Below, piece by piece: positions 1 through 64,000 of a stretch of DNA of 64,000 nt. A program made the position numbers and the translations under genes. Each line of letters starts with the position of its first letter. The first letter of the stretch is position 1. Below the pieces are notes generated by a model. That model did no database searches and had not been told where the DNA came from. It was given only the letters and a program-made list of their open reading frames with translations. Source of the DNA: an uncultured Gammaproteobacteria bacterium (GTDB taxonomy: Bacteria > Patescibacteriota > Microgenomatia > Levybacterales > UBA12049). The stretch lies in contig CAZCYO010000002.1 of the NCBI GenBank assembly GCA_964503265.1, positions 2,604 through 66,603 of the forward strand, written 5' to 3'.

Positions 1-2211
1 ATGAAAACTCGGCAAACGTTTCAAGAGAAGACTTGATTCGCAGTAAATCACGGAATGTTTTAACGAAATCTGCTCTTTCTTCATCACCTTGCAAGTTATC
101 AATCGCATCAACCGTGGGCACTTTCTCCCTTAACTGAGCAAGTTTATTTTCAAAATCTTTCTTTTGTTCCTCATATGGTTTCTTGAAAACAATTTCTTTT
201 GCGTTTTCATCACCAAAGAGAGCTAAAGCCTTATCTGTAGCGAGTTTCAAATTCCTGAATGAAATTATATTCCCATGAGGCTTGTCTGAGTTGAGAAGCC
301 TGTTTGTACGTGAATAGGCTTGAATAAGACCGTGATAACGTAAATTTTTATCTACATAGAGCGTATTTAGTCTTGGACTGTCAAATCCTGTCAAAAACAT
401 ATTGACTACAAGCACCAAATCAACCTCTTTATTCTTTATTCTTTTTTGCAAATCCCGATAATAGTCATAAAATCGGTCAGTTGAGTAATTTGTTGCAAAT
501 GTTTGGTTGTAATCCTTGATACAGTCTTCCAAAAAGTCCCTAGAGTGTTGATTTCCCGTGGTCCCTTCTCCTGCAAAAATATCTACATCCAACATGTCAG
601 AACCATCATCTTCATTTGCCTGATAAGTAAAAATCGTTGCAAGTCGAAAACCCTCGGACTTCTTTGACTTGAATAGTGAATAATACTTTTTTAGAACATC
701 AATGCTTGTGACAGCAAAAAGTGCATTGAATTTTCCATTTTTTGTCTTTCTCTTCCAGTCAGCGAGTACATAATCAGCAATTTTATTAAGTCGGTCATCA
801 CTTTCCAGTACTTCTTGCGTATTTATTCCCTCAATAAGCGTCTCAGCAAATATGTCAGCGTCTAATGTATCTGGGTCTTTTTGGGTGTACTTACCAACAT
901 ACTCAACAGCGAATCCTAAAACGTTATTATCATCAATTGCATGTGTGATTATGTATTTATGTAGACATTCAATAAATACATCAGCAGTGGTTGCTCCCCC
1001 TACATTGTTATCTGCAAAAATGGGTGTTCCCGTAAATCCAAAGAGCTGTGCTTTTTTGAAAAATCCGGTGATGCGAGTATGAGTTAGCCCAAACTGGCTT
1101 CTATGACACTCGTCAAAGATGATAACGAGCTTTTCATCTCGCAAATATTCAAATTGTGAAAGATATGATTCCTGAGATATGGCAATATCGAGTTTTTGAA
1201 TAGTGGTAACTATCAACTTTCTATTTGGGTCTTTTAACTGAGCTACAAGGTTTCTAGTGTTATCTGTACCATCCACGGAACCATCTGAGAATGAGTTAAA
1301 TTCTTTTGTAGTCTGAATATCCAAGTCTTTTCTATCTACAACAAATAATACTTTTTTAATCTCTGGCATTTGGGAAAGCACTTGACTAGTTTTATAAGAA
1401 GTTAGTGTCTTTCCTGAACCAGTTGTATGCCAAATATACCCGTTCTTATTTGATTCAATGACTCTTTTTTCAATGGCCTTTACTGCATAATACTGGTATG
1501 GACGTAGAACCATAGGGATTTGCATCGATTCAGAGAGGACTATATACTCTGCAATCATTTCTGATACTATGCATTTTTCTAAAAAGACATCTGCAAACTC
1601 ACTTAACCCCGTAATCTTACGATTCTTCTCATCTGTCCAGAAAAATGTTTGTTCAAAAGATTGTCTTGGGTTGTTGGAAAAGTATTTGGTATTTACTCCA
1701 TTTGAAATGACAAATATTTGTATATATTCAAAAAGCGTTCCAGTAAAAGAGTGCTTGTGGTAGCGTTGAATTTGATTGAACGCCTCTTTCATTTCCATCC
1801 CTCGGCGTTTTAGTTCTATCTGTACTAGTGGAAGTCCATTGATAAGCAAAGTGACATCGTAACGGTTCTCATAGCGACCAGACTGGCTTACCTGGTGCGT
1901 TACCTGGTATTCGTTCTTACACCATTTGTCCATGTTGAAGAAACGAATCCAAATGGTACTTCCATCATCCCGAGCAAGCGCGTAACGGTCACGCAAGACT
2001 TTTGCTTTTTGGAAGCGGTCACCTTTCATGAGATGATTGAGGACACGAGAGAATTCCAAATCTGAAAATTGTGTTTGATTGAATTTTTCAAGCTGAGATT
2101 TTAAGTTAGAATTCAGAGCATTTGAATCGGATATTGTCACACTTTCAAACCCAAGTCCGCCAAGCTGTGCTACAAGTTCTTTTTCGAGTTGTAATTCTGA
2201 TTGTGCTGTCA
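1..2211 (-). CDS. hsdR: type I restriction enzyme R subunit (HsdR), N-terminal about 737 codons; 3' part beyond window start
   Basis: Minus-strand frame opens with ATG at 2209-2211 right after hsdS with no stop to position 1; own translation shows helicase motif [12 protein letters not shown] and motif [12 protein letters not shown]; not in ORF track because truncated. Confidence 0.8.
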
Positions 2212-2215
2212 TGTA

Positions 2216-3451
2216 TTAAATAAACATTTTTTGCATAAGTCCTTTTTTCCATTGCTCTGCTAACTTAATTTGCTTGTTCTTAAGGAATACCATTTCCTCA
2301 ATGGCATTTAAAATTATTGCAATCTTTTTTTGTTCTTGCTCTGTAGGGAATGGTACTTCCATTCTCATAAAATCATCTTGCGAAAAACTCAATCTATCAT
2401 ACCGTGCTCCATAATTCGCAATTTTATACATGTACTTATGCCATATTGAAGTTTTAAAATACATCTCAAAGAAATCTAAATTTCCGTCTTTTAATTTCAA
2501 AACAGTATACAGTGGTGACATGATTCCTTGAATTAATTTATTTCGATTAAATGGACCATAGGGTGCCTCGTTAGAGATTCGAGGGTTGTAGACAAAATCA
2601 TCTACATCTACTTTGAAATAGTTAAGTAAATTATTTTGATTCGCTATATCTTTTTCAAAAAAATCCCGTTGATTTATGATTCCTGAAACTGCTGAATTTG
2701 ATAACACATGTTTTATTTTATTATCTCTGTTTCTTTCAGATTTTCTTACAAGAACTTCGTGCAAATATTTTATTTTCCAATCAGGAAAATCTTTACCATT
2801 CTCGTCTTTAAAACGAATTTGTTGGGAGAATATTTTATGCATCATTCCTTTTTTATACTTTTCAAGGGACTCCTTTTGTAAGCGTAAATTCTCAATCCAT
2901 TCATCAATTGAAGATAAAAAAGAAGCGATTTTTTGTTGTTCTTGTAAGCTCGGGAATTTAACTTTAACTGATTTAAGATGTGAAGAATAAAGATGCACTA
3001 CTGCATTACCTTGTGCTAATTTAGCTATATCCTTTTTTTTGCAATTTGAAAGATAATAGGCATAAAACTCACCACAATGTCCGTTAATTCTTAAAACATT
3101 TATGTCTCCACCTAATAATACATCTGATACTTTAAGGCAACTTGTTTTTGCAATATCCAATTCGGTCTCTCCTGAGGATGGAATCAACAAATCATCTATC
3201 ATACTTTTAACTGACGATAAGTTATTCACATTTGTTTTTGATTTAATGTTTTTAATTACTTCACCATAGGTTGTATATAATTCTCCATAACGAATACAGC
3301 TATATTTTCCTTCTTCTGATATATCTTCTTTGGATATTCCATTTCCTTTATGAAAAGTTGCAATATCCCCTAATGATTTTTCTTGCCATTGTTGATTAAA
3401 TTCTAGAAATCGAAGATGTGGATTTTTTATAGCATGTAATTGTGGATTCAT
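2216..3451 (-). CDS. hsdS: type I R-M specificity subunit HsdS (two target-recognition domains)
   Basis: 411 aa; conserved repeats LPSLQEQQKIASFLSSIDEWIENL and PTEQEQKKIAIILNAIEEMVFL flank two variable domains; sits between hsdM and hsdR. Confidence 0.85.
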   Translation of the reverse strand: MNPQLHAIKNPHLRFLEFNQQWQEKSLGDIATFHKGNGISKEDISEEGKYSCIRYGELYTTYGEVIKNIKSKTNVNNLSSVKSMIDDLLIPSSGETELDIAKTSCLKVSDVLLGGDINVLRINGHCGEFYAYYLSNCKKKDIAKLAQGNAVVHLYSSHLKSVKVKFPSLQEQQKIASFLSSIDEWIENLRLQKESLEKYKKGMMHKIFSQQIRFKDENGKDFPDWKIKYLHEVLVRKSERNRDNKIKHVLSNSAVSGIINQRDFFEKDIANQNNLLNYFKVDVDDFVYNPRISNEAPYGPFNRNKLIQGIMSPLYTVLKLKDGNLDFFEMYFKTSIWHKYMYKIANYGARYDRLSFSQDDFMRMEVPFPTEQEQKKIAIILNAIEEMVFLKNKQIKLAEQWKKGLMQKMFI

Positions 3452-3453
3452 AA

Positions 3454-5031
3454 TTAAAAAGGTTTCTCGATAGATAATTCATCGCAAAAAGCAGCAATTT
3501 TATTACGAAGATTTTCTTCTTCTAGGCTCAATTGCTGCACATCTTTAGCAACCGCTTGTATCTCAATTTCAGGCTCTTCTTCAAATGTATCTACATAGCG
3601 AGGGATATTAAGGTTAAATTCATTCTCTTTTATCTCATCTATACTTGCCAAATGTGAATATTTATCAATTTCCTTACGTTCTTTGTAGGATTGAAAAATC
3701 TTTGCTACATTTTCATCAGTAAGATGGTTTTGATTTTTACCTTTATCAAAGTCTTTAGAAGCATCAATAAACATTATGTCATCATCATCTTTGCGACACT
3801 TCTTAAATACCATGATGGTTGCAGGAATACTTGTGCCGTAAAAAAGATTTGACGGTAGTCCTATAACAGCATCTAGATAATTTTGTTTTTCTATTATATA
3901 TTTGCGAATATGTCCCTCGGCACCAGAGCGGAAAAGTACACCATGGGGTAGTACAACTGCCATAGTTCCATGGTCAGCTAGGTGATAAAGCATATGAGTA
4001 ACAAAAGCGTAGTCAGCGGCACTCTTAGGGGCTAATCTTCCATATTGCGAGTATCTTTCGTCTTGAGCTAAAAGAGGGTCGCTATCGCTTTTCCATTCAG
4101 TAGAAAATGGTGGGTTGGCGACAACTGCCTCAGCTTGTAGGTCTACGTGCATATCATCTACTAAAGTATCTCCTTGTCGGATACTAAAGTGGTCGAAGTG
4201 AACGCCATGCAAAATCATGTTCATGCGGGCGAGGTTATATGTTGTAGGATTTAACTCTTGTCCTAAATACATATTGACACTTGTATAGTCACCAATACGA
4301 AGCAGAAGTGAACCTGAACCGCATGTAGGGTCATATACGGACTTTAAACGGGCTTTACCCTCTGTTACTATTTGAGCGAGAAGCCTTGATACTTGGACAG
4401 GAGTATAGAACTCTCCGCCTTTTTTACCAGCCCCGGCAGCAAATTCACCTATGAGGTACTCATACGCATCTCCAAGCAAATCACTTTTTGAGTCTTCTAG
4501 TTGAAAGTCTATCCCGCTAAGTAGGGTAAGCACTTGAACAATAACTTCATTCTTCTTGTTTTCAGTTTTGCCTAATTTGGAACTGGTCAAATCTACATCA
4601 TCAAATAAGCCTTTGAAGTCATCTTCGCTGGCAGTTCCCATAGATGTTTGTTCTATGGCATTAAGGACATTTTTAAGCTCTTCTAATATGAAGGTTTCTT
4701 GCCCTTTAACTTCACCATTTCCTTTTTTAACAAGATATGAAAATAACTCCTTTGGTTTTAAGAAAAAGCCTAAATGCCCAACACATGCTTTTTTTACCTC
4801 TTCAAGAATTGCTTTCCCTTCAGTAGACTCTGCTTCTATTTCTGCAAAGCTATAGTCTTCTTTTGCGAGGAGTTTTTCATCTATATATTTTTCTAACTTT
4901 TCTGAAAGATATTTGTAGAAGATAAAACCAAGAATATAGTTCTTATACTCATCGGCATTCATCTTACCTCTAAGTACATTTGCAACTGCCCACAGTTGTT
5001 TCTCCAATAATTTCTTGTTCTCTTCGGACAT
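3454..5031 (-). CDS. hsdM: type I R-M N6-adenine DNA methyltransferase HsdM
   Basis: 525 aa; NPPF catalytic motif (VVANPPFS); AdoMet motif DPTCGSGSLLL; 3-nt gap to hsdS. Confidence 0.9.
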   Translation of the reverse strand: MSEENKKLLEKQLWAVANVLRGKMNADEYKNYILGFIFYKYLSEKLEKYIDEKLLAKEDYSFAEIEAESTEGKAILEEVKKACVGHLGFFLKPKELFSYLVKKGNGEVKGQETFILEELKNVLNAIEQTSMGTASEDDFKGLFDDVDLTSSKLGKTENKKNEVIVQVLTLLSGIDFQLEDSKSDLLGDAYEYLIGEFAAGAGKKGGEFYTPVQVSRLLAQIVTEGKARLKSVYDPTCGSGSLLLRIGDYTSVNMYLGQELNPTTYNLARMNMILHGVHFDHFSIRQGDTLVDDMHVDLQAEAVVANPPFSTEWKSDSDPLLAQDERYSQYGRLAPKSAADYAFVTHMLYHLADHGTMAVVLPHGVLFRSGAEGHIRKYIIEKQNYLDAVIGLPSNLFYGTSIPATIMVFKKCRKDDDDIMFIDASKDFDKGKNQNHLTDENVAKIFQSYKERKEIDKYSHLASIDEIKENEFNLNIPRYVDTFEEEPEIEIQAVAKDVQQLSLEEENLRNKIAAFCDELSIEKPF

Positions 5032-5164
5032 AACTTTATTGTACTAACTACAAGCTCATTATAGTTGAAATATGGCTATTTAATCAATCAAGCAAAAGCT
5101 ATATTACTTATATATGCCAGTATATTTTGGGGATTCAATCAAGCTTAATTATATAAATTTAACA

Positions 5165-5320
5165 TCATTCTGTTTCTTTTTTCTTCGCTATCCCTCTGGC
5201 TTTTGCCATTACTAATAAATCTAATCTATCTTTCTTTTCAAGAGCTTTCATTGTTCTTTCATAAATTTGCTCTGGAGTTAGCTTTTTAGTATCGAATATC
5301 CCGAGTAATCTCTTTTTCAT
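5165..5320 (-). CDS. small basic hypothetical protein (51 aa), start overlaps upstream stop (ATGA)
   Basis: Own translation MKKRLLGIFDTKKLTPEQIYERTMKALEKKDRLDLLVMAKARGIAKKKETE; below ORF-track size cutoff. Confidence 0.25.
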   Translation of the reverse strand: MKKRLLGIFDTKKLTPEQIYERTMKALEKKDRLDLLVMAKARGIAKKKETE

Positions 5321-5532
5321 TGTATAAAATGATGTTTTATGACTTTTAGTTTTTTGAATGGCTTAAATTCTTCTATATAACCTAATTCAGCAAGTTTTTT
5401 TAATATTGACTGTGCACTTAAGTAAGTAATGCCAAGTTTTCGTTGAATATATGATGCCGTAATGAAATCTTCCGCTATTACTAAATGAACAACTCTATCT
5501 AGCTGAGATTCAATATTGCCTTTTCTTCCCAT
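5317..5532 (-). CDS. small winged-helix protein resembling FtsK gamma domain
   Basis: 71 aa; segment ITASYIQRKLGITYLSAQSILKKLAELGYI resembles FtsK-gamma wHTH consensus (from memory). Confidence 0.4.
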   Translation of the reverse strand: MGRKGNIESQLDRVVHLVIAEDFITASYIQRKLGITYLSAQSILKKLAELGYIEEFKPFKKLKVIKHHFIQ

Positions 5533-5535
5533 AAA

Positions 5536-5883
5536 TTATTGATTCGCCTTAACTTCTTCAATAATCTCCTTCATATCGTCTCCCATCCAATCTATTATTT
5601 CTTCTGCTTGTCCTCTTCTGTAATTAAATTCATCTAGTTTTTTTGATTCTGCTTTAATATCGCAAGTATTTAAATTTGATACACACGCAGTCGCTGTAGT
5701 ATAGGCTTGAGCACAGGAGTCGGCTATTTCTTTTGAGGACTCCATGCTTTTTACTGCATTTGTTAAAATTCTTTTGGTTAGTTTTTTTTGTGAGTTAATC
5801 TCATTTCTCGTAAACGCATATGTGATAATTGAACTTGTAAGAATACAAATTATGGCTAAGATAACTATTTTTTGGTTATTCAT
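5536..5883 (-). CDS. small N-terminally anchored/secreted hypothetical protein
   Basis: 115 aa; N-terminal hydrophobic segment IVILAIICILTSSIITYAF; operon with flanking small genes. Confidence 0.4.
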   Translation of the reverse strand: MNNQKIVILAIICILTSSIITYAFTRNEINSQKKLTKRILTNAVKSMESSKEIADSCAQAYTTATACVSNLNTCDIKAESKKLDEFNYRRGQAEEIIDWMGDDMKEIIEEVKANQ

Positions 5884-6178
5884 TGTTCCTATATGATTCT
5901 TCCTTTTCCATTTCCTCTATGTCTTTTTTAACTTTCTTAGATATTTCTTCATCTTTAGCTCTCCTTTTCCTTGCTTCTTCCTCCAGAGCGGTATAATGCA
6001 TTCTATTAAATTCTCTATAACCTTCTTTTTTACCTCCTATAAAGGCAGACAAGAATAACATTCCAATTCCAAGTATAGATAAAATGCCTTCTGTGCTTCG
6101 TAAAGTGTAGACACATAAAGCTAACCCTCCAAAGAAAAATATTAGAGCCATAATCTCAGTTTGCTTATCAATTTTCAT
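5876..6178 (-). CDS. small membrane hypothetical protein
   Basis: 100 aa; two hydrophobic helices then charged Glu/Lys-rich tail; overlaps downstream gene by 8 nt. Confidence 0.4.
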   Translation of the reverse strand: MKIDKQTEIMALIFFFGGLALCVYTLRSTEGILSILGIGMLFLSAFIGGKKEGYREFNRMHYTALEEEARKRRAKDEEISKKVKKDIEEMEKEESYRNNE

Positions 6179-6294
6179 AAGTATTGGTATAAAAACATAA
6201 TACCCCGAGCAGATTTAATATTCAATAGGAATTAAGGCCAAATGCTCGCTCACGGCTAGTGGAGTATATAGCGCAGAGCTATCAAAATTAGCTC

Positions 6295-6513
6295 ATGAGT
6301 AAAACACCTAAAATCTATGCAAAACTGGGAAGAAAGATTCAAAAGGCCCGACAAGAGAAAGGAATTACCCAGGAAAGACTTGCTGAAATGGCAGACATAT
6401 CAAGGACGCACATGGGACACATTGAACAAGGTCGAAGACAGCCTACTTTGGATGTTGTACAAAAAATCGCAAAAGCATTAAAAATGAAAGCAAACGAACT
6501 TATTCCATTTTAA
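6295..6513 (+). CDS. XRE-family helix-turn-helix transcriptional regulator
   Basis: 72 aa; HTH ITQERLAEMADISRTHMGHIEQGRRQPTLDVVQKIAKAL; divergent from the small-gene operon. Confidence 0.8.
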   Translation: MSKTPKIYAKLGRKIQKARQEKGITQERLAEMADISRTHMGHIEQGRRQPTLDVVQKIAKALKMKANELIPF

Positions 6514-6867
6514 TCATTATAAGTCTTCCAGCTTTTCAGTTAGTAAATAGTTATATTTAGGAATTGCACAGCCTCAATAAACCTTAACAAAAGAGTACTT
6601 TTTGTGTACTTTATTTTGACTTCTTGACAAAAAGTTTTTAGTTGAATAAGGTAAATGATAGGTTGGCATAGTAAGCGTTACGAACCAGAAGACCGTTTTT
6701 GAAAGTTTGGTAAGGATAATACTTTGCCAAAAGTCGTAACGCAACTTGCCAGACTTTCATAAGCGGTTTTTTGTGTTTAAGAGTAGTTGTAAATAGCAAC
6801 TGATTACGAGACAAGAGTTAGGTTTCGTGTTCGGTTGCTTTTTTTGTGGTGAAAGGAGGTGAAAATA

Positions 6868-7089
6868 ATGACGAAATGTACTTTTGAAAAGGCTTTGAGA
6901 ATTGGTTTAGAAGATTATCTAATAAGCGAATTGAAAATAACTAAAGCTAAAGCTAATAAAGCTGATGACATTGTAGGAGATTTAATTGGAGAGGGAGCAG
7001 ATTTGCCACTTTGTAAATGGGCTGATGATATGGAATGGATAGCACCTAGAATAAAAAAATTAATCGAGGTTTGTATGAGTAAGGAATAG
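6868..7089 (+). CDS. hypothetical small protein (73 aa from ATG 6868)
   Basis: Strong SD aaaggagg 8 nt before ATG 6868; ORF track started at upstream GTG 6859. Confidence 0.45.
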   Translation: MTKCTFEKALRIGLEDYLISELKITKAKANKADDIVGDLIGEGADLPLCKWADDMEWIAPRIKKLIEVCMSKE

Positions 7090-7125
7090 AGACTTGAGTA
7101 ATAAATAAGAGCTAAAGTAAGTGTA

Positions 7126-7480
7126 AATTCACGCATGTTGGGCTGTAAATCGAAGAAACATGTACCCTGGCACAATGCCAGCAGTAGGAACTTGGCGTTC
7201 CTAGGTCTTAGAACCTCACGACAGCGTCGAAATGAGTGTATAAAGCAATTTATACATTCGCTTCGGCACTGTAGCGAGGGCAGTAAAAATAAGAGAATAG
7301 CCAGATGTTCACGCGACTGTCATCTGGCGACGCTGTAAAGTCCAATGACGGCTTTGTATAAAGCACTTTACGAAAAGCGTGTTCCTTTAGGGTCATAGAG
7401 AGGCCACCGATGAGGTTTTAGTTTACAGCGAGCTTAATCTTTACCGAGATAAAACGGAATCTTAAAGATGAATTTGTATC
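7126..7480. ncRNA. candidate large structured RNA of unknown class; strand undetermined
   Basis: No credible ORF; GC visibly higher than flanks; perfect hairpins: 10-bp stem with GCAA tetraloop 7235..7258, 8-bp stem 7300..7328 (gccagatg/catctggc), 7-bp 7185..7203 (taggaac/gttccta), 6-bp 7166..7180, C(UUCG)G 7260..7267. Confidence 0.25.
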
Positions 7481-7583
7481 TCCTACAGGGGGACTGACCT
7501 TCTCTTGCTCTGAAAGTTCAATCTCTACTACTAAACAACCTCCATGCCCACATAGTAACCCATATTTGGTAAAATACCCATGA

Positions 7584-8294
7584 ATGAAAATTACTATAAT
7601 TGAATCTAAGGAACACAAATTCACACCTGACGAATACAAATTTCTTCAACTACTAGAAGAAGACTCTGTTTTTGAAAATTTAGTACTCCAAGCAAGAGCT
7701 GTAATAGGAATCCCACCCGAAGGTTTTAATATTAAAGAAGGGCATAATTTAAAAGATGATGCGACTAAAAGACGAATTAAGCTGAGAAAGATTACAATTG
7801 CAATTCGTGGTCTTTATAATCTACCTCCTTACTGGTTGATAATATTGTCTTTCATAATTTACTACAATATTGCAGAGGCAGTAGATAGAAAAAAACTGCC
7901 TCACTTTTATTTTGAGAAGGCTGTTAATTCAGTCACAATTCACATTAAAGAAAACATGTCTATTAGGGAACTAAAGAGACAGATTGATTTAAATAGCGAT
8001 GAGCTTAAATCACTTCTGCAATCATTACCTGGAATACCTCAGATAAAGATTGAAAATATTAAAGTTAAAAAAAGAATTCTTGAACTTAATAAGGCGGGTA
8101 AGAGAGATGCTGAAATCGCTAGAATAATTGAAGAAGAATTTGGAGATAATTTATCTTTCAGTCCAGAGTATTACATAATCAGCATCCTACGTAAAAGATT
8201 CGAAAAGAGTTTAGACATAATTTTAAAGAAAGATGTTGCCAGAGCAAAAAGTAAATTTAAAATAAAATCCCCATCACAACCAATGGCCTCTTAA
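7584..8294 (+). CDS. hypothetical protein with C-terminal HTH-like segment
   Basis: 236 aa; C-terminal KRILELNKAGKRDAEIARIIEEEF resembles resolvase-type HTH; an internal terminator-like hairpin at about 7873..7905 casts doubt on the single-gene model. Confidence 0.4.
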   Translation: MKITIIESKEHKFTPDEYKFLQLLEEDSVFENLVLQARAVIGIPPEGFNIKEGHNLKDDATKRRIKLRKITIAIRGLYNLPPYWLIILSFIIYYNIAEAVDRKKLPHFYFEKAVNSVTIHIKENMSIRELKRQIDLNSDELKSLLQSLPGIPQIKIENIKVKKRILELNKAGKRDAEIARIIEEEFGDNLSFSPEYYIISILRKRFEKSLDIILKKDVARAKSKFKIKSPSQPMAS

Positions 8295-8332
8295 AAACAC
8301 AAAGAATTAGCAACACTTGTTGTTGTCATCTG

Positions 8333-8554
8333 ATGTTTTATTTTCCAGTTCTTATTTTCAGTATCCTTAGAGCAGATATGGATACGAATACTAAATCAAT
8401 TATTAGTGAGGCAGCACAAGAGTTAAAAGAACTTCTCGCAATAGAAAATATATATTTGTCTGATGATGAGGCTATTAAACAATCGATTAGCTTATTAAAT
8501 CTTTTTGGCGCCTTGACACAGGCACCAGAACGGGGGATAAATGAAATTGCTTGA
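8333..8554 (+). CDS. small hypothetical protein upstream of recombinase (possible accessory factor)
   Basis: 73 aa ORF, likely starts at internal Met (MDTNTKSII...); overlaps recombinase start. Confidence 0.3.
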   Translation: MFYFPVLIFSILRADMDTNTKSIISEAAQELKELLAIENIYLSDDEAIKQSISLLNLFGALTQAPERGINEIA

Positions 8555-10163
8555 TTTAGAAATGAGAACTATTGCACCAAAGCTAGAGAAGAAGTATTAC
8601 GTTGAGTATGCCCGTAAATCCTCAGAGTCTGAGGATAGACAGGTTGAATCAATAAACGACCAGTTGAAAGTTTTAGAAGAAGTCAGTTCAATAAGGAATC
8701 TCCAAATAAAGTTTAAGCCCTTTTCAGAATCTCGCTCTGCAAAATCTCCTGGACGGCCAGAATTTAATAGAATGCTAGATGAAATAAACGAAAGAGGTGA
8801 CATTAAAGGCATTATTGTCTGGAAACTCAATAGACTGTTTAGAAACCCTGAGGACGAGGGAAAAATAAGGCAAATGTTATCAGACGGAAGAATTCTTGAA
8901 ATAGTAACGCCTTCTAAAACCTATTACGAAGCTGATAGTGATTTCGCTATGGCAGTTGAAGGTGCTCAAGCTCAAAGATTTATTAGAGATTTAAGGGAAG
9001 ATACAGCACGAGGTGTAAAAAACAAACTTGATAAAGGTATCGCTCCGATTCTTGCACCTCCCGGGTATCGTAATGCAATTGAAATGAGACAAGGAGAAAA
9101 AACAATTGAACCTCACCAGACCCAGTTTACCCTTGTCAGGCAGTTATTTGAAATCTTCATGACGGGTAATTATTCTGTTCAAGGACTACACGCAGTAGCA
9201 GAAGAAATGGGCATCAGAAGCAATAGGGGTAAAATTGTCAGTAAAACACAGCTTTACGAAATGTTAAGAAATCCATTTTATACTGGCATAAGATTTATCT
9301 ACGCTGAAAAGCTCTATACAAATGGAGCACATAAGAGGATGCTTCTCGATGAAGAGTTTGACCTTGTGCAGGATATACTAAGTCGAAGAACTCATCCAAG
9401 GGGTCAAATACACACAAATTTACTGACAGGGCTAATGAAATGTGGTGAGTGCGGAATGAGTATTACTTCCGAAGTAAAAGAAAAGAAGTACAAAAATGGC
9501 AAGTCTCAGGTTTTTGTATATTATCGTTGCACTAAGAAAAAAAATGGTATGAAATGCACCCAACCTTACATAAATGCAAAAGAACTTGAAGAGCAGGTTA
9601 TGGAGTATCTTGATGGGCTTGAATTGTCACCAAAGATTGTCGAATGGACAGTAAAATGGCTAAATGTAATGCACAAGAGTCAGGCTGAAACAAGGATAGT
9701 AAAATACAAAAATATTGAACAAACCTACGAAGAAACGTTAAGAAAATTGGATAGAATTGTTGATTTAGTACTTAGCGGATTATTAGGTGTTGAAGAAGGG
9801 AAAACTAAAAAACAGGAGCTTGAACTGGAGAAGAAAAAACTATCAGAGCAACTTGAGGGGATAAATAATCACGCTGATGATTGGAATACCTTAACTATTG
9901 ATACATTCGACTTTGTAAAAAACATTAAAGAAAGATTTTCTAAGGGAACTATTGAGCAACGCAAAACTATTTTACGTACAATTGGCTCGAACCTAGTGCT
10001 AAATGATAGAAAACTTGCGATTGAGGTTCGTAAACCGTTTGAATTCATTATGAAGGCTACTGAAAAACTTGATGAAGATATTTTGGCTCGAACTCCTGAA
10101 TTGCCTGTTATATCAACCCAGGAGGCCTTTTCGGGTCCGAGTATTAATGTTTTGGGTGGATGA
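8541..10163 (+). CDS. large serine recombinase (integrase/resolvase family with zinc-ribbon domain)
   Basis: 540 aa; catalytic region YVEYARKSSESEDRQVESINDQ (Ser nucleophile); recombinase domain; Cys cluster CGECGMS...YYRCTKKKNGMKC; alternative start at M9 (8565). Confidence 0.9.
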   Translation: MKLLDLEMRTIAPKLEKKYYVEYARKSSESEDRQVESINDQLKVLEEVSSIRNLQIKFKPFSESRSAKSPGRPEFNRMLDEINERGDIKGIIVWKLNRLFRNPEDEGKIRQMLSDGRILEIVTPSKTYYEADSDFAMAVEGAQAQRFIRDLREDTARGVKNKLDKGIAPILAPPGYRNAIEMRQGEKTIEPHQTQFTLVRQLFEIFMTGNYSVQGLHAVAEEMGIRSNRGKIVSKTQLYEMLRNPFYTGIRFIYAEKLYTNGAHKRMLLDEEFDLVQDILSRRTHPRGQIHTNLLTGLMKCGECGMSITSEVKEKKYKNGKSQVFVYYRCTKKKNGMKCTQPYINAKELEEQVMEYLDGLELSPKIVEWTVKWLNVMHKSQAETRIVKYKNIEQTYEETLRKLDRIVDLVLSGLLGVEEGKTKKQELELEKKKLSEQLEGINNHADDWNTLTIDTFDFVKNIKERFSKGTIEQRKTILRTIGSNLVLNDRKLAIEVRKPFEFIMKATEKLDEDILARTPELPVISTQEAFSGPSINVLGG

Positions 10164-10229
10164 CGGGATTCGAACCCGCGACCCTCAGTACCACAAACTG
10201 ATGCTCTAACCAACTGAGCTACAACCACC
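10155..10229 (-). tRNA. tRNA-His (anticodon GTG) with encoded G-1
   Basis: Hand-folded cloverleaf: D stem GCTC/GAGC, anticodon stem TCAGT/ACTGA, loop TTGTGGT, T-loop TTCGAAT, G-1 pairing with discriminator C; no encoded CCA. Confidence 0.85.
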
Positions 10230-10238
10230 ATGTTCATT

Positions 10239-10290
10239 TGATGCTCTAACCAACTGACCCCGATTTAATCGGGGCTGAGCTACAACCACC
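10239..10290 (-). pseudogene. tRNA-His 5'-half fragment (acceptor plus D-arm to start of anticodon stem) carrying a 17-nt palindromic insert in the D-loop
   Basis: Minus strand reads GGTGGTTGTAGCTCAG[CCCCGATTAAATCGGGG]TCAGTTGGTTAGAGCATCA, identical to tRNA-His positions 1-31 apart from the insert, then diverges; 8 nt upstream of the intact tRNA. Confidence 0.55.
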
Positions 10291-10452
10291 AAATTAGCTT
10301 TCCTGAGAAAACTGAACTAAATTATAGCATAATCGTGCGAGAATCCCAAAAAAATACTTATACAGCGAAGATACCTAAACCTTTCATGTAAAATGTCTCA
10401 TACATCCACAACAAGAAGAATATTTTTCCAGTCATATTTATATCCTATAATA

Positions 10453-10481
10453 TTGACTTGGAATCAAATTCTTTGTATAAT
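10453..10481 (+). promoter_or_regulatory. sigma70-type promoter (TTGACT-17-TGnTATAAT) for the DUF488 gene
   Basis: TTGACT 10453..10458, 17-nt spacer, extended -10 tgTATAAT 10474..10481; followed by small 5'UTR hairpin and SD gaaggagg. Confidence 0.55.
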
Positions 10482-10528
10482 CACTCCTGAGACGATGTGT
10501 CTCACGAATTTTAGTGAAGGAGGCTTTT

Positions 10529-10966
10529 ATGCCCGTCATTCACATGCTTGGCTACGGGTTGTACCGTAGCGAAGAAGACGTCGGAAAGATGATCAAGGAG
10601 AACGGTATCACAGTAATTGTCGATATCCGTTCGACCTTGGGAAGTCGAAATCGTACGTTTGATGAGTCTCGCTACGGAAGCATTACTAAACTCTGCACTG
10701 AGCTTGGTATTCGCTACGACGCGAGCTTTCATGTCACTCTGGGAGGCCGACAAAATGGCCAGGAGAAGATGACGATTGGCAACTTTCGTGAGTATACAAA
10801 AACACGAAAGTATGCCGAGGAGATCACACGTCTTGAACAACTCGTCGCAGGAGAAAACGGAGGCAATGTCCTCCTTATCTGCTGTGAGCGAGATATAAAA
10901 ACATGTCACCGCAAGGTGATCGGAGAAACATTTCTCAACAAAGGCTGGGATGTAGTTGATCTGTAA
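10529..10966 (+). CDS. DUF488-family protein
   Basis: N-terminus MPVIHMLGYGLYRSEEDVGKMIKENGITVIVDIRS matches DUF488 signature (hxTIGY...LVDVRS) from memory; SD gaaggagg before ATG 10529; GC visibly higher than neighbours. Confidence 0.65.
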   Translation: MPVIHMLGYGLYRSEEDVGKMIKENGITVIVDIRSTLGSRNRTFDESRYGSITKLCTELGIRYDASFHVTLGGRQNGQEKMTIGNFREYTKTRKYAEEITRLEQLVAGENGGNVLLICCERDIKTCHRKVIGETFLNKGWDVVDL

Positions 10967-10991
10967 TCACGTTCAATAGATATGTTTTAGA

Positions 10992-11018
10992 CCTGCCCCT
11001 CTTGGATAGAGGGGCAGG
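10992..11018. terminator. GC-rich hairpin between convergent genes (likely bidirectional terminator)
   Basis: cctgcccctc-ttggata-gaggggcagg 10-bp stem; weak U-tract. Confidence 0.4.
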
Positions 11019-11025
11019 ATTTCCA

Positions 11026-14000
11026 CTAATAGACATGAATAAACTGCTGGTACCGACGTCCACTGAGTGTATTTTCAGCCCGGGCACCAGGTGCCGCTGA
11101 TACTTCCACCATTTCAGCTCCTACACGACTACCTGTTGAATGACATACTACAATCTCTTTTAGACTTGTCACATCAGATGGATCTTTTTTGTAAGCCTGC
11201 AACTTTGTCCGCTCATCAGCTGTTAACATATCCTCAGGCTTTCTCCCATCAAGCACGGCTTCTAAGAAATTAGAATCGTTAGAATGTACTTTTATAGGTT
11301 CTCCAACAATAACTCCTAATTTGCCAAATCGTTCTTTTAAATGTGAACTAATTTCTTGATGATATTTATCACTATTTGTCGTTAAGATATCTTCAAATGC
11401 TATGACAGGAGTACCATCTTTTGTGACATGTACTTTCAGTACTCCTCGTGCCACTTCTTTACCATCTTTCTGAATTGTAATCAATTTTTTATTTCGTGAA
11501 GTTGCGATATCCATGATATATGCATTCTGTTTATTATCCCCATCATAACTCATACAATTAATAAGCTGTTTTGATCGTTGTCCCACTGTTAATAAGTCTT
11601 TGGCATTAGAAGTATCCATAACTGTGATACTCGTACTATTGTTCGCTACTGCTTGCTTCTTTCGCTTCAGCAATCTTACTTTATAGTCCAGTGCTTTTAA
11701 CACAAGAATCTGATCCATCGTCCCACTTTCATCACCATTAGTTTCTAAATTTTTGGCAGACGCAAAGTTACCATGAGGATTTACAACTGACAATGCTTCT
11801 GAAAGTAAGGTAAGCGTATCATCAGTAAAAGTTTTTTCTTCCATAAGTTTAGTGATTTTTGAAAATGCTTGAAGTTGTACTGCTAGTTGTTTAATTTTTA
11901 CCAATCGTGCAGCGTTAGATGCTTTGATAGGAAAATGATGTGATTCAACTACTCCTGCTGGATTTACATCAAGTTCTTTTATAACTGAATCCATTTCCTC
12001 AACAAATGTTTCAGGATTTGTGTGCTGTTGTAATAGTAACGAAACTGTTTCTCTTTCTTTCCATAATGCGGGATTACGAAGCAGGGAAGATGGATTTGCG
12101 ACAACTTCTTCAAATGATGAGTTCATCGCAGCGATATCTCCCATTATATCTGGAATAGTAAATACTTCATTCTGCTGTGTCGCATCATCTGCATTCCATG
12201 CTCGCCAGAAAGCCTCATACTGTTCTGCTTTTTCTGGATTAGATTCAGGATCAAGTGGTTTAAATGGTGTATGACCGATTGTTTCATCGACTTCACCTCT
12301 CCACTGTTTAAAATCTCCCTTAGCGACATGATATGCAACTCCTTTTAAGAGGGGAGTGAGGTTTTCGCGAAATGCTTTCGGGTCAATATCTCGGTGAGGG
12401 TGTTCATAGCGACTTTTCAAAAATAAGAATGGATTGAAATTACCAAATTCTTTATAGACGCCATGTATCTTTTTCATGTGCATTACGAGAGGTGGGTATA
12501 CACTTTTATCAGTCATCCCTAGTACATCTCTGTCATGAGGAGTCAGTTCAAAATATTTGAAAAAGAGAAAAAGTTGCAATTGGTCAGCTGCATTATTCAT
12601 TCGTTCTAAATTTGGGTGATCAACTGCAAGCAATTTATGAAATGCCTGTTTATCAGTAAGTTTTATTGCACTTAATTTTTTAAGCAACTCTTCAAATCCT
12701 TTAGATTTACTCAATTCTGCCTTTTCCATATTTTTCGCCATATCTGAAACTTCTTGTGTCCAATATACCTCTTTTTCTTCCTTCGTCAAGCCAGTCTCTT
12801 TAGACTCATCTGACCCATTCCAAATAGTTTCTTCAGTTTTATCTTTCATAAAATCTGCAGAATATGTTTCGATATACTCTTGCTGTGTTTGTTCATCTTC
12901 TTGAAGTAACTGTGTATAGTCATCAGGAAAATTCTTTTCTACAAATAACCGGGGAGCATCTTTAAATGCATGTGTTTTCGCTTGCTTTATGGCCTTACGA
13001 AGTTCTGTAAGTGTGAGAAATTTATCTGTTGTTTCCAGGCCACGCTCTTTACGATCTTTCTGTATGGCGGGGAGGGTATGTTTCGCATAGTAACTATCTG
13101 TATATGAAAGTTCACGTTGGATAATTTTAAGTAATGGTTGTAATTCTTGAGGGCGAGCAGGATCAACTAAGTCAACGAGCGCTCCAAAATATAACCCTTC
13201 AGTTCCATCCGACGTATTAAAATCGACAAGTTCCTGGATACGAGAAGCTGTTTGTAATAAGTCCTCACGAATCACACCATCTTCAACTACCATTGGAAGC
13301 GTGAAAAAAAAGTCACGCAGGGGCATTTTTAGACCTTTTGCTTTCATCTCTTCGTAAATTCGTGAGATACTCGGATATACTTCATGACCTGCGACATCTA
13401 TGCTTCGATAATACTTAGGAAAAGATTGTAACAACTGTACAGTTTTTTTGAGTGCTACTTTTCGAAGAAATTTATTCTTCGTTTGCTCGATAATTTGTAA
13501 GGGAATATTTAAATCACGAACATCTGGCATACTACCTGCAAGTACAGCATCTAATACTTCACCAAATCGTGCATTATTAACATCTCTGGGTTCATATTTA
13601 TCATCCGCACCACGTGGTGCACCACGTAAATGATGTGAATTTTCGTTATCCAGAAATGTACCGACTTGATCCAAGGGTACTTTCATCGAGTCTAATTTTT
13701 CATATTTTCGTGCAACTCGGGATACAAGTTTCGCTGCATGTTCATTAACAATATACGGAGCGAGATCTCTTTTACGTCTGCCAATGATCGTCTGCATACC
13801 TGGAGTGAGATATTTTGTCGCTTCCGCAAGTATTTCTCCACGGTGACTAGCTTCTTCGGTATGTGCGACAAGGAGAGGATCAAACGTTGAATCATCAGAA
13901 AGTAATCGACCAGCTTGCTGCAAGAATGCTGCTTGGCTTAATCGCTGATTTATTCCATCAACAACAGAATAATTACCATTCATTTCCGCACGATCTCTCA

Positions 14001-14163
14001 CTCCTTCTAAATGATCAATCATACTCTGACTATTCGTTCTAGTAAGAAATGCGACTGCAACTGCACGAGCTTCATCTAGTGAGGCAATTTCTTTAACCCG
14101 TTTATCCACATTCTCATTAAATGTAGATTCCGCAATAAATGGAATTTCGCTCGTTCCCGTCAT
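11026..14163 (-). CDS. large hypothetical cytoplasmic protein (1045 aa), no motif recognised
   Basis: Long uninterrupted ORF; no signal peptide or TM segment; no P-loop, HEXXH or other signature identified by eye. Confidence 0.6.
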   Translation of the reverse strand: MTGTSEIPFIAESTFNENVDKRVKEIASLDEARAVAVAFLTRTNSQSMIDHLEGVRDRAEMNGNYSVVDGINQRLSQAAFLQQAGRLLSDDSTFDPLLVAHTEEASHRGEILAEATKYLTPGMQTIIGRRKRDLAPYIVNEHAAKLVSRVARKYEKLDSMKVPLDQVGTFLDNENSHHLRGAPRGADDKYEPRDVNNARFGEVLDAVLAGSMPDVRDLNIPLQIIEQTKNKFLRKVALKKTVQLLQSFPKYYRSIDVAGHEVYPSISRIYEEMKAKGLKMPLRDFFFTLPMVVEDGVIREDLLQTASRIQELVDFNTSDGTEGLYFGALVDLVDPARPQELQPLLKIIQRELSYTDSYYAKHTLPAIQKDRKERGLETTDKFLTLTELRKAIKQAKTHAFKDAPRLFVEKNFPDDYTQLLQEDEQTQQEYIETYSADFMKDKTEETIWNGSDESKETGLTKEEKEVYWTQEVSDMAKNMEKAELSKSKGFEELLKKLSAIKLTDKQAFHKLLAVDHPNLERMNNAADQLQLFLFFKYFELTPHDRDVLGMTDKSVYPPLVMHMKKIHGVYKEFGNFNPFLFLKSRYEHPHRDIDPKAFRENLTPLLKGVAYHVAKGDFKQWRGEVDETIGHTPFKPLDPESNPEKAEQYEAFWRAWNADDATQQNEVFTIPDIMGDIAAMNSSFEEVVANPSSLLRNPALWKERETVSLLLQQHTNPETFVEEMDSVIKELDVNPAGVVESHHFPIKASNAARLVKIKQLAVQLQAFSKITKLMEEKTFTDDTLTLLSEALSVVNPHGNFASAKNLETNGDESGTMDQILVLKALDYKVRLLKRKKQAVANNSTSITVMDTSNAKDLLTVGQRSKQLINCMSYDGDNKQNAYIMDIATSRNKKLITIQKDGKEVARGVLKVHVTKDGTPVIAFEDILTTNSDKYHQEISSHLKERFGKLGVIVGEPIKVHSNDSNFLEAVLDGRKPEDMLTADERTKLQAYKKDPSDVTSLKEIVVCHSTGSRVGAEMVEVSAAPGARAENTLSGRRYQQFIHVY

Positions 14164-14268
14164 AGTAAAAGTATAGCAATAATATAATAATTCGAATACA
14201 CAATTTATCAGATTCTTCTCTTATTTGCGGTTATGAACGTAACTTGCTAAAATACAGCTATCCACTTT

Positions 14269-14342
14269 GCCCCAATAGCTCAGCTGGATAGAGCACATCG
14301 GTTCTAACGATTAGGTCGGGGGTTCGAATCCCTCTTGGGGTA
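14269..14342 (+). tRNA. tRNA-Arg (anticodon TCT)
   Basis: Hand-folded: acceptor GCCCCAA/TTGGGGT, D stem GCTC/GAGC, anticodon loop GTTCTAA, T-loop TTCGAAT. Confidence 0.85.
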
Positions 14343-14347
14343 CTATG

Positions 14348-15151
14348 CTATTTCTTTTTTAGCATTTCTTTGGTTACTCGAATACTTCTTCCTTTCCCTC
14401 CGAAATCTTCGCATACAAATACTGGTTTTTCAGGTTTACTTAAAGTGGGGGAGTATGTGTAGCCGAGTTCTGCAAAATATACGAGGTCTTCTTTTTTTGT
14501 TATTTTATTCGTAATAAGCCAACGAGCGAATGCTCCTCGAGCGATTTTTGCATGAACGACGACAAAACTTGGCTCATTTGTCCTTGGATTTATTGTTAAA
14601 AAATACGGAGCAACGAGACGATTTGAATCCACATATGGAGTAATTGTTCGGAAATATTCTTCAGCTGCGAGGTTTACGATTAGGCCAGAAGAGGGAAGAC
14701 ACTCAACTATATCTTTTCCCCAGAAATCATATAAATCAGCATATTTTTTATTAGGAAGCGTATATCCCATCTCCAGCCGATATGGTGAGATCCCATCGAA
14801 TGGTCGAATACACCCATACAAACCTGAGAGAATAACAAGTACGCTATCAGCATATTCTCTATCACTTTCTGATAAATCGTTAGCGTGTAGGCCACTGTAA
14901 ATGTCACCTAAAAAACTATCGACTGCTACTGATTGTTTCGTCGGTTCTGTGCTCCACTGAGAAAGTAAGTCGTGTGTTTTCTGGGCGAGAGAAGGGGAGA
15001 CCTCCATACTTTTTATTATTTCTTTCACAGAAAGCGTTCTTATATAGTTTCCAAGTTCCTGTGTTTTAGAGAGAAGTTGTGGCTGTCGCAGTGTTTTACC
15101 GTTATTAGGGACTAACTGCATGGTTTTGGAGGAATGAAGTAAAATAGTCAT
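14348..15151 (-). CDS. yaaA: peroxide stress protein YaaA (UPF0246/DUF328)
   Basis: 267 aa; LSGLYGCIRPFDGISPYRLEMG matches YaaA core LSGLYGxLRPLDxMQPYRLEMG. Confidence 0.85.
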   Translation of the reverse strand: MTILLHSSKTMQLVPNNGKTLRQPQLLSKTQELGNYIRTLSVKEIIKSMEVSPSLAQKTHDLLSQWSTEPTKQSVAVDSFLGDIYSGLHANDLSESDREYADSVLVILSGLYGCIRPFDGISPYRLEMGYTLPNKKYADLYDFWGKDIVECLPSSGLIVNLAAEEYFRTITPYVDSNRLVAPYFLTINPRTNEPSFVVVHAKIARGAFARWLITNKITKKEDLVYFAELGYTYSPTLSKPEKPVFVCEDFGGKGRSIRVTKEMLKKK

Positions 15152-15255
15152 CTTAAATAGTTTCTATGACAATTATACAACATCAAGAATTTTCTAAAAT
15201 TACTAGCAACAAATTTATATTGACAGAACTTCAGAGATAGGTTACTGTTTTATAA

Positions 15256-17007
15256 GTGATGAAATTTTATTCAAGATTTTTAATCTTTGTTGCTTTACTT
15301 ACTGCTGGTTTATTCATTTCTTCTCCATCTGCTTTTGCATCTACCGCTGATAAAGGATATTTTGGTATTACTGGCACAGAGGCAGGAGTACCAAATCTAT
15401 TAACTAATCTCGATGTAAATTCTGTATATACATGGACACAGGGTGGTGGTGCTCCAAATACATCAGGATATACTACTTTTTTAACATTACGCCTCGGATA
15501 TTATTGGTGGAACCATAATAGTCAAAACTTTTTCACTCTAGCAAGTCCTGATCCAACTGGGTGTAATAAAAGCTTCACAGTTCCTTCAAATGGACAAACT
15601 GTTTGGTACAACGAATGCACAATTGATGCACGGATAAATACATTATTTAATTCAGCAAATCAACAAACAGTTCAATATTTCGTGCTGGGTAATGAACCAA
15701 ATATTCGTTCAGATAATGATAGTGACGGAAGTTTGCCGTCAGGATGGGATAATACAAATAGTAATACAACGTTATTAGCACAATATCAAGCAAAGCAGTA
15801 TGAAATTCTCTTTAATCGTTTAACAATATTTAAACAATCTCACCCAAGTTATACCATTAAAGTTGTTGGACCGAGTATACTTGGTTTTTCATCAGCGATG
15901 AATAACGGAGTCTCATGGTTCAACGCATTTAGAACAGCCTATGGATCAAATCCTCCGATGGATTATTTGAATTACCACGCTTATGATACAGCCCTCATTG
16001 GAAGTCCAAATTATGTTCGAAGAATGAGTGTAACTGATGTTGCATCAGATTTATCTTATTTCCGCACAGAAATGAATAATGATGGGTATAGTGGAAAAGA
16101 AATTTTTATAACTGAATTTGGAATACCTAACTGCTCAGTCTCCGCTTGCTCACTAAATTCTGAGAGTGCCTCTCAAACATATCTCGATGGATTGATTAAC
16201 CATTTCAGAGCGAATAAAAGCACATTACTTCTTAAGGGGTGGATGTTATTTAGCTTAAGAAAGCCTCAAAACCCAACACCAGTTGTGTATCCTATTAACA
16301 GTGTAAATCTAACAGATAGTAACGGGAACATTACAACGACCGGTACATGGTATAAAAAGAAAATTGCTCAGGAATTCTGGGATGTTTCACCAACACATCT
16401 TTTCTTTGATCCTATTCAAAAACTAGTTACCACAAAAGCAGCATTAGATGGATCGACGATTAGTGGCTGTGAAGGAGTAGGAAGTACTGGACTTAAAAAA
16501 TACTGTGACTCTCTCATAATTATTAGACAGGAAATGGCTAAATTTCATATCGTGGCGATGAAGGAAAACATCAGTACAAATCCTAACAGTTTTACCGATG
16601 TCGGATGTACTTCAGGTCCTCAATGTGGTGATATCATCTTTTCAAAATATATTGAAAAAATGAAATCACGAGGTATTACTGTAGGCTGTGGAGCCGGAGT
16701 ATTTTGTCCAATGGATCAAGTCAGTCGTGGTGCCATGATTACATTCATCGCACGATCATTTAATGTAGATTTCGCTAATTATACTCCACCTGCAACAAAA
16801 TCATTCGAGGATGTAAATCCAGGGACTACATACTATAAAGCTGTAGAATTTGCTAAATCCAGAGGTATTACAAATGGTAAAAATGGTGGATGTGGATATC
16901 CTCAAGGAACACTTGTATTCTGCCCAGGAGATATGGTTCGAAGAGACGAAATGGCAGCATTCCTCATGAATGCATATCCACTTACTGTTTCTTATTTTCA
17001 ACAATAG
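15256..17007 (+). CDS. secreted glycoside hydrolase (GH5-like) with two C-terminal SLH-like domains
   Basis: Signal peptide; LGNEPN acid/base motif and ITEFG nucleophile motif typical of clan GH-A; C-terminal repeats with SLH-like consensus (FxDV...GI..G......F.P...V.R.E.A.F). Confidence 0.65.
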   Translation: MMKFYSRFLIFVALLTAGLFISSPSAFASTADKGYFGITGTEAGVPNLLTNLDVNSVYTWTQGGGAPNTSGYTTFLTLRLGYYWWNHNSQNFFTLASPDPTGCNKSFTVPSNGQTVWYNECTIDARINTLFNSANQQTVQYFVLGNEPNIRSDNDSDGSLPSGWDNTNSNTTLLAQYQAKQYEILFNRLTIFKQSHPSYTIKVVGPSILGFSSAMNNGVSWFNAFRTAYGSNPPMDYLNYHAYDTALIGSPNYVRRMSVTDVASDLSYFRTEMNNDGYSGKEIFITEFGIPNCSVSACSLNSESASQTYLDGLINHFRANKSTLLLKGWMLFSLRKPQNPTPVVYPINSVNLTDSNGNITTTGTWYKKKIAQEFWDVSPTHLFFDPIQKLVTTKAALDGSTISGCEGVGSTGLKKYCDSLIIIRQEMAKFHIVAMKENISTNPNSFTDVGCTSGPQCGDIIFSKYIEKMKSRGITVGCGAGVFCPMDQVSRGAMITFIARSFNVDFANYTPPATKSFEDVNPGTTYYKAVEFAKSRGITNGKNGGCGYPQGTLVFCPGDMVRRDEMAAFLMNAYPLTVSYFQQ

Positions 17008-17057
17008 ATTTTCACACTACCATCGTGAAAAAAAACACCCATCGAATTATGCTATAG

Positions 17058-17450
17058 TTAGTTCTTACTCGCTGATAATGAAGGCCAGCGGATGGTTACA
17101 ATGACAGAATCTTCGTAGGTTTCGGACTCGTGGGGAATATTTGGTGACCAAATGACATAATCGCCTTCATTCGATAACACAATTTCTTCACCGTGATCAA
17201 ATGTTATTCGATACTTACCACGAATGAGTAGAGAAATTGTTTTAGCGTCTCCTGCTGCTGCTTTACTTGAACGAATTTCGCCTTTGGGATGGATTCCCCA
17301 TTTGACTTCAATATCATTTGTTGTTTTTAGCGGTGTAGTAGGGGATACAAATGCACCAATAAACCATCCACGTTTCCCGTCTTGTCCTTCGGCTATGGCA
17401 TTACCTATTTCAATTTCTTGATTATTCTGTAAATCACTCATCAAACTCAT
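17058..17450 (-). CDS. cupin-domain protein
   Basis: 130 aa; beta-rich small protein with cupin-like His-containing motifs (weak assignment). Confidence 0.45.
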   Translation of the reverse strand: MSLMSDLQNNQEIEIGNAIAEGQDGKRGWFIGAFVSPTTPLKTTNDIEVKWGIHPKGEIRSSKAAAGDAKTISLLIRGKYRITFDHGEEIVLSNEGDYVIWSPNIPHESETYEDSVIVTIRWPSLSASKN

Positions 17451-17491
17451 TATATCAAATGATTATGGCTAAGAATGTCATGCAGTTATGA

Positions 17492-19498
17492 TTACATCAC
17501 CAATCCTTCTAACGATTGAGTCTCGATTATTGGCGCATGCTGTGTAACTGCTGGAGTATTCGCCTCCGCTCCTAAAATTCCATCCACAAGTATTTCACCG
17601 ATACGATGGATCGCAGTAACTCGTTCGTTCATTCCTTTTCCGTCGATAAATGCACCGGCATCATTCATAAATGGCTTACCACCAGCCATAATAACTATGG
17701 CGTATGGCTTTCCATTTATGGTGACAATTGCTGCATCGCCAATCATGTTTCCATATAATCCCCATTTATGAATAATAGGAAGGTTACTATCTTGAGCGAC
17801 AGGCGTTAGTAAATCTTCACGACTAGTCGTTCCTCCCTGCATCCAAGAAAAAAGAAGGTCTTTTTGGTTTTCTGGGATAACATCGCCTTTATAAACATTT
17901 GAGAGAAAGGTAGCTAAATCATCTGAAGATGTGTAGTTATTTGCGATGTCAAAATTAGTCGCACCATGGACATGTGCGAAGTTTTCAATTCTACTTTTCC
18001 CGATGAGTCCATAGAGTGTTTTCCAGGCGACATTATCACTTTGATTTATCATCAGTCGCATGAGTTGCTCGACGGTATAGTTGCCAACTTTTTGGTCAAG
18101 ACGGATATCTCCTTTATTCACTGCATCAAATACCGCTGCCGCGACATATACTTTAACGGTGCTGGCACCAGTGTCTACACGATCTCCCTTAATGCCCACC
18201 ACCATTTCTCCGCTTTCTATATCTCGAACAGAAATAGCCACATCAATATTCTTTTTTTGATATTCAGCGATAATTTCCTGGACTTTTTCATTCATGTTCA
18301 CATACACATTTTCTTTCGGTTCTGAAACTTCATGTGGTTGTGGAAGATTTGCACTCACCTGAATAACCGGCATCTCAACGTGATGCGGTCCTTCGGCTAG
18401 AGGAGGAGGAATACTTTCTCCTTGTGTAATTGTCTGAGGAATTTCTGATGTATTAAGTTGTGGATCCTGGGGAGGAATCATATTCTGCGAAACGATAGGG
18501 TGATAATTTGATTGTGGGACTGTCGTCTCAGGTAATTCTAGACGCTGACTAGTTAGGGACGTATCGAGTGTTTGCGTGGGAACAACTTCGCGAGGTGAAT
18601 CAGTAGCGATAACTTTTGCATTTTCTGCCACGGTTCCCATAAGTGAAAGTACTACTGCTGCTGCCATAACACGCTGTGTAACTCTTTGTTTCCATCCAAG
18701 TCTTTTTCTGTGCAGTCGTTCTTTTTCTCGTGCTTTTATAATTTGTGCATCAAGGCCTTTTTGCAGTCTCTTAGCACGATCAGCTGCTTCTGCCTCTAAA
18801 CGATTCTCTGATGATGATTCACTGTGAGATACAGTATCGAAAGAAACAACAGGCGCTTCTTCTTCTGTGGCAGTGTCTAACTGATCTAGCGGTTGTGCAC
18901 TAGCTAACTCAGTTTGTGCGGGAGAAGGCGCTAGCTCATCAGGCTCTAGCTGTGGCGCAAGCTGTGGCGCAAGTGGTTTATCCTGAGCAGTTATTTGCTC
19001 AAGAACAGTATGTGCAGTTGTAGTAGACACTGCTTCACGTAAAGCATGAATGCGGGCTCGTTGGTTAATACTGGTTAAGAGTTTACGGGTTTCAGCAACA
19101 CTTACTACGAGGGCATCCTTCGCGATACTTGAAGCTAATTGCTCTCGAACTAATGCGTTAAATTCTTTTATTTTTCCTTTTTCTTTGAGCCCATCTGCAA
19201 CTAGTCTCTCTTTAATTTGAGCTCGCAATTCTTTTTTTCGAGCAGCTAGGGAATTTTTCAATTCATTTCGTACTTCCATAATTCCTTCTTTAAGTTCATC
19301 GGTACTTCTTCCTTCAGAAAGAATCGATGCGAAAATAGAAGATGCAATGTTTTTCCCTTCAGCACTTATCTTATTCGTACCTTCTTTAAGAATAGATGAT
19401 CCGACAGGCTGTGATGAAATTTTCTCTTTGAGGATAGATGACGTGGATGGTACGTGGATTGTTTCGCCGTTTGATTGAACACCTTCGGATTCTGCCAT
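17492..19498 (-). CDS. membrane protein: cytoplasmic coiled-coil N-domain, one TM, extracytoplasmic class-A beta-lactamase/PBP-like serine hydrolase domain
   Basis: 668 aa; STVK (SxxK), SDN and KWG(KTG-like) motifs in C-terminal 270 aa; TM VMAAAVVLSLMGTVA; APQL repeats. Confidence 0.7.
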   Translation of the reverse strand: MAESEGVQSNGETIHVPSTSSILKEKISSQPVGSSILKEGTNKISAEGKNIASSIFASILSEGRSTDELKEGIMEVRNELKNSLAARKKELRAQIKERLVADGLKEKGKIKEFNALVREQLASSIAKDALVVSVAETRKLLTSINQRARIHALREAVSTTTAHTVLEQITAQDKPLAPQLAPQLEPDELAPSPAQTELASAQPLDQLDTATEEEAPVVSFDTVSHSESSSENRLEAEAADRAKRLQKGLDAQIIKAREKERLHRKRLGWKQRVTQRVMAAAVVLSLMGTVAENAKVIATDSPREVVPTQTLDTSLTSQRLELPETTVPQSNYHPIVSQNMIPPQDPQLNTSEIPQTITQGESIPPPLAEGPHHVEMPVIQVSANLPQPHEVSEPKENVYVNMNEKVQEIIAEYQKKNIDVAISVRDIESGEMVVGIKGDRVDTGASTVKVYVAAAVFDAVNKGDIRLDQKVGNYTVEQLMRLMINQSDNVAWKTLYGLIGKSRIENFAHVHGATNFDIANNYTSSDDLATFLSNVYKGDVIPENQKDLLFSWMQGGTTSREDLLTPVAQDSNLPIIHKWGLYGNMIGDAAIVTINGKPYAIVIMAGGKPFMNDAGAFIDGKGMNERVTAIHRIGEILVDGILGAEANTPAVTQHAPIIETQSLEGLVM

Positions 19499-19501
19499 GG
19501 C

Positions 19502-19795
19502 TTATGTTTCTAATTCTTGAAGAGCAGTATCTATTGCTTTAGCAATTTTCGTATCAAGATCAGGAATTTTTCCTCGTGCAAAGGAAAGTGCTTTTTCATC
19601 CTGTTCTTCTTCACAAAGTCGTAAAAAAATTAATGCATCGTCCTCAGATAATCCTTCAAGGGTTGTATTAAGTGCAATCGTTGAACCAAGCTCACTTAGG
19701 GAATCAATAAATGTTTCTTGCTTTTCAGCTGGGGCTTCCTCAAGTTGAAAATATCCGAGAAGAGATTTTTTAAGTTCTGGTGTAAAAAACGACAT
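19502..19795 (-). CDS. small acidic hypothetical protein
   Basis: 97 aa, 4 nt upstream of previous gene (operon). Confidence 0.4.
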   Translation of the reverse strand: MSFFTPELKKSLLGYFQLEEAPAEKQETFIDSLSELGSTIALNTTLEGLSEDDALIFLRLCEEEQDEKALSFARGKIPDLDTKIAKAIDTALQELET

Positions 19796-19839
19796 ATCAT
19801 AATAGTAAGATAAAGAACTAGGAGAAGCAATAACTGTCC

Positions 19840-19867
19840 CTCTTTGACAATCTCAGTTCATCTGATA
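19840..19867 (+). repeat. 28-bp direct repeat copy 1 (contains TTGACA)
   Basis: ctctttgacaatctcagttcatctgata identical to 22280..22307. Confidence 0.8.
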
Positions 19868-20170
19868 AGTCTTGCGCGTGGATCCCACTATAAATATCAC
19901 CTAAAAAGTTATCGATAGCTATTGATTATCGAGCAGGCTCAGTAGTCCAGTGTGAAAGGAGGTCATGGGTTTTAATTGTTAAAGCAGAGAAGATATCCAT
20001 ACTTTTTTCTATTTCTCCTGGGGAAAGCTCTTTCAGATAATTTCCAAGCTCGTGTGCTTTAGAGAATAGTTGAGGTTATCTCAGCGTCTCACCTTGAGGG
20101 GCACAGACTGCATGGTTTTTGATGAGTGTAATAAAATTGTCATTTCTTATAGTTTCAAGTGTAATTATAC
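19868..20170 (-). pseudogene. degraded duplicate of yaaA 5' region (first about 95 codons plus about 35 bp upstream)
   Basis: About 70% nt identity to 14871..15185 by eye; translation MTILLHSSKTMQSVPLKVRR* has multiple stops. Confidence 0.7.
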
Positions 20171-20183
20171 ATTCGTACGTATT

Positions 20184-20945
20184 TTAATATACCGTAATTT
20201 TTCTGTGAGCAATGCTAATTTTTCCTTCTTTTGCTAACTCATCGAGTGCTTCTGTTACCCGTGAGCGAGTCGCCCAGAGTAAGTCTGCAATTTCTTCTTG
20301 GGAAAGTGTGATTTCGTTATTCGGAAAGTAGGGAGCAAGGTACGTAAGGACAATCATCGTACGTTCGTGAAGGTTTTTTGAAAATAATTCTTCTAAATAG
20401 TTGTCGAAATAGGTAACCGTGCTTGCAAATAATTCAAAAAAAATAAAAGCAAGTGTGGGGTATTCATGTACGAGTCGTTCGAAATCATTTTGGGATAGAA
20501 CGAGTGTTTCTGTCTGGAGAAGTGCTTGGGCGCTTACTGTATTTGGTTTATTATTAATGAGTCCCATTTCTCCAATCATATCTTTCGTTCCTAAAATATC
20601 GATATTTATGTAATGACCTTCAAGAGTCGTTCTATATGTACTCACGACTCCTTCATAAATAAAATATGCATGATGACTATCAGCATCTTGAAATAGTATT
20701 ACATCAGACTTCTGAAATGTTTTTGGATAGGTCCATTCTGCTAATGCTCTAAGTGTTTTCGTCGAAACATCAGCAAAAAGCGGAAAGACACTTAAGATTT
20801 GTAATTTTTCGTCTGTTGACATGAGCTTATTATAAGCCTTTATTCGCCATCTCTCAACTATAACCCCTAAGGATACTCTACCTACTTCTTTTACATCGTT
20901 CCCCAGAGAACATAAATTCGTGCCTATTCCTTCTATTATCACCAT
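20184..20945 (-). CDS. Crp/Fnr-family transcriptional regulator
   Basis: 253 aa; cNMP-binding-like beta-roll plus C-terminal HTH RSRVTEALDELAKEGKI. Confidence 0.8.
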   Translation of the reverse strand: MVIIEGIGTNLCSLGNDVKEVGRVSLGVIVERWRIKAYNKLMSTDEKLQILSVFPLFADVSTKTLRALAEWTYPKTFQKSDVILFQDADSHHAYFIYEGVVSTYRTTLEGHYINIDILGTKDMIGEMGLINNKPNTVSAQALLQTETLVLSQNDFERLVHEYPTLAFIFFELFASTVTYFDNYLEELFSKNLHERTMIVLTYLAPYFPNNEITLSQEEIADLLWATRSRVTEALDELAKEGKISIAHRKITVY

Positions 20946-21119
20946 AGAAATAAAGAAATCTAGACAATTTGCGTCACCAATTTCTTTTTTCTACTATTCG
21001 CACATTAACAAGATATGGATCAATTCTCTGATAGAGCACAGAGGAAAGAAGAGTAACTCTTTTCTTTTTTCTCAACTCTATCAGAGAGATAGAGGAGGGT
21101 ATATAAGGAGGACATAGTC

Positions 21120-21521
21120 ATGTACGACGAGCCCGAAGAGAGCTATCGGTTTATCCCACCGTTCATCATCTGGACGTTCGTGATCATCCTGGCGCTCACG
21201 TTCGCGACAGTCGCTGGAGTGAAGGTTTACCAACACTACCAGCTTGGCATCGAGAACCGAAACACCCAGATCGTTAGGCAATCGAACCAGTACGTCACGA
21301 GCAAGCAAGAACACCTCGTCACGCTCATGGCCGACTACCGAGACCTTCAGGTGAAGATCGACGTACTGTCGAAAGATCCTTCGAACATGACGACAGTCGC
21401 TGGGATGCAGGACCAAGAGCGGGCGATTGTGCGCGAGATGCGCCAAACGACCGCAACACTGCAACCAGACCAGATCCCACCCGACATCGCGCGATTCCTC
21501 GCCGAATCATCGTACCGCTAA
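21120..21521 (+). CDS. hypothetical membrane-anchored protein in high-GC segment
   Basis: 133 aa; TM FIIWTFVIILALTFATVAGV; SD aaggagg; GC far above genome background. Confidence 0.5.
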   Translation: MYDEPEESYRFIPPFIIWTFVIILALTFATVAGVKVYQHYQLGIENRNTQIVRQSNQYVTSKQEHLVTLMADYRDLQVKIDVLSKDPSNMTTVAGMQDQERAIVREMRQTTATLQPDQIPPDIARFLAESSYR

Positions 21522-21544
21522 TCTACTCCCGAAAGGAGACAGCA

Positions 21545-22189
21545 GTGGATACTCAAACAATCACTCTTCGTTTCCCACGTCGGTGGGTGACAATGATCAG
21601 CGTCTTCGTCGTGTGTACCATGGCGTTTCTTCTGCTGAGCGCGAGCTCTTGTGATGGCACTTCGAGTGCCGAGCAGAATGACCGAGCTGTCACCGACAAG
21701 CAACTGGACATCTACAATAAGGCGCAGCCCGTGCACCTGTACAACTACAGCATGCCCAGGGATGTCATGCAGCAGATCTACGATAGCATCATGACTGCGC
21801 ATAACACCTGGACGGTCTTCTTCGAAGCCGGCATCGGCGCGGTGGACATGTGTCCGTCAGTAGGATTTCCCATCCCTGGCGGTACACAGCTCACCAACCC
21901 GGAGAAGCCGCTCTGGAATAACAGCGCAAGCGCTACGATTCCTCAAGCAGAACCGACCGGGCTGTACCCGCCAGCTGGCTCGAGCGATAGCACGTGGGTT
22001 CTCTGTGTCTACAATGGCAAAGTGGAACCTCGCTACTCCGAGCCACATGTTATGACATACACCCACCCAGTCAAGGTGGAGAATGGGAAGATAATCCATC
22101 TCGATGGTGCATCGTCGATCACGATCAACATCAACTCGCCGAGTAGTCCTGTCGTGGATACTTCGCCCTCACCGTCTCCGTCTCGCTAA
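21545..22189 (+). CDS. hypothetical secreted/lipoprotein-like protein in high-GC segment
   Basis: 214 aa; N-terminal TM/signal with Cys (LLLSASSCDG); Pro/Ser-rich C-terminus. Confidence 0.5.
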   Translation: MDTQTITLRFPRRWVTMISVFVVCTMAFLLLSASSCDGTSSAEQNDRAVTDKQLDIYNKAQPVHLYNYSMPRDVMQQIYDSIMTAHNTWTVFFEAGIGAVDMCPSVGFPIPGGTQLTNPEKPLWNNSASATIPQAEPTGLYPPAGSSDSTWVLCVYNGKVEPRYSEPHVMTYTHPVKVENGKIIHLDGASSITININSPSSPVVDTSPSPSPSR

Positions 22190-22229
22190 CGATCCATATC
22201 CTGCTTCCACGTAGGGAGCATGTGCATTT

Positions 22230-22257
22230 GGCCCGGATGGATAACACCATCCGGGCC
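22230..22257 (+). terminator. GC-rich hairpin terminator after high-GC ORFs
   Basis: ggcccggatgg-ataaca-ccatccgggcc then T-rich. Confidence 0.5.
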
Positions 22258-22279
22258 TTCTGCGTTATATAAAGACATT

Positions 22280-22307
22280 CTCTTTGACAATCTCAGTTCA
22301 TCTGATA
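22280..22307 (+). repeat. 28-bp direct repeat copy 2; functions as promoter of the AI-2E gene
   Basis: TTGACA-16-TATAGT upstream of ATG 22318. Confidence 0.8.
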
Positions 22308-22317
22308 TAGTTAAGAT

Positions 22318-23313
22318 ATGACTCCACGATTTTTGCAATATTTGCTTCGGAACCAAGTCATTTTTGCGCTGTTTTTAATTGGATTTGGATGGTTTATTTA
22401 TATGACAAGAGGCATTATCGCTTCTATTTTTATCGCATATATTATTACTGCTGCAATTATGCCTATCGTCGCATTTTTACGACGATGTAAAGTACCACGA
22501 GTGCTCGCTATTATTACGACATATCTCGTGATCCTTATTATTCTTTTTTCATTAATTCTTCCACTTGTGCCATTCTTTATAACGCAGGTGAGAGCTCTTG
22601 TCACAGGACTTCCAGGATATATCGATCAAGCAGCAAATGTACTGGGAATGCGTATTAACCAAGCACAAATTCGAGAATTCGCTAACCAAGAACTCGGAGC
22701 ACTTGGTCAAAATGCCTTTGAGGTAACCAGACAAGTATTTGGCGGAGTATTTTCAACACTCACGATCTTCATTATTGCGCTTTATATGACGCTCTATCAT
22801 GATCAATTTAAACATACATTTGCGAAATTATTTCATCGAGACGACAGACCACATGTCGAGGAAACATTTGAACTTGTGGATGAAAAATTAGGAGCTTGGC
22901 TTCGAGGACAGGTACTTCTCTCACTAACAATTGGGCTGTTTACATGGATTGCACTTAGTGCTGTCGGACTAAACTATGCACTTCCACTCGCACTGTTAGC
23001 TGGTTTTCTCGAAGTTATTCCAACCATCGGACCAATTTTATCTGCTATACCAGCAGTAATCGTAGCACTGACCATTTCACCGACGATGGCACTCGTCGTC
23101 ATCGGAATCTATATCGCAATTCAACTTGCTGAGAATAACATCATCGTACCCAAAATTATGCAGCATGCAGTAGGGCTAAATCCTGTTATTATTATTATCG
23201 CAATTTTAGTCGGAGCAGAGTTACTTGGCATCACTGGAGCATTACTATCACTTCCATTCGTCTCATTTGTTACAGTGATTTTTCATAGCCTCCAAACAGC
23301 AGACGATAAATAA
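22318..23313 (+). CDS. AI-2E family transporter (PerM/UPF0118)
   Basis: 331 aa polytopic; LAGFLEVIPTIGPIL and AENNIIVPKIM match family signature. Confidence 0.85.
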   Translation: MTPRFLQYLLRNQVIFALFLIGFGWFIYMTRGIIASIFIAYIITAAIMPIVAFLRRCKVPRVLAIITTYLVILIILFSLILPLVPFFITQVRALVTGLPGYIDQAANVLGMRINQAQIREFANQELGALGQNAFEVTRQVFGGVFSTLTIFIIALYMTLYHDQFKHTFAKLFHRDDRPHVEETFELVDEKLGAWLRGQVLLSLTIGLFTWIALSAVGLNYALPLALLAGFLEVIPTIGPILSAIPAVIVALTISPTMALVVIGIYIAIQLAENNIIVPKIMQHAVGLNPVIIIIAILVGAELLGITGALLSLPFVSFVTVIFHSLQTADDK

Positions 23314-23353
23314 CTTTCCATTTGTGTTCAATTTTGCTAAAATACTCTTACTT

Positions 23354-23424
23354 GCGGGTGTAGTTCAATGGCAGAACACAACTTTTCCAAAGTTGATACG
23401 AGGGTTCGATTCCCTTCACCCGCT
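23354..23424 (+). tRNA. tRNA-Gly (anticodon TCC)
   Basis: Hand-folded: acceptor GCGGGTG/CACCCGC, D stem GTTC/GAAC, anticodon stem CAACT/AGTTG loop TTTCCAA, T-loop TTCGATT. Confidence 0.85.
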
Positions 23425-23445
23425 CACATTAGTAATTAGTTGTGA

Positions 23446-24207
23446 TTGGTTATTGGAATCACAATAATTTCCCCTTTGCATTCCTTAGGTATACTATACT
23501 CTGCTATGGATATTAAAAAAGAATTTTTTCATGTATATGATTCCTTTATTCATCTCTTTCTGAAAGATGAAAAAAAACCATATACGTATGTATCACTTGG
23601 AGACAGCACAGTTCAAGGGCTTGGTGCCACGAACCAAGCCAGAACCTATCCTGGGATTATTTTTGGCGCACTGAAAGAAACACATAAAGATGCAGCTTGG
23701 CATAACTTAGGCAGACAAGAATTTCGTGTGTGCGATATTATCGATCATCGACTAGAAAAAGCAATTTCTTTTAAGCCTGATCTTGTCACACTTTCTGTTG
23801 GAGCAAATGATATTCGGTATAGAACACGAGCACGTAAATTTGAAAATGACTTACAACTGTTGTTAACGAGATTAAAAAAAGAAACAAACGCTGAGATTGT
23901 GATGAATACCATTCCTGACTTTTCACTAACTCCAGCAGTCCCGAAAAATTTAAAAGCATATACGAGACTCGCCGTATGGAGATTTAATCGAATTATCGCA
24001 AATCAAACTAAAAAAGCAGGAGTGGTTCTCGTCGATCTTCATCTCCTGAGTAAGATATATGCAAAAAACTATCCCGAGACAATTGCACCTGATGGATTCC
24101 ATCCAACAGATTTCGGATATGCGATTTGGGCCAACACGATTCTCAGTCAAATTCAAGAAATCGTTTTTACCAAGAGAAAAAGAATATTTAGGAAAATTAG
24201 CATATAA
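23446..24207 (+). CDS. SGNH/GDSL-family hydrolase
   Basis: GDS motif VSLGDSTVQG, GANDI block, C-terminal DGFHP; true start probably at MDIKK (23506). Confidence 0.75.
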   Translation: MVIGITIISPLHSLGILYSAMDIKKEFFHVYDSFIHLFLKDEKKPYTYVSLGDSTVQGLGATNQARTYPGIIFGALKETHKDAAWHNLGRQEFRVCDIIDHRLEKAISFKPDLVTLSVGANDIRYRTRARKFENDLQLLLTRLKKETNAEIVMNTIPDFSLTPAVPKNLKAYTRLAVWRFNRIIANQTKKAGVVLVDLHLLSKIYAKNYPETIAPDGFHPTDFGYAIWANTILSQIQEIVFTKRKRIFRKISI

Positions 24208-24273
24208 ATATGATCATGTTTTAACTTCGAAAACCTTGTAATATTATAGGGTATATACTATAATGATCTCCTG

Positions 24274-24300
24274 CCTCGTATTTCGATACGAGGTTTTTTT
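24274..24300 (+). terminator. rho-independent terminator
   Basis: cctcgtat-ttcg-atacgagg followed by T7. Confidence 0.6.
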
Positions 24301-25932
24301 ATGAGACATATTCCCAATCTACTTACATATAATAAACCGTCTGGACTTTCACGACTGATAACGTTTTTTTCTCGACCTCATGTAACAGCATTTACCCATC
24401 TTAGGACAACAGAAAAAGGCAAAGGATTCTTCTATAAAGGGAAAGAATTTGTACACCATTCAGATCTTGCGCTATCTGAAACTGCTTTTCATCGTTTTTC
24501 TTCTGCACAAATAGTTATGCTCGCTCTTTTCGCTATCAGCTTTGAGATCGGACTATTTATGAATTGGCATGCCACCCTCGTAGTACTCATGGGAATTCTG
24601 ACGTTTCTTTATTTTTTTGATTTATTATTTAATTTTTTTCTTATTTTTCGGAGCTTCATCAATCCTACAGAAATTCATATAACTCATAAAGAACTTGTAA
24701 ATGTTGACTCTGCTGAATGGCCTATGTACACGGTGTTTTGCCCATTATATAAAGAATGGCAAGTCCTACCGCAATTCGTTAAAGCCATGAGCGCACTTGA
24801 TTATCCAAAAGATAAAGTAGAAGTTATGCTTCTTCTTGAAGAGGACGATAAAGAAACAATTCGCCACGTCAATGAATATAATTTACCAAATTATTTCACC
24901 GTGACAATAGTTCCACATTCTTTTCCTAAAACAAAACCAAAAGCATGTAACTATGGTCTTCTTCGTGCAAAAGGGGACTATATCGTGATATATGATGCTG
25001 AAGATATCCCAGATCCTAAACAGTTAAAAAAAGCAGTACTCGCTTTCAAAAAAACAGGAGAAAAAACAGTTTGTATCCAGGCAAAACTTAACTTTTATAA
25101 TCCACATCAAAATATGCTTACACGTGCATTTACAGCTGAATATTCACTATGGTTTGATTTAGTCCTCACCGGGCTTCAATCAATTAATGCACCAATTCCA
25201 CTTGGTGGCACGTCTAATCACTTTAGGAAAAACGATTTACTAAAACTTCGTGGATGGGATTCATTTAATGTAACTGAAGATTGTGATTTAGGAATGAGAA
25301 TTGCAAAACAAGGCCTACGAACTGCACTTCTGGATTCAACAACGCTTGAGGAAGCAAATAGTGGGAAGAAGAATTGGCTTCTCCAAAGAAGCAGGTGGAT
25401 TAAAGGATATATGCAGACATATCTCGTTCACATGAGAAACCCCAGTGAATTCATGAAGAATTGGCGTACACCACATCTTATTACCTTTCAATTAGTAGTC
25501 GGTGGGAAAGTACTCTCGATGTTTATCAATCCACTCATGTGGACGATTACAATTTCATATTTTACTCTTCGTGCATATTTTGGCACATTTATCGAGTCAT
25601 TTTTCCCAGGCATTATTCTTTATATGGGTATCTTCTCGCTATTAGTCGGGAATTTTCTCTATGCATATTATTATATGATTGGGTGTGCGAAGCACGGTCA
25701 TCATGAACTTATTAAATATGTCTTTCTCATTCCATTTTACTGGCTTGCTATGAGTGTCGCAGCATGGATTGCACTATACAAATTAATTGTCGCACCACAT
25801 CACTGGTCTAAAACCAAACACGGTCTTCATTTAGCAAAACATAATCGACGAAAGAAAAGTTTCTTTAAAATCCCTGCAATTTCATCTTTTCCAACGAACA
25901 TTACCTATTTTGACTTTTCTACCATTTCATAA
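24301..25932 (+). CDS. family-2 glycosyltransferase, processive beta-glycan synthase type (cellulose-synthase-like)
   Basis: 543 aa; D..DAEDIPDP (DxD) and QRSRWIKG (QxxRW) motifs; multiple TM helices flanking. Confidence 0.85.
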   Translation: MRHIPNLLTYNKPSGLSRLITFFSRPHVTAFTHLRTTEKGKGFFYKGKEFVHHSDLALSETAFHRFSSAQIVMLALFAISFEIGLFMNWHATLVVLMGILTFLYFFDLLFNFFLIFRSFINPTEIHITHKELVNVDSAEWPMYTVFCPLYKEWQVLPQFVKAMSALDYPKDKVEVMLLLEEDDKETIRHVNEYNLPNYFTVTIVPHSFPKTKPKACNYGLLRAKGDYIVIYDAEDIPDPKQLKKAVLAFKKTGEKTVCIQAKLNFYNPHQNMLTRAFTAEYSLWFDLVLTGLQSINAPIPLGGTSNHFRKNDLLKLRGWDSFNVTEDCDLGMRIAKQGLRTALLDSTTLEEANSGKKNWLLQRSRWIKGYMQTYLVHMRNPSEFMKNWRTPHLITFQLVVGGKVLSMFINPLMWTITISYFTLRAYFGTFIESFFPGIILYMGIFSLLVGNFLYAYYYMIGCAKHGHHELIKYVFLIPFYWLAMSVAAWIALYKLIVAPHHWSKTKHGLHLAKHNRRKKSFFKIPAISSFPTNITYFDFSTIS

Positions 25933-25991
25933 GTACTTTCTGTTTGACTTATCCTAGCTCAACTGATAAGGTAATTTAGGAAAGGAGAGAT

Positions 25992-26087
25992 ATGAAAACG
26001 AACAATCCTAAGAAACCAAAATCACTTATCAAAAAACGTACTGATGGCTCCCAGAAGAAACTTATCCGAAAGAGAAAAGAGAAATAG
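25992..26087 (+). CDS. small Lys/Arg-rich hypothetical peptide (31 aa)
   Basis: SD ggaaaggagag upstream of ATG; MKTNNPKKPKSLIKKRTDGSQKKLIRKRKEK. Confidence 0.25.
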   Translation: MKTNNPKKPKSLIKKRTDGSQKKLIRKRKEK

Positions 26088-26090
26088 TCG

Positions 26091-26783
26091 TTATTGAATT
26101 ATTTCTTTCACATGTTCTCGCATCACTGCTAGCTCACTTTTAACAGCAGCTTTACTATCACTTCCGTGAATAAGATTGTTGTGTCTTCCTGTAGCGAAAG
26201 TTCCTCGTATTGAATCCTCAGCAGCACCATCGACACTCCAATGCCCAATTTGAGATCTCAGCATCTCCACTGCATCTCCTGTGGGTGAATAAAGAAGTAC
26301 AAGCGTACTGACTCCATTCGTCATCATATGTGAGAATTCTTCCCATCTGTGAGAAAATCTTCCTTCATTCTGAGGATGGTTCGGTTTAACTTGTTGTTGT
26401 TTTTCTTTTTGATGTCCACCCCAGAACGCATCAAGCATGTCCTGTGTAAATAAAACTGATAGTGAAAATACCGGTTCTAGAGAAGCGGGAAGTGCGTTAA
26501 TAATCGCCGTAGCAGCGTTTTCATCACTTAGACCTAATTTGTTATCATGCAGATCTGGCTTAAGAAGTGCAAGCGCGATAGCTCCATCATCAATAAGATC
26601 ATCGAGATGAGGATGTGCTAATGCAGCATTTACTCTTTGAAGATATTCTTTATCCAGCTCAGTCAGTGGTAACAGTTCATAATCTTGTGGATCTCGTTCT
26701 GCTACAACATGGATAAGTGACTGCCGAGAAAGAGTAGGAGTTTCTTGGAGATCTTTAAGCTGAGGGAGTATTTGTTCAGACAT
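26091..26783 (-). CDS. nucleoside-diphosphate-kinase-like protein with N-terminal extension
   Basis: C-terminal NLIHGSDS (NDK active-site His motif), RGTFA, LLKPD blocks; 230 aa vs about 140 for canonical NDK. Confidence 0.55.
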   Translation of the reverse strand: MSEQILPQLKDLQETPTLSRQSLIHVVAERDPQDYELLPLTELDKEYLQRVNAALAHPHLDDLIDDGAIALALLKPDLHDNKLGLSDENAATAIINALPASLEPVFSLSVLFTQDMLDAFWGGHQKEKQQQVKPNHPQNEGRFSHRWEEFSHMMTNGVSTLVLLYSPTGDAVEMLRSQIGHWSVDGAAEDSIRGTFATGRHNNLIHGSDSKAAVKSELAVMREHVKEIIQ

Positions 26784-26936
26784 TATTTTTTTTCTCTAAA
26801 GTATTAAGCAGTTGTAAGAATTTATCTATCTGTACGATATCAGCTATACGCTTCTTTTTCGTGTCAGCTTCACTATTATTAAGAGGAACTTGTGGTAAAG
26901 TACTATCCATCCTGCTATCCTAGCACAAATTATTTG

Positions 26937-27010
26937 TCGGGGACAGAGGACTTGAACCTCCGACCTCACGGTCCCAAACCGCGCGCTCTAGCCAACTGAG
27001 CTAGTCCCCG
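26937..27010 (-). tRNA. tRNA-Pro (anticodon TGG)
   Basis: Hand-folded: acceptor CGGGGAC/GTCCCCG, D stem GCTC/GAGC, anticodon loop TTTGGGA, T-loop TTCAAGT. Confidence 0.85.
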
Positions 27011-27052
27011 ATGGACTAAATGGTATTCCGGATTTGATTGATTCGGAATAGT

Positions 27053-27086
27053 ATCTAATAGATTCCCGCCTTCGCGGGAATGACAA
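27053..27086. repeat. conserved hairpin element copy 1 (atctaatagattcccgccttcgcgggaatgacaa)
   Basis: Shares flanks and stem with copies at 44027..44064 and 49557..49596; loop differs. Confidence 0.6.
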
Positions 27087-27150
27087 TTTTTCTGGATCCT
27101 GAATCAAGTTCAGATCACAGACTCCCTCTGGGAGATGACAATGGCTTTTG

Positions 27151-27233
27151 TGCCGCGGGAGAGATTCGAACTCTCATGCCATTGCTGACAGAGGCTCTTA
27201 AGGCCACCGTGTATACCATTCCACCACCGCGGC
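27151..27233 (-). tRNA. tRNA-Leu (anticodon TAA), long variable arm
   Basis: Hand-folded: acceptor GCCGCGG/CCGCGGC, anticodon loop CTTAAGA, 17-nt variable arm, T-loop TTCGAAT. Confidence 0.8.
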
Positions 27234-27274
27234 GAACACTACTGTATTTTACTTTAAATTGGCCACGTATTCAA

Positions 27275-28231
27275 CTAGTCATGTACAGGTGGAGTAATAC
27301 CAAGGACGTTTAGTGAATAATCGAGTAGTTCTTTCATTTCTTGCCTTCTATTTTCACTATGTAATAGTACTCCTAAGATCCTGTGACCTTTATAGTCTAG
27401 ATAGGTAATGAGACACATTCCAGCTTCAGGTGTGTAGCCTGTCTTAACACCTTTGACTCCTGGGTAGGTAGTTAAAAGGTTCGTTTCGTTGTAGAGATCA
27501 TATCCTTTATGCAAATTTGTCGCTCCTATATGATGTTCGTATGTAGCTGAAACTTCAGCAAAAAGAGGGAACTTCTCAAGTGCATATTTCGTAATGACTA
27601 CTAAATCACTTACAGTTGTATATTGCATTCCATCCCCTTGAAGACCAGAGGGATTTGAAAATCGAGTATCCGTAAGCCCTAAAGCCGCTGCTTTATCATT
27701 CATCGCTTGAACAAATGCTGTACGCCCCTGAGGATAATTCGACGCAAAAACCTCAGCAGCGTCATTGCCTGAATTGAGAATAAGTCCGTAGAGTAGTTCT
27801 TCCTGAGATAGTACTTCTCCAGCAGATAACCCCATACTATCTTCTCCAACCAAGTTTTCTCCATGTACAATATATCTATCATCAGTTCGTCTATTCTCAA
27901 GTGCGATAATAGCGGCCATGACTTTCGTAAGTGATGCCATAGGGAGTTTTTCTTTCGTATTCTTCCCGTAGAGCACCTTATCGACTGTGAGATCATACAT
28001 AAGAGCTGAGCTGGCTGTGATCGAAGGTCCTTTTATTTCACTACCATAAACTGCTTCAAGCAGTGGTGACCAGAGATCAAGTAAGGTTACTTGTTTGTTC
28101 TTATCCATACTCAGATAATCAGGGAGGGGAGAAGTGAACATTTGTTCGATTGGGGAGTGGAAAGGGATAAAGATAAAGAGACTAAAAAGAGAAAGTGTCA
28201 GAATGAAGACGAAAAGCAGGTTTCTCGACAT
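27275..28231 (-). CDS. D-alanyl-D-alanine carboxypeptidase (low-MW PBP, DacA-like)
   Basis: Signal peptide; SLTK (SxxK), SGN (SxN), KTG motifs. Confidence 0.8.
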   Translation of the reverse strand: MSRNLLFVFILTLSLFSLFIFIPFHSPIEQMFTSPLPDYLSMDKNKQVTLLDLWSPLLEAVYGSEIKGPSITASSALMYDLTVDKVLYGKNTKEKLPMASLTKVMAAIIALENRRTDDRYIVHGENLVGEDSMGLSAGEVLSQEELLYGLILNSGNDAAEVFASNYPQGRTAFVQAMNDKAAALGLTDTRFSNPSGLQGDGMQYTTVSDLVVITKYALEKFPLFAEVSATYEHHIGATNLHKGYDLYNETNLLTTYPGVKGVKTGYTPEAGMCLITYLDYKGHRILGVLLHSENRRQEMKELLDYSLNVLGITPPVHD

Positions 28232-28270
28232 GCATTTATTCTACCATAGAATGATATACTTAACGGAAGA

Positions 28271-29125
28271 ATGAACGAACAAAAATTGACAATTATTACC
28301 TTTAATACATTAGGCATTCCGTTTTTAACGACCCATCAACATAAAAACTATTTACAAATCTCACGAAGCTTGCTTGCACGTTTTCATTATCTGAGTGAAA
28401 CACTTAATACTGAAGATGCAGATGTGATCCTTCTGCAAGAAGTTCACCTCTATTCACTTCTCAGGTTACTGAAAAAAAAATTAACAAACTTTCCTTACGT
28501 TTCATATAAACGATTTTTATATGGTCCAAGAGGGGGACTTGTTATTTTTTCAAAATATGAACTTGATTCAGAGAATTACCTTGATTATTCTATTCGGGGA
28601 TCTTTTAAGAATAAAACATTTGTGACAAGAATAATAAGAAATGGTGCACTTATCTGTGGTATAAAAAATCTACGGTTTACTTTTATTAACACATACATTA
28701 CAGGAGATTTCTCACACAAATGGGGAGAAGAGAACAAATACTCGCCAGTACAACGCGAACAGTTACAGGAGCTGATAGCTGCAATTAAACATATTCAGAA
28801 AGAGGGTAAAGAAGTGATTATTGCAGGGGATATGAATATTAATTCAGGATCTTCACTCTATAAAGAGTTCATATCTTCACTTGATCTTACGGATGCATTT
28901 AAAGATTCGACAACATATACACATCATCCAGAATTTCTTCCAGAATGGGCAAATCCACCGCGCCTTGATCACGTTTTTATTACTGACAAACATAAAACGA
29001 TAACGAGTATAAAAACACATGAATTATTCACGAAGAAAGTGACTCTCGCCAATGGAAAGGAAAGCTATCTCTCAGATCATATCGCGCTGAAAGTGAGTAT
29101 TACGAGCAAAAAGGAAGAATCATAG
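28271..29125 (+). CDS. endonuclease/exonuclease/phosphatase (EEP) family protein
   Basis: ITFNTLGIP, LLQEV, AGDMNIN, LDHVF blocks typical of EEP fold. Confidence 0.7.
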   Translation: MNEQKLTIITFNTLGIPFLTTHQHKNYLQISRSLLARFHYLSETLNTEDADVILLQEVHLYSLLRLLKKKLTNFPYVSYKRFLYGPRGGLVIFSKYELDSENYLDYSIRGSFKNKTFVTRIIRNGALICGIKNLRFTFINTYITGDFSHKWGEENKYSPVQREQLQELIAAIKHIQKEGKEVIIAGDMNINSGSSLYKEFISSLDLTDAFKDSTTYTHHPEFLPEWANPPRLDHVFITDKHKTITSIKTHELFTKKVTLANGKESYLSDHIALKVSITSKKEES

Positions 29126-29246
29126 GAATGCTCATCGAGTCGAGAATGACATGAATAATGGATCTTAACAAGTCATAGACCCTCTGGGGATGACATAACT
29201 GAGATAAAATCTATCAATTTAGAAATCAAACAATTATAATCATTGT

Positions 29247-30020
29247 ATGAATATTCTTCAGGCGCTCATGATTTCTTTTGTTGAAGGAATCAGTGAGTTT
29301 TTACCTATATCTTCAACTGGACACCAAGTACTTGCATCACATATTCTCAGTATCCCTCAAACAGAATTTTTAAAAAGCTTTGAAATAATTATTCAACTCG
29401 GAGCCATCGCTGCAATCGTTTTTTTATATTGGAGAATATTGTTACAAGACAGAGAAGTATGGAAACGAATTATTGTCGCATTTATTCCAACTGCCGTTAT
29501 CGGATTTTTGTTGTATAAAATAATCAAAACAGTATTACTGGGTAATGAATGGGTCACTGTCCTTGCATTATTTATCGGGGGAATCATTCTTATTCTCATC
29601 GAGAAAAATCATGTCGAAAAAGAAATACACCACTCAGAAATTAAAGATATATCACTGAAAAATGCGTTCATAATCGGACTTATTCAGTCACTCTCTGTCA
29701 TCCCTGGAGTTTCACGTGCGGGTGCAACAATTATTGGCGGAATGATGCTTGGTACGAAAAGAAAAGCTGCGGTAGAGTTTTCATTCTTACTTGCAGTTCC
29801 CACGATGTTAGCAGCCACAGGACTTGATCTGCTAAAAAGTTCACATTCATTTACCTCAGATCAATTTCTGCTTCTTGCAATCGGACTTATAGGTTCATTT
29901 GTCACTGCGATCATAACAGTCAAATATTTAATTAGGTTTGTTCAGAATCATACTTTTGTAGGCTTTGGCATTTACCGTATGATAATTGCAGTAATCTATG
30001 CGATTATCTTTTTACGGTAA
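29247..30020 (+). CDS. uppP: undecaprenyl-diphosphatase
   Basis: N-terminal FVEGISEFLPISSTGHQVLA signature; polytopic. Confidence 0.9.
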   Translation: MNILQALMISFVEGISEFLPISSTGHQVLASHILSIPQTEFLKSFEIIIQLGAIAAIVFLYWRILLQDREVWKRIIVAFIPTAVIGFLLYKIIKTVLLGNEWVTVLALFIGGIILILIEKNHVEKEIHHSEIKDISLKNAFIIGLIQSLSVIPGVSRAGATIIGGMMLGTKRKAAVEFSFLLAVPTMLAATGLDLLKSSHSFTSDQFLLLAIGLIGSFVTAIITVKYLIRFVQNHTFVGFGIYRMIIAVIYAIIFLR

Positions 30021-30342
30021 GCTTATTTACCCCGCTTTATTTACGCTCATTATTCTTTTTCAGCAATTTTTCATGAAATTCTGCAGTTATTGACAAACAA
30101 TTTCTCGTCTTGTAAAGTAGTACTATACCACTATGGAGAAATGCTGCCCACATATCCGTAATTCTTTTGTCACCTCTGATGTTATACAACATGAGAGGTT
30201 TTTTTGTTCTTTTTTTACCCACGCCTACTTTCTAAAACAAACAGTTTTACATAAGTAGGGAATAGTAACTAATAATTTAGGCGGTCATAAACCCAGTGTA
30301 CACTGAGGTGAAGATCCCGAGCAAAGAAAGGGGGTGAAATAA

Positions 30343-30936
30343 ATGAATAAAATTAAATTAGCAACAAGTGTCGCATCTGCTGCTATGGTACTTTCTGCTT
30401 TTGTACCATCAGCGTTTGCTGCAAACTCAAATATCGTTGGAAACGGTGCGTTTAGTTGGAATACAGTTGTTATGAATTCTAATAAAATGACCGTTAAAAC
30501 CCAAAGCAATACAACAGTCGCAAATACTGTTGTTATGGCTAATACAAGTACTGGAGGAAATACTTCAGCACTTAATACAGGTGGTGGAAATGTAGTGACA
30601 TCAGGACCTGCTACGACTAACGTCGGTGTAGGAGTAGGTGGAAGTAGTAATACTATCGCTCCATCTATGTGTGGATGTGCTAACGCAAACGGAGGAAGTA
30701 ACGCAAATATCGTTGGAAATGGTGCTTTCTCAGTCAATGGAGTATTTGTTAACAAATCAAATACATCTGTCGTTTCTCAAAGTAACACAACATTAGCAGA
30801 TACTGGTGTGTTTACTAATACCACAACAGGTGGTAACAGTTCTGTCCTCAACACAGGAGGCGGAAGTTCTGTGATGTCTGGACCTGCAACGACAAACGTC
30901 GGAGTAGTAGTAACCGGTTCACAAAATTCTCAGTAA
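30343..30936 (+). CDS. secreted Asn/Thr/Gly-rich repeat protein (two about 95-aa repeats)
   Basis: Signal peptide; repeat signature NIVGNGAFS...QSNTT.A.T.V..NT.TGGN.S.LNTGGG..V.SGPATTNVGV; CGC linker. Confidence 0.6.
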   Translation: MNKIKLATSVASAAMVLSAFVPSAFAANSNIVGNGAFSWNTVVMNSNKMTVKTQSNTTVANTVVMANTSTGGNTSALNTGGGNVVTSGPATTNVGVGVGGSSNTIAPSMCGCANANGGSNANIVGNGAFSVNGVFVNKSNTSVVSQSNTTLADTGVFTNTTTGGNSSVLNTGGGSSVMSGPATTNVGVVVTGSQNSQ

Positions 30937-30955
30937 GCTGAGATCATAAAAAAAC

Positions 30956-30996
30956 AAATCCCCGCATTCTGAGTAATCTAAATGCGGGGATTTTGT
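30956..30996 (+). terminator. rho-independent terminator
   Basis: aaatccccgcat-loop-atgcggggattt then TTTT. Confidence 0.6.
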
Positions 30997-31078
30997 TAGC
31001 GAATAACTCTAAAAAAATAGATGGTATAAATTGATCTAGTTGACAAGAATTTGATAATTTTCCACAATAGATAGAGAT

Positions 31079-31246
31079 ATGGCTGTTAAAAAGAAATCAG
31101 TATCGAGTATTCCACTTTCAAGTCGAAAAATTGTTCTTCATCGTAGTTTAGAAAAGCCTGTTCATAATCTCATCGGATATTCTATACTGCTTATTCTAGC
31201 GATTGTAACACTTGCGATCATCTTCTCAATTCAACAAAGCGTTTAA
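31079..31246 (+). CDS. possible small membrane peptide (55 aa)
   Basis: Own translation MAVKKKSVSSIPLSSRKIVLHRSLEKPVHNLIGYSILLILAIVTLAIIFSIQQSV; weak SD. Confidence 0.2.
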   Translation: MAVKKKSVSSIPLSSRKIVLHRSLEKPVHNLIGYSILLILAIVTLAIIFSIQQSV

Positions 31247-31247
31247 T

Positions 31248-31805
31248 TTATTTTTCCTTCGCATAGATAAGCAATCTTTTCAGTGTAGTTCCTATCGGTG
31301 TACAAGTCTGCAAGATTAAGACATCTCCCGTAACCTCAGTGACTGCACTCACTTCAGTCGGCCAGACTTCCTTCATATCATACACTTCATAGGTATATTC
31401 TGTATCGTTACGAGTTAGAATAATATGATCATTTTTTTTCAATTCTCCTAGACGGAGAAATATCGTATTAAATCGTGTCACTTCCCATGGAAAACCACTT
31501 GAATGAGCAAATAAAAATATGACTCCTTTTTCTCCTGGAAGTGCTGTATCTTTGGCTTGTGCCACACCTTTTTGTAGTGCTGGTCTATAGATTGATTCAC
31601 TCCACGGATCGACTCCTGGGATGATTGGGGATTGTGCGTGAATTTTTGGAATCGTAATTGTCAAACCATGCAGTGTCGAGATCGGACGGAGCTGAGGAGG
31701 AAGAAGATACGCAAACAACAGGGGATAGAGGACAAAGGTAAAAAAACTGATAGAAGAGACAATCAGTATATTTCCGAGATAATAAAAAAATGATTTATTA
31801 AACAT
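31248..31805 (-). CDS. sortase (transpeptidase)
   Basis: N-terminal TM; His in FLFAHSSG, catalytic Cys in LILQTCTP (TLxTC), Arg in TLKRLL. Confidence 0.75.
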   Translation of the reverse strand: MFNKSFFYYLGNILIVSSISFFTFVLYPLLFAYLLPPQLRPISTLHGLTITIPKIHAQSPIIPGVDPWSESIYRPALQKGVAQAKDTALPGEKGVIFLFAHSSGFPWEVTRFNTIFLRLGELKKNDHIILTRNDTEYTYEVYDMKEVWPTEVSAVTEVTGDVLILQTCTPIGTTLKRLLIYAKEK

Positions 31806-31894
31806 ATATCGTATGTATGGTGACGATTGTACGTCTGGAGTGTGATTTTGTCAAAAAAAAAGCGACTCTCACATTGAGTCGCTTTCTATACTCT

Positions 31895-33013
31895 CTAGAG
31901 ACTAGAGGGTGAGTTCCCGGATCGCAGTCTTAAATAGACACCCATAAAGAGCATAAACATATTTCCAATGAGCAGCATGAATAACCAATTTCCACCTGTC
32001 GCTGGAAGAACTGATCCAGTCGTTGCACCAAGCACTGAGCCTCCACTTGATCCACCAGATGATGGATTTGATGATCCTCCTGGGTTACTCGTCGTAGTAG
32101 GAGGAGTTGTCGGTGGGTTAGATGGATTTGATGGTGTTTCTTTACATACACCCATCTGCACGGTATTTACATTCCCGACATTAGTAATAGTGGTCATAGC
32201 GAGAATAGAACCTGTCGTGATCGATACATTCCCGTTATTTCCATTTGCACTGTTTCCGCCAGTATTCAAATTATAGAGAACAGTATTAATAATCGTTTCA
32301 TTATTCAGTACATTGATCGAAACAAGGTTGTTAGTAGATATATTCGTTGTATTCGTAGACCCAGCTCCGTTTCCAATAATTTTTATTTTATAAGGATCTG
32401 ATTCAGTATGACCAAGTTGCACAACGTTGCTGTTATAGGTGTTAGAAATAGCGTTGTTAACAAAAACTGATCCAGTAGTAATAGACGTGTTGCCATTATT
32501 TCCATTTGCACTGTTTCCGCCAGTATTTATATTCCCAGTAACAGTATTCGTAATAGTTGCATTATTTGTGGTTGAGACTGCGGTTTGATTTGACGAAGCA
32601 ACACCGGCGGTGTTGGTTGAACCGCTGCCATTTCCACTTACAGTAATTGTGCCAGAGCCATTACTCCCGTCTGTTGAGCAGCCACATCCAGATATAACAG
32701 TATTTGTATTACCTGAGTTCGCAACTGAGGTAGTGCTTTGGGCATTTCCTGTTGAGACAGATGTAGTACCGTTATTTGCATTAGCACTGTTCCCGCCAGT
32801 ATTTGCATTTGAGGTGACGGCGTTCGTTGTTGTATTGGTATTAGATGACTGCACTGAAACCTGAGAGTTTGAGTTGGTGTTTACTTGATTGTCACTTGTC
32901 GAACCATTATCAGCGATTACGATATCATCAGCATGTGCTGGATGAACCACAACGCCACTTCCAAGAAGTGCAATTAATGGCACTAATAATAATATATATA
33001 TTTTTTGCTTCAT
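31895..33013 (-). CDS. LPXTG-anchored Asn/Thr/Gly-rich repeat surface protein
   Basis: Signal peptide; NTGGNSANxNNG repeats; C-terminal LPATGG then hydrophobic segment then RLRSGN. Confidence 0.75.
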   Translation of the reverse strand: MKQKIYILLLVPLIALLGSGVVVHPAHADDIVIADNGSTSDNQVNTNSNSQVSVQSSNTNTTTNAVTSNANTGGNSANANNGTTSVSTGNAQSTTSVANSGNTNTVISGCGCSTDGSNGSGTITVSGNGSGSTNTAGVASSNQTAVSTTNNATITNTVTGNINTGGNSANGNNGNTSITTGSVFVNNAISNTYNSNVVQLGHTESDPYKIKIIGNGAGSTNTTNISTNNLVSINVLNNETIINTVLYNLNTGGNSANGNNGNVSITTGSILAMTTITNVGNVNTVQMGVCKETPSNPSNPPTTPPTTTSNPGGSSNPSSGGSSGGSVLGATTGSVLPATGGNWLFMLLIGNMFMLFMGVYLRLRSGNSPSSL

Positions 33014-33073
33014 AACACGAACAATACTGATTGTTTGAATAAACTTACGAGGGCAATAGTAAGTTATTTTCGT

Positions 33074-35305
33074 TTACTTTCCGCTGGACAGGCGTGGAAG
33101 GATAACTTTTTTTCCAATAACTGCAAGTGCAATGATTGGAAGAGCCAGAATGAACCAAGCAAGATTGATTGATAACGCACTTGTATTTGCAAAGATTGTA
33201 TTTAAGTCAGATGACTCACCAAGAACATAGACACCGGTTTTAGATGAATTAGTTTTATTTGCAGCTGCTAGTACTTCCTGTGATGTTGATGCAGCTGTTC
33301 CAGCTCGTGCTATGATGCCTTGTGTCGTAGATACTGGCTGAGTCGTCGTCGTCGGTGCTGGCGTGACAGTTACTTGAGCTGGCGCAGTAACAGTTGATTG
33401 AGCTGAAGCTGAATGATTCTGTGCTCCATCTTCTTTCGTATGGCCTGGGGTAATAAGATTTCCAACCCATGAGCCAAAGACATTAACAACTGTAACAACT
33501 AATTTTCCTTTTCCTACGATATTGTTATTTACGAAGTTTACTAAATTAGCGATAACATTTGCATTACCTGTTTTAACAGTACTACTGCCACCAGTATTTT
33601 CATTTGCTGTGTTACCACCGGTGTTTGCAGAAAGATTAATAGTATTAGTGATATGCGCATCGTTGTTTTGTTCTGTATTCGATGAGTTGTTTGTTGTATC
33701 AGAAGCATTATTGTTAGATCCAGCTCCATTGCCTGTGTTCGTCGTGTCCCCATTAGATGCTGTGACAGTTCCATTCTCATCGACTGTAAACTCTGTGCCT
33801 TCACTGCCAGCCATGTCAGATCCATCTGGAGAGCCAACTAATTTACCTACCCATTGACCAGCACGGTTCACAAGTACTAACCACCATGTTTTTCCACTAT
33901 CGACATTCGAATTTGCGACGTTTAGGGTAGTTGCTTTTACATTTGCATTACCCGAGGTAACAGTGTTACTTCCATCAGTGTTAGCACTTGTCGAGTTATC
34001 ACCAGTATTTGCATCGAAGGTTAAGTTATTATCGATGATTGCGTTATTTGATTGACTTGTATTATTTGTATTGTTTCCAGTGGTTGAAGCATTATTATTT
34101 GAACCTGCACCATTGCCACTGTTTTTTGTTGTAGATGCACTTGGAGAGTCTGTTTCAGGTGCGACGAGTTCGTTTGGAATAATGATATCTCCCTCTAAGT
34201 TACCATAGATATTAATCGTGTTGTACTGTACGTTTCCACCGTCAATGTTGTTATTTGCGAAGGTTAAAACGTTTGCATCAACGTTTGCGTTCCCTGTACG
34301 AACAGTCGTACTTCCACCTGTGTTATCAGATGCATCATTGTAGCCACTATTTGATGAGAGAGTCAGCTCTGATCCGACAGTCGCGTTGTTAGATTGTGAT
34401 GTATTATCACTACTGTTAGCCGTTGTTGATGCGTTATTGTTTGAACCTGCGCCATTACCAGTATTCGTTGCAGAGCCAGTACTCCCAGGGCATCCTGAAA
34501 TACAATGTGATGCAACATTTTGTGGAGTAAGGACGATATCTCCATGATAGTCATCGTTAACGTTAAATTCAGCAACTTGTACACCATCAAGATTTGTATT
34601 TACTGAGGTAATAACAGTACCACTCGTATTTGCATCTCCAGTAGTTACTGTCGTATTACCATTCGTATTATATGAAGCAGAGTTATTTCCACTATCTGTT
34701 GCGAGTTGAAGTGAATTTCCTACAGTTGCGTTATTTGTCTGTGCTGTATTTGCTGAGTCAGATACTGTTGCTGAGCTACTATTATTCGATCCAGCACCGT
34801 TTCCTGTATTAGCAGCAGAGTCATCACCTGTCGTGCAAGCAGAGCAGGAACTACTACCATTTCCATTTGCAGTATTATTATTCGCATTTGTCGTGATCGT
34901 ACCACTATTCGTAGTATTTCCTGTTGCGACAGTAGTATTGCCATTATTACCATTTGAAGTTGTTCCTGTGTCGCCAGTTGAACCTGCCTGTTGTGCTGCT
35001 GCATTTTGCGCTTGTGCAGGAGTTGGAGTAGGGGTTTCACCTGGTTTTAACGGCTGATCTGGTTGGTCAGGGGTTACAGGCGCTTGAGTAGGAGCAGCAG
35101 TTGGGGCTGTCGTTGATGGTTTTTGTGGCGCTTGTGGTGCAGAAGGAACCTGTGGAGCAGGAGCTGAGGTAACTTGTGCTTGTGGTGCGACAGCAGCATC
35201 AGCTACAGGAGCATCATCAGCCAAAGCTGGTGTAATATTTACGGTTAATAATGCAATCACTAAGAGTGATGCAATAGTTTTTTTAATTGTTTCTAAATAA
35301 TTCAT
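33074..35305 (-). CDS. large secreted Asn/Thr/Gly-rich tandem-repeat surface protein with C-terminal TM anchor
   Basis: 743 aa; about five 115-aa repeats (NTGNGAGSNNxAS...SNNATVG...); Pro/Ala/Gln-rich linker after signal peptide; C-terminal TM plus KK tail, no LPXTG. Confidence 0.7.
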   Translation of the reverse strand: MNYLETIKKTIASLLVIALLTVNITPALADDAPVADAAVAPQAQVTSAPAPQVPSAPQAPQKPSTTAPTAAPTQAPVTPDQPDQPLKPGETPTPTPAQAQNAAAQQAGSTGDTGTTSNGNNGNTTVATGNTTNSGTITTNANNNTANGNGSSSCSACTTGDDSAANTGNGAGSNNSSSATVSDSANTAQTNNATVGNSLQLATDSGNNSASYNTNGNTTVTTGDANTSGTVITSVNTNLDGVQVAEFNVNDDYHGDIVLTPQNVASHCISGCPGSTGSATNTGNGAGSNNNASTTANSSDNTSQSNNATVGSELTLSSNSGYNDASDNTGGSTTVRTGNANVDANVLTFANNNIDGGNVQYNTINIYGNLEGDIIIPNELVAPETDSPSASTTKNSGNGAGSNNNASTTGNNTNNTSQSNNAIIDNNLTFDANTGDNSTSANTDGSNTVTSGNANVKATTLNVANSNVDSGKTWWLVLVNRAGQWVGKLVGSPDGSDMAGSEGTEFTVDENGTVTASNGDTTNTGNGAGSNNNASDTTNNSSNTEQNNDAHITNTINLSANTGGNTANENTGGSSTVKTGNANVIANLVNFVNNNIVGKGKLVVTVVNVFGSWVGNLITPGHTKEDGAQNHSASAQSTVTAPAQVTVTPAPTTTTQPVSTTQGIIARAGTAASTSQEVLAAANKTNSSKTGVYVLGESSDLNTIFANTSALSINLAWFILALPIIALAVIGKKVILPRLSSGK

Positions 35306-35313
35306 ATTTATAT

Positions 35314-35362
35314 CTAATTTCTAATTTCTAATTTCTAATTTCTAATTTCTAATTTCTAATTT
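35314..35362. repeat. heptanucleotide tandem repeat (CTAATTT)x7, i.e. (AATTAGA)7 on the coding strand of the downstream gene
   Basis: Seven perfect units located 9 to 57 nt upstream of ATG (35305) of the 743-aa surface protein. Confidence 0.9.
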
Positions 35363-35431
35363 GATTATTATGAGGACACGAGAGTACTTTTACCGAAGTG
35401 CTGATAAAGCACTCTCGTTTGTCCTACATAA

Positions 35432-36682
35432 TTACATTGACATGAAAGCCATCCATGCTGCCCACATACCTGAAAAGTTAGATGTGAAACTAACATTACC
35501 AAGACCTGGGAGTGCGATAGCGCCATTACCAACGTTGTTTACGTTACCACCGTTTGCGATAGTAACTTCAGTGAGAGCTCCACCTGAAGTAACAGCTGGA
35601 TCTGTGATCATTCCGTAGACTGATCCTGTGTTTGCACTTGCGTCATTACCACCAGTTGCTGCTGTTGGAATAGCGAAGTTACTTAACAGTTCACTGTTTG
35701 TTGTTGAAACAGCAAGGATATTATTATTGTTAGCGTTAATAGCTGAGGCTGAGCCTGCGCCATTTCCGAGAACTTTATAAAGATCTCCTGTTGTTGTGCA
35801 ACCACAATCATTTAATGAAGCAACGTTGAAGTTAGGTTCATTAACGATGTGTGCTTTTGCAATTGCAGGTCCTGAAGTAACGGCGACGTTACCACCAGTG
35901 TTTGCACTTGCGTTGTTTCCTCCAGTAGCTGCTGTAGAGAACACAGAGTTCAAGATAACAGCACTGTTAGATTGTCCAAGTGAAACTGTTTTATTATCAT
36001 TAAGATTAGCTGAGTTTTGTGAACCCGCGCCGTTTCCACTGATAAGAACAGTGTCTCCTGAAAGTCCTGCAACACCTCCGACTGAACCAATCTGAGCTGA
36101 GTTGACGTTAGCTGCGTTAGCAACTGAAACTTGTGAAGCTGCTCCACCTGCAGTAACAGTAACGTTACCACCAGTGTTTGCACTTGCGTTGTTTCCGCCA
36201 GTTGATGCATCAGATGTGATTAAATTAGAGATAGCTGCATTGTTTGTTTGTCCAAGTGCTGTTGTATTGTTGTGATTAGAGTTAACTGCGTTAGCTGAGC
36301 CAGCGCCGTTATCAAGAATTCCAACAGTATTTGCACCACCTTGACAGTTACAATTTCCATTAACCAATGCTGAATTTGTATTTGCAGCGTTAGTGACAGA
36401 AACTCCAGAGATAGCATTTCCTGATGTAACAGTAGTGTTTCCTCCAGTGTTCGCACTTGCATTGTTTCCTCCAGTTGTTGCAGTTGATACAACAGTGTTA
36501 GAAATGTTTGCATTATTGCTTTGTGATACAGATGTAACGTTGTTGTTATTGGTATTGACCTGGTTTTGTGAACCAGCTCCGTTTCCAGCAACTACGTCAG
36601 TGTTAGCAAAGGCCATTGGTGCTAAGGCATTGAGTAAGACTGCTCCGGTTGCGATAGCTGTAGCGATTTTTTTATTTAACAT
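35432..36682 (-). CDS. secreted Asn/Thr/Gly-rich repeat protein (paralog of 30343, 31895, 33074)
   Basis: Signal peptide MLNKKIATAIATGAVLLNALAPMAFA; repeats GNGAGSQN...ANTGGN; CxC linkers. Confidence 0.65.
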   Translation of the reverse strand: MLNKKIATAIATGAVLLNALAPMAFANTDVVAGNGAGSQNQVNTNNNNVTSVSQSNNANISNTVVSTATTGGNNASANTGGNTTVTSGNAISGVSVTNAANTNSALVNGNCNCQGGANTVGILDNGAGSANAVNSNHNNTTALGQTNNAAISNLITSDASTGGNNASANTGGNVTVTAGGAASQVSVANAANVNSAQIGSVGGVAGLSGDTVLISGNGAGSQNSANLNDNKTVSLGQSNSAVILNSVFSTAATGGNNASANTGGNVAVTSGPAIAKAHIVNEPNFNVASLNDCGCTTTGDLYKVLGNGAGSASAINANNNNILAVSTTNSELLSNFAIPTAATGGNDASANTGSVYGMITDPAVTSGGALTEVTIANGGNVNNVGNGAIALPGLGNVSFTSNFSGMWAAWMAFMSM

Positions 36683-37121
36683 ATATTTTTATTTTTCACC
36701 CCCTCTCTTTTGTAGGATCTCTTAATTAAAAGAGCACTTCATTTTTTTTCCGTTTTTATCTAAATGCCTGAGGCCTTAGATAAAAAAACGGAAATTTCCC
36801 GCATCTAATTATTTAGATAAGAGAAATCTCCGTTTTTGAGATATGTACTGTATTTATTTTAAAAACTATATTCATATTTTGTATTACCTAATATATCTTG
36901 TATTTATTATGATTGTGTAAGAATACTAACTTCGTAATAATATTCTTACAACTATTTTGTAAACAAAAAAAGGCACCATTATATGAATACAATTTTCATA
37001 TAAAGATGCCTCCGGGAGCGGTCAGCTCTTTTATTTACTCTTTACTCTGTAGTGGTAAAGATGTGTTCTAAACACTAAATATAGATATTAGTGAAATCTT
37101 TGTCAATAGGGAAAATCTTGA

Positions 37122-37292
37122 TTAATTTTTTTCCACTTTTTGTTGAGTTTTACGGATGTTTCGCTCGGTGATTTGGATAATTTTAAAATCTTGGATTTGA
37201 ATTTCGACACTACCCCAGCCACGAATATTTTGAATCGCGTCAGCAATTTCGGTTAACAGCTTAGAGTTTAATTTTTTAGTCGAATAATCCAT
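37122..37292 (-). CDS. small DUF2292/YezD-like protein (56 aa)
   Basis: Own translation MDYSTKKLNSKLLTEIADAIQNIRGWGSVEIQIQDFKIIQITERNIRKTQQKVEKN; GSVEIxIQDxKIxQIxE pattern (from memory). Confidence 0.3.
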   Translation of the reverse strand: MDYSTKKLNSKLLTEIADAIQNIRGWGSVEIQIQDFKIIQITERNIRKTQQKVEKN

Positions 37293-37330
37293 AACTTTAC
37301 TTTTCGTCTATACGCCAGGCAGAGGATTAT

Positions 37331-38104
37331 TTAGCGAAGATTTGAAATCTTCACTTCTTGAATTTTTGCAGTTGGATCAGTAACATCTCCTACTCGAAGA
37401 ATGAAATCATGATCAGTATCTTCAACAGTAAATCCAACACGTGTATTCGTCGTAGATACTGGTTGGACATCTACTGGATCATTGTGAATTTTTGGATCAT
37501 AGAGTTTACCATCATTATTTTTCTTAAGACGGAAATAATTTCGTGAATTAATTTGAACTGGTTTGGTGAAATTATTTGTTAATTCTAAGTTAGCGATAAG
37601 AACATTTTTACCAACTGTGGTATTTGCAATTTTTCCTTGAATAATAATTTGATCACGAAGTTCAAGATTTTGAACAGTAAGCTTAATTGTACTAATTTGT
37701 TTTCCAGTTCCGTCTTTTAACGGAAAAGAGAAATCTTTTTTAAGACTTTCAGATGCCATTGGCTTACGAAGTTCGACTCGTCCATCACTTGTCGTTTTTG
37801 TCTCAGTTAAATTCGTTGGCTTTGAGAGAACTTTCTTTAAGCCAAATGCAACAAGAAGAATAAAAATAATTCCCACTATAATAAACGGAAGATATTTAGA
37901 ATCTTTAATAAATCGCTTAAACTTTCTCATTTGTAACCGAGAGTTAGTGGTAGCTTCTGATGCACTTGATGAGAATTGTGACGAAGCTGAGTTAATGATT
38001 TGATGAAGTGTTGTTATTTTTTCTTTTATTTTCTCAATTGCTGGAGAAAAGTCTTCGGAAGATGGAAGTGCGAATGATAGTTGAAATGTTTTCATTTTTT
38101 TCAA
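37331..38104 (-). CDS. single-pass membrane protein with extracytoplasmic beta-rich domain (DUF4352-like)
   Basis: 257 aa; TM YLPFIIVGIIFILLVAFGL. Confidence 0.45.
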   Translation of the reverse strand: MKKMKTFQLSFALPSSEDFSPAIEKIKEKITTLHQIINSASSQFSSSASEATTNSRLQMRKFKRFIKDSKYLPFIIVGIIFILLVAFGLKKVLSKPTNLTETKTTSDGRVELRKPMASESLKKDFSFPLKDGTGKQISTIKLTVQNLELRDQIIIQGKIANTTVGKNVLIANLELTNNFTKPVQINSRNYFRLKKNNDGKLYDPKIHNDPVDVQPVSTTNTRVGFTVEDTDHDFILRVGDVTDPTAKIQEVKISNLR

Positions 38105-38430
38105 TAAAAAAGCTCTGCGGGCAGAGCATTTGTATTTGGGATATTAGCAATAGGAAAACCTAGTGTCAAGAGGTAAATCTAGAGTATTTTTGTTGTAAAA
38201 ATAATAGATATTTTAAATAATAAACCTATAGCGAAACACGTAAATATATTAGTTCACTCGGACTCATTTTATCTATACACGAATTATTCGAAGTATTCAG
38301 TTACGACGATGAGAAACAACTAAAGCCAGAAGACGAGTAATATGATGGGTAGACTAACATAATTACTCATTTTGTGCTATACTATACAAAGATAAACAGC
38401 TAGGGAAGAAGGCTGTTTTTTTATATAAAT

Positions 38431-40254
38431 ATGGATCCTATAACTACAGACAAAATAAGAAATATTGCTGTCATCGCTCACGTCGATCATGGTAAGACGA
38501 CGCTTGTCGATTTCATGTTAAAGCAATCTCATACCTTTCGCGACAACGAAGCAGAAATGACGCAGACTACCATTCTTGACTCAAATCCATTAGAGCGAGA
38601 ACGTGGGATTACCATTCTGGCTAAAAATACTGCTATTTCTTATAAAGGACATAAAATTAACATTATCGATACGCCAGGTCACGCTGACTTCTCAGGTGAA
38701 GTAGAGCGCACACTTAATATGGCTGACGGTGCACTTCTTATTATCGATGCACAGGAAGGCCCAATGCCACAGACTAAATTCGTTCTAAAAAAAGCTCTTG
38801 AACTCGGGCTTAAAATTATCGTCGTTATTAATAAAATTGATAAACAGCTCGCAAATATTCCACAAACACTTGACCATACCAATGATTTATTCCTCGAACT
38901 CGCTACAGATCCAGAACAACTTAATTTTCAAGTTCTCTATGCAATTGGACGTGAAGGAAAAGCAGCACTAACCGCAGAAGGCGTAGCAGCTACAGACAGT
39001 CTCACTGTTATTTTAGATGAAATTTTAAATCATATCCAAGCTCCAACAGTAAATGAAGGTGCATTTAAGATGCTCGTCACATCACTTGATTTTGATACAC
39101 ATAAAGGGAAACATATTATTGGGAAAATTTTAAGTGATAAAGCACAAGTCGGTCAATCAGTTGTTCTATTAAAAGACGAAGGGAAAATAGTTAACGCAAA
39201 AATTGATCATATTTACCTTGCAAATGGTCTGAAAAAAGTTGAAGTCCAAGAAGCGATTGCTGGAGATATCGTCGAAGTAACAGGTATCGATAATGCTGAT
39301 ATCGGCGATACGTTAACCTCATCTCAGGATTTAACACCACTCCCACGAATTGCAATTGAGGAACCAACGATTAAAATCGCACTTGGTGCAAATACGTCAC
39401 CTTTTGCAGGACGTGAAGGCAAGTTTACTAACTCTCGACAGATTTTAGAGAGACTTGAAAAAGAACTTGAAACAAATGTAAGTCTGAGACTGGAAACACG
39501 CGATGATGGATTTATTATCTCAGGCAGGGGAGAACTTCATCTTTCAGTCCTTATCGAAACACTCCGTCGTGAAGGGTATGAATTCCAAGTCGCTAAACCT
39601 GAAGTAATCACAAAGATCATTGATGGTGTTGAAATGGAACCAGTTGAAGATCTTATTATCGATGTTCCAGATGAATTCGTTGGCCAGGTCACAGAAGAAG
39701 TAGGAAAAAGAAAAGGGCAAATGAAAAATATGGAAGCTGATGGAAATGGAAATACACGTCTTGAATACACTATTGCCTCTAAAGCGCTTATCGGTATTCG
39801 AAGTATGTTACTGACAAGAACCAAAGGAACAGTCGTCATCAACACACTTTTTGATTCATTTAAACCAGTTACCCCTCCAATTTCTCGAATTAGAAATGGC
39901 GTACTTATCGCATCAGAAGGTGGAAACGCACTTTCTTATGGCCTACATAACGCACAAGAGCGTGGTGTTACGTTCGTTCTTCCTGGAACGAAGGTCTATG
40001 AAGGAATGATCGTTGGACTTCATACACGCAGTGAAGATATTGAAGTCAATGTAACAAAAGAAAAGAAACAGACAAACATGCGTGCCTCAAGTTCAGATGT
40101 ATCACTTGGAGCACTCACCCCACCAGTTCAAATGAGTTTAGAGCAATGCCTAGATTTTCTAGAAGATGATGAGTTACTTGAAGTCACACCAGATAATCTT
40201 CGCCTTAGAAAACGCTTCCTAACAAGACAAGATCGTGTTAGACAAAGTAGATAG
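38431..40254 (+). CDS. typA: translational GTPase BipA/TypA
   Basis: AIIAHVDHGKTTLVD G1, DTPGHADF G3, NKID G4; 607 aa. Confidence 0.9.
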   Translation: MDPITTDKIRNIAVIAHVDHGKTTLVDFMLKQSHTFRDNEAEMTQTTILDSNPLERERGITILAKNTAISYKGHKINIIDTPGHADFSGEVERTLNMADGALLIIDAQEGPMPQTKFVLKKALELGLKIIVVINKIDKQLANIPQTLDHTNDLFLELATDPEQLNFQVLYAIGREGKAALTAEGVAATDSLTVILDEILNHIQAPTVNEGAFKMLVTSLDFDTHKGKHIIGKILSDKAQVGQSVVLLKDEGKIVNAKIDHIYLANGLKKVEVQEAIAGDIVEVTGIDNADIGDTLTSSQDLTPLPRIAIEEPTIKIALGANTSPFAGREGKFTNSRQILERLEKELETNVSLRLETRDDGFIISGRGELHLSVLIETLRREGYEFQVAKPEVITKIIDGVEMEPVEDLIIDVPDEFVGQVTEEVGKRKGQMKNMEADGNGNTRLEYTIASKALIGIRSMLLTRTKGTVVINTLFDSFKPVTPPISRIRNGVLIASEGGNALSYGLHNAQERGVTFVLPGTKVYEGMIVGLHTRSEDIEVNVTKEKKQTNMRASSSDVSLGALTPPVQMSLEQCLDFLEDDELLEVTPDNLRLRKRFLTRQDRVRQSR

Positions 40255-40365
40255 CTTCAAATTCGAAATCCAAATTTCGAAACTCGAAAAAGCTTCTTAG
40301 TTCAAACTATAAATATTCAAATATTTGCTTATTTCTAATTTCGTGCTTCGATATTCGCGTTTATA

Positions 40366-40707
40366 TTACTTTTTCTCCCGTGGATATCTAAATTTAAATC
40401 TCGTTGGATATCGTAATCCTTGAAAAATTCCTCCAATAGCAGCTGCTTTAAGGAGTAAAAAGTGTGAAAATCCTTCAAATCCGACAATCGAAAATCCAAC
40501 GATAAGAGTCAGAGTTAACCAGTGATGAATGTGATATGTTTTTTCTTTAACATGAATTCTAAAATAGGGGAGGATTTCGACATTTTTATATCGAATTTTA
40601 GGTAAACGGTTTCTTTTCTTGTCCGGATTTTTAATAGGATCATTAAAATAAAGAAATAGAAGGTACCCAAGCCAAAATGAAACGAGAAATAACGCAAATG
40701 TTTCCAT
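40366..40707 (-). CDS. small membrane hypothetical protein
   Basis: 113 aa, two TM helices. Confidence 0.4.
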   Translation of the reverse strand: METFALFLVSFWLGYLLFLYFNDPIKNPDKKRNRLPKIRYKNVEILPYFRIHVKEKTYHIHHWLTLTLIVGFSIVGFEGFSHFLLLKAAAIGGIFQGLRYPTRFKFRYPREKK

Positions 40708-40893
40708 AAAAGTCCTTAATAGCTATAGTAAAAAAATTATCCCTTCTTGTCAACGTTTTCTAACCAGATTTCTCATAGTAGTCCTCCTCTATAGAGTGTT
40801 TTACCTTGCTATAATCACTTTTTCGTTTTATACTATACGTGTTACAGTTCTCATGTCTCCGTTTTTCCCCAGACAGTTGCTCGTAACTAATTT

Positions 40894-42174
40894 ATGAAAA
40901 AAACTAGTTCATCATTATTTTTTGTGTGGAAAAAAAAGACACTTACACTTTTTCCTGCCTTTGATTCTGCTAACTATCGATATTATTTTATCGGCCAGTT
41001 AATTTCATTAATTGGAACTTGGCTACAGATCGTAGCACAAGGATGGCTTATTTTTCAGATGACACACTCAGCTTTTTGGGTAGGGGTTGTAACAGCCGTT
41101 GGCAATCTTCCTGTTCTCTTTTTCTCTCTTTTTAGTGGCGTTATCGTAGATCGAGTTGATCGTAAAAAAATATTAATCGTTACACAGTATAGTTCAATGA
41201 TTCTGGCACTTATACTCGGTGTACTAACGATGCTCAGTACTATTACGATAGTACAACTTACCATTCTTTCATTTCTTCTCGGAGTTGTAACAGCTATCGA
41301 TTTACCAGCTCGACAAGCATTCATGACTGAAATGATCGAAAAAGATAAAATTGCTTCTGCAGTAGCGCTTAACTCTGGCATGTTTAACGGCGCTCGAGTT
41401 ATCGGACCAGGCGTGGCAGGCATTCTTATCGGACTCGTTGGAACTGGTGGAGCATTTTTACTAAATGGCTTTAGTTATATAGCAGCTATATTTGTTATGT
41501 ATTTGATACATCCACTGCCTCGAGAAATTCACCCACAATCTCATCCAATTGAAGCTATTAAAGAAGGTATTTCGTATGTATCATCACATCCTATTATTCG
41601 GAATCTAATTTTCTATGCGGGAGTAGTAACAGTATTTGGCTTCTCTTATACGACAGTTCTTCCAGTAATGGTAAGTGATATTTACCATCAAGACGCAACG
41701 CTCCTTGGCTATATTTATGCAGCAGCAGGAGTTGGAGCGGTAGTTGGCGCACTTTCACTGTCAATTTTTGCTGATAGAATTTCAAATTCCTTTTTCATTA
41801 ATGCTGGAAGCATCCTTTCTGCTGTGTCGTTATTTATTTTTGCCTCCACAACGAACGTAACAATCGCGTATATGATGATGTTTATCAGTGGTTTTGGGTT
41901 AGTACTCCTTTTTTCAACTATTACTACCACACTTCAGCATTTAGTTGACGATGCATATCGTGGAAGAGTAATGAGTATTTATACCATCGCGTTTTTAGGT
42001 ATAGCGCCTCTTGGAAGCGTCTTGATTGGTCTTGTCGCTCAATATGTGTCAACACCTTTTTCAATCCAATATGGCTGTGTCATATATTTACTCTATGGGG
42101 GAATCATTTTCCTACGACGAAATACAATTCGAAAATTCTATCATGAGTACGCTCAGGAAACATTGAAAATTTAA
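40894..42174 (+). CDS. MFS transporter
   Basis: 426 aa, 12 predicted TM; VDRVDRKK loop motif. Confidence 0.75.
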   Translation: MKKTSSSLFFVWKKKTLTLFPAFDSANYRYYFIGQLISLIGTWLQIVAQGWLIFQMTHSAFWVGVVTAVGNLPVLFFSLFSGVIVDRVDRKKILIVTQYSSMILALILGVLTMLSTITIVQLTILSFLLGVVTAIDLPARQAFMTEMIEKDKIASAVALNSGMFNGARVIGPGVAGILIGLVGTGGAFLLNGFSYIAAIFVMYLIHPLPREIHPQSHPIEAIKEGISYVSSHPIIRNLIFYAGVVTVFGFSYTTVLPVMVSDIYHQDATLLGYIYAAAGVGAVVGALSLSIFADRISNSFFINAGSILSAVSLFIFASTTNVTIAYMMMFISGFGLVLLFSTITTTLQHLVDDAYRGRVMSIYTIAFLGIAPLGSVLIGLVAQYVSTPFSIQYGCVIYLLYGGIIFLRRNTIRKFYHEYAQETLKI

Positions 42175-42230
42175 AAAAATTATAGCTAATTAAAATCCTG
42201 AAAATAATGAATCAAGAGTTAATGTGAGGA

Positions 42231-42719
42231 TTAACGTTTCTTAGAGGCTTGTTTAACGACTTTAGAGTTATTAATAATATCTCGTAATTCTCCGTCTTTC
42301 CCTTCAATTTCAGTTGCACCTGTCATACGCTGATATTCCTGTAAATAATCAGACAGTGCTGCTTGGCGCTCTTTTATATCAGTACGAAGACTTTTAACTT
42401 TAGCTGAAATAGCTGCCACAGCTGGTTGAGCAAGAATTTGTTGTCGCGTGGTATTTTTAGCTTTATTTGCTTCTTTTGCCTTTTCAGTATTGAGACGAAA
42501 TGTCTCGTCATTAATGAACACATCTTCAAACATCTCACGCTGTTTTTTTACTTCTTCACGAAGACTATCTAGACTAGCGATGTTATTTTTAATCATTTCC
42601 TCTAAACTAAAAAGAACGTCAACTTGATCTGATCCAGACGAAGCAGGAGTAGATTCTATTACTTCTTCAACAACTTCAGCTTCAATAACTTCACCTTCTG
42701 AATTTTTATTATCGTCCAT
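42231..42719 (-). CDS. acidic coiled-coil hypothetical protein
   Basis: 162 aa, Glu/Lys-rich heptad-like sequence. Confidence 0.4.
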   Translation of the reverse strand: MDDNKNSEGEVIEAEVVEEVIESTPASSGSDQVDVLFSLEEMIKNNIASLDSLREEVKKQREMFEDVFINDETFRLNTEKAKEANKAKNTTRQQILAQPAVAAISAKVKSLRTDIKERQAALSDYLQEYQRMTGATEIEGKDGELRDIINNSKVVKQASKKR

Positions 42720-42799
42720 AAAGAATACTATAAATGATTTCTCATTGATAAATCAACCCCCCAACCCTACACTCTATCTTCTCCTGCTATACTACCCTC

Positions 42800-43447
42800 A
42801 TGACAAAGACTGCGAAAGTAGAGGAAATAGCGAGAAGACTCTATGAGCTCTTTCCAAACCCACATACAGCATTGACGTATAAAACACCACTGCAGTTACT
42901 ATTTGCGACAATCCTCTCAGCACAAGCAACAGATAAAGTGGTTAACACAGTAACTCCAGCATTGTTTGAAAGATATAAAACAGTTGAAGACTTTGCGAGC
43001 GCACACGTACAAGATATTGATTCACTGATTACAAGAGTAAACTTCCATAATACTAAAGCTAAATCTATTCACGAAGCTGCAAAAATGATTGTTGAAAAAT
43101 ACGATGGGGAAGTACCACGAACGATGGAAGAGCTCGACGCACTTCCCGGAGTTGCACGAAAAACGGCTAATGTCGTTATGAGTAATGCGTTTCATATCGC
43201 AGAAGGAATTGCTGTCGATACCCATGTTATGAGGCTCTCTAAGCAGCTAGGATTGACCACACAGACAAAACCTGAGAAAGTAGAGAGAGATTTGATGAAG
43301 ATCGTTCCTAAAGAGTTATGGCTTGATTTCTCGCATTTACTCATTAACTATGGCCGCACATACGCACCAGCCAGAGGAACAAAACCAGGCCACCCACTTG
43401 AAGATCTTTTTCTTACCAATAAGAAGGAGATAAGAAATAGGAGATAA
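42800..43447 (+). CDS. HhH-GPD DNA glycosylase (endonuclease III family) without C-terminal Fe-S cysteines
   Basis: LTYKTPLQLLFATILSAQATDKVVN and HhH GVARKTANVV; Lys in LSAQATDK, Asp in AVDTH. Confidence 0.75.
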   Translation: MTKTAKVEEIARRLYELFPNPHTALTYKTPLQLLFATILSAQATDKVVNTVTPALFERYKTVEDFASAHVQDIDSLITRVNFHNTKAKSIHEAAKMIVEKYDGEVPRTMEELDALPGVARKTANVVMSNAFHIAEGIAVDTHVMRLSKQLGLTTQTKPEKVERDLMKIVPKELWLDFSHLLINYGRTYAPARGTKPGHPLEDLFLTNKKEIRNRR

Positions 43448-43536
43448 GAAATAGGAGATAGGAGATAATAGATAGTCTTTCTCCTACCTACCATCTACTA
43501 ACTACTAACTACTAACTACTAACTACTAACTATAAT
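43426..43536. repeat. tandem repeats: (GGAGATAAGAAATA)x2 plus GGAGATA x2, then (CTACTAA)x5.9
   Basis: Read directly; spans both 3' ends of the convergent genes 42800..43447 and 43519..43935. Confidence 0.85.
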
Positions 43537-43935
43537 CTCCCCCTCAATAATCGGTCTTTTTGCGTGTTCTTCAAGGATTTTTAGATTTCGAATGTTAGAT
43601 TTAAAAACAAAGTCTCCGATATTTCCAATAATCGGGAATAGTGCGAGAAAAAAATTAAAAGCGATATTTCCCAGCATTCTTGCAATTTTTTCATTCGGAA
43701 GATCCATTCGTAATGCAATCCAAATGAGATAAAAAGAAAGTACGTTTTCGATAATATCACCAATTCCAGGAATTAACCCAATGATCGGTCCTATACCAAA
43801 AGAAAATGATCCGATAGAAAATTTATTATCAAGAAGAGTTGCAAGCATGCGAGCAACTGCTAAATGATTTGTACTTGTTAGTTTCATGTTACTTACTATT
43901 TTACTGGATACATGTATGATTTGCGTAATAAACAA
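43519..43935 (-). CDS. DUF4112-like small membrane protein
   Basis: GIGPIIGLIPGIGD motif and two TM helices; start probably internal Met (MKLTST...). Confidence 0.45.
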   Translation of the reverse strand: MFITQIIHVSSKIVSNMKLTSTNHLAVARMLATLLDNKFSIGSFSFGIGPIIGLIPGIGDIIENVLSFYLIWIALRMDLPNEKIARMLGNIAFNFFLALFPIIGNIGDFVFKSNIRNLKILEEHAKRPIIEGEIIVSS

Positions 43936-44026
43936 TCGAGAGATATACTATGCTTACCGTATGTCTTATTTAATTTGTATCGCTCATCGAAGCCTTGGCG
44001 AGGTTGGGGCGAAGCTGGGATGGAGA

Positions 44027-44064
44027 ATCTATTAGATAGATTCCCGTTTTCACGGGAATGACAA
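44027..44064. repeat. conserved hairpin element copy 2 (atctattagatagattcccgttttcacgggaatgacaa)
   Basis: See copy 1; 11 nt upstream of ATG 44075. Confidence 0.6.
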
Positions 44065-44074
44065 AATAATAACT

Positions 44075-44431
44075 ATGCAAGTAAATCGAACCTATGGGGG
44101 AGCCATCTGGACAAATCATGCGCTTGAACGCATGGAACAACGGTATTTACCACAAGACATGGCGTGGCAAGCATTCAAAAACCCTGACAAATCGTACCCT
44201 GGTAAACAATACGGAACAACCGAATCCATCAAACAGTTTGGCACCTCTAAAGTAACGATCATTTCTAAACAAAACGAACAACGAGAATGGATTATTCTTT
44301 CCTGTTGGATAGATCCACCACTTCCTGGAACTCAAGACTACAAAAAGAAACAAGCATATAATACGTTTCAAAAAGCAGGATTTTGGGGGAAAGTATTGCT
44401 CACTATTAGACAACAGGTGTTTGGTTTTTAA
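44075..44431 (+). CDS. DUF4258-like small protein (possible orphan toxin-like ribonuclease domain)
   Basis: 118 aa; WTNHALERMEQR resembles DUF4258 H-x-x-E-R core (from memory, weak). Confidence 0.4.
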   Translation: MQVNRTYGGAIWTNHALERMEQRYLPQDMAWQAFKNPDKSYPGKQYGTTESIKQFGTSKVTIISKQNEQREWIILSCWIDPPLPGTQDYKKKQAYNTFQKAGFWGKVLLTIRQQVFGF

Positions 44432-45761
44432 TCTGATCGCCTTTAGCATACGGGATTGTGAAAGAAAATGTCGACCCTTTGCCTTCTTTACTCACGAATG
44501 ATAATTTCCCTTTATGTCGTTTAATAATTTCTTGAGAAATAAATAACCCCATTCCAAGGCCTGGAAAACTCTTTTCACTTTCACCATAAGCTCGATAAAA
44601 CCGTTCAAATACGTGAGCTTTATGCTCATCTGAAATACCAATTCCAAAATCCTGAACACTAACAACTGCAAACCGGAGTTCATCTTTTATAGAAATAATT
44701 ATTTTCTTCCCTTCAGGCGAGTATTTGATAGCATTTGAGAGTAAATTTGTGAGTACTTGGCCAATTCTATCCTCATCGCCATATACAAAATGTTTTATTT
44801 TCCCTTTGATAATTATGTCGTGTTTATCAGAAGTTTGTGCGAGTCCATCTACAATTTCTTTAACAAGTTGTGGTAGATCAAACGCTGTTTTTTCAAAGGC
44901 AAGTTTACCTAATTGCAAACGCGAAACATCCAATAGATCGTTAATTAGTTCTGTTAACCGATATACTTGTTTTGTAATTCGGGTACTATACTGTTTTAAT
45001 TCTCTATTATTCTTAGATGCTAATTTTTTTTCTAAGATCTGCGCAAATACTTGCAGACTGGTAATAGGAGTTTTAAGTTCATGAGTAGCAATGCTAATAA
45101 ATTCATCTTTTCGTTTCTCCATAGTACTTCGATATTCAAGTTCACGTTTAATTAAATAATACGTCATAAAAATGAGGAAAATATTACACAGTGTCTCAAT
45201 AAGAATTGTCACATATGTTCGATTAGCACTGCCAACGGACTGAGTCATCCGAGTAGTAAGTAGCTTGTTTTCTTCTTTTTCGATAGATGAGATGATTTGT
45301 TCGATCTCTTCAACTCTTTTCAAACCTATTCCTTGTCGAATATATGTTTGAACAGATTCAAATCCTTCTTGATGATATATTTCAATCCCACTTCGGAGAA
45401 TAGTTAGTCGAGTTTCAACTATTTTTTGTAGTTGTTTTACACGATCTGTTTGGGTTTTATTATCAACAGTAAGAGTTAGTAACTCTGACAATTCTTTTGT
45501 AACTTGTGCGTTAGAAGTAACATATGAATTAAGATACACCTGATCTCCAGTAATTAGGTAGTTTCTCTGCGATAGTTCAGCTTGTTTAAGAGATACATGT
45601 GCTGCGTTAACTTTTACTATAACTTGCCCCGTGTGGTTAATTAATTTTTCATTTTGTAGTAATGTCTCTAGGTTATAAAACGAAATAACTGCATTAAAGA
45701 ATATGAAAATCAAAGAAAAGAAGAAAACGACTGGAATATACTTTGCAAAATATCCTTTCAT
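44406..45761 (-). CDS. sensor histidine kinase with periplasmic CHASE3-like domain (no adjacent response regulator)
   Basis: 451 aa; two TM; H-box SIATHELKTPITSL; N, G1, G2 boxes (NLLSNAIKYS, QDFGIGI, GLGMGL). Confidence 0.85.
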   Translation of the reverse strand: MKGYFAKYIPVVFFFSLIFIFFNAVISFYNLETLLQNEKLINHTGQVIVKVNAAHVSLKQAELSQRNYLITGDQVYLNSYVTSNAQVTKELSELLTLTVDNKTQTDRVKQLQKIVETRLTILRSGIEIYHQEGFESVQTYIRQGIGLKRVEEIEQIISSIEKEENKLLTTRMTQSVGSANRTYVTILIETLCNIFLIFMTYYLIKRELEYRSTMEKRKDEFISIATHELKTPITSLQVFAQILEKKLASKNNRELKQYSTRITKQVYRLTELINDLLDVSRLQLGKLAFEKTAFDLPQLVKEIVDGLAQTSDKHDIIIKGKIKHFVYGDEDRIGQVLTNLLSNAIKYSPEGKKIIISIKDELRFAVVSVQDFGIGISDEHKAHVFERFYRAYGESEKSFPGLGMGLFISQEIIKRHKGKLSFVSKEGKGSTFSFTIPYAKGDQIKNQTPVV

Positions 45762-46005
45762 GTGAAGAGCTCTATAAGCAGCGTCATCTTAGCACTCTTA
45801 CTTAGTTATTACAAGAGAATGGATACACAAATTATTCAACCCAAGGAAATAAGTAATTTTCATTCAGCACGAATTATAACAACATATCTATTACAATGAG
45901 TTTTTTCACCAGGATCTGCTGATTTACCACTCATTACGTACTTTTATAACTCGTGCGGGAGTTTTATGGGGATATGATAAGAGAAGGACTAATAACTAAT
46001 TATGG

Positions 46006-47238
46006 TTACTCAACGAACGTGAGCGCTACTCCTGTTTTATTTGCACGTCCTGTTCGACCAATTCTATGAACATAATCTTCATATGATTCAGGCGTATCGT
46101 AATTAATAACGTGCGTGACGTTATCGATATCAAGTCCGCGTGATGCTACGTCAGTTGCGAGAAGTACTTGAATTTGGTTTTTCTTAAATTCATCAAGTGC
46201 TCGTGCACGCTGGCCTTGGGATTTATTTCCATGAATAGATGCTGCTTTAAACCCACGAGCAATTAACATTTTTGTTAATTTCTCAACACCCCATTTGGTA
46301 CGACCGAATATAAGTACTTTTTCAAATCCGTCTTTTATAAGGAGATCATGTAGCATATCCACTTTTTTAGATGGATCTGTGACACGAATAACATCTTGTT
46401 CAACATTTCGTGATGTTTCTTGTTTCTTAACAGACACAGTTACTGGATTTTTAACAAATGAATGAAGAATACTTCGTACTTCATCAGATACAGTTGCTGA
46501 AAAGAAAAGAGAGTGTCGTTGTTCTGGAAGAAGTGAAATCAGCATTCGAATATCTTTTATAAATCCGATGTCTACCATACGATCAACTTCATCTAAAACA
46601 ATTGAACGGAAGGTATCTAGATATAATCGTCGTCTTTGAATAAGATCTTTGAGTCTTCCTGGAGTTCCAATCACGAATTGTGGACGATGTTGCAGGTTTC
46701 TTTCTTGACGACCAATATTTGCTCCACCAATACAAAGTGTTGCATGTAGCCCCATTCCTCGTGCGAATATATTTAATTCATCGAGAATTTGCATCGCAAT
46801 TTCACGTGTTGGTGTAACGATGAGTACTTGCTCATTTCTGTTAGCAAATACTTTACTAATAAGCGGGATTAAAAATGCAGCTGTTTTTCCTGTACCTGTA
46901 TTTGCAATTCCAATAACATCTTTTCCTTCAAGTAAACTTGGAATAGTTTTTTCTTGAATTTCAGTCGGCATTGTATATCCGTGCTCAATAATATTTTTCT
47001 TGAGTTGTTCTGGGATATTAAAATCAGCAAATGGTGTTTGTGATACGTAGGCTACCTGCTCAGAAGGAGCACTTGCTGGGCTAATAAAAAATGTAGGATC
47101 TAATTTCTTTGGTTGTTTAATTCGGCCACGATTAAATGCTCGCTGTGGTGGACGAGGATTATTTGTTTCTCCACGAGAAAAACGGCTTCGTGAGCCATTT
47201 CGTGGGCGAGGTGAATACTGTGAATATGAATTATTCAT
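46006..47238 (-). CDS. DEAD-box ATP-dependent RNA helicase
   Basis: GTGKTAAF motif I, DEVD motif II, SAT, HRIGRTGR motif VI; Arg-rich N-terminus. Confidence 0.9.
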   Translation of the reverse strand: MNNSYSQYSPRPRNGSRSRFSRGETNNPRPPQRAFNRGRIKQPKKLDPTFFISPASAPSEQVAYVSQTPFADFNIPEQLKKNIIEHGYTMPTEIQEKTIPSLLEGKDVIGIANTGTGKTAAFLIPLISKVFANRNEQVLIVTPTREIAMQILDELNIFARGMGLHATLCIGGANIGRQERNLQHRPQFVIGTPGRLKDLIQRRRLYLDTFRSIVLDEVDRMVDIGFIKDIRMLISLLPEQRHSLFFSATVSDEVRSILHSFVKNPVTVSVKKQETSRNVEQDVIRVTDPSKKVDMLHDLLIKDGFEKVLIFGRTKWGVEKLTKMLIARGFKAASIHGNKSQGQRARALDEFKKNQIQVLLATDVASRGLDIDNVTHVINYDTPESYEDYVHRIGRTGRANKTGVALTFVE

Positions 47239-47408
47239 AATGAGTTAGTAAAACTAAGAATGTGGCTTTAGTAATTGATGTTTATAAAGAAGAAGATACA
47301 GTGGGGAAGTTATTCTGTAGGTATCTTTGTCTTAAGAAATATTTCAAATAAAGCGTAGGTACATAGTCCTATCTCTTTAATAGAGTATAGCACAATATAG
47401 TCCTATAG

Positions 47409-47679
47409 TCAAGCTTCTGTAGCTGCTGCATCCTTTCTTCGTGCCTGAAGTGTTTGTTTTTCTGCTGCTCGCTTCGTGTCTGCTGTCACACGCTCATTTT
47501 GAAGCTGTTTTCTTTTTGCGGTTTGCTTATCAATTTCGTCTTGGCATGACTCGTTTGAACATTTATATATCTTCGTTGTTTGCGGAAAACGAGAACCTTC
47601 TATAACCTCAGTTTTTTCACTGACTAATATAAGGGGTGAGCCGCACTGTGAACATAACAATGGAGTATCAGTAGTCAAA
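47409..47679 (-). CDS. small zinc-ribbon protein (two CxxC pairs); start uncertain
   Basis: CSQCGSP...YKCSNESC; ORF-track N-terminus (47680..47780) is occupied by a terminator hairpin and a TGnTATAAT promoter, so the start is placed downstream of them (TTG 47679, tentative). Confidence 0.3.
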
Positions 47680-47782
47680 GTAGTGTAATTATACCACAAA
47701 TGCGTATAATTTACTACTTTGTTTATAGACGTTCTAGTAAATCCCCTCCTAAAAAGAAGGGGATTTATAAACATTGCCAAAC

Positions 47783-48223
47783 TTATGGCGTTGGTAACAC
47801 ACCAGTTCCTCGAAACGTTCGCGTCTGAGGGTTAAGTTGAATGCTTTGAGCAGTCACACTTCCATCAGCGTTTGTCTTTCCAAATACAGCTACTTTTTCA
47901 CCAGATTTGAGATCATCTTTCGTGCCAGTTGCTTGTTTATTGATAGTAGTGCTCGCAGATAGAATCACGATTTTACTACTGCCATCTTGTGACTTGACAG
48001 TGATGGATGTATCATCCTTACTTGTTACATCACCCACTACCATTCCACTACCAGCTGGACCAGCTCCAAATCGCGCATTTTGTCCACCCTGAACTCGTGT
48101 ATCAAATTGGCCTAAGGTAGCTCGCTGTGACTTCTGATATTGCATCCCGCCATAAAAAGCAGCAGCCCCCACGACAAGAACGATAATCGCAGTAACAATA
48201 TAATTATTCTTCATTATTTTCAC
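47783..48223 (-). CDS. secreted/anchored hypothetical protein
   Basis: 146 aa; N-terminal TM/signal IVTAIIVLVVGAAAF; Gly/Thr/Ser-rich. Confidence 0.45.
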   Translation of the reverse strand: MKIMKNNYIVTAIIVLVVGAAAFYGGMQYQKSQRATLGQFDTRVQGGQNARFGAGPAGSGMVVGDVTSKDDTSITVKSQDGSSKIVILSASTTINKQATGTKDDLKSGEKVAVFGKTNADGSVTAQSIQLNPQTRTFRGTGVLPTP

Positions 48224-48296
48224 CCCCCTTCACAAATAGAAGTTAGTAGATGGGAGATAGAAGAAATACGAACTTCTAACTACTAGCATCTAACTA

Positions 48297-49523
48297 CTAT
48301 TCATATCTCAACGCTTCAATTGGTTGTAGATTTGCGGCTTTATTAGCTGGATACCATCCAAAGAGTACGCCTATCCCGGCCGACACGATAAAAGCGATGA
48401 GAACAGAAGCCGGTGAGACTACAAAAAGCGATTTAGAAAACACTGAATAAAGATACGATGCTCCGATGCCGAGTAATACACCCAGCGTTCCACCAGTAAA
48501 TGTTAGAATAATCGATTCGATTAAAAACTGGGAGGTAATTGTCTGTTTCTTAGCCCCCAGCGCTTTTCGAAGCCCGATTTCACGTGTTCTTTCAGTAACT
48601 GTTACGAGCATAATATTCATAATCCCGATTCCGCCCACCAAAAGTGATATTCCAGCAATGCCTGAAAGAAGAGTTGTAAATGTACCAGTCGTAGAAGTTG
48701 CCGTATTCAGAATATCTTGTTGAGAAAAAATTGAAAAATCAGCAGTTGAAGGATCGGTGAGCTTATGTCTGCCAAGCAGTAAGTATCCCACCTCATTTTG
48801 CGCTTGAGTCATAACATCCGAACTTTTTGCTTCAAGTGCAATTGAACTTAAGTATTTTTGTCCAAACAACTGTTTCTGTGCTGTTGAGAGGGGAACGTAG
48901 ATAATATTATCTTGGTTCTGAAACCCCGTCCCACCCTTTGCAACTGTTACTCCTACAATTGTTAATGTTTGTCCTTCGATACGAATTGTTTGCCCCAAAG
49001 GATCTGAGCCATCGGTAAATAAGTTACTCACCACTGTCGGACCAACCACAGCTATTTTCCTAAGTGACGCAACATCTTGGTCAGTAATAAACGATCCTTC
49101 ACTGATCGTAATTTTATGAACAGAAGCATATGCAGCAGTGACACCGACAATTTGAATATTTGAATTAGTTTTTCCCGTTGTGACTTGTGAACGGTTTGAA
49201 ACTTCTGGAGAAACATTTGCTATAGTCGTGACCGATGCGCTTGTTTTTATCGCATTTGCATCATCTGTCGTCAGAGTGGTTCCCCCCCCTGCTGCACCAC
49301 GAACACCACCAGCGTTTTGTGAACCCGGGCTTACTGTAAGTAAGTTTGCTCCAAGAGATTGAATTTGATTTTGGATTTGTTGTTGTGTTGCTTGACCAAG
49401 TGAGACAAGCGCAATAACACTCCCAATACCAATCACAATGCCGAGCATCGCAAGGCCTGTTCGAAGTTTATTAAGCGTTAATGTTCCGAGACTCTCTAAA
49501 AATGTTTCTTTTAAATTTTCCAT
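48297..49523 (-). CDS. ABC transporter permease, MacB/FtsX type with large periplasmic domain
   Basis: 408 aa; N-terminal TM, about 200-aa periplasmic domain, C-terminal 3 TM FtsX-like with ERTREIGLRKALGA motif. Confidence 0.8.
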   Translation of the reverse strand: MENLKETFLESLGTLTLNKLRTGLAMLGIVIGIGSVIALVSLGQATQQQIQNQIQSLGANLLTVSPGSQNAGGVRGAAGGGTTLTTDDANAIKTSASVTTIANVSPEVSNRSQVTTGKTNSNIQIVGVTAAYASVHKITISEGSFITDQDVASLRKIAVVGPTVVSNLFTDGSDPLGQTIRIEGQTLTIVGVTVAKGGTGFQNQDNIIYVPLSTAQKQLFGQKYLSSIALEAKSSDVMTQAQNEVGYLLLGRHKLTDPSTADFSIFSQQDILNTATSTTGTFTTLLSGIAGISLLVGGIGIMNIMLVTVTERTREIGLRKALGAKKQTITSQFLIESIILTFTGGTLGVLLGIGASYLYSVFSKSLFVVSPASVLIAFIVSAGIGVLFGWYPANKAANLQPIEALRYE

Positions 49524-49556
49524 AACAAGTTATTTATCATCCCAGACTTGATCGGG

Positions 49557-49596
49557 GATCTATTCCAATAGATTCCCTTTTTCAGGGGAATGACGA
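49557..49596. repeat. conserved hairpin element copy 3 (atctattccaatagattccctttttcaggggaatgacga)
   Basis: See copy 1; intergenic between ABC ATPase and permease genes. Confidence 0.6.
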
Positions 49597-49613
49597 AGTG
49601 TATATTTCTCTAT

Positions 49614-50327
49614 TTAACTATCACTTGCTCTTTTCTGTTTATCATTAATTCGGTCCGAAACAATCTTTCCATCCTTAATTGAAATAACTCTTTTCGCATG
49701 AGCAGCAATATCAGGTTCATGAGTAATCATTACGATCGTATGTCCCTCATCATTTACCTGCCGAAAAATCGCCATTACCTCTTCAGCTTGAGCACTAGCG
49801 ATATTTCCTGTCGGCTCATCAGCAAGTAATATGCTTGGATTCATCGCAAGACCACGCGCAATAGCAACCCGCTGTTGTTGGCCTCCAGATAATTGACTCG
49901 TCGTATGATCAATTCTATCTCCAAGTCCCACCATTTCTAAATATTTTTTAGCTGTCGCTTGACGCTTTTCAAGTGGAATACCAGCATAGCGCATAGGCAA
50001 CATAACATTTTTAAGTGCACTTGTACGAGGAAGTAAATTAAATGCTTGGAAAATAAAGCCAATTTTACGATTACGAATACCTGCTAATTGATCCTCAGTT
50101 AGTTTACTTACTTCTTCACCATCAAGAATATATGATCCAGCGGTCGGTGTATCAAGTGCTCCTAAAATATGCATTAGCGTCGATTTACCAGAACCTGACG
50201 GTCCCATGATCGCGACGAATTCACCTTTTTCGATCGAAAATGTTGCATCAGAAAGAGCGGTAGTCTCTATTATTCCAGTGTTATAGACTTTTGAGAGGTG
50301 GGTTGCAGTTATAATTGGTTGTTTCAT
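49614..50327 (-). CDS. ABC transporter ATP-binding protein (MacB/LolD-like)
   Basis: Walker [10 protein letters not shown], signature [15 protein letters not shown], Walker [11 protein letters not shown]. Confidence 0.9.
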
Positions 50328-50331
50328 GAGC

Positions 50332-51648
50332 CTAGTTTGCGCGAATAAACGTCCGGTTACCTCCAGTTACAGCGCCAGCGCCACTTGTTCTAAGTCCTCC
50401 AAAGCCGGTTCCGCCAAATGGGGAAGTGGTGCCAGTTGAAGTAGTGGGAGACGAAGCAGTAGAACCTATAACAACCGTGTCTCCTTCACTAACACCTGAG
50501 ATAATTTCTGTCTGTGTGTCAGATGACGATCCTACTTCGACTGTGACTGCTGTTACTTGGCCATTTTTCATCACTCGAACTGTTGAGGTGCCATTGGCCG
50601 TTGTGACTCCCGCTGATGGAACCAGTAAAACATCGTCTTTTATCTCTGTAATAATTTTGGCAGTTACTCCCATATTTGGATAAATCTTACTTTCATTTGA
50701 ATCAAAGGTAATAGTTGTTGGATATGTCGTTACCCCAGAACTTACCGTTCCTGATGTATCAATCGCTGTGATTTTCCCTGTAAATGTTTTATCAGCAAAT
50801 GCATCAAGAGTCATAGTTACTTTTTGCCCTATTTCAGCTTTGGTGACATCAATTTCTGTTAAATTTACTTTAGCTTGCAGCTGCCCACCTTCAATTGTAA
50901 TAATACCCACACTTTGAGATGATGAGGCATTACTAGTTGTAGAATTAGTTGATGTACTTACAATTGGAGTACCAGCACTTAGTGTCAAACTTGTCACTGT
51001 TCCAGTAACTGGAGCATAAATACTATTTGACACTTGTTGGTAGGAGAGTGACGCACTCATGTATGAGGCTTCAGCTTGGGCGATAACACCGGCTTGATTA
51101 TTATAGTCAGCTTCAGCTTGCAACCAGTCTGCATTTTCTTGGATGTATTTTGGATCAGCTTTATCGGCATCAGATGGGTTATTTGCACCTTTATCTGTCA
51201 TAAATGCTTGATTTGCTTTAAAAAGAGTCGACTGTAAAGAATTCATTTTTGATTTTGCCGAATTGAGGCTATTTTGAGCTGAGAGGTATGACGTATACGC
51301 GGCTGCTTGTTTTTGCTGGGAATCTTGATCGAGTCTTATATCAGCGATTTTTTCTCCTTGGGTGATACTATCTCCGTTTTTTACATACACTGCGGTAACC
51401 ACACCTGTGGCACTCGTTGAGATACTTGCACTATTTGCATTCGTGACCGTTCCAGACGCAGAAATACTTGATATAAGTGTTCCACGCTCAACAGTTGCGG
51501 TTTGAAACATAGGACTTGCGGTTTTAGTGCCAACTATTTTTATTCCAAAAAACCATACAACGACAAGAAGAACTGCTATCATTCCAATTTTTTTAAGAAG
51601 TGACAGCGACAAACACCACTGATAAAACCATGTTAATTTCTCTTTCAC
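50332..51648 (-). CDS. HlyD/MacA-family periplasmic adaptor subunit with Gly/Thr/Ser-rich C-terminal tail
   Basis: 438 aa; N-terminal TM, coiled-coil hairpin, beta-barrel region; forms operon with 49614 and 48297. Confidence 0.75.
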   Translation of the reverse strand: MKEKLTWFYQWCLSLSLLKKIGMIAVLLVVVWFFGIKIVGTKTASPMFQTATVERGTLISSISASGTVTNANSASISTSATGVVTAVYVKNGDSITQGEKIADIRLDQDSQQKQAAAYTSYLSAQNSLNSAKSKMNSLQSTLFKANQAFMTDKGANNPSDADKADPKYIQENADWLQAEADYNNQAGVIAQAEASYMSASLSYQQVSNSIYAPVTGTVTSLTLSAGTPIVSTSTNSTTSNASSSQSVGIITIEGGQLQAKVNLTEIDVTKAEIGQKVTMTLDAFADKTFTGKITAIDTSGTVSSGVTTYPTTITFDSNESKIYPNMGVTAKIITEIKDDVLLVPSAGVTTANGTSTVRVMKNGQVTAVTVEVGSSSDTQTEIISGVSEGDTVVIGSTASSPTTSTGTTSPFGGTGFGGLRTSGAGAVTGGNRTFIRAN

Positions 51649-51731
51649 AATAATTTCTTATACGCGTTTTCTTATGAATTTACAACGTATACATTACTTT
51701 TACAGGATATTACTTAAAGCGAGCTGAAATA

Positions 51732-52856
51732 TTAGAGTTTTTGAGGGTTAATCATGATAATTTTATCATCCCCACGCACAGGTATTCCGCGACTATCATT
51801 ATTACTGGTCGTTATATAAAGCATAGCATCTGGTCCGAGAACGACATCACGAATTCGACCAAATTCATTTTGAAGGTGGGGTTTCACTTCTTTAATGGAT
51901 GTACCATCGAGAACTGCTTCATATAACGCCTGTCCTTTGAGCCCTCCAAAATAGAGTGATCCATTACTATACGCGACACCTGATGGAGCCCACGTAATAG
52001 AAGAGCCTGAATTACTAGCCGGTGCTTCCATGCCAGTTCGAGATTGGTCTCCTTGAATTATTGGCCAACCATAGTTATAGCCTGAGCGAATCAAATTTAA
52101 TTCATCAAATCCTGTCGTTACTCCAGATCTTCCATGTTCTGTTGCCCACAGATTTCCAGTTGAGTCCCAGGCAATTCCTTGGGGATTGCGATGACCATAT
52201 GAGTAAACAAGCGTTCCATAAGGATTTCCTAGTGCTGGTTTTCCATCCGTGGCCATACGAAGAATCTTTCCATTTAGTGTCGTTTTATCTTGGGCTTGTG
52301 AGGGACTTTCTGCATCACCAGTAGTCGCATACAGATACCCATCAGGGCCGAATTTGAGACGCCCACCATCATGATTTGAGGAGCTTGGAATTGAGTCGAT
52401 GAGCACTTTCTCTTGAGAAAGCATGCTATTTTCATACGTCATTTGAACGATACGATTATAGAGAGTCGCTCCAGATGATTTATACGTATAGTAGAGATAG
52501 ACAAAGTGATTCTCTGAGAATTTAGGACTAATCGCTACACCAAGAAGTCCGCCTTCACCAATTTCGACAATATTTGGAACAGTTAGCACGGGAGTCAAGG
52601 ACAAGCTGTTTTTTGTAATCAGCCTCACTCTTCCCGGTCTTTCAGTGACTAGTATCTCTCCTGTTGGAAGGAATGCAATTGCCCACGGTGTATCGAGATT
52701 TTCTGCAATTATTTTAGTACGATCATTTTGGTATATACCAGTTGGCGAGGGAGAAGGAGTATCAAGTGAGACAAAACGAGGCGCATGATAATACCGTACA
52801 TACCATACTCCAAATCCGAGAATAATAGCTAGTAAGAGAACAATAAGATTACGCAT
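51732..52856 (-). CDS. PQQ-dependent sugar dehydrogenase (soluble glucose/sorbosone dehydrogenase family beta-propeller)
   Basis: GGLLGVAISP, HDGGRLKFGPDGYLYATTGD, YSYGHRNPQGIAWD, WATEHGR blocks. Confidence 0.8.
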   Translation of the reverse strand: MRNLIVLLLAIILGFGVWYVRYYHAPRFVSLDTPSPSPTGIYQNDRTKIIAENLDTPWAIAFLPTGEILVTERPGRVRLITKNSLSLTPVLTVPNIVEIGEGGLLGVAISPKFSENHFVYLYYTYKSSGATLYNRIVQMTYENSMLSQEKVLIDSIPSSSNHDGGRLKFGPDGYLYATTGDAESPSQAQDKTTLNGKILRMATDGKPALGNPYGTLVYSYGHRNPQGIAWDSTGNLWATEHGRSGVTTGFDELNLIRSGYNYGWPIIQGDQSRTGMEAPASNSGSSITWAPSGVAYSNGSLYFGGLKGQALYEAVLDGTSIKEVKPHLQNEFGRIRDVVLGPDAMLYITTSNNDSRGIPVRGDDKIIMINPQKL

Positions 52857-52878
52857 CTATCTATCATATCGCACTTCG

Positions 52879-54372
52879 TTAAGAATTGTGTAAAGACGAG
52901 ACAGAACTTGGTTTTTTGCGCACTTTATAGAGAATCGTAGTTCCTTCTACTTTATACTTTTCAACAATTCCTTCTTTTTCAAGGTTTATGAGTCCATTGA
53001 TAAATGGTTGCCGATCTGTGAGTAGATGCCGAGCATCCCAATCTGTTGCTGTATCTACAAATAAATACGTGGGAGAATCGTACCACCGAAACCAATCACA
53101 TGTTTTTTCCCCACATGGTGAGTTATTTATAAATTCTTTTTTCTCTGGATAGAGACTATAGATTTTATCTCTATGACTTATATGCGGGACGATATTATTC
53201 TGAGCGACAACAGACGCACTTCCAGGCAAATACTTAGATCGTATGTTCTCAATTGTTACAACAGATTTGGGTTCTTGCCAGAACCACTCTTTAGACAAAT
53301 AACTAAGTGGGAGATGAAGCACATACTGCACAAGAATAGTAGTGAGAATAAGGTATACTCCAACATACCATTTATTCAACATTCTATATTTCACAATTGC
53401 AAGTATACTCGCCCATACCAAAAACGGCACTAATGTAACACGATATTGTCCAAATAATCCCTGCGCTCCTGGAAGATCACTTGCAACGACAAAGTATGTA
53501 GCTAAATCTGCAAAGAATGGAAGAAGCGAGAGGGGAGAGAGAAGTGGGAGAAACCCAAATGAAAGTAATGAATACCAGATAGCCTCTCTTTTTTCTATCG
53601 TATCAATCATACTGACAGGATTGAGATTTGACAGTATGCCTGAATCATTCGCATAGATATACTCACTTTTAATAATATGCGGGAAAAAGACGAGAAATAT
53701 AAATCCAACGTACAGTATCGATGCACAGATAAAAAACAGTAATAATTTCCGCTGATCACGAGAACGAATGAGTAAGACAAAGGCAGTGAGACATGTCAAT
53801 AATCCTATATTTTCTTTCGCTGTAATTGCTAGAAAAAAGAAGAGCACTGATAACCACTTTTTCTTAATTTCAATAAAATAAATAAACCACAGAAGAAATG
53901 CTGCAGCAAAAGAAGCACTATGTGCATCAAACCATATGACGTTTTGTATCCCATAAAACCCTAGATATGCAACAAGAGTTCCAAGCGCTCCTGTTTCATT
54001 TACACCTTTTTTTTTCGCCAAAAGATAGACTGCTATTCCAGCAAGACAAACAACCCCTGCCTCAACTATAAGAAGCATTTTTCTCGCACTCCATATCCAA
54101 TAAAACGGTGCCAAAAGTGCATAGATGAGTTCTACATGTTCAGCTAACTTAACTTTGTCTGGAAGAGGTGACATCGTAGCAATAGGAAGCTGAAATGTGC
54201 TATATCTCCAAACAATCTGGTCATTAATACCTAAGTCATATCCAAATGATTGATAATGGTTATGGCGAACAACAGAAAGTACACTATATGCAATAAAAAA
54301 GATAAGACAAAGAATATAGGGAAGTAAAACAATAAAATAAGAATGAATTTTCTTCAATTCTATTTTAGACAT
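52879..54372 (-). CDS. polytopic membrane protein, DUF2079-like (putative GT-C-like glycosyltransferase)
   Basis: 497 aa; N-terminal HNHYQSFGYDLGINDQIVW resembles DUF2079 start; 10 or more TM then soluble C-domain. Confidence 0.5.
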   Translation of the reverse strand: MSKIELKKIHSYFIVLLPYILCLIFFIAYSVLSVVRHNHYQSFGYDLGINDQIVWRYSTFQLPIATMSPLPDKVKLAEHVELIYALLAPFYWIWSARKMLLIVEAGVVCLAGIAVYLLAKKKGVNETGALGTLVAYLGFYGIQNVIWFDAHSASFAAAFLLWFIYFIEIKKKWLSVLFFFLAITAKENIGLLTCLTAFVLLIRSRDQRKLLLFFICASILYVGFIFLVFFPHIIKSEYIYANDSGILSNLNPVSMIDTIEKREAIWYSLLSFGFLPLLSPLSLLPFFADLATYFVVASDLPGAQGLFGQYRVTLVPFLVWASILAIVKYRMLNKWYVGVYLILTTILVQYVLHLPLSYLSKEWFWQEPKSVVTIENIRSKYLPGSASVVAQNNIVPHISHRDKIYSLYPEKKEFINNSPCGEKTCDWFRWYDSPTYLFVDTATDWDARHLLTDRQPFINGLINLEKEGIVEKYKVEGTTILYKVRKKPSSVSSLHNS

Positions 54373-54426
54373 ATTCTAAAATAGCATAACATATTATAAA
54401 TCTATTCATTAGGACGAATATAAAAA

Positions 54427-54639
54427 TTATAGAGGTTCTGCAATATAGCCAACCCTTTTCACAATAAGTATGATATCTTTCTCAGTAATGTTTTCTTCAT
54501 CAAATGTAACTTCAAGTGTTTGTTTTGCATAGTGAGTAGACGCACTAGTAATACCAGGTGTGTCCTCTAATTCTCCATCAATATTCATTGCGCAACTGGT
54601 ACAGTGCATTCCGGTAATAGTGAATGTTGCTTTTTTCAT
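54427..54639 (-). CDS. copZ: copper chaperone CopZ (HMA domain)
   Basis: 70 aa; GMHCTSCAMNI (MxCxxC). Confidence 0.85.
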   Translation of the reverse strand: MKKATFTITGMHCTSCAMNIDGELEDTPGITSASTHYAKQTLEVTFDEENITEKDIILIVKRVGYIAEPL

Positions 54640-55778
54640 AAAACGTTTATTACCCCTTTATACATTCCCATACTACACATAAAGGGAATTTGGGTTGACT
54701 TATCAGGCATTTTTAATGTTAGCTGTTCTGTTTTTCCGACGGGAACTACTTTTTGGTAGTTGAAATAGGGGATAGTAAATGCTGAAGCACAGGTATAGGC
54801 TCCGTTATTTTTTAGTGTGAGTGAAATCGTACTTCCTGCTTTAACTGAAACAACACTTGGGGTATATCCACTGCTTTCTATAGAAATAACGACATCTTTC
54901 TGCGGCATTGCAGATGCAGCTGATTGATTTGTTTCTGATGTAGAAGTAAATATGCTAGAAATTGTCCACAAACTGCCGGTTAAGGAAAGCACGTTATTTA
55001 TGGTAAACAATGCAAGCAATATAAGGGTGAAAGCAGCGAACTTCATGAATTTTCTGTGTAATGATTCTCCGAGTTTCGTCGCGAAATATCCAAGAATAAA
55101 AAATAATGGCGATGTTCCAAGTATAAATGCAAAAAGGACGAGTGCTCCCAAGAGTGGACTTGCCGAGCCGATGGCAAGTGCCATCATCGCTTGTGTCGTC
55201 CCACAGGGAATAAAGATTGTGAATGCTCCAAGTAACATTGGTGCAAAAAGACTCTTACTTTTTGATTGGTTTCGAACAAGTCTCGTGAGTGACTTAGGGG
55301 GTTGAATAACGAAGTACCTAAAGATCGGATGAACATTTAGTATATTAAACGCGGTTCCAAGCATAAAGACAGCGACAGCAAGCTGCATCACGATTTGCGC
55401 AGCGAGAGATAGCTGAAAAAGAGAACCAAACAATCCAAGTAGAAAACCAAGGATTGTATATGCTACAAGCTTAGCCGCGAGAAATGCCACAATAGGCAGA
55501 GCGTTATCAAAATGTGTCGTTTTCTTAAGGAGTTTTTCTTCCTCTCGTTGAGCGATCGTTGCTGCTAACAGCCCTCCCTGAACAGCCAAACACGTTAGTC
55601 CTCCAGTCAGAAGTCCGGTTAAAAAAATTGCCCACAGATTTATCCCGTGAGAAGCTGCATTTGAAGTAAGTGAGGACGTTTCAAACAAGTTCGCCTGAAT
55701 TACGACAATTCCAATAAGAATAAAAAGAATCCCAAATAACATAAGTGTGAGTGTTTGTTTTTTAATTCGTATTTCCAT
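54636..55778 (-). CDS. membrane protein (Cys-containing TM core, CcdA/DsbD- or TauE-like) fused to C-terminal Met-rich cupredoxin-like beta domain
   Basis: 380 aa; TM Cys LTCLAVQGG and FIPCGTTQ; C-terminal FMCSMGMYKG; overlaps copZ by 4 nt. Confidence 0.5.
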   Translation of the reverse strand: MEIRIKKQTLTLMLFGILFILIGIVVIQANLFETSSLTSNAASHGINLWAIFLTGLLTGGLTCLAVQGGLLAATIAQREEEKLLKKTTHFDNALPIVAFLAAKLVAYTILGFLLGLFGSLFQLSLAAQIVMQLAVAVFMLGTAFNILNVHPIFRYFVIQPPKSLTRLVRNQSKSKSLFAPMLLGAFTIFIPCGTTQAMMALAIGSASPLLGALVLFAFILGTSPLFFILGYFATKLGESLHRKFMKFAAFTLILLALFTINNVLSLTGSLWTISSIFTSTSETNQSAASAMPQKDVVISIESSGYTPSVVSVKAGSTISLTLKNNGAYTCASAFTIPYFNYQKVVPVGKTEQLTLKMPDKSTQIPFMCSMGMYKGVINVL

Positions 55779-55784
55779 AATTTG

Positions 55785-58049
55785 TTATATTTTTACACGT
55801 TTTAATAATAATGAATTAGATACAACTGATACTGACGAGAGAGCCATCGCAACTGAAGCAAAAATAGGATTAAGAAGCGGGCCTCCAAAAGGATACAGGA
55901 CGCCCATGGCAACGGGTATTAAAATAATATTATACCCAAACGCCCATACCAAATTCATTCTAATAGTATTCATCGTTTTTCTTGACAATTCAATGGCCGA
56001 GGACACAGACGTTAGATCTTTACTGATAAGTGTGATGTCAGCCGCCTCAATAGCTACATCTGTCCCAGTCCCCATTGCAATACCGATATCTGCTGCTGCG
56101 AGTGCTGGTGCATCGTTAACCCCATCGCCAATCATCGCAACACGTTTTCCTTCTGCCTGAATTTTTCGTATCTCAGCTTCTTTTTGATCAGGCAATACTT
56201 CAGCAAGCACTCGATTAATACCAAGTTTTTGAGCAATTGCCTTAGCAGTTCGCTCATTATCTCCCGTAATCATTACTACTTCAATTCCTCGTCTTTTAAG
56301 TGCAGTAATTCCTTCATTTGCAGAATCCTTAACAGTATCTGCGACTGCCAGTAAAGCAGATAGCTGACCGTCCACTGCGAGCATCATAACAGTTTTGCCA
56401 CCAGTTTCAAGTTTAGAAATGAGCGATTCACTGTGGTCAAGAGATACGTTTTCTCGTTGCATAAGTCGTCTATTACCAAATAAGAGTTTTTTCTCATCAA
56501 CTACACCTTGGACACCGTGTCCCGGGACAGCTTGAAACTTTGTGACAGAAAGAAGTTTGATTTGTTTTACTTCTGCTTCTTTAACAATCGCTTCAGCCAA
56601 CGAATGTTCTGATCCTTTCTCAAGTGATGCAGCTAAACGCAACAATTCCGTTTCACTCTTGATTCCTGATTCCTGATTCTTGATTCTTATTACGTCAGTT
56701 ACTTCAGGTTTGCCATTTGTCAGTGTTCCAGTTTTATCAAAGACGACTACCTGCACTTTATTCGCAATTTCTAAACTCTCTGCATCGCGAATGAGAATTC
56801 CTCGCTGTGCTCCTTTGCCTGTCCCGACCATGATCGCAGTTGGTGTCGCAAGTCCCATCGCACATGGACAGGCGATGATGAGTACCGCAACCATGTTTAA
56901 CATAGCATGGAGGAAGACTGGGGACGGACCAAGCACATACCACAAACCAAATGTAACAATAGCAAGCATGATGACAATTGGTACGAAATATGATGAGACT
57001 GTGTCAGCAAGTCGTTGAATAGGCGCTTTACTTCCTTGGGCTTCCTGTACGAGTTTTATGATCTGTGCAAGCATCGTATCAGCACCTACTTTTGTGGCCT
57101 TATAGGTAAACGTTCCCGATTTATTTATCGTCGAACCCACGACGATATCTCCCTTCATTTTCTCGACAGGCAGACTCTCACCACTAACCATCGACTCATC
57201 TATGGAGGATTCTCCATCAAGAACAACCCCATCAACTGGTATTTTTTCTCCAGGGCGAACACGAAGAATATCTCCAACTAAAACCTGCTCAATGAGAATG
57301 TCTATATCTTTGCCATCTCGTATAACCCGGGCAGTTTTGGCTTGCATACCAATTAATTTTTTAATCGCGTCAGATGTTCCAGCTTTTGCCTTTGCTTCAA
57401 ACAATCGCCCTAAGAGAATTAGTCCAATCACAATCGTCGCCACATCAAAATACGGCATTACTTCTATCTCAAGATTTACAAAGAGCTGTGGGGAAACCGT
57501 CACCACAGTAGAGTAAATAAACGCCACGGTGGTTCCAAGTGCTACTAGTGTGTCCATATTCGCAGTTCGATGCCTAAGTGCTGCAATTGCAGTTTTGTAG
57601 AACTCACTCCCAGCCCAGAACTGTACAGGAATTGCTAAGAGAAGTTGTACCCAGAAATTTTGAAGAAGGGAAGGGGAGGTGTTTACAATTCCTGGAAAAC
57701 TCCCCCACAAAATAAGCGCTCCAAGAAAGAGACTGACAATTACTTTGTTTCGAAGTAATGTTAATCCTTTTTGTTTCTCAGCTTGAATTGCTTCTTCAGA
57801 TTTTTCTTCAAGATCTAATGTATACCCAGTTTTTGCAATCGACTGCGCCAATTGTTCTGGTGTACAGTTGTCTGTATCATACGTAACAGAAGCTTTTTCA
57901 GTCGCAAGATTTACAACCGCATCGACTACTCCAGGTGTTTTTTTTAACGCTCTCTCAGTAACCTTCACACAGGAAGCACAATGCATACCGATTAAAGGGA
58001 AGGTTTTAGTTTGTAGGTTGTGGGTTGTAGGTTTTTGCTTATTGTCCAT
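55785..58049 (-). CDS. copA: copper-translocating P1B-type ATPase CopA
   Basis: N-terminal [11 protein letters not shown]; CPC motif IACPCAMGL; DKTGTLT; GDGVNDAP. Confidence 0.92.
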
Positions 58050-58051
58050 AT

Positions 58052-58405
58052 TTAATTTTGTAACGTTGTAATAAGTTTGTTTAGCATTTTCATTATTTCT
58101 TCGAGTGTGCCATTTATTTCCCTAAATGTTGCTTCAGAAAGATATCCAATCTTTAATGCAATGAGTAACTGCGTTTCTAATTCTGCACCAGATCCATAAG
58201 AAATTCTAAGAAACTGTATATATTCAGTTTTATGGCCTCTTCTTTGTCCCTCAGCAATGTTAGAAGGAATACTTACAGAACATCTTCTTATTTGAGAAGT
58301 TAATCCATAAATCTCATGCTTGGGAAAGCTATCTGTAACATTATATATACGTACAGATAAATCTAATGACTTTTGCCAAACAGTTAACTCTTTATACGAA
58401 TTCAT
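58052..58405 (-). CDS. four-helix-bundle protein (23S rRNA IVS / Avd-like family)
   Basis: 117 aa; [15 protein letters not shown]...[27 protein letters not shown] signature of the family. Confidence 0.8.
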
Positions 58406-58432
58406 ATTTAACTACACACTACCACCTATAAC

Positions 58433-58801
58433 CTACCCACTAACAATGATCTTCCCATGAAACATATTCATACCACATGTAATTTCGTATGTTCCTTCTT
58501 TTTTTGGTGTCACGGTAATTGTCGTAGATTTGTTAAGAGGCAAGTATTTTTTTATTTTAAACTCAGGAAGTACTACTTCCTCTAAGCAAGAACTTGGATC
58601 TTTTCTTATAAAATTAAGGGTTGTAGTTTTATCTTTTGATATCGAAATAACACTAGGGGAGTACCCGCCTTCGACAGTAATGTCTATGTTGTTACTTTGA
58701 GCTGCTACTGCTTCTTTTTCTTTTTTCATAAGAAAAAACCAATACACGAACACGATACCACCCAAACTAAAAATAATTACGAGAAGTTTATCTAATACCA
58801 T
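58433..58801 (-). CDS. membrane-anchored cupredoxin (type-1 copper protein)
   Basis: N-terminal TM; C-terminal EGTYEITCGMNMFHGKIIV with Cys/His/Met ligand spacing. Confidence 0.75.
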   Translation of the reverse strand: MVLDKLLVIIFSLGGIVFVYWFFLMKKEKEAVAAQSNNIDITVEGGYSPSVISISKDKTTTLNFIRKDPSSCLEEVVLPEFKIKKYLPLNKSTTITVTPKKEGTYEITCGMNMFHGKIIVSG

Positions 58802-58804
58802 AGC

Positions 58805-59473
58805 TTACTGAGAATACCCCCAGGTTTCATACCACTGTCGCATCTGTGCAGTTTCTTTTGTTTGGGCTGTAATGATACGTTGGGCTAGCTCTTTCATTTC
58901 TGGACGATTAGTTCCCGTTAGAAGCATATTCGCCATCATAACTGCCATCTGGTGATGAGGTATCATTTCCTCGATAAACTTTTTATCAAAATTTGATGCC
59001 TGATCAAGTGTACTTATGTCCGTTTCATCTCCCATCATTCCCATATGTTTGAAGTTCTGATTTGTTCCTCCCATCATTCCCCGTCCCGAGGCTGATTCAT
59101 CAGTATCTTCAGGAACATCTGATCCAAACCAACTCTTATACCAGCTTTTCATTTGCGAAATTTCTTCAGTTTGAGTTTTCTTAATATTCCCAGCAAGCGT
59201 TTTTATTTCTTGGTGTTCTGCCTTTGTCAGAGCGACGTTAGCCATAGTGACAGCGTCTTCATGGTGGGCAGTCATTTCTTCAATAAAATGTTGATCTATA
59301 GCACTGCTCATCGTACCAACGTTTTTCTGAGTACTATTCTGTGAAGAGAAACCCATCCTCTGCATCATGCCAAAACGATTACCATTCACGGCTGATGTCG
59401 CGAAGTACCAAACTAACAACCCACCGAGGATTGCTCCAATTACTGCATATACTAACGGATTTTTTTGATTCAT
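58805..59473 (-). CDS. DUF305-family copper-binding protein
   Basis: Duplicated MTAHHEDAVTMA / MIPHHQMAVMMANM motifs. Confidence 0.8.
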   Translation of the reverse strand: MNQKNPLVYAVIGAILGGLLVWYFATSAVNGNRFGMMQRMGFSSQNSTQKNVGTMSSAIDQHFIEEMTAHHEDAVTMANVALTKAEHQEIKTLAGNIKKTQTEEISQMKSWYKSWFGSDVPEDTDESASGRGMMGGTNQNFKHMGMMGDETDISTLDQASNFDKKFIEEMIPHHQMAVMMANMLLTGTNRPEMKELAQRIITAQTKETAQMRQWYETWGYSQ

Positions 59474-59474
59474 A

Positions 59475-59741
59475 TTATGATTTTTTCATTCTCGTAAAAA
59501 GAGTGAGTAGCTCAGTTACTGCACGCGGATCGTCGTGTTTAAATTGGTGAGTAACATGTGTCTCTAAATGTCCTTCGAGAATGAGTGCATCGAGACTTTT
59601 CAGAGAGTTCTGAATTGCGAGGCTTTGATTTAATACATCAACACAATATTTATCTTCCGCAATCATTTTAGAGAGGCCTTCAAGTTGACCTTTAATAATA
59701 TTAATTCGTCTCGTTGATTTAGTGATAGTGGAGGATTGCAT
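59475..59741 (-). CDS. csoR: CsoR/RcnR-family metal-sensing transcriptional repressor
   Basis: 88 aa; KGQLEGLSKMI, Cys in YCVDVLNQ, His in LETHV. Confidence 0.85.
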   Translation of the reverse strand: MQSSTITKSTRRINIIKGQLEGLSKMIAEDKYCVDVLNQSLAIQNSLKSLDALILEGHLETHVTHQFKHDDPRAVTELLTLFTRMKKS

Positions 59742-59752
59742 GACTTCATAAT

Positions 59753-59769
59753 ATACCCCCTGGGGGTAT
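59753..59769. promoter_or_regulatory. putative CsoR operator: perfect GC-rich palindrome ATACCCCC-T-GGGGGTAT
   Basis: Lies 12 to 28 nt upstream of csoR ATG; CsoR operators are C/G-tract palindromes of this kind. Confidence 0.6.
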
Positions 59770-59785
59770 TTGTCAAGCGTAAAAA

Positions 59786-59806
59786 GGGAGGCTTTTAAGC
59801 CTCCCT
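59786..59806 (-). terminator. rho-independent terminator (minus strand) after gene 59805..59999
   Basis: gggaggctt-ttaa-gcctccc; on minus strand followed by TTTTT. Confidence 0.6.
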
Positions 59807-59999
59807 AGAGTTGCATCGTTAGTTGGCGAACGACAAGTGTGAGCAACGATGGATCGTACGCAGATTCCTCTCCGTTATCCCAACGAACCCTATACATAAT
59901 ATTCATACAGAATTCGTCGACTGTTGTGCCAAATACCGTTCCTAATCCTCGGTGGAAAAGGGACGTAACCCGGTCGTAGTTCTTAAACGTCTTGTGCAT
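59805..59999 (-). CDS. small hypothetical protein
   Basis: 64 aa ORF with own terminator. Confidence 0.4.
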   Translation of the reverse strand: MHKTFKNYDRVTSLFHRGLGTVFGTTVDEFCMNIMYRVRWDNGEESAYDPSLLTLVVRQLTMQL

Positions 60000-60111
60000 C
60001 TCGCCCTCCCTACATGTGTAGTTACACGATACATGATATTAATAACGGTTTGACTCAGGCGTTCTGAGTTAACCATTATTTGTGAGAGAATTATAACAGC
60101 AATAAAGAGGA

Positions 60112-60933
60112 TTACGATAATCGTTTTTGATTACCTAAAATAACAGCAAGTATTGATTCATGTTTTGGCAATTCTGAGAATCGATCGACTCCAAGTTGTC
60201 GATAAAATTCACTCGTAACCAGTGTTCTAAAAAGTGCCGCACGCAAAAGAAACTGAAACATATTTTTTTCATGTTCAATGTATGAAAATATCGTTTCATC
60301 TGCACCTTCCCAGGTGATAGCATCTACTATAAGGATCGCTAACGCATATTCTTTCGGACGCCACGTCGGAGTAAAATCGATAATTCCAGGAGGTAAGTGA
60401 TCTGCAAATAACATATTTCCTGTTATGTCTCCGTGAACAATCTGACTCTGCTTCGTGAGTGGTTGAAGATGCTTTGTAACGGTTTCTATATACGATGTCA
60501 GTCGTTTATCAGCTCGCATCGGTAGTTCATCCCATGTCATTTTCCCAGCAATAGCCCATGGGTCAGTTCTTGCATCAATAAAATCTGGTTTTGGAATATC
60601 TACTAATAATTCATTAAATCCGCGGCACACAGTAATTTTTTCTTCCCAGTGGGAAACTATATGATGTCCCTCTATAAATTCGAGTACTGCCCAGTTGTTA
60701 TGAACCCACTCATTATATTTCGATTTTTTATGTCTGGCAGTTCGAAACTGATTTTGAGGTAATGTGTTAATAAGCTCAGCACACCATGCAGTTTCTTCGA
60801 TATTCTGTGTTGGTTTTAAAACAACATCTCCAGCACGCCATGTCTGTCCTTGGCCACCTTTCAAAAGTACGGGCTCCCCAGTAATGGTAAATGCTTCAAG
60901 AACATCTTGAGGAGGTGCGATAGGGGTATTCAT
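60112..60933 (-). CDS. phosphotransferase (aminoglycoside phosphotransferase/APH-like kinase fold)
   Basis: IVHGDITGNMLFA (HGD catalytic loop) and IIDFTPTW (DFG-like). Confidence 0.7.
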   Translation of the reverse strand: MNTPIAPPQDVLEAFTITGEPVLLKGGQGQTWRAGDVVLKPTQNIEETAWCAELINTLPQNQFRTARHKKSKYNEWVHNNWAVLEFIEGHHIVSHWEEKITVCRGFNELLVDIPKPDFIDARTDPWAIAGKMTWDELPMRADKRLTSYIETVTKHLQPLTKQSQIVHGDITGNMLFADHLPPGIIDFTPTWRPKEYALAILIVDAITWEGADETIFSYIEHEKNMFQFLLRAALFRTLVTSEFYRQLGVDRFSELPKHESILAVILGNQKRLS

Positions 60934-61006
60934 AATTGAAGTATATCATCAGTTAATTGCATATTGTCACCTTTACCTGAAAGCATAAATCTCATAGAAT
61001 AAGAGC

Positions 61007-61588
61007 ATGTTAGATTTAGGAGAGAAACTTCATAAAAAAGCATTACGGCTTGAGTATATTACGATCGCCTGGAATATTCTTGAAGGGCTTGTTGCTATGG
61101 TACTGGGATTTATATCCGGCTCCGTCTCGTTATTTGCGTATGGGCTCGAGTCAAGTGTTGAGGTTTTTTCATCTTCTGTCACTGTCTGGGAATTAAAAGG
61201 AACAGGGAAGGGGAGAGAGACGAAGGCACTTCGGATGATCGGTGTCGCATACCTTATTGTTTCTGTGTATATATTTATTGATGCTTCAAGAAGCCTTCTC
61301 CATAATAATCATGCGGAAGCATCACCAATTGGTATTATTTTTCTGGCCTTAACAGTACTCGTTATGATCACATTAGGAATACTCAAAAATAATGTAGGGC
61401 ACAAAATAGGAAATAATGTCGTTATCGCAGATGCAAAATTCACCCTTATCGATGGAGCACTTTCCGGTGCAGTACTCTTAGGTCTTGTGTTGAATTTGCT
61501 ATTTGGCTGGTGGTGGATTGATCCAGCACTTGCACTCTTTTTATCAGGAGCTGCGTTCCAAGAAGGACTAAAGGAAGTATTTACTTAG
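61007..61588 (+). CDS. cation-diffusion-facilitator-like transmembrane domain protein lacking the cytoplasmic C-terminal domain
   Basis: 193 aa; RLEYITIAWNILEGLVAMVLGFISGSVSLFAYGLES resembles CDF TM1-2. Confidence 0.5.
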   Translation: MLDLGEKLHKKALRLEYITIAWNILEGLVAMVLGFISGSVSLFAYGLESSVEVFSSSVTVWELKGTGKGRETKALRMIGVAYLIVSVYIFIDASRSLLHNNHAEASPIGIIFLALTVLVMITLGILKNNVGHKIGNNVVIADAKFTLIDGALSGAVLLGLVLNLLFGWWWIDPALALFLSGAAFQEGLKEVFT

Positions 61589-61592
61589 TTTT

Positions 61593-63074
61593 CTATTCCT
61601 CAAAATCAAAATTTTCTGTGTCTTCAGGCATCCAGTGTCTAACCACGTTATCTGGTAGGGAAAGTACTCTACTTGGAGTTAATCCTTTGACGAAATCTTC
61701 AGTGTGACTTACAAAAAGCATTGAGCCTTTATAGGCTTTCAGTGCTTCTAAAATAACCCGCTGTGACTGAACATCCAGATATGTCGTCGGTTCATCTAAA
61801 ATAAGGAGGTTATAGTTTTGTAGCATCAGTAGAGCAATCGCGAGACGTGTTTTTTCTCCACCTGATAGCGTACCAATTGTTTGGTAGACGCGGTGGCGAA
61901 GAAAGTTAAACTTCGACAGTACTGGTCTAATCTGACTTTCTGGAAGCCCAGATTTTTCCTCAGCTGTCTGATAAATCGTCTTTGTGAAATCAAATGTTTC
62001 AAATTCTTGAGAGTAATAGCCGATATGAAGTGTGGAGTCTTTCAAAACTTCTCCTGAATCTGGTTCTAATCTTCCCATGAGAATTTTAATAAATGTAGAT
62101 TTCCCAGCACCATTTGGACCATAAAGCGCAATTCGCTCACCTCGTCTAATTGCAAGTGAAACATCAGTTAAAATAGTATCGCCATTAAAACTTTTAGAAA
62201 CGTTTTTTGCATGAATTGGAATTTCACTCGTTCGAATAGGATCGGGAAGGGTGAATTTGATATTTCGAATCTCCTGAGGAAGTTCAGGAAGACCTTCTTG
62301 TAAACGATCAATCCTATTCTGTACATTTGCTCGAGCTCTCGCTCCTTTTTCAGAACTCATTCGAGCCATGGTGATGAGTGATTTTTTCATTCGATTAATT
62401 TCTTTTTGACTATTTTCGAATTGTTTTTTAACAGCTTCATCATTATTTTCTTTTTGAGAAACATATTTAGAATAATTACCCTTATATTCCTCGATATGCT
62501 TTGTTAACGGATTTACCGCGAGAATTTTATCGATATGAGAGTCAAGAAGGTTAATATCATGAGATATAACGATGAGTGTATTTGGATATTCGCTTAAAAA
62601 TTCCATAATCCATCTCTTTCCCTCTGTATCTAAAAAGTTAGTTGGTTCATCGAGAAGTAAAATATCTGGTTCGGCGATGATTGCTTTGAGGAGAGCCAAT
62701 TTCGTACGCTGACCGCCACTGAGTTTATTCGGTTTCTCATCAAGCTCTGCATTGACCTCAAGTGAATGGAGCATGATCATAAGTTCGTACTGTTCTTTTT
62801 TAATTTCAGGATCGATATAACTCTGCACATCATCTGCAGCTTCAAGCTCTGGATCATTTTTAATTTCTTGAGGCACATGACCTACTTTTCCGATAATCTG
62901 AAGTGTTCCGTCTGACACATGTTCTTCACCCATAAGAAGCTTAAATAGTGTCGATTTTCCAGCCCCATTTGGCCCGACAAGTCCCACCATCTCTCCTTTA
63001 AGAATCGAAAAGCTCGAGTCTTTATAGACAGGAAGTCGTGCGTACGAATATGAAATATTTTTTGCTGTAATCAT
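61593..63074 (-). CDS. ABC-F family ATPase (tandem ABC domains, no TMD)
   Basis: Two Walker A (GPNGAGKSTLFKLL, GPNGAGKSTFIKIL), two signatures (LSGGQRTKLALL, LSGGEKTRLAIA), inter-domain linker. Confidence 0.85.
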   Translation of the reverse strand: MITAKNISYSYARLPVYKDSSFSILKGEMVGLVGPNGAGKSTLFKLLMGEEHVSDGTLQIIGKVGHVPQEIKNDPELEAADDVQSYIDPEIKKEQYELMIMLHSLEVNAELDEKPNKLSGGQRTKLALLKAIIAEPDILLLDEPTNFLDTEGKRWIMEFLSEYPNTLIVISHDINLLDSHIDKILAVNPLTKHIEEYKGNYSKYVSQKENNDEAVKKQFENSQKEINRMKKSLITMARMSSEKGARARANVQNRIDRLQEGLPELPQEIRNIKFTLPDPIRTSEIPIHAKNVSKSFNGDTILTDVSLAIRRGERIALYGPNGAGKSTFIKILMGRLEPDSGEVLKDSTLHIGYYSQEFETFDFTKTIYQTAEEKSGLPESQIRPVLSKFNFLRHRVYQTIGTLSGGEKTRLAIALLMLQNYNLLILDEPTTYLDVQSQRVILEALKAYKGSMLFVSHTEDFVKGLTPSRVLSLPDNVVRHWMPEDTENFDFEE

Positions 63075-63187
63075 ATTAGCTAAAAAGTTTTGAGAGGATT
63101 GCCGAGAGTTACTTATATGTGAAGTACTGTATTAAGCCAATTTTCCCCATAACTACTGCTTTAATTATAACAGAGAGCGCATATGCG

Positions 63188-63871
63188 TTAGTGAACCCAC
63201 ATAATTGTTGAAATAATGTTCTCCATCACGTCTACTGTTATATGTGCAGTCGTAAATGCACTACTAATTGTATATAATCCTTTTTCTGTTTCTAACATTA
63301 TTTCAGAGTGATATGTATTATCCATTGCGAAATAATCTGTATACAACCCACTATATTTTGTCGCTTCTTTTCCACCTACTAAAACACTTTCAATTTTTCT
63401 TGATTCAGGAATGAATGAATTAAAGGTGCTTTTTTTAATATACTCCGCTCCACCTGTTTTAGATTTTTTCGTGTGAGTAAAATCGAAGTCGATAAGTGCT
63501 TGATTTGACCAGAATGTTATCGTAAAAGGTGTGTGAATGCCATCAGTTTTTTGTTGTGCAACCTGTGAAGAGACATCACCTATATATATTTTTTTGACTG
63601 GGTTATCATTATCTCCACTCTCTTCTCCTAAAAGAAGATCCTTTGGATATGAAAAAGATATCTCTATTTCATTATTTTTATATATTTTTTTGTCACCTGT
63701 TAGTGTGATTGATGACACTGATGAAATTGGAGTAACTGAATAAGATGGGGTACGTAATTGCTGCAAGGACTCAGTTATTGTACGAAAATAGATGTTGTAT
63801 CCAGTCATGATAAGGATACACAGAAGTGCTGTTATTATTCCAATGATAAAAATACCTTTATATTGTTTCAT
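63188..63871 (-). CDS. N-terminally anchored hypothetical protein
   Basis: 227 aa; TM IFIIGIITALLCILIMTGY. Confidence 0.45.
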   Translation of the reverse strand: MKQYKGIFIIGIITALLCILIMTGYNIYFRTITESLQQLRTPSYSVTPISSVSSITLTGDKKIYKNNEIEISFSYPKDLLLGEESGDNDNPVKKIYIGDVSSQVAQQKTDGIHTPFTITFWSNQALIDFDFTHTKKSKTGGAEYIKKSTFNSFIPESRKIESVLVGGKEATKYSGLYTDYFAMDNTYHSEIMLETEKGLYTISSAFTTAHITVDVMENIISTIMWVH

Positions 63872-64000
63872 CTAGCTGATTATACTAAATACACTCAAGA
63901 TAAACAACCTATAGGAATTATTGGGCATCAATTATGCTTTTTTAAAAAGATGTGAAGGTGTATCGTCGAAAAATTCAAAGTAGGTGAGAATTGCGCATCC

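What the first reader, a model, noticed from the sequence alone, without database searches (positions are those of the whole stretch)
8541..10300. Serine-recombinase island integrated at tRNA-His: recombinase stop overlaps tRNA 3' end
The large serine recombinase gene ends at 10163 while tRNA-His (minus strand) ends at 10155. The final recombinase codons are therefore encoded on the complement of the tRNA acceptor 3' strand. Everything to the left (hypothetical genes, noncoding block, XRE regulator, small-gene cassette, hsdMSR) looks like cargo and continues past the window start. This is a defence-carrying integrative element that uses a serine integrase, rather than the usual tyrosine integrase, at a tRNA.
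Basis: partly seen in the sequence, partly recalled or inferred. Interest (0 to 1): 0.55.

Follow-up and report, generated by a model that had tools for sequence, protein, structure and literature searches.

The report
Serine-integrase island at tRNA-His
A restriction-modification island sits at the 3' end of a tRNA-His gene and carries a large serine recombinase, a tRNA-end lifestyle that reviews assign to tyrosine integrases; its relatives in uncultured candidate-phyla bacteria abut tRNA genes in the same way.

Summary
A 540-aa large serine recombinase (LSR, 8541-10163, +) ends inside a convergent tRNA-His gene (10154/5-10228, -). Its stop codon lies in the acceptor 3' strand.

- In 47 of 78 related loci (49 counting two odd tRNA-His genes that only the Rfam tRNA model detects) the LSR gene runs into the 3' end of a convergent tRNA gene. 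Targets include His, Asn, Arg, Leu, Gly, Gln, Ser, Val and Tyr, and they broadly follow the LSR tree.
- Three relatives have islands of 7-10 kb bounded by a direct repeat of the tRNA 3' end, running up to the T-loop.
- The window's island recurs next to a different tRNA-His with a different right flank.
- A relative has an unoccupied tRNA-His.

The cargo is a type I restriction-modification system. The left end lies outside the window, so attL and attR of this copy are not defined. The crossover, probably in the T-loop, is inferred.

It is the remnant of a separate GIY-YIG cassette.

Verdict: a new variant of a known kind, of moderate to high interest.

The parts
2..2212 (-). hsdR, type I restriction subunit. 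Only the N-terminal 737 codons are present; the gene runs off the window start. Island cargo.
   Evidence: Pfam HSDR_N, ResIII, SWI2_SNF2, T1R_D3-like and EcoR124_C. It is 97.5% nt identical to L001:1372-3628.
2216..3451 (-). hsdS, specificity subunit. Island cargo.
   Evidence: Pfam Methylase_S. It is the most divergent part between the window, L001 and L004.
3454..5031 (-). hsdM, methylase subunit. Island cargo.
   Evidence: Pfam HsdM_N and N6_Mtase.
5317..6178 (-). Three small island genes: a 71-aa FtsK-gamma-like winged helix protein, a 115-aa protein and a 100-aa membrane protein.
   Evidence: The same three genes occur in the same order in L001.
6295..6513 (+). XRE/HTH_3 regulator of the island.
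   Evidence: Pfam HTH_3, E = 1e-15. PHROGs transcriptional repressor/regulator families. A gene at the equivalent position exists in L001, L002 and L028.
7584..8294 (+). 236-aa island protein of unknown function.
   Evidence: No Pfam, PHROGs or NCBIfam match. A 240-aa ORF occupies the same position in L001, but nucleotide similarity there is only partial.
8378..8554 (+). Conserved 58-aa ORF that overlaps the LSR start (ORF call 8333-8554; probable start at M16). Candidate accessory protein or directionality factor. This role is inferred.
   Evidence: An alignable ORF of about 45-69 aa precedes or overlaps the LSR start in 18 of 19 further tRNA-His-clade loci where an upstream ORF was found, whatever the cargo. 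The shared motif is approximately EFK..Y...G.ELSDEEA....LLQLF. There is no family match.
8541..10163 (+). Large serine recombinase (integrase) of the island.
10154..10172 (.). Proposed island-borne copy of the tRNA-His 3' end: acceptor 3' strand, T-stem 3' strand and part of the T-loop. This would be the P arm and core of the att site. The proposed crossover lies in the T-loop, about 10168-10172. Inferred.
   Evidence: By analogy with the identity blocks of L016, L028 and L075, which all run from the tRNA 3' end to T-loop positions 57-59.
10154..10228 (-). tRNA-His(GUG), the integration target. It is intact and has an encoded G-1 at 10229.
   Evidence: The U5.U68 mismatch is native, because it is also present in the unoccupied L106 gene.
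10229..10291 (-). Not part of the LSR island. Remnant of a GIY-YIG cassette, made of a 10-nt spacer, a copy of tRNA nt about 12-31 (10239-10257), the palindrome CCCCGATTTAATCGGGG (10258-10274) and a copy of tRNA nt -1..16 (10275-10291).

Best explanation
The region is the right end of an integrative genomic island of at least 11 kb in a CPR (Microgenomates-like) bacterium. The island's integrase is a large serine recombinase, and its attachment site is the 3' part of the tRNA-His gene.

Proposed mechanism:
1. The excised element carries, at and just past the 3' end of the LSR gene, a copy of the last roughly 17-20 nt of tRNA-His: acceptor 3' strand, T-stem 3' strand and the start of the T-loop.
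2. The LSR dimer pair synapses this attP with the chromosomal tRNA-His gene (attB) and exchanges strands at a 2-bp core, probably in the T-loop.
3. The island-borne copy replaces the displaced native 3' end, so the tRNA stays intact. The native 3' fragment ends up at the far (left) end of the island.
4. Because attP overlaps the end of the gene, the last LSR codons (…V/L-G-G-stop) are the complement of the tRNA's CCACC.
5. The island carries a type I restriction-modification system as cargo, plus an XRE regulator and a conserved small ORF next to the LSR that may control directionality.

Shown: gene identities, the overlap, the family-wide LSR-tRNA coupling, repeat-bounded islands in relatives, the same island in another genomic context, and an unoccupied site in a relative.

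Inferred: the crossover position, the present-day activity of this copy, and the role of the small ORF.
For: 1. Full LSR architecture. R25, S27, R98, R101 and the four zinc-ribbon cysteines C301, C304, C330 and C339 are invariant across 41 homologs.
2. The LSR end overlaps a convergent tRNA in 47 of 78 related loci, all in the same orientation, P about 1e-87. Two more are recovered by Rfam.
3. In an NJ tree the window's LSR lies in a clade that is entirely tRNA-His-associated apart from one His-like tRNA with a GCG anticodon. Other clades go with Asn, Leu, Arg, Gly and other tRNAs.
4. Direct repeats of the tRNA 3' end bound islands in three relatives:
   - L016: 19 nt, 10.27 kb. No other recombinase was found among the nine largest island ORFs scanned.
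   - L028: 15 + 14 nt, 7.1 kb.
   - L075: tRNA-Asn, 16 nt, 10.4 kb.
5. Window 1-10231 is collinear with L001 and L004. L001 has a different tRNA-His sequence and a different right flank, and homology stops at the tRNA 5' end.
6. L106, a relative with 70-75% nt identity in shared genes, has a 95% identical tRNA-His with no LSR and no repeat. Similarity to the window begins at the tRNA 3' end.
7. No tyrosine integrase or transposase was found in the visible 10 kb, nor in the L001 gene table.
Against: - The left end of this island is outside the window, so its own displaced tRNA fragment, attL and attR are unseen.
- Only 3-4 of the roughly 25 related loci with at least 7 kb of left flank show a repeat within reach. 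The others are either longer than 10 kb or lack a long repeat.
- The tRNA 3' part is identical in the occupied window and in the unoccupied L106, so the crossover cannot be mapped here.
- No circular junction or empty-site read was seen. The Logan contig simply breaks at 10134.
- hsdR is 97.5% identical to L001 while the LSR module is only about 72% identical at the nucleotide level. This shows cargo exchange by homologous recombination rather than whole-island transfer.
- L029, a clade member, has ...TTGGGGT followed by non-tRNA sequence. That would fit a crossover at the very 3' end rather than in the T-loop.
Confidence: 0.8

Rival explanations
1. Whole-tRNA carrier model. The island brings a complete tRNA-His gene of its own (10154-10228 plus the 10-nt spacer) and inserted into the native tRNA-His at about nt 31. 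The native 5' part would then be the fragment at 10239-10291, and native nt 32-76 would sit at the unseen left end. The crossover would be a minimal core of a few bp, as is typical of serine integrases.
For: The native upstream (promoter) region is attached to the distal fragment, not to the full tRNA, as the alignment with L106 shows. LSRs normally need only a 2-bp identical core and usually disrupt their targets (review PMC5704250).
Against: - In L002 and L033 the same fragment-plus-hairpin architecture encloses an intact GIY-YIG ORF. The palindrome in L033 is nearly identical to the window's, although the two LSRs are only 43% identical. This points to a separate cassette.
- L001, L004, L006 and L028 have the LSR but no 5' fragment.
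- The displaced fragments seen in L016, L028 and L075 are 3'-terminal pieces that end at the T-loop or at nt 44, not at nt 32.
Confidence: 0.1
2. Fossil or domesticated arrangement. The LSR and its neighbours were fixed next to tRNA-His long ago and are inherited vertically. The recombinase no longer moves anything, or it has another role such as inversion or resolution.
For: - The LSR module is only about 72-79% nt identical between the window, L001 and L004.
- In each locus the tRNA-derived overlap matches that host's own acceptor stem, as expected for long co-residence.
- No excision product was observed.
Against: - The ORF is intact with all catalytic and zinc-binding residues.
- Cargo differs completely between close LSRs: hsdRMS in the window, Prim-Pol/AAA_25 in L002 and DNA methylases in L016.
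- Presence and absence vary between relatives (L106).
- Islands with exact 15-19-nt repeats exist.
- hsdR is 97.5% identical across two hosts with clearly different tRNA-His genes.
Confidence: 0.08
3. Coincidental adjacency or ORF over-extension. tRNA genes are general hot spots, the LSR merely happens to lie there, and the overlap only reflects where the first stop codon falls.
For: The last roughly 35 residues of the LSR are poorly conserved. The amount of read-through into the tRNA varies from 10 to 172 nt between loci.
Against: - 47 of 47 tRNAs are in the same convergent orientation, at a fixed distance from the conserved LSR core, across 34-100% protein identity.
- The tRNA identity broadly follows the LSR phylogeny.
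Confidence: 0.02

Closest known systems
Tyrosine-integrase genomic islands and prophages in tRNA/tmRNA genes (Islander-type; e.g. P4-like, NBU1, pSAM2)
   Same: - The integrase gene lies next to an intact tRNA.
- The element supplies a replacement for the tRNA 3' part.
- The displaced 3' fragment forms a direct repeat at the far end.
- The T-loop is one of the known crossover sublocations (own knowledge: Williams 2002).
- The cargo consists of defence or accessory genes.

The reviews and the database paper describe this as the tyrosine-integrase pattern (PMC4383910 abstract; PMC5704250).
   Different: The recombinase here is a serine, not a tyrosine, enzyme. The chemistry is therefore different: concerted double-strand breaks with a 2-bp overhang and subunit rotation, no Holliday junction and no arm-type sites. 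This follows from established knowledge of LSRs. The integrase gene is convergent with the tRNA and physically overlaps it.
SCCmec cassette chromosome recombinases CcrA/B/C
   Same: These are large serine recombinases that insert an island at the extreme 3' end of a conserved housekeeping gene (rlmH/orfX) without inactivating it (own knowledge).
   Different: The target is a protein-coding gene, not a tRNA. The window's LSR scores 79.5 bits against CcrB and 50 bits against CcrC, where the cut-off is 900, so it is not a member. In SCC the ccr genes are internal to the element, not at the junction.
Listeria phage A118 / LI serine integrase (PDB 4KIS, 6DNW) and other phage LSRs (phiC31, Bxb1, TP901-1)
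   Same: Same three-domain architecture. The best solved-structure match is the A118 recombinase and zinc-ribbon domains, E = 3e-8. PHROGs places the window's protein in the integrase family phrog_95, E = 7e-70.
   Different: - At most 26% identity to any LSR in 50,697 phage records.
- Per a review of mobilizable elements, site-specific serine recombinases insert within genes and disrupt them, with very short repeats (PMC5704250); characterised phage LSRs such as A118, which inserts in comK, behave likewise (own knowledge).
- Here the target is a tRNA 3' end, the tRNA is restored, and the repeats are 15-19 nt.
Myxophage Mx8 IntP (own knowledge, not checked here)
   Same: attP lies within the 3' end of the integrase gene and the target is a tRNA gene (tRNA-Asp), so the integrase C-terminus is tied to the att site.
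   Different: Mx8 IntP is a tyrosine recombinase, and integration changes its C-terminus. In the window the stop codon lies inside the presumed island-borne segment, so the protein should be the same in both states.
Tycheposons and cryptic integrative elements of Prochlorococcus
   Same: Small cargo-carrying or replicative islands at tRNA genes. A minority (27 of 937) encode a large serine recombinase instead of a tyrosine recombinase (bioRxiv 10.1101/2020.12.28.424599).
   Different: The host phylum is different. The paper does not describe LSR-tRNA overlap or an LSR clade dedicated to tRNA genes in the passages read.

Membership tests
Large serine recombinase (serine integrase) | N-terminal resolvase catalytic domain with the catalytic serine and the conserved arginines | tested here: met
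   Pfam Resolvase at residues 21-166. Y23, R25, S27, Q34, R98, L99 and R101 are invariant in 41 homologs.
Large serine recombinase (serine integrase) | Recombinase domain followed by a zinc-ribbon domain with four cysteines; total length about 450-700 aa | tested here: met
   Pfam Recombinase at 198-283 and Zn_ribbon_recom at 294-357; 540 aa. C301, C304, C330 and C339 are invariant. Match to the A118 integrase C-terminal domain.
Large serine recombinase (serine integrase) | Short attP and attB (about 40-50 bp) with a 2-bp crossover core, and no requirement for long homology | tested here: inconclusive
   Relatives show identity blocks of 15-19 nt that end in the T-loop. These are longer than usual for LSRs, and the core dinucleotide cannot be located from sequence alone.
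Large serine recombinase (serine integrase) | Directionality controlled by a separate RDF protein | not testable with these tools
   A conserved ORF of about 50 aa precedes the LSR in the His clade. It is a candidate only.
tRNA-integrated genomic island (Islander definition) | Integrase gene inside the island, next to an intact tRNA gene | tested here: met
tRNA-integrated genomic island (Islander definition) | Displaced tRNA fragment (direct repeat) marking the other end | tested here: inconclusive
   No copy of the tRNA 3' part exists in window 1-10153, and collinearity with L001 and L004 puts the left end left of position 1. The feature is met in relatives L016, L028 and L075.
tRNA-integrated genomic island (Islander definition) | Presence/absence polymorphism: the same tRNA unoccupied in relatives, and the same island in other contexts | tested here: met
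   Unoccupied tRNA-His in L106. The same island is at tRNA-His in L001 with a different right flank.
tRNA-integrated genomic island (Islander definition) | Integrase of the tyrosine recombinase family (the usual case) | tested here: not met
   No Phage_integrase domain in the visible island. The only recombinase is a serine enzyme.
SCC-type Ccr recombinases / XisF | Score above the NCBIfam equivalog cut-off | tested here: not met
   XisF 90 bits (cut-off 375), CcrB 79.5 (900) and CcrC 50 (900).
Type I restriction-modification system (cargo) | hsdR, hsdS and hsdM present together | tested here: met
   hsdR is truncated only by the window edge; the full 932-aa gene is present in L001 and L004.

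The most novel reading that the evidence does not exclude
The window's recombinase belongs to a large, so far undescribed radiation of large serine recombinases in CPR/Patescibacteria. These have converged on the classic tyrosine-integrase lifestyle: each subclade recognises the 3' half of one tRNA species (His, Asn, Arg, Leu, Gly, Gln, Ser, Val, Tyr), carries a replacement tRNA end fused to its own stop codon, and moves small defence, replication or satellite-like islands. Such enzymes would be cofactor-light serine integrases whose natural landing pads are highly conserved tRNA genes. In addition, the same tRNA-His gene is hit from the 5' side by an unrelated GIY-YIG cassette, so the gene would be a mosaic of three origins.
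Probability: 0.5. Interest if true: 0.75.

Novelty: new variant of a known kind. Interest (0 to 1): 0.62.

Why it matters
The reviews read here treat integration into the 3' end of tRNA genes as the signature of tyrosine integrases. They describe serine integrases as inserting inside, and usually disrupting, protein-coding genes with only a few identical bases (PMC5704250; PMC4383910 abstract). A whole clade of serine integrases that targets tRNA genes and repairs them would show that the "tRNA landing pad with gene restoration" strategy evolved independently on a different catalytic scaffold.

It also bears on how the very small, streamlined genomes of candidate-phyla bacteria acquire and swap defence systems: hsdR is 97.5% identical between two hosts with different tRNA-His genes.

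Practically, serine integrases are the preferred genome-engineering recombinases. Enzymes whose natural attB is a conserved tRNA segment could integrate into many genomes without a pre-installed site.

Tried and rejected
1. Chimeric-tRNA signature. I suspected that the U5.U68 mismatch in the window's acceptor stem marked a junction between a host 5' strand and an island 3' strand. This was rejected. The unoccupied L106 tRNA-His has the same mismatch. LSR-adjacent tRNAs also have no excess of non-Watson-Crick acceptor pairs: 15 of 58 against 23 of 67 controls, Fisher P = 0.33.

2. Fetching the window's own contig to see the left end.
   - Exact-protein look-ups of the LSR failed.
   - The hsdS and 1045-aa proteins returned only 2.7-kb and 4.2-kb Logan contigs.

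3. Finding closer empty-site relatives through the right-flank 1045-aa protein. It is an orphan with no homolog except itself.

4. Searching the window and the 10-kb left flanks of all loci for the tRNA 3' repeat. Only L016, L028, L075 and a degenerate L053 gave one.

5. Looking for an excised circular form in IMG/VR. Only two distant loci were found, and neither is a junction. L029 may be one but is too short to tell.

6. Literature. No paper in the searchable library describes LSR integration at tRNA genes in CPR. The TIGER paper that might tabulate integrase type against target (PMC7192596) is not held.

7. Base composition does not set the island apart: GC is 0.30-0.39 in the island against 0.37-0.43 in the flank.
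Full report
**1. The observation**

ARAGORN finds tRNA-His(GUG) at 10154-10228 on the minus strand. The Rfam tRNA model places it at 10155-10228 with 65.5 bits. The ORF 8541-10163 on the plus strand encodes 540 aa with Pfam Resolvase, Recombinase and Zn_ribbon_recom domains in the canonical order of a large serine recombinase (LSR).

The sequence ends ...aat gtt ttg ggt gga TGA, with the stop at 10161-10163. The last codons are therefore the complement of the acceptor 3' strand, the discriminator and one further base of the tRNA. The overlap is 9-10 nt.

A second, independent assembly of the same sample (Logan SRR12487046) reproduces this junction and the sequence to its right exactly.

**2. 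Is the recombinase likely to be functional?**

In an alignment of 41 homologs at 44-100% identity, several residue groups are invariant:
- the catalytic-pocket residues Y23, R25, S27 and Q34;
- the R98-L99-x-R101 motif;
- the four zinc-ribbon cysteines C301, C304, C330 and C339.

The consensus also ends in ...GG.

The protein is remote from characterised enzymes:
- The best solved structure is the C-terminal domain of the A118 integrase, E = 3e-8.
- NCBIfam XisF, CcrB and CcrC score far below their cut-offs.
- No LSR in 50,697 phage records exceeds 26% identity.

**3. The pairing with a tRNA is a property of the whole clade**

I collected 103 related loci in three ways: exact look-ups of homologs, a genome scan (titles naming Levybacteria, Gottesmanbacteria, Woesebacteria and the Microgenomates group) and scans of viral and metagenome contigs.

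- Of 78 loci with a complete LSR C-terminus and at least 200 nt downstream, 47 have a tRNA gene beginning within 120 nt of the end of the LSR alignment.
- All 47 are on the opposite strand. In 46 the LSR stop codon lies inside the tRNA, with an overlap of 10-172 nt. In L050 the frame meets no stop before the contig ends.
- The tRNAs are His 25, Asn 10, two each of Ser, Leu, Arg, Gly and Gln, and one each of Tyr and Val.
- Against the tRNA density of the same loci, the binomial probability is about 1e-87.
- Two further loci (L012, L015) have a tRNA-His with an odd T-loop that ARAGORN misses but Rfam detects. One locus (L100) has a group I intron abutting the LSR end.

In a neighbour-joining tree, the window's LSR sits in a clade of about 27 members. 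All are tRNA-His-associated except L010, whose tRNA looks like tRNA-His with a GCG anticodon. The sister groups go with Leu and Arg, and a second large clade goes with Asn, His, Ser, Gly, Gln, Val and Tyr.

**4. Evidence that these are integrative islands**

(a) Repeat-bounded islands in relatives.
- In the complete Woesebacteria chromosome (L016), the 19 nt TTGGGGTGGTCGACGGGAT occur at 11566-11584 and again at 1299-1317. They correspond to the tRNA 3' end up to the T-loop. The enclosed 10.27 kb carries two DNA methylases, a GIY-YIG gene and a protease. No other recombinase was found among the nine largest island ORFs scanned.
- L028 has a 7.1-kb island bounded by a displaced copy of tRNA-His nt 44-76 (15 + 14 identical nt, interrupted by a 22-nt hairpin).
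- L075 has a 10.4-kb island at tRNA-Asn with a 16-nt repeat.
- L053 has a degenerate repeat.
- In L016 and L075 the identity block ends inside the T-loop, at positions 57-59. In L028 the first block also ends there and identity resumes after the hairpin, reaching nt 44.

(b) The same island in another context. Window 1-10231 is collinear with L001:1372-11710 and L004:1516-11690. The L001 host has a clearly different tRNA-His and a different right flank: Rhomboid, PMT_2 and others, against DUF488 and an orphan 1045-aa gene in the window. Homology ends at the 5' end of the tRNA. Identity is mosaic: hsdR is 97.5% identical, the hsdM-to-regulator region is 87%, and the LSR module is 72%.

(c) An unoccupied site. 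L106 is a relative with 70-75% nt identity and collinearity in shared genes. It has a 95% identical tRNA-His with an acetyltransferase gene, not an LSR, downstream and no repeat. Similarity to the window starts at the tRNA 3' end.

(d) Variable cargo. Cargo differs completely among close LSRs: type I restriction-modification in the window, L001 and L004, Prim-Pol/AAA_25 in L002, methylases in L016, and primase plus terS-like genes in L022.

**5. Anatomy of the window's island**

From left to right:
- hsdR, cut by the window edge;
- hsdS and hsdM;
- three small genes;
- an XRE regulator;
- a 76-aa ORF and a 236-aa ORF of unknown function;
- a conserved 58-aa ORF that overlaps the LSR start;
- the LSR;
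- the tRNA.

The small ORF is alignable across 18 of 19 further His-clade loci where an upstream ORF was found, whatever the cargo. It therefore belongs to the integration module. A role as directionality factor is only an inference.

The left end is not in the window. Homology between L001 and L004 continues at least about 950 nt beyond the point that corresponds to window position 1. The island is thus at least 11 kb.

**6. Mechanism**

The best-supported model is as follows.
- attP overlaps the 3' end of the LSR gene and contains a copy of the last 17-20 nt of tRNA-His.
- Recombination with the chromosomal tRNA-His, probably at a dinucleotide in the T-loop (window about 10168-10172), joins the native 5' two-thirds of the tRNA to the island-borne 3' end.
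- The native 3' end is left at the far side of the island.

This explains three things: the fixed convergent orientation; the ...GG-stop ending, which is the complement of CCACC; and the fact that in each locus the overlap matches that host's own acceptor stem.

Because the window's stop codon lies within the presumed island-borne segment, the protein should be identical in the integrated and excised states.

The T-loop position is inferred from three relatives only. L029 hints at a crossover at the very 3' end in one lineage. I put about 0.45 on the T-loop specifically and 0.8 on the overall model.

**7.

Immediately upstream of the tRNA (10229-10291) lie a 10-nt spacer and a partial copy of tRNA nt -1..31. 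The copy is interrupted in the D-loop by the 17-nt palindrome CCCCGATTTAATCGGGG with a 4-nt duplication.

Alignment with L106 shows this as a 61-nt insertion inside an otherwise continuous tRNA. The native upstream region is attached to the distal fragment.

The same architecture, with an intact GIY-YIG ORF of about 85 aa between fragment and tRNA, occurs in two other places:
- L002/L003;
- L033, where the palindrome is nearly identical (CCCCGATCAGATCGGGG with a 4-nt duplication) although the LSR is only 43% identical.

The motif occurs nowhere else in the window or in the other loci.

I read this as the decayed remnant of a separate GIY-YIG cassette that inserts into tRNA genes from the 5' side and brings a replacement 5' part.

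It raises a rival for the LSR island, namely that the island carries a whole tRNA and split the native gene at nt 31. I rate that at 0.1, because LSR loci without the fragment are common and the displaced fragments seen elsewhere are 3'-terminal.

**8. Comparison with what is known, and novelty**

The island works like a classical tRNA-integrated island, but the enzyme is a serine recombinase.

The review read here states that 3' ends of tRNA genes are targets of tyrosine recombinases. It also states that site-specific serine recombinases insert within genes, disrupt them and leave very short repeats (PMC5704250; see also the PMC4383910 abstract).

The nearest functional analogue among LSRs is SCCmec Ccr, which inserts at the 3' end of rlmH (own knowledge), but the window's protein fails that family's score cut-off. 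A minority of Prochlorococcus integrative elements encode LSRs.

I found no description of a tRNA-dedicated LSR clade or of CPR examples. Large island databases may already contain such cases, and the key paper was not available.

I therefore file this as a new variant of a known kind, with interest 0.62.

Noticed in passing
window 10229-10291; also L002 10672-10975, L033 1502-1808, L105 4041-4057: A partial 5' copy of tRNA-His is interrupted in the D-loop by a 17-20-nt GC-rich palindrome (window CCCCGATTTAATCGGGG, L033 CCCCGATCAGATCGGGG, each with a 4-nt duplication). In L002 and L033 an intact GIY-YIG ORF of about 85 aa lies between the fragment and the full tRNA, and its stop lies inside the tRNA in L002 and 2 nt upstream of it in L033. 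It looks like a small mobile GIY-YIG cassette that targets tRNA genes from the 5' side. In the window the ORF has been lost.
   Followed up: partly
L028 4453-4507: The displaced 3' fragment of tRNA-His at the far end of this island carries a 22-nt hairpin insertion (tccgcctttggcgga) exactly in the T-loop. This mirrors the D-loop hairpins of the 5' fragments. The origin is unexplained.
   Followed up: no
L005 11616-11667, L012 9141-9212, L015 11617-11688: The LSR-adjacent tRNA-His genes in these three loci have a non-canonical T-loop (GGCAGCA or GGCGGCA instead of TTCGAAT). ARAGORN misses all three. Rfam scores L012 at 50 bits and L015 at 44 bits; L005 is cut by the contig end and was not searched. 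It is unknown whether they are functional.
   Followed up: partly
L010 11585-11658: An LSR that is 60% identical to the window's abuts a tRNA that looks like tRNA-His. Its anticodon is GCG (Arg), it has no G-1, and it has an acceptor-stem mismatch. It may be a decayed or reassigned tRNA-His.
   Followed up: no
window 1-2257 vs 7888-10231, compared with L001: Identity across the same island is mosaic: hsdR is 97.5% nt identical to L001, but the LSR module is only 72%. This implies recent exchange of the restriction cargo between islands whose integration modules are old and host-adapted. hsdS is the most divergent part.
   Followed up: partly
window 11026-14163 (-): A 1045-aa ORF right of the tRNA has no Pfam domain and no homolog other than itself among 5.8 billion proteins. 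It is an orphan gene between tRNA-His and tRNA-Arg. L106 has no nucleotide match to it there.
   Followed up: partly
window 14348-15151 (-): The YaaA/DUF328 protein has homologs at 55-58% identity in Micromonospora and other Actinobacteria, as well as in Saccharimonadales. This is unusually high for such distant phyla and suggests possible horizontal transfer.
   Followed up: no
window 10150-10156 vs L106 8369-8374: The unoccupied tRNA-His of L106 encodes the 3' CCA (CCACC-CCA). The occupied window gene reads CCACC-CAA, so CCA is not encoded. This is consistent with the 3' terminus having been replaced by island sequence.
   Followed up: partly
L100 2255-2517 (-): A group I intron (Rfam, 79.7 bits) begins right where a distant LSR ends. 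Presumably an intron-containing tRNA gene is the target there.
   Followed up: no
L002 15473-15736 (-): A second GIY-YIG ORF sits between tRNA-Leu and tRNA-Pro without any tRNA duplication. Another lies at the left edge of the L016 island (1323-1604). Small GIY-YIG genes seem to be habitual neighbours of tRNA genes in these genomes.
   Followed up: partly
window 21000-22500: GC content rises to 0.50-0.54, against about 0.37 elsewhere in the first 30 kb. There is no Rfam hit in this stretch. Not examined.
   Followed up: no
L105 end (= window 10134): The Logan contig of the same sample breaks 20 nt inside the LSR 3' end, just beyond the tRNA. This may reflect an assembly-graph branch at the island junction, from strain heterogeneity or from related islands in the sample.
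   Followed up: no

What the first reader, a model, noticed from the sequence alone, without database searches (positions are those of the whole stretch)
19840..22307. 2.4-kb mosaic insertion bounded by identical 28-bp direct repeats, containing a yaaA pseudo-fragment, a Crp regulator and a roughly 57% GC two-gene segment
The exact 28-mer ctctttgacaatctcagttcatctgata occurs at 19840..19867 and 22280..22307. The second copy is the TTGACA-16-TATAGT promoter of the AI-2E transporter gene. Between the copies lie three things: a decayed duplicate of the yaaA 5' region (19868..20170, stops in frame; the real gene is 5 kb away), a Crp/Fnr regulator, and a 1.15-kb block (21120..22260) whose GC content is far above the genome. 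The high-GC block encodes a membrane protein and a lipoprotein-like protein, and is preceded by a 60-bp imperfect palindrome (21026..21086). This looks like either a very recent foreign insertion with promoter duplication or an assembly chimera.
Basis: seen in the sequence. Interest (0 to 1): 0.65.

Follow-up and report, generated by a model that had tools for sequence, protein, structure and literature searches.

The report
Phage-derived gene pair beside recombination scar
In a small-genome (CPR/Patescibacteria) bacterium, two envelope-protein genes captured long ago from a phage of a GC-rich host sit next to a duplicated 28-base promoter; the duplicate marks where two versions of the same locus were joined by sloppy recombination, so this is real and mildly interesting, not an assembly error or a fresh insertion.

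Summary

**Not a chimera.** Contigs from other assemblies cover the junctions of the high-GC block. Two of them come from diverged strains (3% and 8% nucleotide divergence).

**Not recent.** Three lineages share the high-GC block, and both of its genes are under purifying selection (dN/dS about 0.13).

**What the block is.** It is a conserved phage two-gene module: a single-pass membrane protein followed by a lipoprotein (phrog_24725, function unknown). The closest homologues lie on 67-69% GC phage-like contigs, one of them just upstream of terminase genes.

**Not one insertion.**
- In related species, yaaA is the direct divergent neighbour of the AI-2E gene.
- The yaaA fragment is therefore a relic of a second, once-functional yaaA (dN/dS 0.18, dS about 1.2). 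It was inactivated only lately.
- The second 28-mer copy is the native AI-2E promoter. The first copy abuts the truncated yaaA at a 7-nt microhomology (TCTGATA), which is the mark of an illegitimate crossover.

**Seen in passing.** A roughly 250-nt non-coding stretch upstream of the pair, which contains the palindrome, is almost invariant across the three lineages.

Interest is moderate to low.

The parts
14348..15151 (-). Intact resident yaaA (267 aa). It lies 5 nt from tRNA-Arg(tct) at 14269-14343.
   Evidence: Pfam H2O2_YaaD, E 1.9e-61. tRNA.
19502..19795 (-). 97-aa gene of unknown function. Together with 44 nt of its own upstream region it forms the left flank of 28-mer copy 1.
   Evidence: ORF, no family hit. 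A -10-like TACTAT followed by 6 nt and then ATG is visible.
19840..19867 (+). 28-mer copy 1: a duplicate of the -35 element and spacer of the AI-2E promoter. The -10 is lost (TAAGTC instead of TATAGT).
19861..19867 (.). TCTGATA, the 7-nt microhomology shared by the promoter 3' end and the yaaA coding sequence. This is the crossover point.
   Evidence: Three-way comparison of the copy 1, copy 2 and yaaA contexts.
19861..20143 (-). yaaA' pseudogene: the first ~95 codons of a second yaaA. It carries two CAA>TAA nonsense changes and one 1-nt frameshift.
   Evidence: dN/dS to yaaA is 0.18, and differences by codon position are 26/12/44.
20144..20171 (-). Upstream region of yaaA', with the conserved TGTATAATT extended -10 at 20163-20171. 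The same motif precedes yaaA in this window and in L024.
   Evidence: (repeat family D2).
20184..20822 (-). Crp/Fnr-family regulator, probably 212 aa starting at the ATG at 20822 (the ORF extends to 20945). Its composition is native-like (GC3 0.29).
   Evidence: Promoter-like TTGAGA-17-TATAAT at 20857-20829, 11 of 12 matches. Between strains, 20823-20896 varies without the every-third-base pattern seen in the coding part. GC3.
20897..21119 (+). Nearly invariant non-coding stretch, a candidate promoter plus long 5' leader of the 133/214 operon. It contains the hairpin at 21025-21087 and the AAGGAGG ribosome-binding site.
   Evidence: Over 20897-21147 there are 4 mismatches in about 250 nt to L022 and 5 to L007, while dS in the flanking genes is 0.09-0.45 to L022 or L007. 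RNA fold z = -4.5. No credible Rfam family match.
21120..21521 (+). 133-aa single-pass membrane protein with a helical extracytoplasmic tail. First gene of the phage-derived pair.
   Evidence: 44% identical (E 1e-42) to the ORF preceding the lipoprotein homologue on phage contig L004. dN/dS 0.126 to L022. GC3 0.74.
21545..22189 (+). 214-aa lipoprotein-like protein (GTG start preceded by AAAGGAG). Member of phrog_24725, function unknown.
   Evidence: dN/dS 0.139 over 252 nt. GC3 0.66.
22230..22257 (+). GC-rich 11-bp stem-loop at the 3' end of the foreign block, a likely terminator carried in with the pair.
   Evidence: Fold of 22186-22285: -38.8 kcal/mol, z = -5.4. The T-run is weak, so the simple terminator scan did not report it.
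22280..22307 (+). 28-mer copy 2: the resident AI-2E promoter, with -35 at 22284-22289, -10 TATAGT at 22306-22311 and the ATG at 22318.
   Evidence: It is conserved at the same position in L023, L024 and L025, and their similarity to the window starts at 22280-22282.
22318..23313 (+). AI-2E family transporter gene. It is followed by tRNA-Gly and a GDSL lipase gene, as in the relatives.

Best explanation
**Overall.** The region is a genuine, rearrangement-prone locus of a Patescibacteria (CPR) genome. It records three separate events rather than one insertion.

**1. Ancestral state (shown by comparison).** yaaA and the AI-2E transporter gene were divergent neighbours. A short intergenic region held both promoters.

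**2. Old acquisition (shown).**
- That intergenic region now holds a native-looking crp gene, a strongly conserved non-coding leader, and a 1.15-kb phage-derived cassette.
- The cassette consists of a single-pass membrane protein, a lipoprotein and a GC-rich stem-loop.
- It came from a phage of a GC-rich host, or from a prophage in such a host.
- It has been kept under purifying selection in at least three lineages.

**Function of the pair (inferred).** In phages the module sits among early and DNA-metabolism genes. The most likely role is therefore an envelope-acting one, such as blocking entry or adsorption of other phages (superinfection exclusion type). In this bacterium it would be expressed from the conserved leader, possibly under the neighbouring Crp-type regulator.

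**3. Recent crossover.**
- Shown: the anatomy of the joint. An illegitimate crossover at the 7-nt microhomology TCTGATA joined the 3' edge of a copy of the AI-2E promoter to codon ~95 of that yaaA.
- Inferred: the mechanism. The promoter copy carried the 97-aa/beta-lactamase-like/glycosidase/yaaA block on its left.
- The result is two tandem, differently loaded versions of the old unit 'yaaA - intergenic - promoter'.
  - Unit 1 is intact yaaA, 4.7 kb of cargo, then 28-mer copy 1.
  - Unit 2 is truncated yaaA', crp plus the phage pair, then 28-mer copy 2 and AI-2E.
- The two 28-mers are identical because this last event is recent. The yaaA' remnant has since picked up only two nonsense changes and one frameshift.
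- Undetermined: whether the crossover was between two strains (one-sided homology plus a microhomology joint, as in transformation) or within one genome.
For: **The sequence is real.**
- L001 is 100% identical to window 14287-23402.
- L006 covers 21785-23467 and L019 covers 21350-19962.
- L007 (97.2%) and L022 (92.1%) are collinear without gaps.

**The acquisition is old and the genes are selected.** dN/dS to L022 is 0.126 for the 133-aa gene, 0.139 for the 214-aa gene and 0.18 for crp, with dS 0.22-0.45.

**The pair is of phage origin.**
- Closest homologues are 63-47% identical and lie on 67-69% GC contigs.
- On L004 the pair sits directly upstream of small and large terminase genes (PHROG E 4e-22 and 3e-101).
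- The 214-aa protein hits phrog_24725.
- Homologues occur in cultured Vibrio N4-like and T5-like phages and in a cyanophage.
- 22 IMG/VR viral contigs encode a relative. Most of the 18 examined have a TM-protein ORF directly upstream.
- The family has 848 clusters at 50% identity.
- GC3 of the pair is 0.66-0.74, against 0.15-0.31 for native genes and 0.86-0.94 for the closest phage-like homologues.

**Ancestral adjacency.**
- L024/L025 (AI-2E 82% aa identity) have yaaA(-), a 164-nt intergenic region, then AI-2E(+).
- Their similarity to the window begins exactly at 22280.
- L023 (77%) has no crp and no pair upstream of AI-2E.

**yaaA' was once a working gene.** dN/dS is 0.18, differences by codon position are 26/12/44, and there are two CAA>TAA changes plus one frameshift.

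**The joint.** The copy 1 context matches copy 2 up to 19867. It matches yaaA from 19861 onward. The overlap is TCTGATA.

**The duplication is recent.** The promoter spacer differs at 6-7 of 28 positions in L023 and L024, yet the two copies here are 28/28 identical.

**The mechanism is known.** Microhomology joints of 3-10 bp with a one-sided homologous anchor are documented in transformable bacteria (PMC6382021, citing de Vries & Wackernagel 2002 and Prudhomme 2002).

**Phage neighbours of the module.** They are endonuclease VII, methyltransferase, Cas4-like exonuclease, thymidylate synthase and similar. No holin or endolysin was found.
Against: **No view of either parent arrangement.** I found no contig with a full-length second yaaA next to crp, and none with the 97-aa gene next to a single promoter. 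The direction and number of steps of the last event are therefore inferred.

**Tension in the two-strain version.** The two parents must have had identical promoters but yaaA genes at dS about 1.2. That needs an earlier exchange at this locus.

**The left edge of the 28-mer shows no microhomology.** Its coincidence with the right end of the foreign block is explained only by assuming that conservation starts at the -35 element.

**Limited coverage of two joints.**
- The copy 1 / yaaA' joint is covered only by the window and by L001, which may derive from the same reads.
- The right edge of the block is covered only by contigs of essentially the same strain.

**The function of the pair is untested.**
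- There is no Pfam, NCBIfam or PADLOC match.
- A confident model (pLDDT 87) has no fold match in the PDB.

**The invariant leader has another possible cause.** In principle it could reflect recent recombination between strains rather than constraint.
Confidence: 0.6

Rival explanations
1. The 2.4 kb (yaaA' through the terminator) entered as one piece into an 'empty' site of the form 97-aa gene / 28-mer / AI-2E. The donor DNA came from a sister strain that carried yaaA-crp-pair-promoter-AI-2E. It was anchored by homology in the promoter/AI-2E region. Its other end joined at the TCTGATA microhomology just after the promoter, which duplicated the 28-mer. A circle integrating through the 28-bp homology would give the same product.
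For: - The product is identical to what is observed, including the microhomology joint and the identical 28-mers.
- The donor arrangement matches the ancestral adjacency seen in L024/L025.
- One-sided-homology integration is documented.
Against: - No relative shows the required empty site. In L023, L024 and L025 the upstream neighbour of AI-2E is tRNA-Arg or yaaA, never the 97-aa gene.
- The crp/pair block is old in this clade, so the recipient strain would have had to lack it.
- An illegitimate joint lying inside the homologous anchor, which gives a duplication rather than a deletion, is not the usual outcome (my own knowledge of that literature).
Confidence: 0.2
2. The event happened within one genome. 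A deletion removed the 3' two-thirds of the second yaaA and whatever lay between it and the 97-aa gene. The break was repaired with a short patch copied from the AI-2E promoter 2.4 kb away, by template switching during replication or repair.
For: - It explains the 28/28 identity without needing two parents with identical promoters.
- It uses the 7-nt microhomology at one side of the patch.
Against: - It needs two template switches, and the first has no microhomology.
- The patch would have to start, by chance, exactly at the upstream edge of the promoter.
- To my knowledge, templated patches of this length are not well documented in bacteria.
Confidence: 0.1
3. The 28-mers are attL/attR cores, or a target-site duplication, of a mobile element (integrative island or transposon) that carried all the cargo between them.
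For: Exact direct repeats flank a compositionally mixed segment.
Against: - There is no integrase, transposase or terminal inverted repeats between or next to the repeats.
- One repeat is the native promoter, conserved in place in other species.
- The cargo begins in the middle of a gene that is the ancestral neighbour of the target.
- A 28-bp target duplication is far longer than those of known bacterial transposons (my own knowledge).
Confidence: 0.03
4. Assembly chimera: the high-GC block, or the copy 1 joint, was stitched in from another organism.
For: There is a sharp GC step. The closest homologues are on high-GC contigs.
Against: - Assemblies from other samples cross the junctions, made with different assemblers (the record names mark SPAdes contigs, Logan contigs and a JGI metagenome contig).
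- Two of them are diverged strains with consistent synonymous-type differences inside the block.
- The 28-mer is shorter than the k of 31 that, to my knowledge, Logan uses, so the repeat could not have been collapsed there.
Confidence: 0.02
5. The pair is a two-component spanin (inner-membrane subunit plus outer-membrane lipoprotein) left over from a decayed prophage. It has no role in this bacterium.
For: - The architecture (TM protein followed by a lipoprotein) and the position just upstream of terminase on L004 recall lambda-type lysis cassettes.
- One family member of 104 weakly hits O_Spanin_T7, E 0.0015.
Against: - No holin or endolysin neighbours were found in the phage contigs examined, which instead carry early and DNA-metabolism genes.
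- The lipoprotein is a conserved 160-200-aa beta-rich globular protein, unlike the short o-spanins as I know them.
- The Vibrio phage AG74 homologue has no lipobox Cys.
- Both genes are under purifying selection in the CPR lineages.
- There are no other prophage genes nearby.
Confidence: 0.05

Closest known systems
Phage 'morons' and small horizontally acquired islets retained in bacterial chromosomes
   Same: A compact unit of two genes plus its own GC-rich stem-loop. Its composition is foreign to the host. It derives from phage genomes and has been retained under selection without the rest of the phage.
   Different: - The recipient is a 38% GC Patescibacteria genome, while the nearest homologues are in 67-69% GC phage-like contigs.
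- No other prophage remnant is present.
- The upstream leader is native-like in composition and unusually conserved.
Phage lipoproteins that mediate superinfection exclusion, such as Llp of T5 (PMC9586334) and Ltp of Streptococcus thermophilus phage TP-J34 (PMC3952083)
   Same: A phage-encoded, signal-peptide/Cys-anchored envelope protein. It is encoded among early or accessory genes rather than with structural or lysis genes.
   Different: - No sequence or fold similarity to a solved structure or a named family was detected: the family is phrog_24725 'unknown function', the PDB fold search was negative, and no direct comparison with Llp or Ltp was run.
- This family is always paired with a small TM protein.
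- The function is untested.
Two-component spanins (Rz/Rz1 type)
   Same: The gene order is a membrane protein with a helical periplasmic part followed by a lipoprotein. In one phage contig the pair lies just before the terminase genes.
   Different: - No linked holin or endolysin.
- The lipoprotein is large, globular and well conserved.
- At least one cultured-phage homologue (Vibrio phage AG74) lacks the lipid-anchor Cys.
Homology-facilitated illegitimate recombination, and microhomology-mediated unequal crossover more generally
   Same: A novel joint at a 7-nt microhomology. It lies between sequences that are otherwise unrelated and sits next to regions that could serve as a homologous anchor (tRNA-Arg on the left, promoter/AI-2E on the right).
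   Different: - The outcome includes a 28-bp duplication of a promoter rather than a simple replacement or deletion.
- Neither parent sequence has been observed.
- Competence of this organism is assumed, not shown.
attL/attR repeats of integrative elements
   Same: Exact direct repeats of about 28 bp flanking a mixed-composition segment.
   Different: - No recombinase gene.
- One repeat is a conserved resident promoter.
- The other repeat is fused to the middle of a gene at a microhomology.

Membership tests
Integrative mobile element bounded by att repeats | Encodes, or is adjacent to, a site-specific recombinase (integrase) | tested here: not met
   All ORFs of 50 aa or more in 13000-27000 were listed, and ten ORFs around the repeats (14348-24207) were scanned against Pfam. 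The hits were only Crp, AI-2E, YaaA, beta-lactamase-like, glycosidase/SLH and GDSL families.
Integrative mobile element bounded by att repeats | Repeats mark the ends of a unit that is absent as a whole from empty sites in relatives | tested here: not met
   L024/L025 lack crp and the pair. They do carry yaaA where yaaA' lies here, so the left part of the 'unit' is ancestral backbone.
Transposon insertion with target-site duplication | Terminal inverted repeats and a transposase, with a short (2-14 bp) target duplication | tested here: not met
   There are no inverted repeats at 19868 and 22279 and no transposase. The duplication is 28 bp.
Microhomology-mediated illegitimate recombination joint | The novel joint lies in a short sequence shared by both parent sequences | tested here: met
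   TCTGATA (19861-19867) is the 3' end of the promoter copy. It also occurs at the corresponding yaaA position, 14868-14874.
Microhomology-mediated illegitimate recombination joint | Both parent arrangements exist, or existed, independently | tested here: inconclusive
   A yaaA-AI-2E adjacency exists in L024/L025. No contig shows a full-length second yaaA beside crp, or the 97-aa gene beside a single promoter.
Horizontally acquired phage gene cassette | Composition deviates from the host genome | tested here: met
   55% against 38% GC overall, and GC3 0.66-0.74 against 0.15-0.31 for native genes.
Horizontally acquired phage gene cassette | Closest homologues are phage-encoded, and the cassette is absent from related genomes at the same locus | tested here: met
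   - L004 has terminase genes next to the pair.
- Cultured phages and 22 IMG/VR contigs carry homologues.
- L023, L024 and L025 lack it.
Two-component spanin | Encoded within a lysis cassette with holin and endolysin | tested here: not met
   Scanned or annotated neighbours in 9 phage genomes or contigs (L020, L021, L029-L031, L033-L035, L040) are early or DNA-metabolism genes or unknowns. None is a lysis gene.
Two-component spanin | Outer-membrane lipoprotein subunit with a lipobox Cys in all members | tested here: inconclusive
   The Cys is conserved in at least 90% of 104 members. It is absent from Vibrio phage AG74 gp164. Here it is followed by Asp, which in enterobacteria signals inner-membrane retention (my own knowledge).
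Crp/Fnr transcription factor (ORF 20184-20822) | cNMP-binding domain followed by a C-terminal Crp-type helix-turn-helix | tested here: met
   Pfam PF00027 at 6e-17 and PF13545 at 8e-7, both above their cut-offs. All NCBIfam equivalog scores are far below their cut-offs, so no specific subfamily can be assigned.
Known structured RNA (Rfam) for the conserved leader | Match to a curated covariance model | tested here: not met
   The only hits are sub-threshold eukaryotic miRNA-precursor models on the hairpin, at 26 bits against gathering scores of 82 or more.

The most novel reading that the evidence does not exclude
The phage-derived membrane-protein/lipoprotein pair, its almost invariant ~220-nt leader with the long hairpin, and the divergent Crp-type regulator may together form a domesticated, regulated envelope or anti-phage module in a CPR episymbiont. 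It would have been captured from a phage that infects GC-rich bacteria, possibly the symbiont's own host. That would be a concrete case of gene flow from a host's virus into its episymbiont, controlled by a new structured RNA leader.
Probability: 0.2. Interest if true: 0.6.

Novelty: new member of a known kind. Interest (0 to 1): 0.35.

Why it matters
**As a check on the scan.** A sharp GC step plus exact flanking repeats in a metagenome-assembled CPR genome turned out to be real biology rather than a chimera. It can be resolved into layers of different age using only public contigs.

**Biologically.**
- It documents long-term retention, under selection, of a phage envelope module of unknown function in a reduced genome that can afford few accessory genes. 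The module belongs to a family with about 850 clusters at 50% identity.
- It points to a strongly constrained leader sequence that may be a new regulatory RNA.
- The repeat itself is an ordinary recombination scar. It is useful mainly as a dated marker of how this hotspot between yaaA and the AI-2E gene is reshuffled.

Tried and rejected
- **Exact look-up of the 214-aa ORF (GTG start).** It found nothing. The collection holds the 198-aa ATG version.
- **Viral-contig scan with the single protein.** No relative found. The alignment-based scan later found 22. The 104-sequence alignment was too diverse to seed a scan.
- **Genome scan with AI-2E.** It gave only 25-54% relatives without synteny. The useful relatives came from the protein search.
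- **tblastn of the 133-aa protein against cultured phages.** No match. Its counterparts there were recognised only by position and architecture.
- **First structure model (14 sequences).** It was poor, pLDDT 63, and its fold search was meaningless.
- **Deep-alignment structure model.** It was good, pLDDT 87, but had no PDB match and only one unnamed viral match.
- **Family and structure-sequence searches on the pair.** The PADLOC and NCBIfam scans and the PDB sequence-profile search for the 214-aa family were all negative.
- **The 45 nt that replace the crp 3' end in L007.** They match nothing in the window or in any fetched locus.
- **A shared regulator site.** I considered that the 7-mer TCTGATA, present in the 28-mers and in both palindrome arms, marks such a site. 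It occurs 16 times in the window on both strands against about 8 expected, so I dropped the idea.
- **An ancient small tandem duplication of yaaA-5'/intergenic/promoter.** I rejected it because yaaA' evolved as a working gene (dN/dS 0.18) while the 28-mers are identical.

Full report
**1.

- The 28-mer CTCTTTGACAATCTCAGTTCATCTGATA occurs at 19840-19867 and 22280-22307 and nowhere else within three mismatches. None is expected by chance.
- The block 21120-22260 is 55% GC in a 38% GC window. It is the only GC-rich island in the 64 kb.
- 19861-20171 resembles the 5' end and upstream region of the yaaA gene at 14348-15151. Identity is 71-75% with one 1-nt indel, and there are in-frame stops.
- The ORFs are a Crp/Fnr regulator and an AI-2E transporter. 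The two GC-rich ORFs have no Pfam match.
- The palindrome at 21025-21087 is real. Folded as RNA it is far more stable than shuffles (z = -4.5).

**2. It is not an assembly chimera**

- A Logan contig from SRR12487046 is 100% identical to window 14287-23402. It ends inside two tRNA genes.
- Two SPAdes contigs from ENA ERZ4216102 cover 21785-23467 and 21350-19962. They show one mismatch each, plus a 40-nt deletion in one.
- Two contigs come from clearly different strains.
  - L007 (JGI 3300045318) is 97.2% identical over 21284-20264.
  - L022 (Logan SRR22387770) is 92.1% identical over 20597-21796, without gaps.
- Both edges of the GC-rich block and the boundary between its two genes are therefore seen repeatedly. 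The left edge is seen in diverged genomes.
- The copy 1 / yaaA' joint is covered only by the window and L001. Read mapping would be needed to close that point completely.

**3. The organism**

The AI-2E protein's best matches among species-representative genomes are Patescibacteria, with Levyibacteriota at 47-54%. Closer relatives exist only as metagenome contigs.

**4. The GC-rich block is an old capture from a phage**

*Homologues on phage-like contigs.*
- The 214-aa protein has 14 word-indexed homologues. All but the window's own copy lie on contigs of 1-4.7 kb.
- The three homologue contigs I fetched are 67-69% GC. On each, a homologue of the 133-aa protein lies directly upstream. On L004 it is 44% identical, E 1e-42.
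- On L004 the pair is followed, after one 101-aa ORF, by small and large terminase genes (PHROG E 4e-22 and 3e-101).

*How widespread the family is.*
- The protein matches phrog_24725, function unknown.
- Homologues of about 33% identity are annotated as hypothetical proteins in cultured Vibrio phages and in a Synechococcus phage. The Vibrio phages are N4-like PG11 and T5-like AG74 with its relatives. In the two Vibrio phage genomes I opened (PG11 and AG74), a small TM protein is encoded just upstream.
- An exhaustive profile search finds 848 clusters at 50% identity.
- 22 IMG/VR viral contigs of 31-63% GC encode a relative. Most of the 18 examined show the same TM-protein-then-lipoprotein order.
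- The signal-peptide Cys is conserved in at least 90% of 104 members.

*Composition and age in this genome.*
- GC3 of the pair is 0.66-0.74. Native genes here have 0.15-0.31 and the closest phage-like homologues have 0.86-0.94.
- Three lineages share the arrangement crp - leader - 133 - 214.
- Between the window and L022, dN/dS is 0.126 for the 133-aa gene and 0.139 for the first 252 nt of the 214-aa gene. dS is 0.22-0.26. For crp, dN/dS is 0.18 and dS is 0.45.
- The pair is therefore functional and was acquired before these lineages split. 'Very recent' is refuted for this block.

**5. What the pair might do**

- There is no match in Pfam, NCBIfam, PADLOC or PDB sequences.
- With the deep alignment the AlphaFold model is confident (pLDDT 87). 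It shows three N-terminal helices, the first of which spans the signal peptide, followed by a beta-rich domain. Foldseek finds nothing significant in the PDB and only one unnamed viral protein in BFVD.
- In phage contigs the neighbours are endonuclease VII, HNH endonucleases, DNA methyltransferase, a Cas4-like exonuclease, thymidylate synthase and unknowns. None is a holin or endolysin.
- That argues against a spanin. By analogy with T5 Llp and the Ltp lipoproteins (PMC9586334, PMC3952083), it suggests an envelope-acting accessory function such as superinfection exclusion.
- This is inference. I give it roughly one chance in four.

**6. The segment between the 28-mers is not one insertion**

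*Relatives.* The protein search with AI-2E found relatives at 82% (L024, L025) and 77% (L023, on a 74.8-kb contig).

*Arrangement in L024/L025.*
- The order is yaaA(-), a 164-nt intergenic region, AI-2E(+), tRNA-Gly, then the GDSL lipase gene.
- DNA similarity to the window starts exactly at 22280, the first base of copy 2.
- The yaaA upstream region shares the TGTATAATT motif with both yaaA and yaaA' here.

*Arrangement in L023.* tRNA-Arg precedes AI-2E and yaaA lies 4.5 kb further on. There is no crp and no pair.

*What follows.*
- yaaA' to AI-2E is the old backbone.
- Relative to it, 20172-22279 has been added inside the old intergenic region. This is crp (native-like, GC3 0.29), the leader and the phage pair.
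- Copy 2 is the resident promoter, in place and conserved across species.

**7. The yaaA fragment was a working gene until recently**

- Over the first 95 codons, yaaA' differs from yaaA mainly at third positions (26/12/44). dN/dS is 0.18 and dS about 1.2.
- That is the same pattern and distance as between yaaA and the L023 and L024 orthologues.
- Its only lesions are two CAA>TAA changes, one 1-nt deletion and the truncation.
- A fragment copied from the resident gene and left to decay would not look like this.

**8. The joint and the duplicated promoter**

- The copy 1 context is identical to the copy 2 context from 19840 to 19867.
- It follows the yaaA sequence from 19861 onward. The two overlap in TCTGATA.
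- This is the signature of an illegitimate crossover at a 7-nt microhomology, between the 3' edge of the AI-2E promoter and codon ~95 of the second yaaA.
- In L023 and L024 the promoter keeps its -35 and -10 regions but differs at 6-7 of 28 positions, mostly in the spacer.
- The 28/28 identity here therefore indicates a recent event, not conservation. That fits the light damage in yaaA'.

*The resulting map.* It reads as two tandem versions of one ancestral unit.

| Unit | yaaA part | Cargo | Promoter |
|---|---|---|---|
| 1 | Intact yaaA | Glycosidase/SLH, 130-aa, beta-lactamase-like and 97-aa genes | 28-mer copy 1, cut before its -10 |
| 2 | Truncated yaaA' | crp, leader, phage pair | 28-mer copy 2, followed by AI-2E |

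*Routes to this product.* Three are possible.
- Arrival of the left block, using a homologous anchor near tRNA-Arg and the microhomology joint.
- Arrival of the 2.4 kb into a site of the form 97-aa / promoter / AI-2E.
- An intragenomic deletion with a templated patch.

I could not find either parental arrangement, so the route stays open. One-sided-homology integration with 3-10-bp joints is documented in transformable bacteria.

*Excluded.* An att-type element or a transposon is excluded. There is no recombinase and there are no terminal inverted repeats. One 'repeat' is a conserved resident promoter, and the 'cargo' begins inside an ancestral neighbour gene.

**9. Promoters**

- The two best promoter-like sites are copy 2 (TTGACA-16-TATAGT, with TG) and TTGAGA-17-TATAAT at 20857-20829.
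- The second sits 6 nt before the ATG at 20822. This suggests a 212-aa Crp and a transcript with little or no leader.
- The same geometry, a -10 followed by 6 nt and then ATG, is seen at AI-2E and at the 97-aa gene.
- Copy 1 has TAAGTC in place of the -10, so it is probably weak or dead.

**10. An unexpected extra: the invariant leader**

- From 20897 to 21147 the window differs from L022 at 4 of about 250 positions and from L007 at 5. Adjacent coding regions show dS of about 0.05-0.09 (L007) to 0.22-0.45 (L022), and 20823-20896 varies freely.
- The stretch holds a promoter-like site at its left edge, the 63-nt hairpin and the ribosome-binding site.
- The single change inside the hairpin (21059 C>T in L007) turns a G-C pair into G-U on the + strand.
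- No Rfam family matches.
- It looks like a constrained regulatory leader. With three near-identical sequences, structure cannot be tested.

**11. Verdict**

- The finding is real and its parts are correctly listed.
- It is neither a chimera nor a fresh foreign insertion.
- It combines an old, selected phage-gene capture with a recent, ordinary recombination scar at a hotspot.
- The most interesting loose ends are the unknown function of the phage module and the invariant leader.

Noticed in passing
window 20897-21147: This non-coding stretch upstream of the 133-aa gene is almost invariant among three lineages: 4 mismatches in about 250 nt to L022 and 5 to L007. The flanking genes show dS of about 0.05-0.09 to L007 and 0.22-0.45 to L022. 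It contains the 63-nt hairpin, and the one hairpin substitution keeps pairing as G-U on the + strand. It is a candidate structured 5' leader or regulatory region. There is no Rfam match.
   Followed up: partly
window 23354-23425; L024 1674-1745; L025 1718-1789: The tRNA-Gly(tcc) gene just downstream of the AI-2E gene is on the + strand in the window and in L023. In L024/L025 it is inverted (98.7% identical in reverse orientation), while the flanking genes keep their order.
   Followed up: no
L007 1022-1066 (corresponds to the window position left of 20264): In the 97%-identical strain, the crp reading frame stops at codon 227, which removes the recognition helix. It is followed by 45 nt that match nothing in the window and carry a CTTTGACA promoter-like motif. 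This is either another rearrangement joint at this locus or an artefact at the contig end.
   Followed up: partly
window 23181-23220 (L006): The ENA contig L006 lacks 40 nt inside the AI-2E gene, giving a frameshifted 306-aa product. It is otherwise identical. This is a population variant or a low-coverage assembly error.
   Followed up: no
window 19795, 20822, 22318: Three genes (the 97-aa gene, crp and AI-2E) each have a -10-like hexamer exactly 6 nt before the ATG and no Shine-Dalgarno sequence. This suggests leaderless transcripts. The phage-derived genes, in contrast, have strong AAGGAGG/AAAGGAG sites.
   Followed up: partly
window 14269-15151 and L023 4387-9778: tRNA-Arg(tct) and yaaA are 5 nt apart here. 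In L023 the same two genes are inverted as a pair and separated by 4.5 kb of unrelated genes, with the tRNA next to AI-2E. The whole interval from tRNA-His to AI-2E is reshuffled between species.
   Followed up: partly
window 17492-19498: This is a 668-aa protein with a C-terminal class-A beta-lactamase-like domain (Pfam Beta-lactamase2, E 8e-31). It has a long, low-complexity N-terminal half. It belongs to the block that lies between the two yaaA copies and has no counterpart in the 21 kb of L023 around its AI-2E gene that were fetched.
   Followed up: no

Follow-up and report, generated by a model that had tools for sequence, protein, structure and literature searches.

The window, by which we mean the full 64-kb stretch of DNA analyzed (all coordinates below are window positions), carries the core of a conserved, operon-like gene cassette found in the Microgenomates (OP11), a branch of the CPR/Patescibacteria. 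The cassette contains, in this order, the genes for a 257-aa transmembrane protein (up257), a DUF2292 protein, the repeat paralogues D, C and B (about 410, 740 and 380 aa, respectively), and a sortase, and the order is identical in 34 contigs from Levybacteria, Chisholmbacteria and their relatives. The fixed synteny was first seen in four distant contigs, and 28 GTDB species representatives then agreed. Most likely the cassette makes a multi-component, beta-rich surface structure, either a coat or short fibrils. With confidence somewhat short of even we propose that protein D is the abundant block of this coat or fibril and that its paralogues B (in the wall) and C (in the membrane) keep it attached to the cell.

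The initial annotation had described positions 30343-36682 as a surface-protein island of four secreted tandem-repeat proteins that diversify by repeat shuffling. The four ORFs (A-D) were found where it had placed them, each starting, by inspection, with a signal peptide made up of a basic n-region, a hydrophobic core and an AxA-type cleavage site. The picture of a shuffling island was not supported: the genes form a chromosomal cassette of fixed order, the repeat numbers are constant across loci (D = 4, B = 3, C = 4-5, A = 2) and the best match of each paralogue is its own syntenic orthologue. Repeats within one protein are somewhat more alike than positional orthologues, from which it follows that some concerted evolution occurs, without change in copy number or order. 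No relatives were found in the viral contigs searched, and no further repeat paralogue in the rest of the window, where the cassette is flanked by housekeeping and cell-wall genes (Peptidase_S11, BacA/UppP and BipA); in two other loci (L005 and L006) DsbA and DsbB are encoded directly upstream of it. The conserved unit exceeds the interval described earlier by the DUF2292 gene, the gene for the 257-aa membrane protein and several RNA elements.

The first cassette gene, up257 (37331..38104, minus strand), encodes a 257-aa protein that crosses the membrane once: the N-terminus is cytoplasmic, and a single TM helix leads to a beta-rich extracellular domain of some 160 aa. Orthologues with 28-40% identity occupy the same position in 32 loci, and the family has at least 1554 members, all annotated as hypothetical and without a Pfam domain; a search of Pfam gave a weak, sub-threshold match to DUF4352 (0.0096) and a search of the PDB no relative. 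The second gene (37122..37292, minus strand) encodes a small cytoplasmic YezD-like protein of 56 aa that matches DUF2292 (PF10055, 3.3e-6, 27.0 bits against a gathering cut-off of 22). This gene immediately precedes D in 33 of the 34 loci, its product is 36-69% identical across loci with an invariant core GSVE..Q....Q...R.I.KT, and the syntenic genes in four compared contigs also carry precomputed PF10055 matches.

An HMM built for the Asn/Thr/Gly-rich tandem repeat of 90-115 aa found 2, 3, 4 and 4 units in A, B, D and C, respectively, with domain E-values of 1e-12 to 1e-23. The signature GNGAGS..Q.NNA.I.N.V...TGGN.A..NTGG aligns over all 13 units with nine invariant columns, the units are spaced by about 91 aa in A, B and D and by 114-128 aa in C, and CxC or CxxC motifs lie between them, much as first described. 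The suspicion that the repeat belongs to an undescribed family, for which a search of Pfam had been suggested as a check, was borne out: neither Pfam nor NCBIfam, sequence-profile searches of the PDB or Foldseek against the PDB gave a match to a described domain family, and single repeat units searched against Pfam at E ≤ 10 did not match Curlin_rpt or any ice-binding or lyase family. The repeat family comprises about 2,850 clusters at 50% identity. Mature D consists to 69% of N, T, S, G and A, with 3.8% charged residues, as compared with 35% and 20%, respectively, in the other long ORFs of the window. Judged by their sequences, the secreted repeat proteins appear to be a new protein family within a known kind of system.

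Protein D (35432..36682, minus strand) is a secreted 4-repeat protein of 416 aa (about 37 kDa when mature) that carries no anchor and ends in a conserved LPG followed by a short amphipathic helix, without a TM segment or a basic tail. At least 232 full-length homologues were found, nearly all of 400-430 aa, and the repeat count is four in 29 of 31 orthologues. The protein is acidic (pI 4.05) and has few cysteines. In an alignment of 117 homologues the signal peptide is kept, all four repeats have the same invariant N/Q/G columns, and the cysteines of the CxC motifs are conserved to at least 90%.

The gene for D differs from its neighbors in codon usage. At the window locus its fraction of NNC codons is 0.61 versus a background of 0.27 at equal GC3; the bias is above background in 21 of 21 loci (mean NNC fraction 0.47 versus 0.30; Wilcoxon 1e-6) and exceeds that of C in 19 of 21, C and B being near background and GC3 unchanged. 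A strong Shine-Dalgarno sequence, GAGGGGGUGA, precedes the start codon. These features indicate that D is probably highly expressed, the codon bias in itself not making it a structural protein, and we propose D as the candidate major subunit.

The region around D is also rich in candidate regulatory elements. A putative sigma-70-type promoter, TTGACA-17-TATATT (37078..37106, minus strand), agrees with the consensus at 11 of 12 positions. In the alignment of the leaders its TATA hexamer is conserved in most loci, and the TTGACA hexamer was seen in the 9-10 loci whose extracted leader reaches far enough; the remaining extracts begin at CAAG, right after the stop codon of DUF2292, so that in these loci the -35 hexamer probably overlaps that stop codon. 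Two terminator-like hairpins follow in the leader. The first, E1 (36966..37026, minus strand), consists of an invariant block GCUGACCGC(NNN)CGGAGGCAU, a long variable hairpin and GGUGCCUUUUUU, and resembles an intrinsic terminator; a regular expression found it in 23 of 25 leaders, its blocks are conserved in the alignment, and in the six leaders folded its MFE was -20 to -37 kcal/mol. The second, E2 (36782..36834, minus strand), recognized by a terminator scan about 100 nt upstream of the D start, has the form AACGGAG-hairpin-CUCCGUUUUUUU and is present in 25 of 25 leaders; RNAalifold gave 19 pairs, 12 of them with compensatory changes.

Immediately 3' of the stop codon of D, and thus separating D from C, B and the sortase, there is a third hairpin (35381..35428, minus strand) with a stem of about 21-25 bp and the apical loop AGCACUUCGG. 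Its MFE is -26 to -40 kcal/mol in every locus. A covariance model (R1) gave one match per locus, always after D (29 in 596 kb); in the fitted alignment 81% of the cells pair, as against 37-53% in slid controls, and double changes occur at 18 of 21 pairs, values reached in 0 of 500 shuffles. Since no U-tract follows the stem, a function as terminator is uncertain. The loop AGCACUUCGG is confined to this hairpin in 20 of the 21 loci carrying it, and its conservation suggests a specific binding partner. Rfam (cmscan, E ≤ 1) gave no family match for the leader or for the 3' hairpin, the only matches between 30000 and 38500 being three unrelated sRNA models elsewhere (E 0.4-0.8). Between the hairpin and the start codon of C lies an array of 7.1 copies of the heptamer AATTAGA (35313..35362, minus strand; 100% matches, TRF score 100), and 11 of 25 loci show a significant 7-nt periodicity in the corresponding spacer.

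AlphaFold2 modeled D as an all-beta protein of four equivalent layers (pLDDT 75.8, pTM 0.71) with a DSSP pattern that is identical in each repeat and with isolated bridges in the turns; the model of C is also all-beta (pTM 0.62). Foldseek against the PDB gave no significant match, and the weak, non-significant neighbors are all beta-solenoids. Covariation couples residues 24-49 with residues 57-81 (i + j about 107), which supports a long strand-turn-strand unit. In a covariation analysis aimed at in-register stacking, the offset-0 coupling of non-adjacent repeats is as strong as that of adjacent ones (z 4.5 versus 4.7-4.8), and this signal therefore reflects shared ancestry. From the models a beta-solenoid-like structure of the repeats is plausible. 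On one face the invariant residues are found in alternation with Ala/Ile/Val, suggesting that this face may be buried or used for packing rather than being an exposed binding face.

Protein C (33074..35305, minus strand) is a 743-aa paralogue. Its signal peptide precedes a Pro/Ala/Thr-rich N-terminal extension that is disordered, and then come four repeats, an additional hydrophobic beta-hairpin behind each of them, a stalk that is also disordered, and finally INLAW, a TM helix and a K/R tail; C is proposed to be a membrane anchor or base. At least 486 homologues of 700-810 aa with 40-50% identity were found, and 29 of 30 orthologues share the INLAW-TM-basic C-terminus (the sequence from L011 contains Ns). 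In the AlphaFold2 model the repeat cores have a pLDDT above 90 and residues 715-741 are helical; two stretches, 27-112 and 629-707, are disordered.

Protein B (31895..33013, minus strand), the proposed wall anchor, is a 372-aa paralogue with a signal peptide and three repeats (three also in 24 of 24 syntenic orthologues). After the repeats comes a P/T/S/G-rich spacer followed by LPATG, a TM segment and YLRLRSGNSP, and the LPATG ending already recognized in the initial annotation was confirmed as LPATGG-NWLFMLLIGNMFMLFMGVY-LRLRSGNSP. A sorting signal of the type LP[ARVSIQT]TG plus TM plus (L/F)R(L/M/F)... tail is found in 22 of 24 syntenic orthologues, and B is the sole LPxTG-type ORF of the window. 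The Gram_pos_anchor HMMs of Pfam and NCBIfam did not match B, so that the sorting-signal call rests on the motif; by this motif B is a canonical tripartite sortase substrate. Protein A (30343..30936, plus strand), a secreted 2-repeat paralogue of 197 aa, is encoded divergently beside the sortase. Its best match is a syntenic 199-aa protein in L003, and an A-like gene neighbors the cassette on the other strand in no more than about 7 of the 34 loci, by which A would seem to be a loosely linked minor component.

From these findings the following mechanism can be put forward. All four repeat proteins would be exported by Sec and their signal peptides cleaved. The cassette sortase would cut B at LPATG and link it to peptidoglycan, the P/T/S/G-rich spacer of B then spanning the wall, and C would be held in the membrane by its INLAW-TM-basic segment and project on its disordered stalk. 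The unanchored D would be made in much larger amounts than the other repeat proteins, as can be deduced from its codon bias, its own promoter, the strong ribosome-binding site and the 3' hairpin. We infer that D binds to itself and to the homologous repeats of B and C. This would occur through repeat-on-repeat beta contacts via the invariant Asn, Gln and Gly residues, contacts that may be locked by the conserved CxC cysteines; the anchored paralogues would then be base or nucleator and D the bulk material. The synthesis of D may be controlled separately by the conserved leader of about 390 nt with its two terminator-like hairpins, and the hairpin after D may limit or stabilize the transcript such that C, B and the sortase are formed at lower levels. 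The role of the structure would likely be envelope architecture or attachment in ultra-small, probably episymbiotic cells.

A more far-reaching version, which we consider possible but doubtful, is that the cassette specifies a hitherto unrecognized, lineage-wide surface-polymer system of the Microgenomates in which the nearly uncharged D, as a giant coil of about 91 residues, forms a cross-beta or solenoid coat or fibre templated by the anchored B and C and governed by a dedicated riboregulatory leader of a kind not described before and a recognized 3' hairpin. The hairpin would then be recognized by a protein or an RNA, perhaps with the involvement of the co-conserved DUF2292 protein.

Could A-D instead be independent, monomeric, stalk-like adhesins (serving, for instance, to attach to host cells) or spacers that do not co-assemble and differ only in being wall-linked, membrane-anchored or released, the shared repeat reflecting common descent? 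Many LPXTG proteins of Gram-positive bacteria are monomeric repeat rods, the long disordered stalks modeled for C are typical of projecting adhesins, and A is only loosely linked to the cassette. We nevertheless think this unlikely, because the unanchored D is strictly co-conserved with two anchored paralogues in fixed order and with fixed repeat number, because D alone has the codon bias of high expression and RNA regulatory elements of its own, and because a released, nearly uncharged beta protein of 37 kDa would be odd as a soluble adhesin.

The coat could also take the specific form of an S-layer, with D as the Microgenomates S-layer protein building a two-dimensional crystalline lattice that is attached to the wall by B and to the membrane by C. 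The high codon bias of D and the properties of the protein (secreted, about 40 kDa, of constant length in the clade, pI 4.05, few cysteines) would fit, and Luef and co-workers are said to have seen by cryo-EM in 2015 an S-layer-like outer layer on ultra-small groundwater bacteria. We consider it rather improbable, since no SLH, CWB2 or other S-layer anchoring domain of Pfam or NCBIfam is found in A-D, the composition of D (Asn, Thr, Ser, Gly and Ala in bulk, few charges) is unlike that of typical S-layer proteins, ladder-like invariant Asn repeats are more typical of fibrous beta-solenoid or amyloid-type proteins, and our literature searches found nothing linking Microgenomates, S-layers and sortase.

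The sortase (31248..31805, minus strand), the last gene of the co-directional cassette, has 185 aa, an N-terminal TM anchor and the catalytic residues His (in FAHSS), Cys (in LQTC) and Arg (in LKRLL), which align with those of 2xwg. That a sortase is encoded among the repeat genes, as the initial annotation had said, is confirmed by PF04203 (1e-23, 83.8 bits versus a cut-off of 26.6) and TIGR01076 (67.1 bits versus 39.35); syntenic sortases with 49-63% identity are found in 23 loci. The enzyme scored below every class-specific NCBIfam cut-off, the best being that for class C (NF033745, 63.7 versus 160 bits). Among solved structures the nearest are those of class C sortases and related LPXTG transpeptidases, with an E-value no better than 3e-7. 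At the N-terminus there is only the TM helix with a short linker ahead of the first catalytic strand and no lid region, and the DPW that is present follows the strand ITIPKI, outside the lid position. An assignment to the pilus-polymerizing class C, which has a lid with DP(F/W/Y), was therefore rejected.

These properties bear on whether the cassette encodes a sortase-polymerized pilus of the Gram-positive type, with D as the shaft, B as the base and A or C as accessory pilins. The clustering of the genes with a dedicated sortase and the presence of class C enzymes among its nearest solved relatives would speak for a pilus. We regard it as very unlikely, since the sortase is far below the class C cut-off and has no room for a lid, since only B of the four proteins has a sorting signal (A, C and D are without LPxTG), since no Lys is invariant or at least 90% conserved in 117 homologues of D or 118 of C, and since no Cna-B, pilin or Gram_pos_anchor family of Pfam matched. 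The term pilin-like in the initial annotation is not supported in the sortase-polymerized sense, and Gram-positive pilins assembled by sortase were dismissed as counterparts. Just as improbable is a display system for flat Thr/Asn-rich beta surfaces with a non-structural role in binding ice, minerals or polysaccharides: such regular faces are typical of ice-binding proteins, and an ice-binding protein and a beta-helical antifreeze protein (5uyt, 3p4g) as well as several polysaccharide lyases and hydrolases are among the Foldseek neighbors, but none of these is significant (best E = 0.06, TM below 0.1), no ice-binding or lyase family of Pfam matched, the invariant residues are on the face suggested to be buried or packing, and the MAGs that carry the cassette come from several different sources, groundwater and soil among them (by record titles).

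The proposed coat or fibril of D held by B and C has its closest counterparts in systems in which anchored and secreted proteins share one module. In Streptomyces the long chaplins ChpA-C are anchored by sortase and the short chaplins ChpD-H are secreted and thought to assemble on the anchored ones. As in the chaplins, the paralogues of the cassette share one beta-forming module, and some are sortase-anchored and others secreted without an anchor. There is no sequence relationship (no Pfam chaplin match at E ≤ 1): the module here is an Asn/Thr/Gly-rich repeat of 90-115 aa rather than a hydrophobic domain of 40 aa, the cassette has a third, membrane-anchored paralogue (C), its genes are clustered with the sortase, and the host is a CPR bacterium rather than an actinomycete.

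With curli and Fap the repeats have in common that they are Gln/Asn/Gly-rich, imperfect and probably strand-turn-strand units with conserved Q/N positions that may form ladders, and CsgA and FapC are among the top, non-significant Foldseek neighbors. Indirect amyloid-like features of D are its Q/N/G-rich repeats, its low charge and the probable strand-turn-strand unit. In curli a cell-associated paralogue (CsgB) templates the abundant secreted one (CsgA), as is proposed here for B/C and D. Homology to curli subunits was rejected, there being no match to Curlin_rpt (PF07012) at E ≤ 1 for the whole proteins or E ≤ 10 for single units, and a probability of 0.25% when the repeat profile was compared by hhalign with E. 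coli CsgA. Unlike in curli, the repeat unit is about four times longer, no genes for CsgG/E/F-type outer-membrane secretion are among the cassette members, and anchoring is by sortase and TM helix rather than at an outer membrane.

The layout of B from signal peptide to basic tail, its Pro/Thr/Ser-rich wall-spanning spacer and its gene adjoining that of the sortase are those of LPXTG repeat proteins such as the G5-E rods of SasG/Aap and the Rib/SHIRT stalks. The repeat of B is in no described domain family, though, B is accompanied by an unanchored and a membrane-anchored paralogue in a fixed operon, and the repeat number is constant instead of varying between strains. Similarly, the cassette sortase shares with class C and D sortases the fold family and the His/Cys/Arg, but it is short, without a lid and below the class cut-offs, and its single adjacent substrate makes it more like a dedicated anchoring sortase.

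In the pap operon of E. coli a hairpin responsible for differential stability follows papA, the gene for the major pilin. The cassette likewise has a strong stem-loop after the putative major-subunit gene D and before the minor or anchoring genes. The two hairpins are not homologous, and here the apical loop itself is conserved.

The CPR/Patescibacteria make up a large share of bacterial diversity. To our knowledge, the composition of their envelope is almost unknown, as is the way they attach to hosts or surfaces. The cassette is shared by at least the Levy-, Chisholm-, Gottesman-, Ames- and Woesebacteria lineages, and D, whose gene is marked by its codons as that of a very abundant protein, is thus a strong candidate main envelope component. 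The system offers as handles a 37-kDa protein, a sortase paired with one substrate and three conserved RNA structures, and four protein families without annotation (the repeat family and the 257-aa membrane protein family) could enter the domain databases. If the reading as a lineage-wide polymer system is true, the cassette would give a CPR lineage its first defined envelope structure as well as its first functional-amyloid-like system, and DUF2292 would gain a function.

The four Asn/Thr/Gly-rich repeat paralogues A (197 aa; 30343-30936, plus strand), B (372 aa; 31895-33013, minus strand), C (743 aa; 33074-35305, minus strand) and D (416 aa; 35432-36682, minus strand) lie exactly where the initial annotation had placed four genes for secreted proteins, and each has a Sec signal peptide, called by inspection, that ends SAFA/AN in A, PAHA/DD in B, PALA/DD in C and MAFA/NT in D. 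In mature D the residues N, T, S, G and A together make up 69% and charged residues 3.8% of the sequence, as compared to 35% and 20%, respectively, in the other long ORFs of the window. The ORF that separates A from B (31248-31805, minus strand) encodes a genuine sortase, matching Pfam PF04203 at 1e-23 and TIGR01076 above the cut-off, and the C-terminus of B indeed consists of LPATGG, a hydrophobic stretch and RLRS. The observation is thus confirmed and the unit extends to approximately 7.8 kb with seven genes (30343-38104). Upstream of D are a highly conserved 56-aa ORF of the DUF2292/YezD family (37122-37292, minus strand) and, as first gene of the cassette, that of the single-pass membrane protein up257 (257 aa; 37331-38104, minus strand) from an unannotated family of approximately 250-aa proteins with at least 1554 members. 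PDB sequence-profile searches with up257 and DUF2292 yielded nothing meaningful. The interpretation given to the island is, as a whole, supported in part.

Motif scans and a MAFFT alignment revealed in all four proteins the shared repeat with CxC linkers that had been annotated; the signature common to the units is GNGAGS..N…Q.NNA.I.N.V…TGGN.A..NTGG…V.TG.A…N..N.N, some units being separated by CxC or CxxC. An HMM built from D-type units found two units in A, three in B and four each in C and D (domain E-values 6e-12 to 1e-23) and none in the proteins neighbouring A-D; tblastn across the 64-kb window found no additional copy beyond these four proteins. That the family is uncharacterised holds: it is undescribed in every library searched. 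A-D had no match in Pfam-A and NCBIfam at E ≤ 1, the 13 single units had none in Pfam at E ≤ 10, and profiles of 117 D and 118 C homologues matched nothing relevant among PDB sequences. In the literature searched neither the cassette nor the repeat was found described, and the one Microgenomates genome paper mentioning a sortase is silent on its substrates. Among 1.84 billion representatives the family forms approximately 2,850 clusters at 50% identity (E ≤ 1e-3).

The AlphaFold2 models of D (pLDDT 75.8, pTM 0.71) and of C (repeat cores with pLDDT >90, pTM 0.62) are all-beta. Foldseek found no significant match for either in the PDB (best E = 0.06, TM-scores <0.1); the non-significant top matches were nearly all beta-solenoids (Ag43, FapC, CsgA, an ice-binding protein, TPS domains, and pectate lyases and other polysaccharide-degrading enzymes). 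Homology to curli was rejected, an hhalign comparison between the repeat profile and CsgA of E. coli giving a probability of 0.25%. Mean-field direct coupling analysis (DCA) of approximately 775 units gave a clear antiparallel ladder between unit positions 24-49 and 57-81 (i+j of approximately 105-108), which was seen again in three-unit models and which indicates that each repeat forms one very long strand-turn-strand unit, whose arms measure approximately 25 residues. The GNG loop couples to the TGGN/NTGG turn, and in the first arm one face carries Q, N, A, I, N and V in alternation. A second, weaker antiparallel register (i+j of approximately 90-92; 28-64, 26-64, 34-57), pairing positions 26-34 with 57-64, may reflect inter-repeat or inter-subunit contacts. 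The four repeats of D have identical invariant N/Q/G columns, and the predicted secondary-structure pattern is the same in each. The invariant pattern looks like the ladders of stacked (solenoid or cross-beta) architectures and, together with the all-beta models, speaks for the "beta-solenoid-like" repeat of the initial annotation. The stacking test speaks neither for nor against it: the in-register, offset-0 coupling was z = 4.7-4.8 for adjacent repeats versus 4.5 for the non-adjacent control, which gave the same signal, so that this coupling was dropped as evidence for parallel stacking. The designation is thus plausible but unproven.

The search for homologues yielded at least 232 full-length ones for D, most of them by far of 400-430 aa and 40-58% identity, and at least 486 for C (700-810 aa). 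All are labelled "hypothetical", their sources being Levy-, Gottesman-, Ames-, Woese- and Chisholmbacteria as well as "Microgenomates group" MAGs; Levy- and Chisholmbacteria sit in the Microgenomates group of the NCBI taxonomy. Four distant D homologues are found in the identical order membrane protein (approximately 250 aa), DUF2292 (approximately 60 aa), D, C, a protein of approximately 380 aa and sortase. Scanning a single genome for each GTDB species brought in 28 more loci, a number that is a lower bound and biased to close relatives because the scan used a 14-sequence alignment and the signal-peptide motif only. As counted by script, the order is unchanged in 34 loci wherever the contig is long enough, with DUF2292 in 33, C in 30 and the sortase in 23. 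Such a fixed setting is rare for DUF2292 and could help to assign its function. A adjoins the cassette in no more than about 7 of the 34 loci, and there it is encoded on the other strand. The paralogues of the window best match their own syntenic orthologues (C 42-50%, D 39-44% and B 38-41% identity; sortase 49-63%, membrane protein 34-45%), and by HMM the repeat number is constant, with four units in D in 29 of 31 loci, three in B in 24 of 24 and four or five in C. The proposal of an island diversifying by repeat shuffling is not supported; the unit is a fixed cassette. Repeats within D are 43-64% alike versus 37-49% for positional orthologues, the diagonal being slightly above the off-diagonal; since within-protein repeats are thus somewhat more alike, there has been some concerted evolution, with copy number and order unchanged.

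Directly beside A are cell-wall genes, which encode a D-Ala-D-Ala carboxypeptidase of the Peptidase_S11 family (27275-28231, minus strand) and UppP/BacA (29247-30020, plus strand); the gene of an EEP-family protein lies between these two. BipA is also in the flanks and the GC content of the region is unremarkable. The flanks are an ordinary chromosomal context and not a mobile island. A phage origin of the cassette was rejected, relatives of the repeat family not being found in viral contigs. In some other loci additional surface-related genes adjoin the cassette, namely those of a 477-aa protein with RTX calcium-binding repeats (L001:16258-17691, minus strand) and of a 990-aa multi-domain glycosyltransferase (L006:13620-16592, plus strand). 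Directly upstream of it, two loci have genes for DsbA and DsbB (L005:5011-6159 and L006:5332-6486), which fits a requirement of the repeat proteins for disulfides at their conserved CxC motifs. Fifteen loci (L010, L011, L013, L014, L017, L019, L021, L023-L025, L027, L028 and L030-L032) are labelled "uncultured Gammaproteobacteria bacterium", which on MAGs with a Microgenomates-type cassette looks like placeholder or wrong taxonomy. Other labels are Saccharimonadales for one D homologue, Parcubacteria group for one repeat-family match, and Acidiferrales and Methylomirabilota for two loci.

The sortase scores below each class-specific NCBIfam cut-off, and its relationship to the solved class C sortases and related LPXTG transpeptidases is a distant one (E = 3e-7); a lid region ahead of its catalytic core was not found. 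The window has no LPxTG-type ORF other than B, and 22 of 24 B orthologues end in LP[ARVSIQT]TG, a transmembrane segment and a tail, most commonly YLRLRSGRSPG. In 29 of 30 orthologues of C the C-terminus (33074-33160 in the window) consists of an invariant INLAW motif, a transmembrane helix and a tail of Lys/Arg; in the model of C the helix comprises residues 715-741, preceded by a disordered stalk of approximately 80 residues. At its N-terminus C is extended by approximately 100 disordered, Pro-rich residues, and each of its repeats is followed by an additional hydrophobic hairpin. The end of C (INLAW, transmembrane helix, basic cluster) is laid out like a sorting signal, its "NxxW-L" start resembling the segment that follows LPxTG in B; this end of C might act as a processing signal of a degenerate or alternative kind. 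D has no anchor: at its C-terminus (35432-35520) a conserved LPG is followed by approximately 20 residues that make up a short amphipathic, Trp/Phe-rich helix, with neither a transmembrane segment nor a basic tail, and this end may serve as a docking element or as a cap.

The codon usage of D carries the classical signature of translational selection. In its two-fold NNY families the C-ending fraction is 0.61 versus 0.27 in all long ORFs of the window; AAC is used for 45 of 74 Asn versus 297 of 906 (Fisher p = 3e-6), and G-ending four-fold codons are avoided, with GC3 unchanged. In 21 of 21 independent loci the C-ending fraction of D is above the local background (mean 0.47 versus 0.30, Wilcoxon 1e-6) and in 19 of 21 the bias is stronger in D than in C, C and B being near background.

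D is preceded by a strong Shine-Dalgarno sequence and an intergenic leader of approximately 440 bp (36683-37121, minus strand), conserved in 25 loci. The near-consensus promoter TTGACA-17-TATATT is also present in the other loci whose extracted leader reaches so far. Two terminator-like elements follow: E1 (36966-37026, minus strand; 23 of 25 leaders), in which an invariant 21-nt block GCUGACCGC(N3)CGGAGGCAU is joined to a long variable hairpin and a U-tract, and E2 (36782-36834, minus strand; 25 of 25), a hairpin AACGGAG…CUCCGU7 with compensatory changes in 12 of 19 pairs. An ACGGA(G) motif recurs three times in the leader. Directly after the stop codon of D is a further hairpin (35381-35428, minus strand), present once per locus in L001-L033 (for example L005:9232-9292) and everywhere of 21-25 bp and -26 to -40 kcal/mol, with the conserved apical loop AGCACUUC(G/A)G and no U-tract. 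Its structure was specified by hand and with a covariance model, as MAFFT/RNAalifold misaligned the window sequence and gave the inner stem only. The model finds one match per locus, always after D, also in loci outside its build; 81% of cells in the fitted alignment pair versus 37-53% in slid controls, and 18 of 21 pairs have double-sided changes, values reached by none of 500 shuffles. A second GCACTTCGG match in the window (61226), inside a CDS and without hairpin, is due to chance. E1, E2 and the 3' hairpin had no match in Rfam. The leader resembles an attenuator, riboswitch or small RNA of an undescribed kind, and the 3' hairpin could be an mRNA stabiliser or attenuator or the binding site of a specific factor. 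Between this hairpin and C, directly upstream of the start codon of C, seven perfect AATTAGA copies (35313-35362) might adjust the expression of C in level or phase; a degenerate 7-nt periodicity at the equivalent place is significant in 11 of 25 loci. D is probably the abundant component and would be regulated separately from the rest of the cassette.

Beyond the export signals, anchors, synteny, expression bias and RNA structures, which are shown, the best-supported model is a multi-component surface structure, whose co-assembly, type of polymer and biological role we infer. B would be fixed to peptidoglycan by the cassette sortase, C would be held in the membrane, and the abundant, unanchored D, perhaps also A, would be retained by associating with the repeats of B and C, which are homologous to its own; the CxC cysteines, at least 90% conserved, may contribute. 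The long and short chaplins and the pair CsgB/CsgA follow the same logic of an anchored and a bulk paralogue, without homology. That the four proteins are instead independent adhesins is a minority possibility, to which we assign about one chance in four; a true S-layer is less probable still. A pilus polymerised by the sortase, and with it the earlier term "pilin-like" in this sense, we consider very improbable, because only B has a sorting signal, the homologues of D and C have no Lys with a conservation of at least 90%, and the sortase is below the class cut-offs. Ligand or ice binding, an ice-binding protein being among the non-significant Foldseek matches, is equally improbable. Sortase-linked repeat surface proteins are a known kind of system, but the architecture and the RNA elements found here are new.
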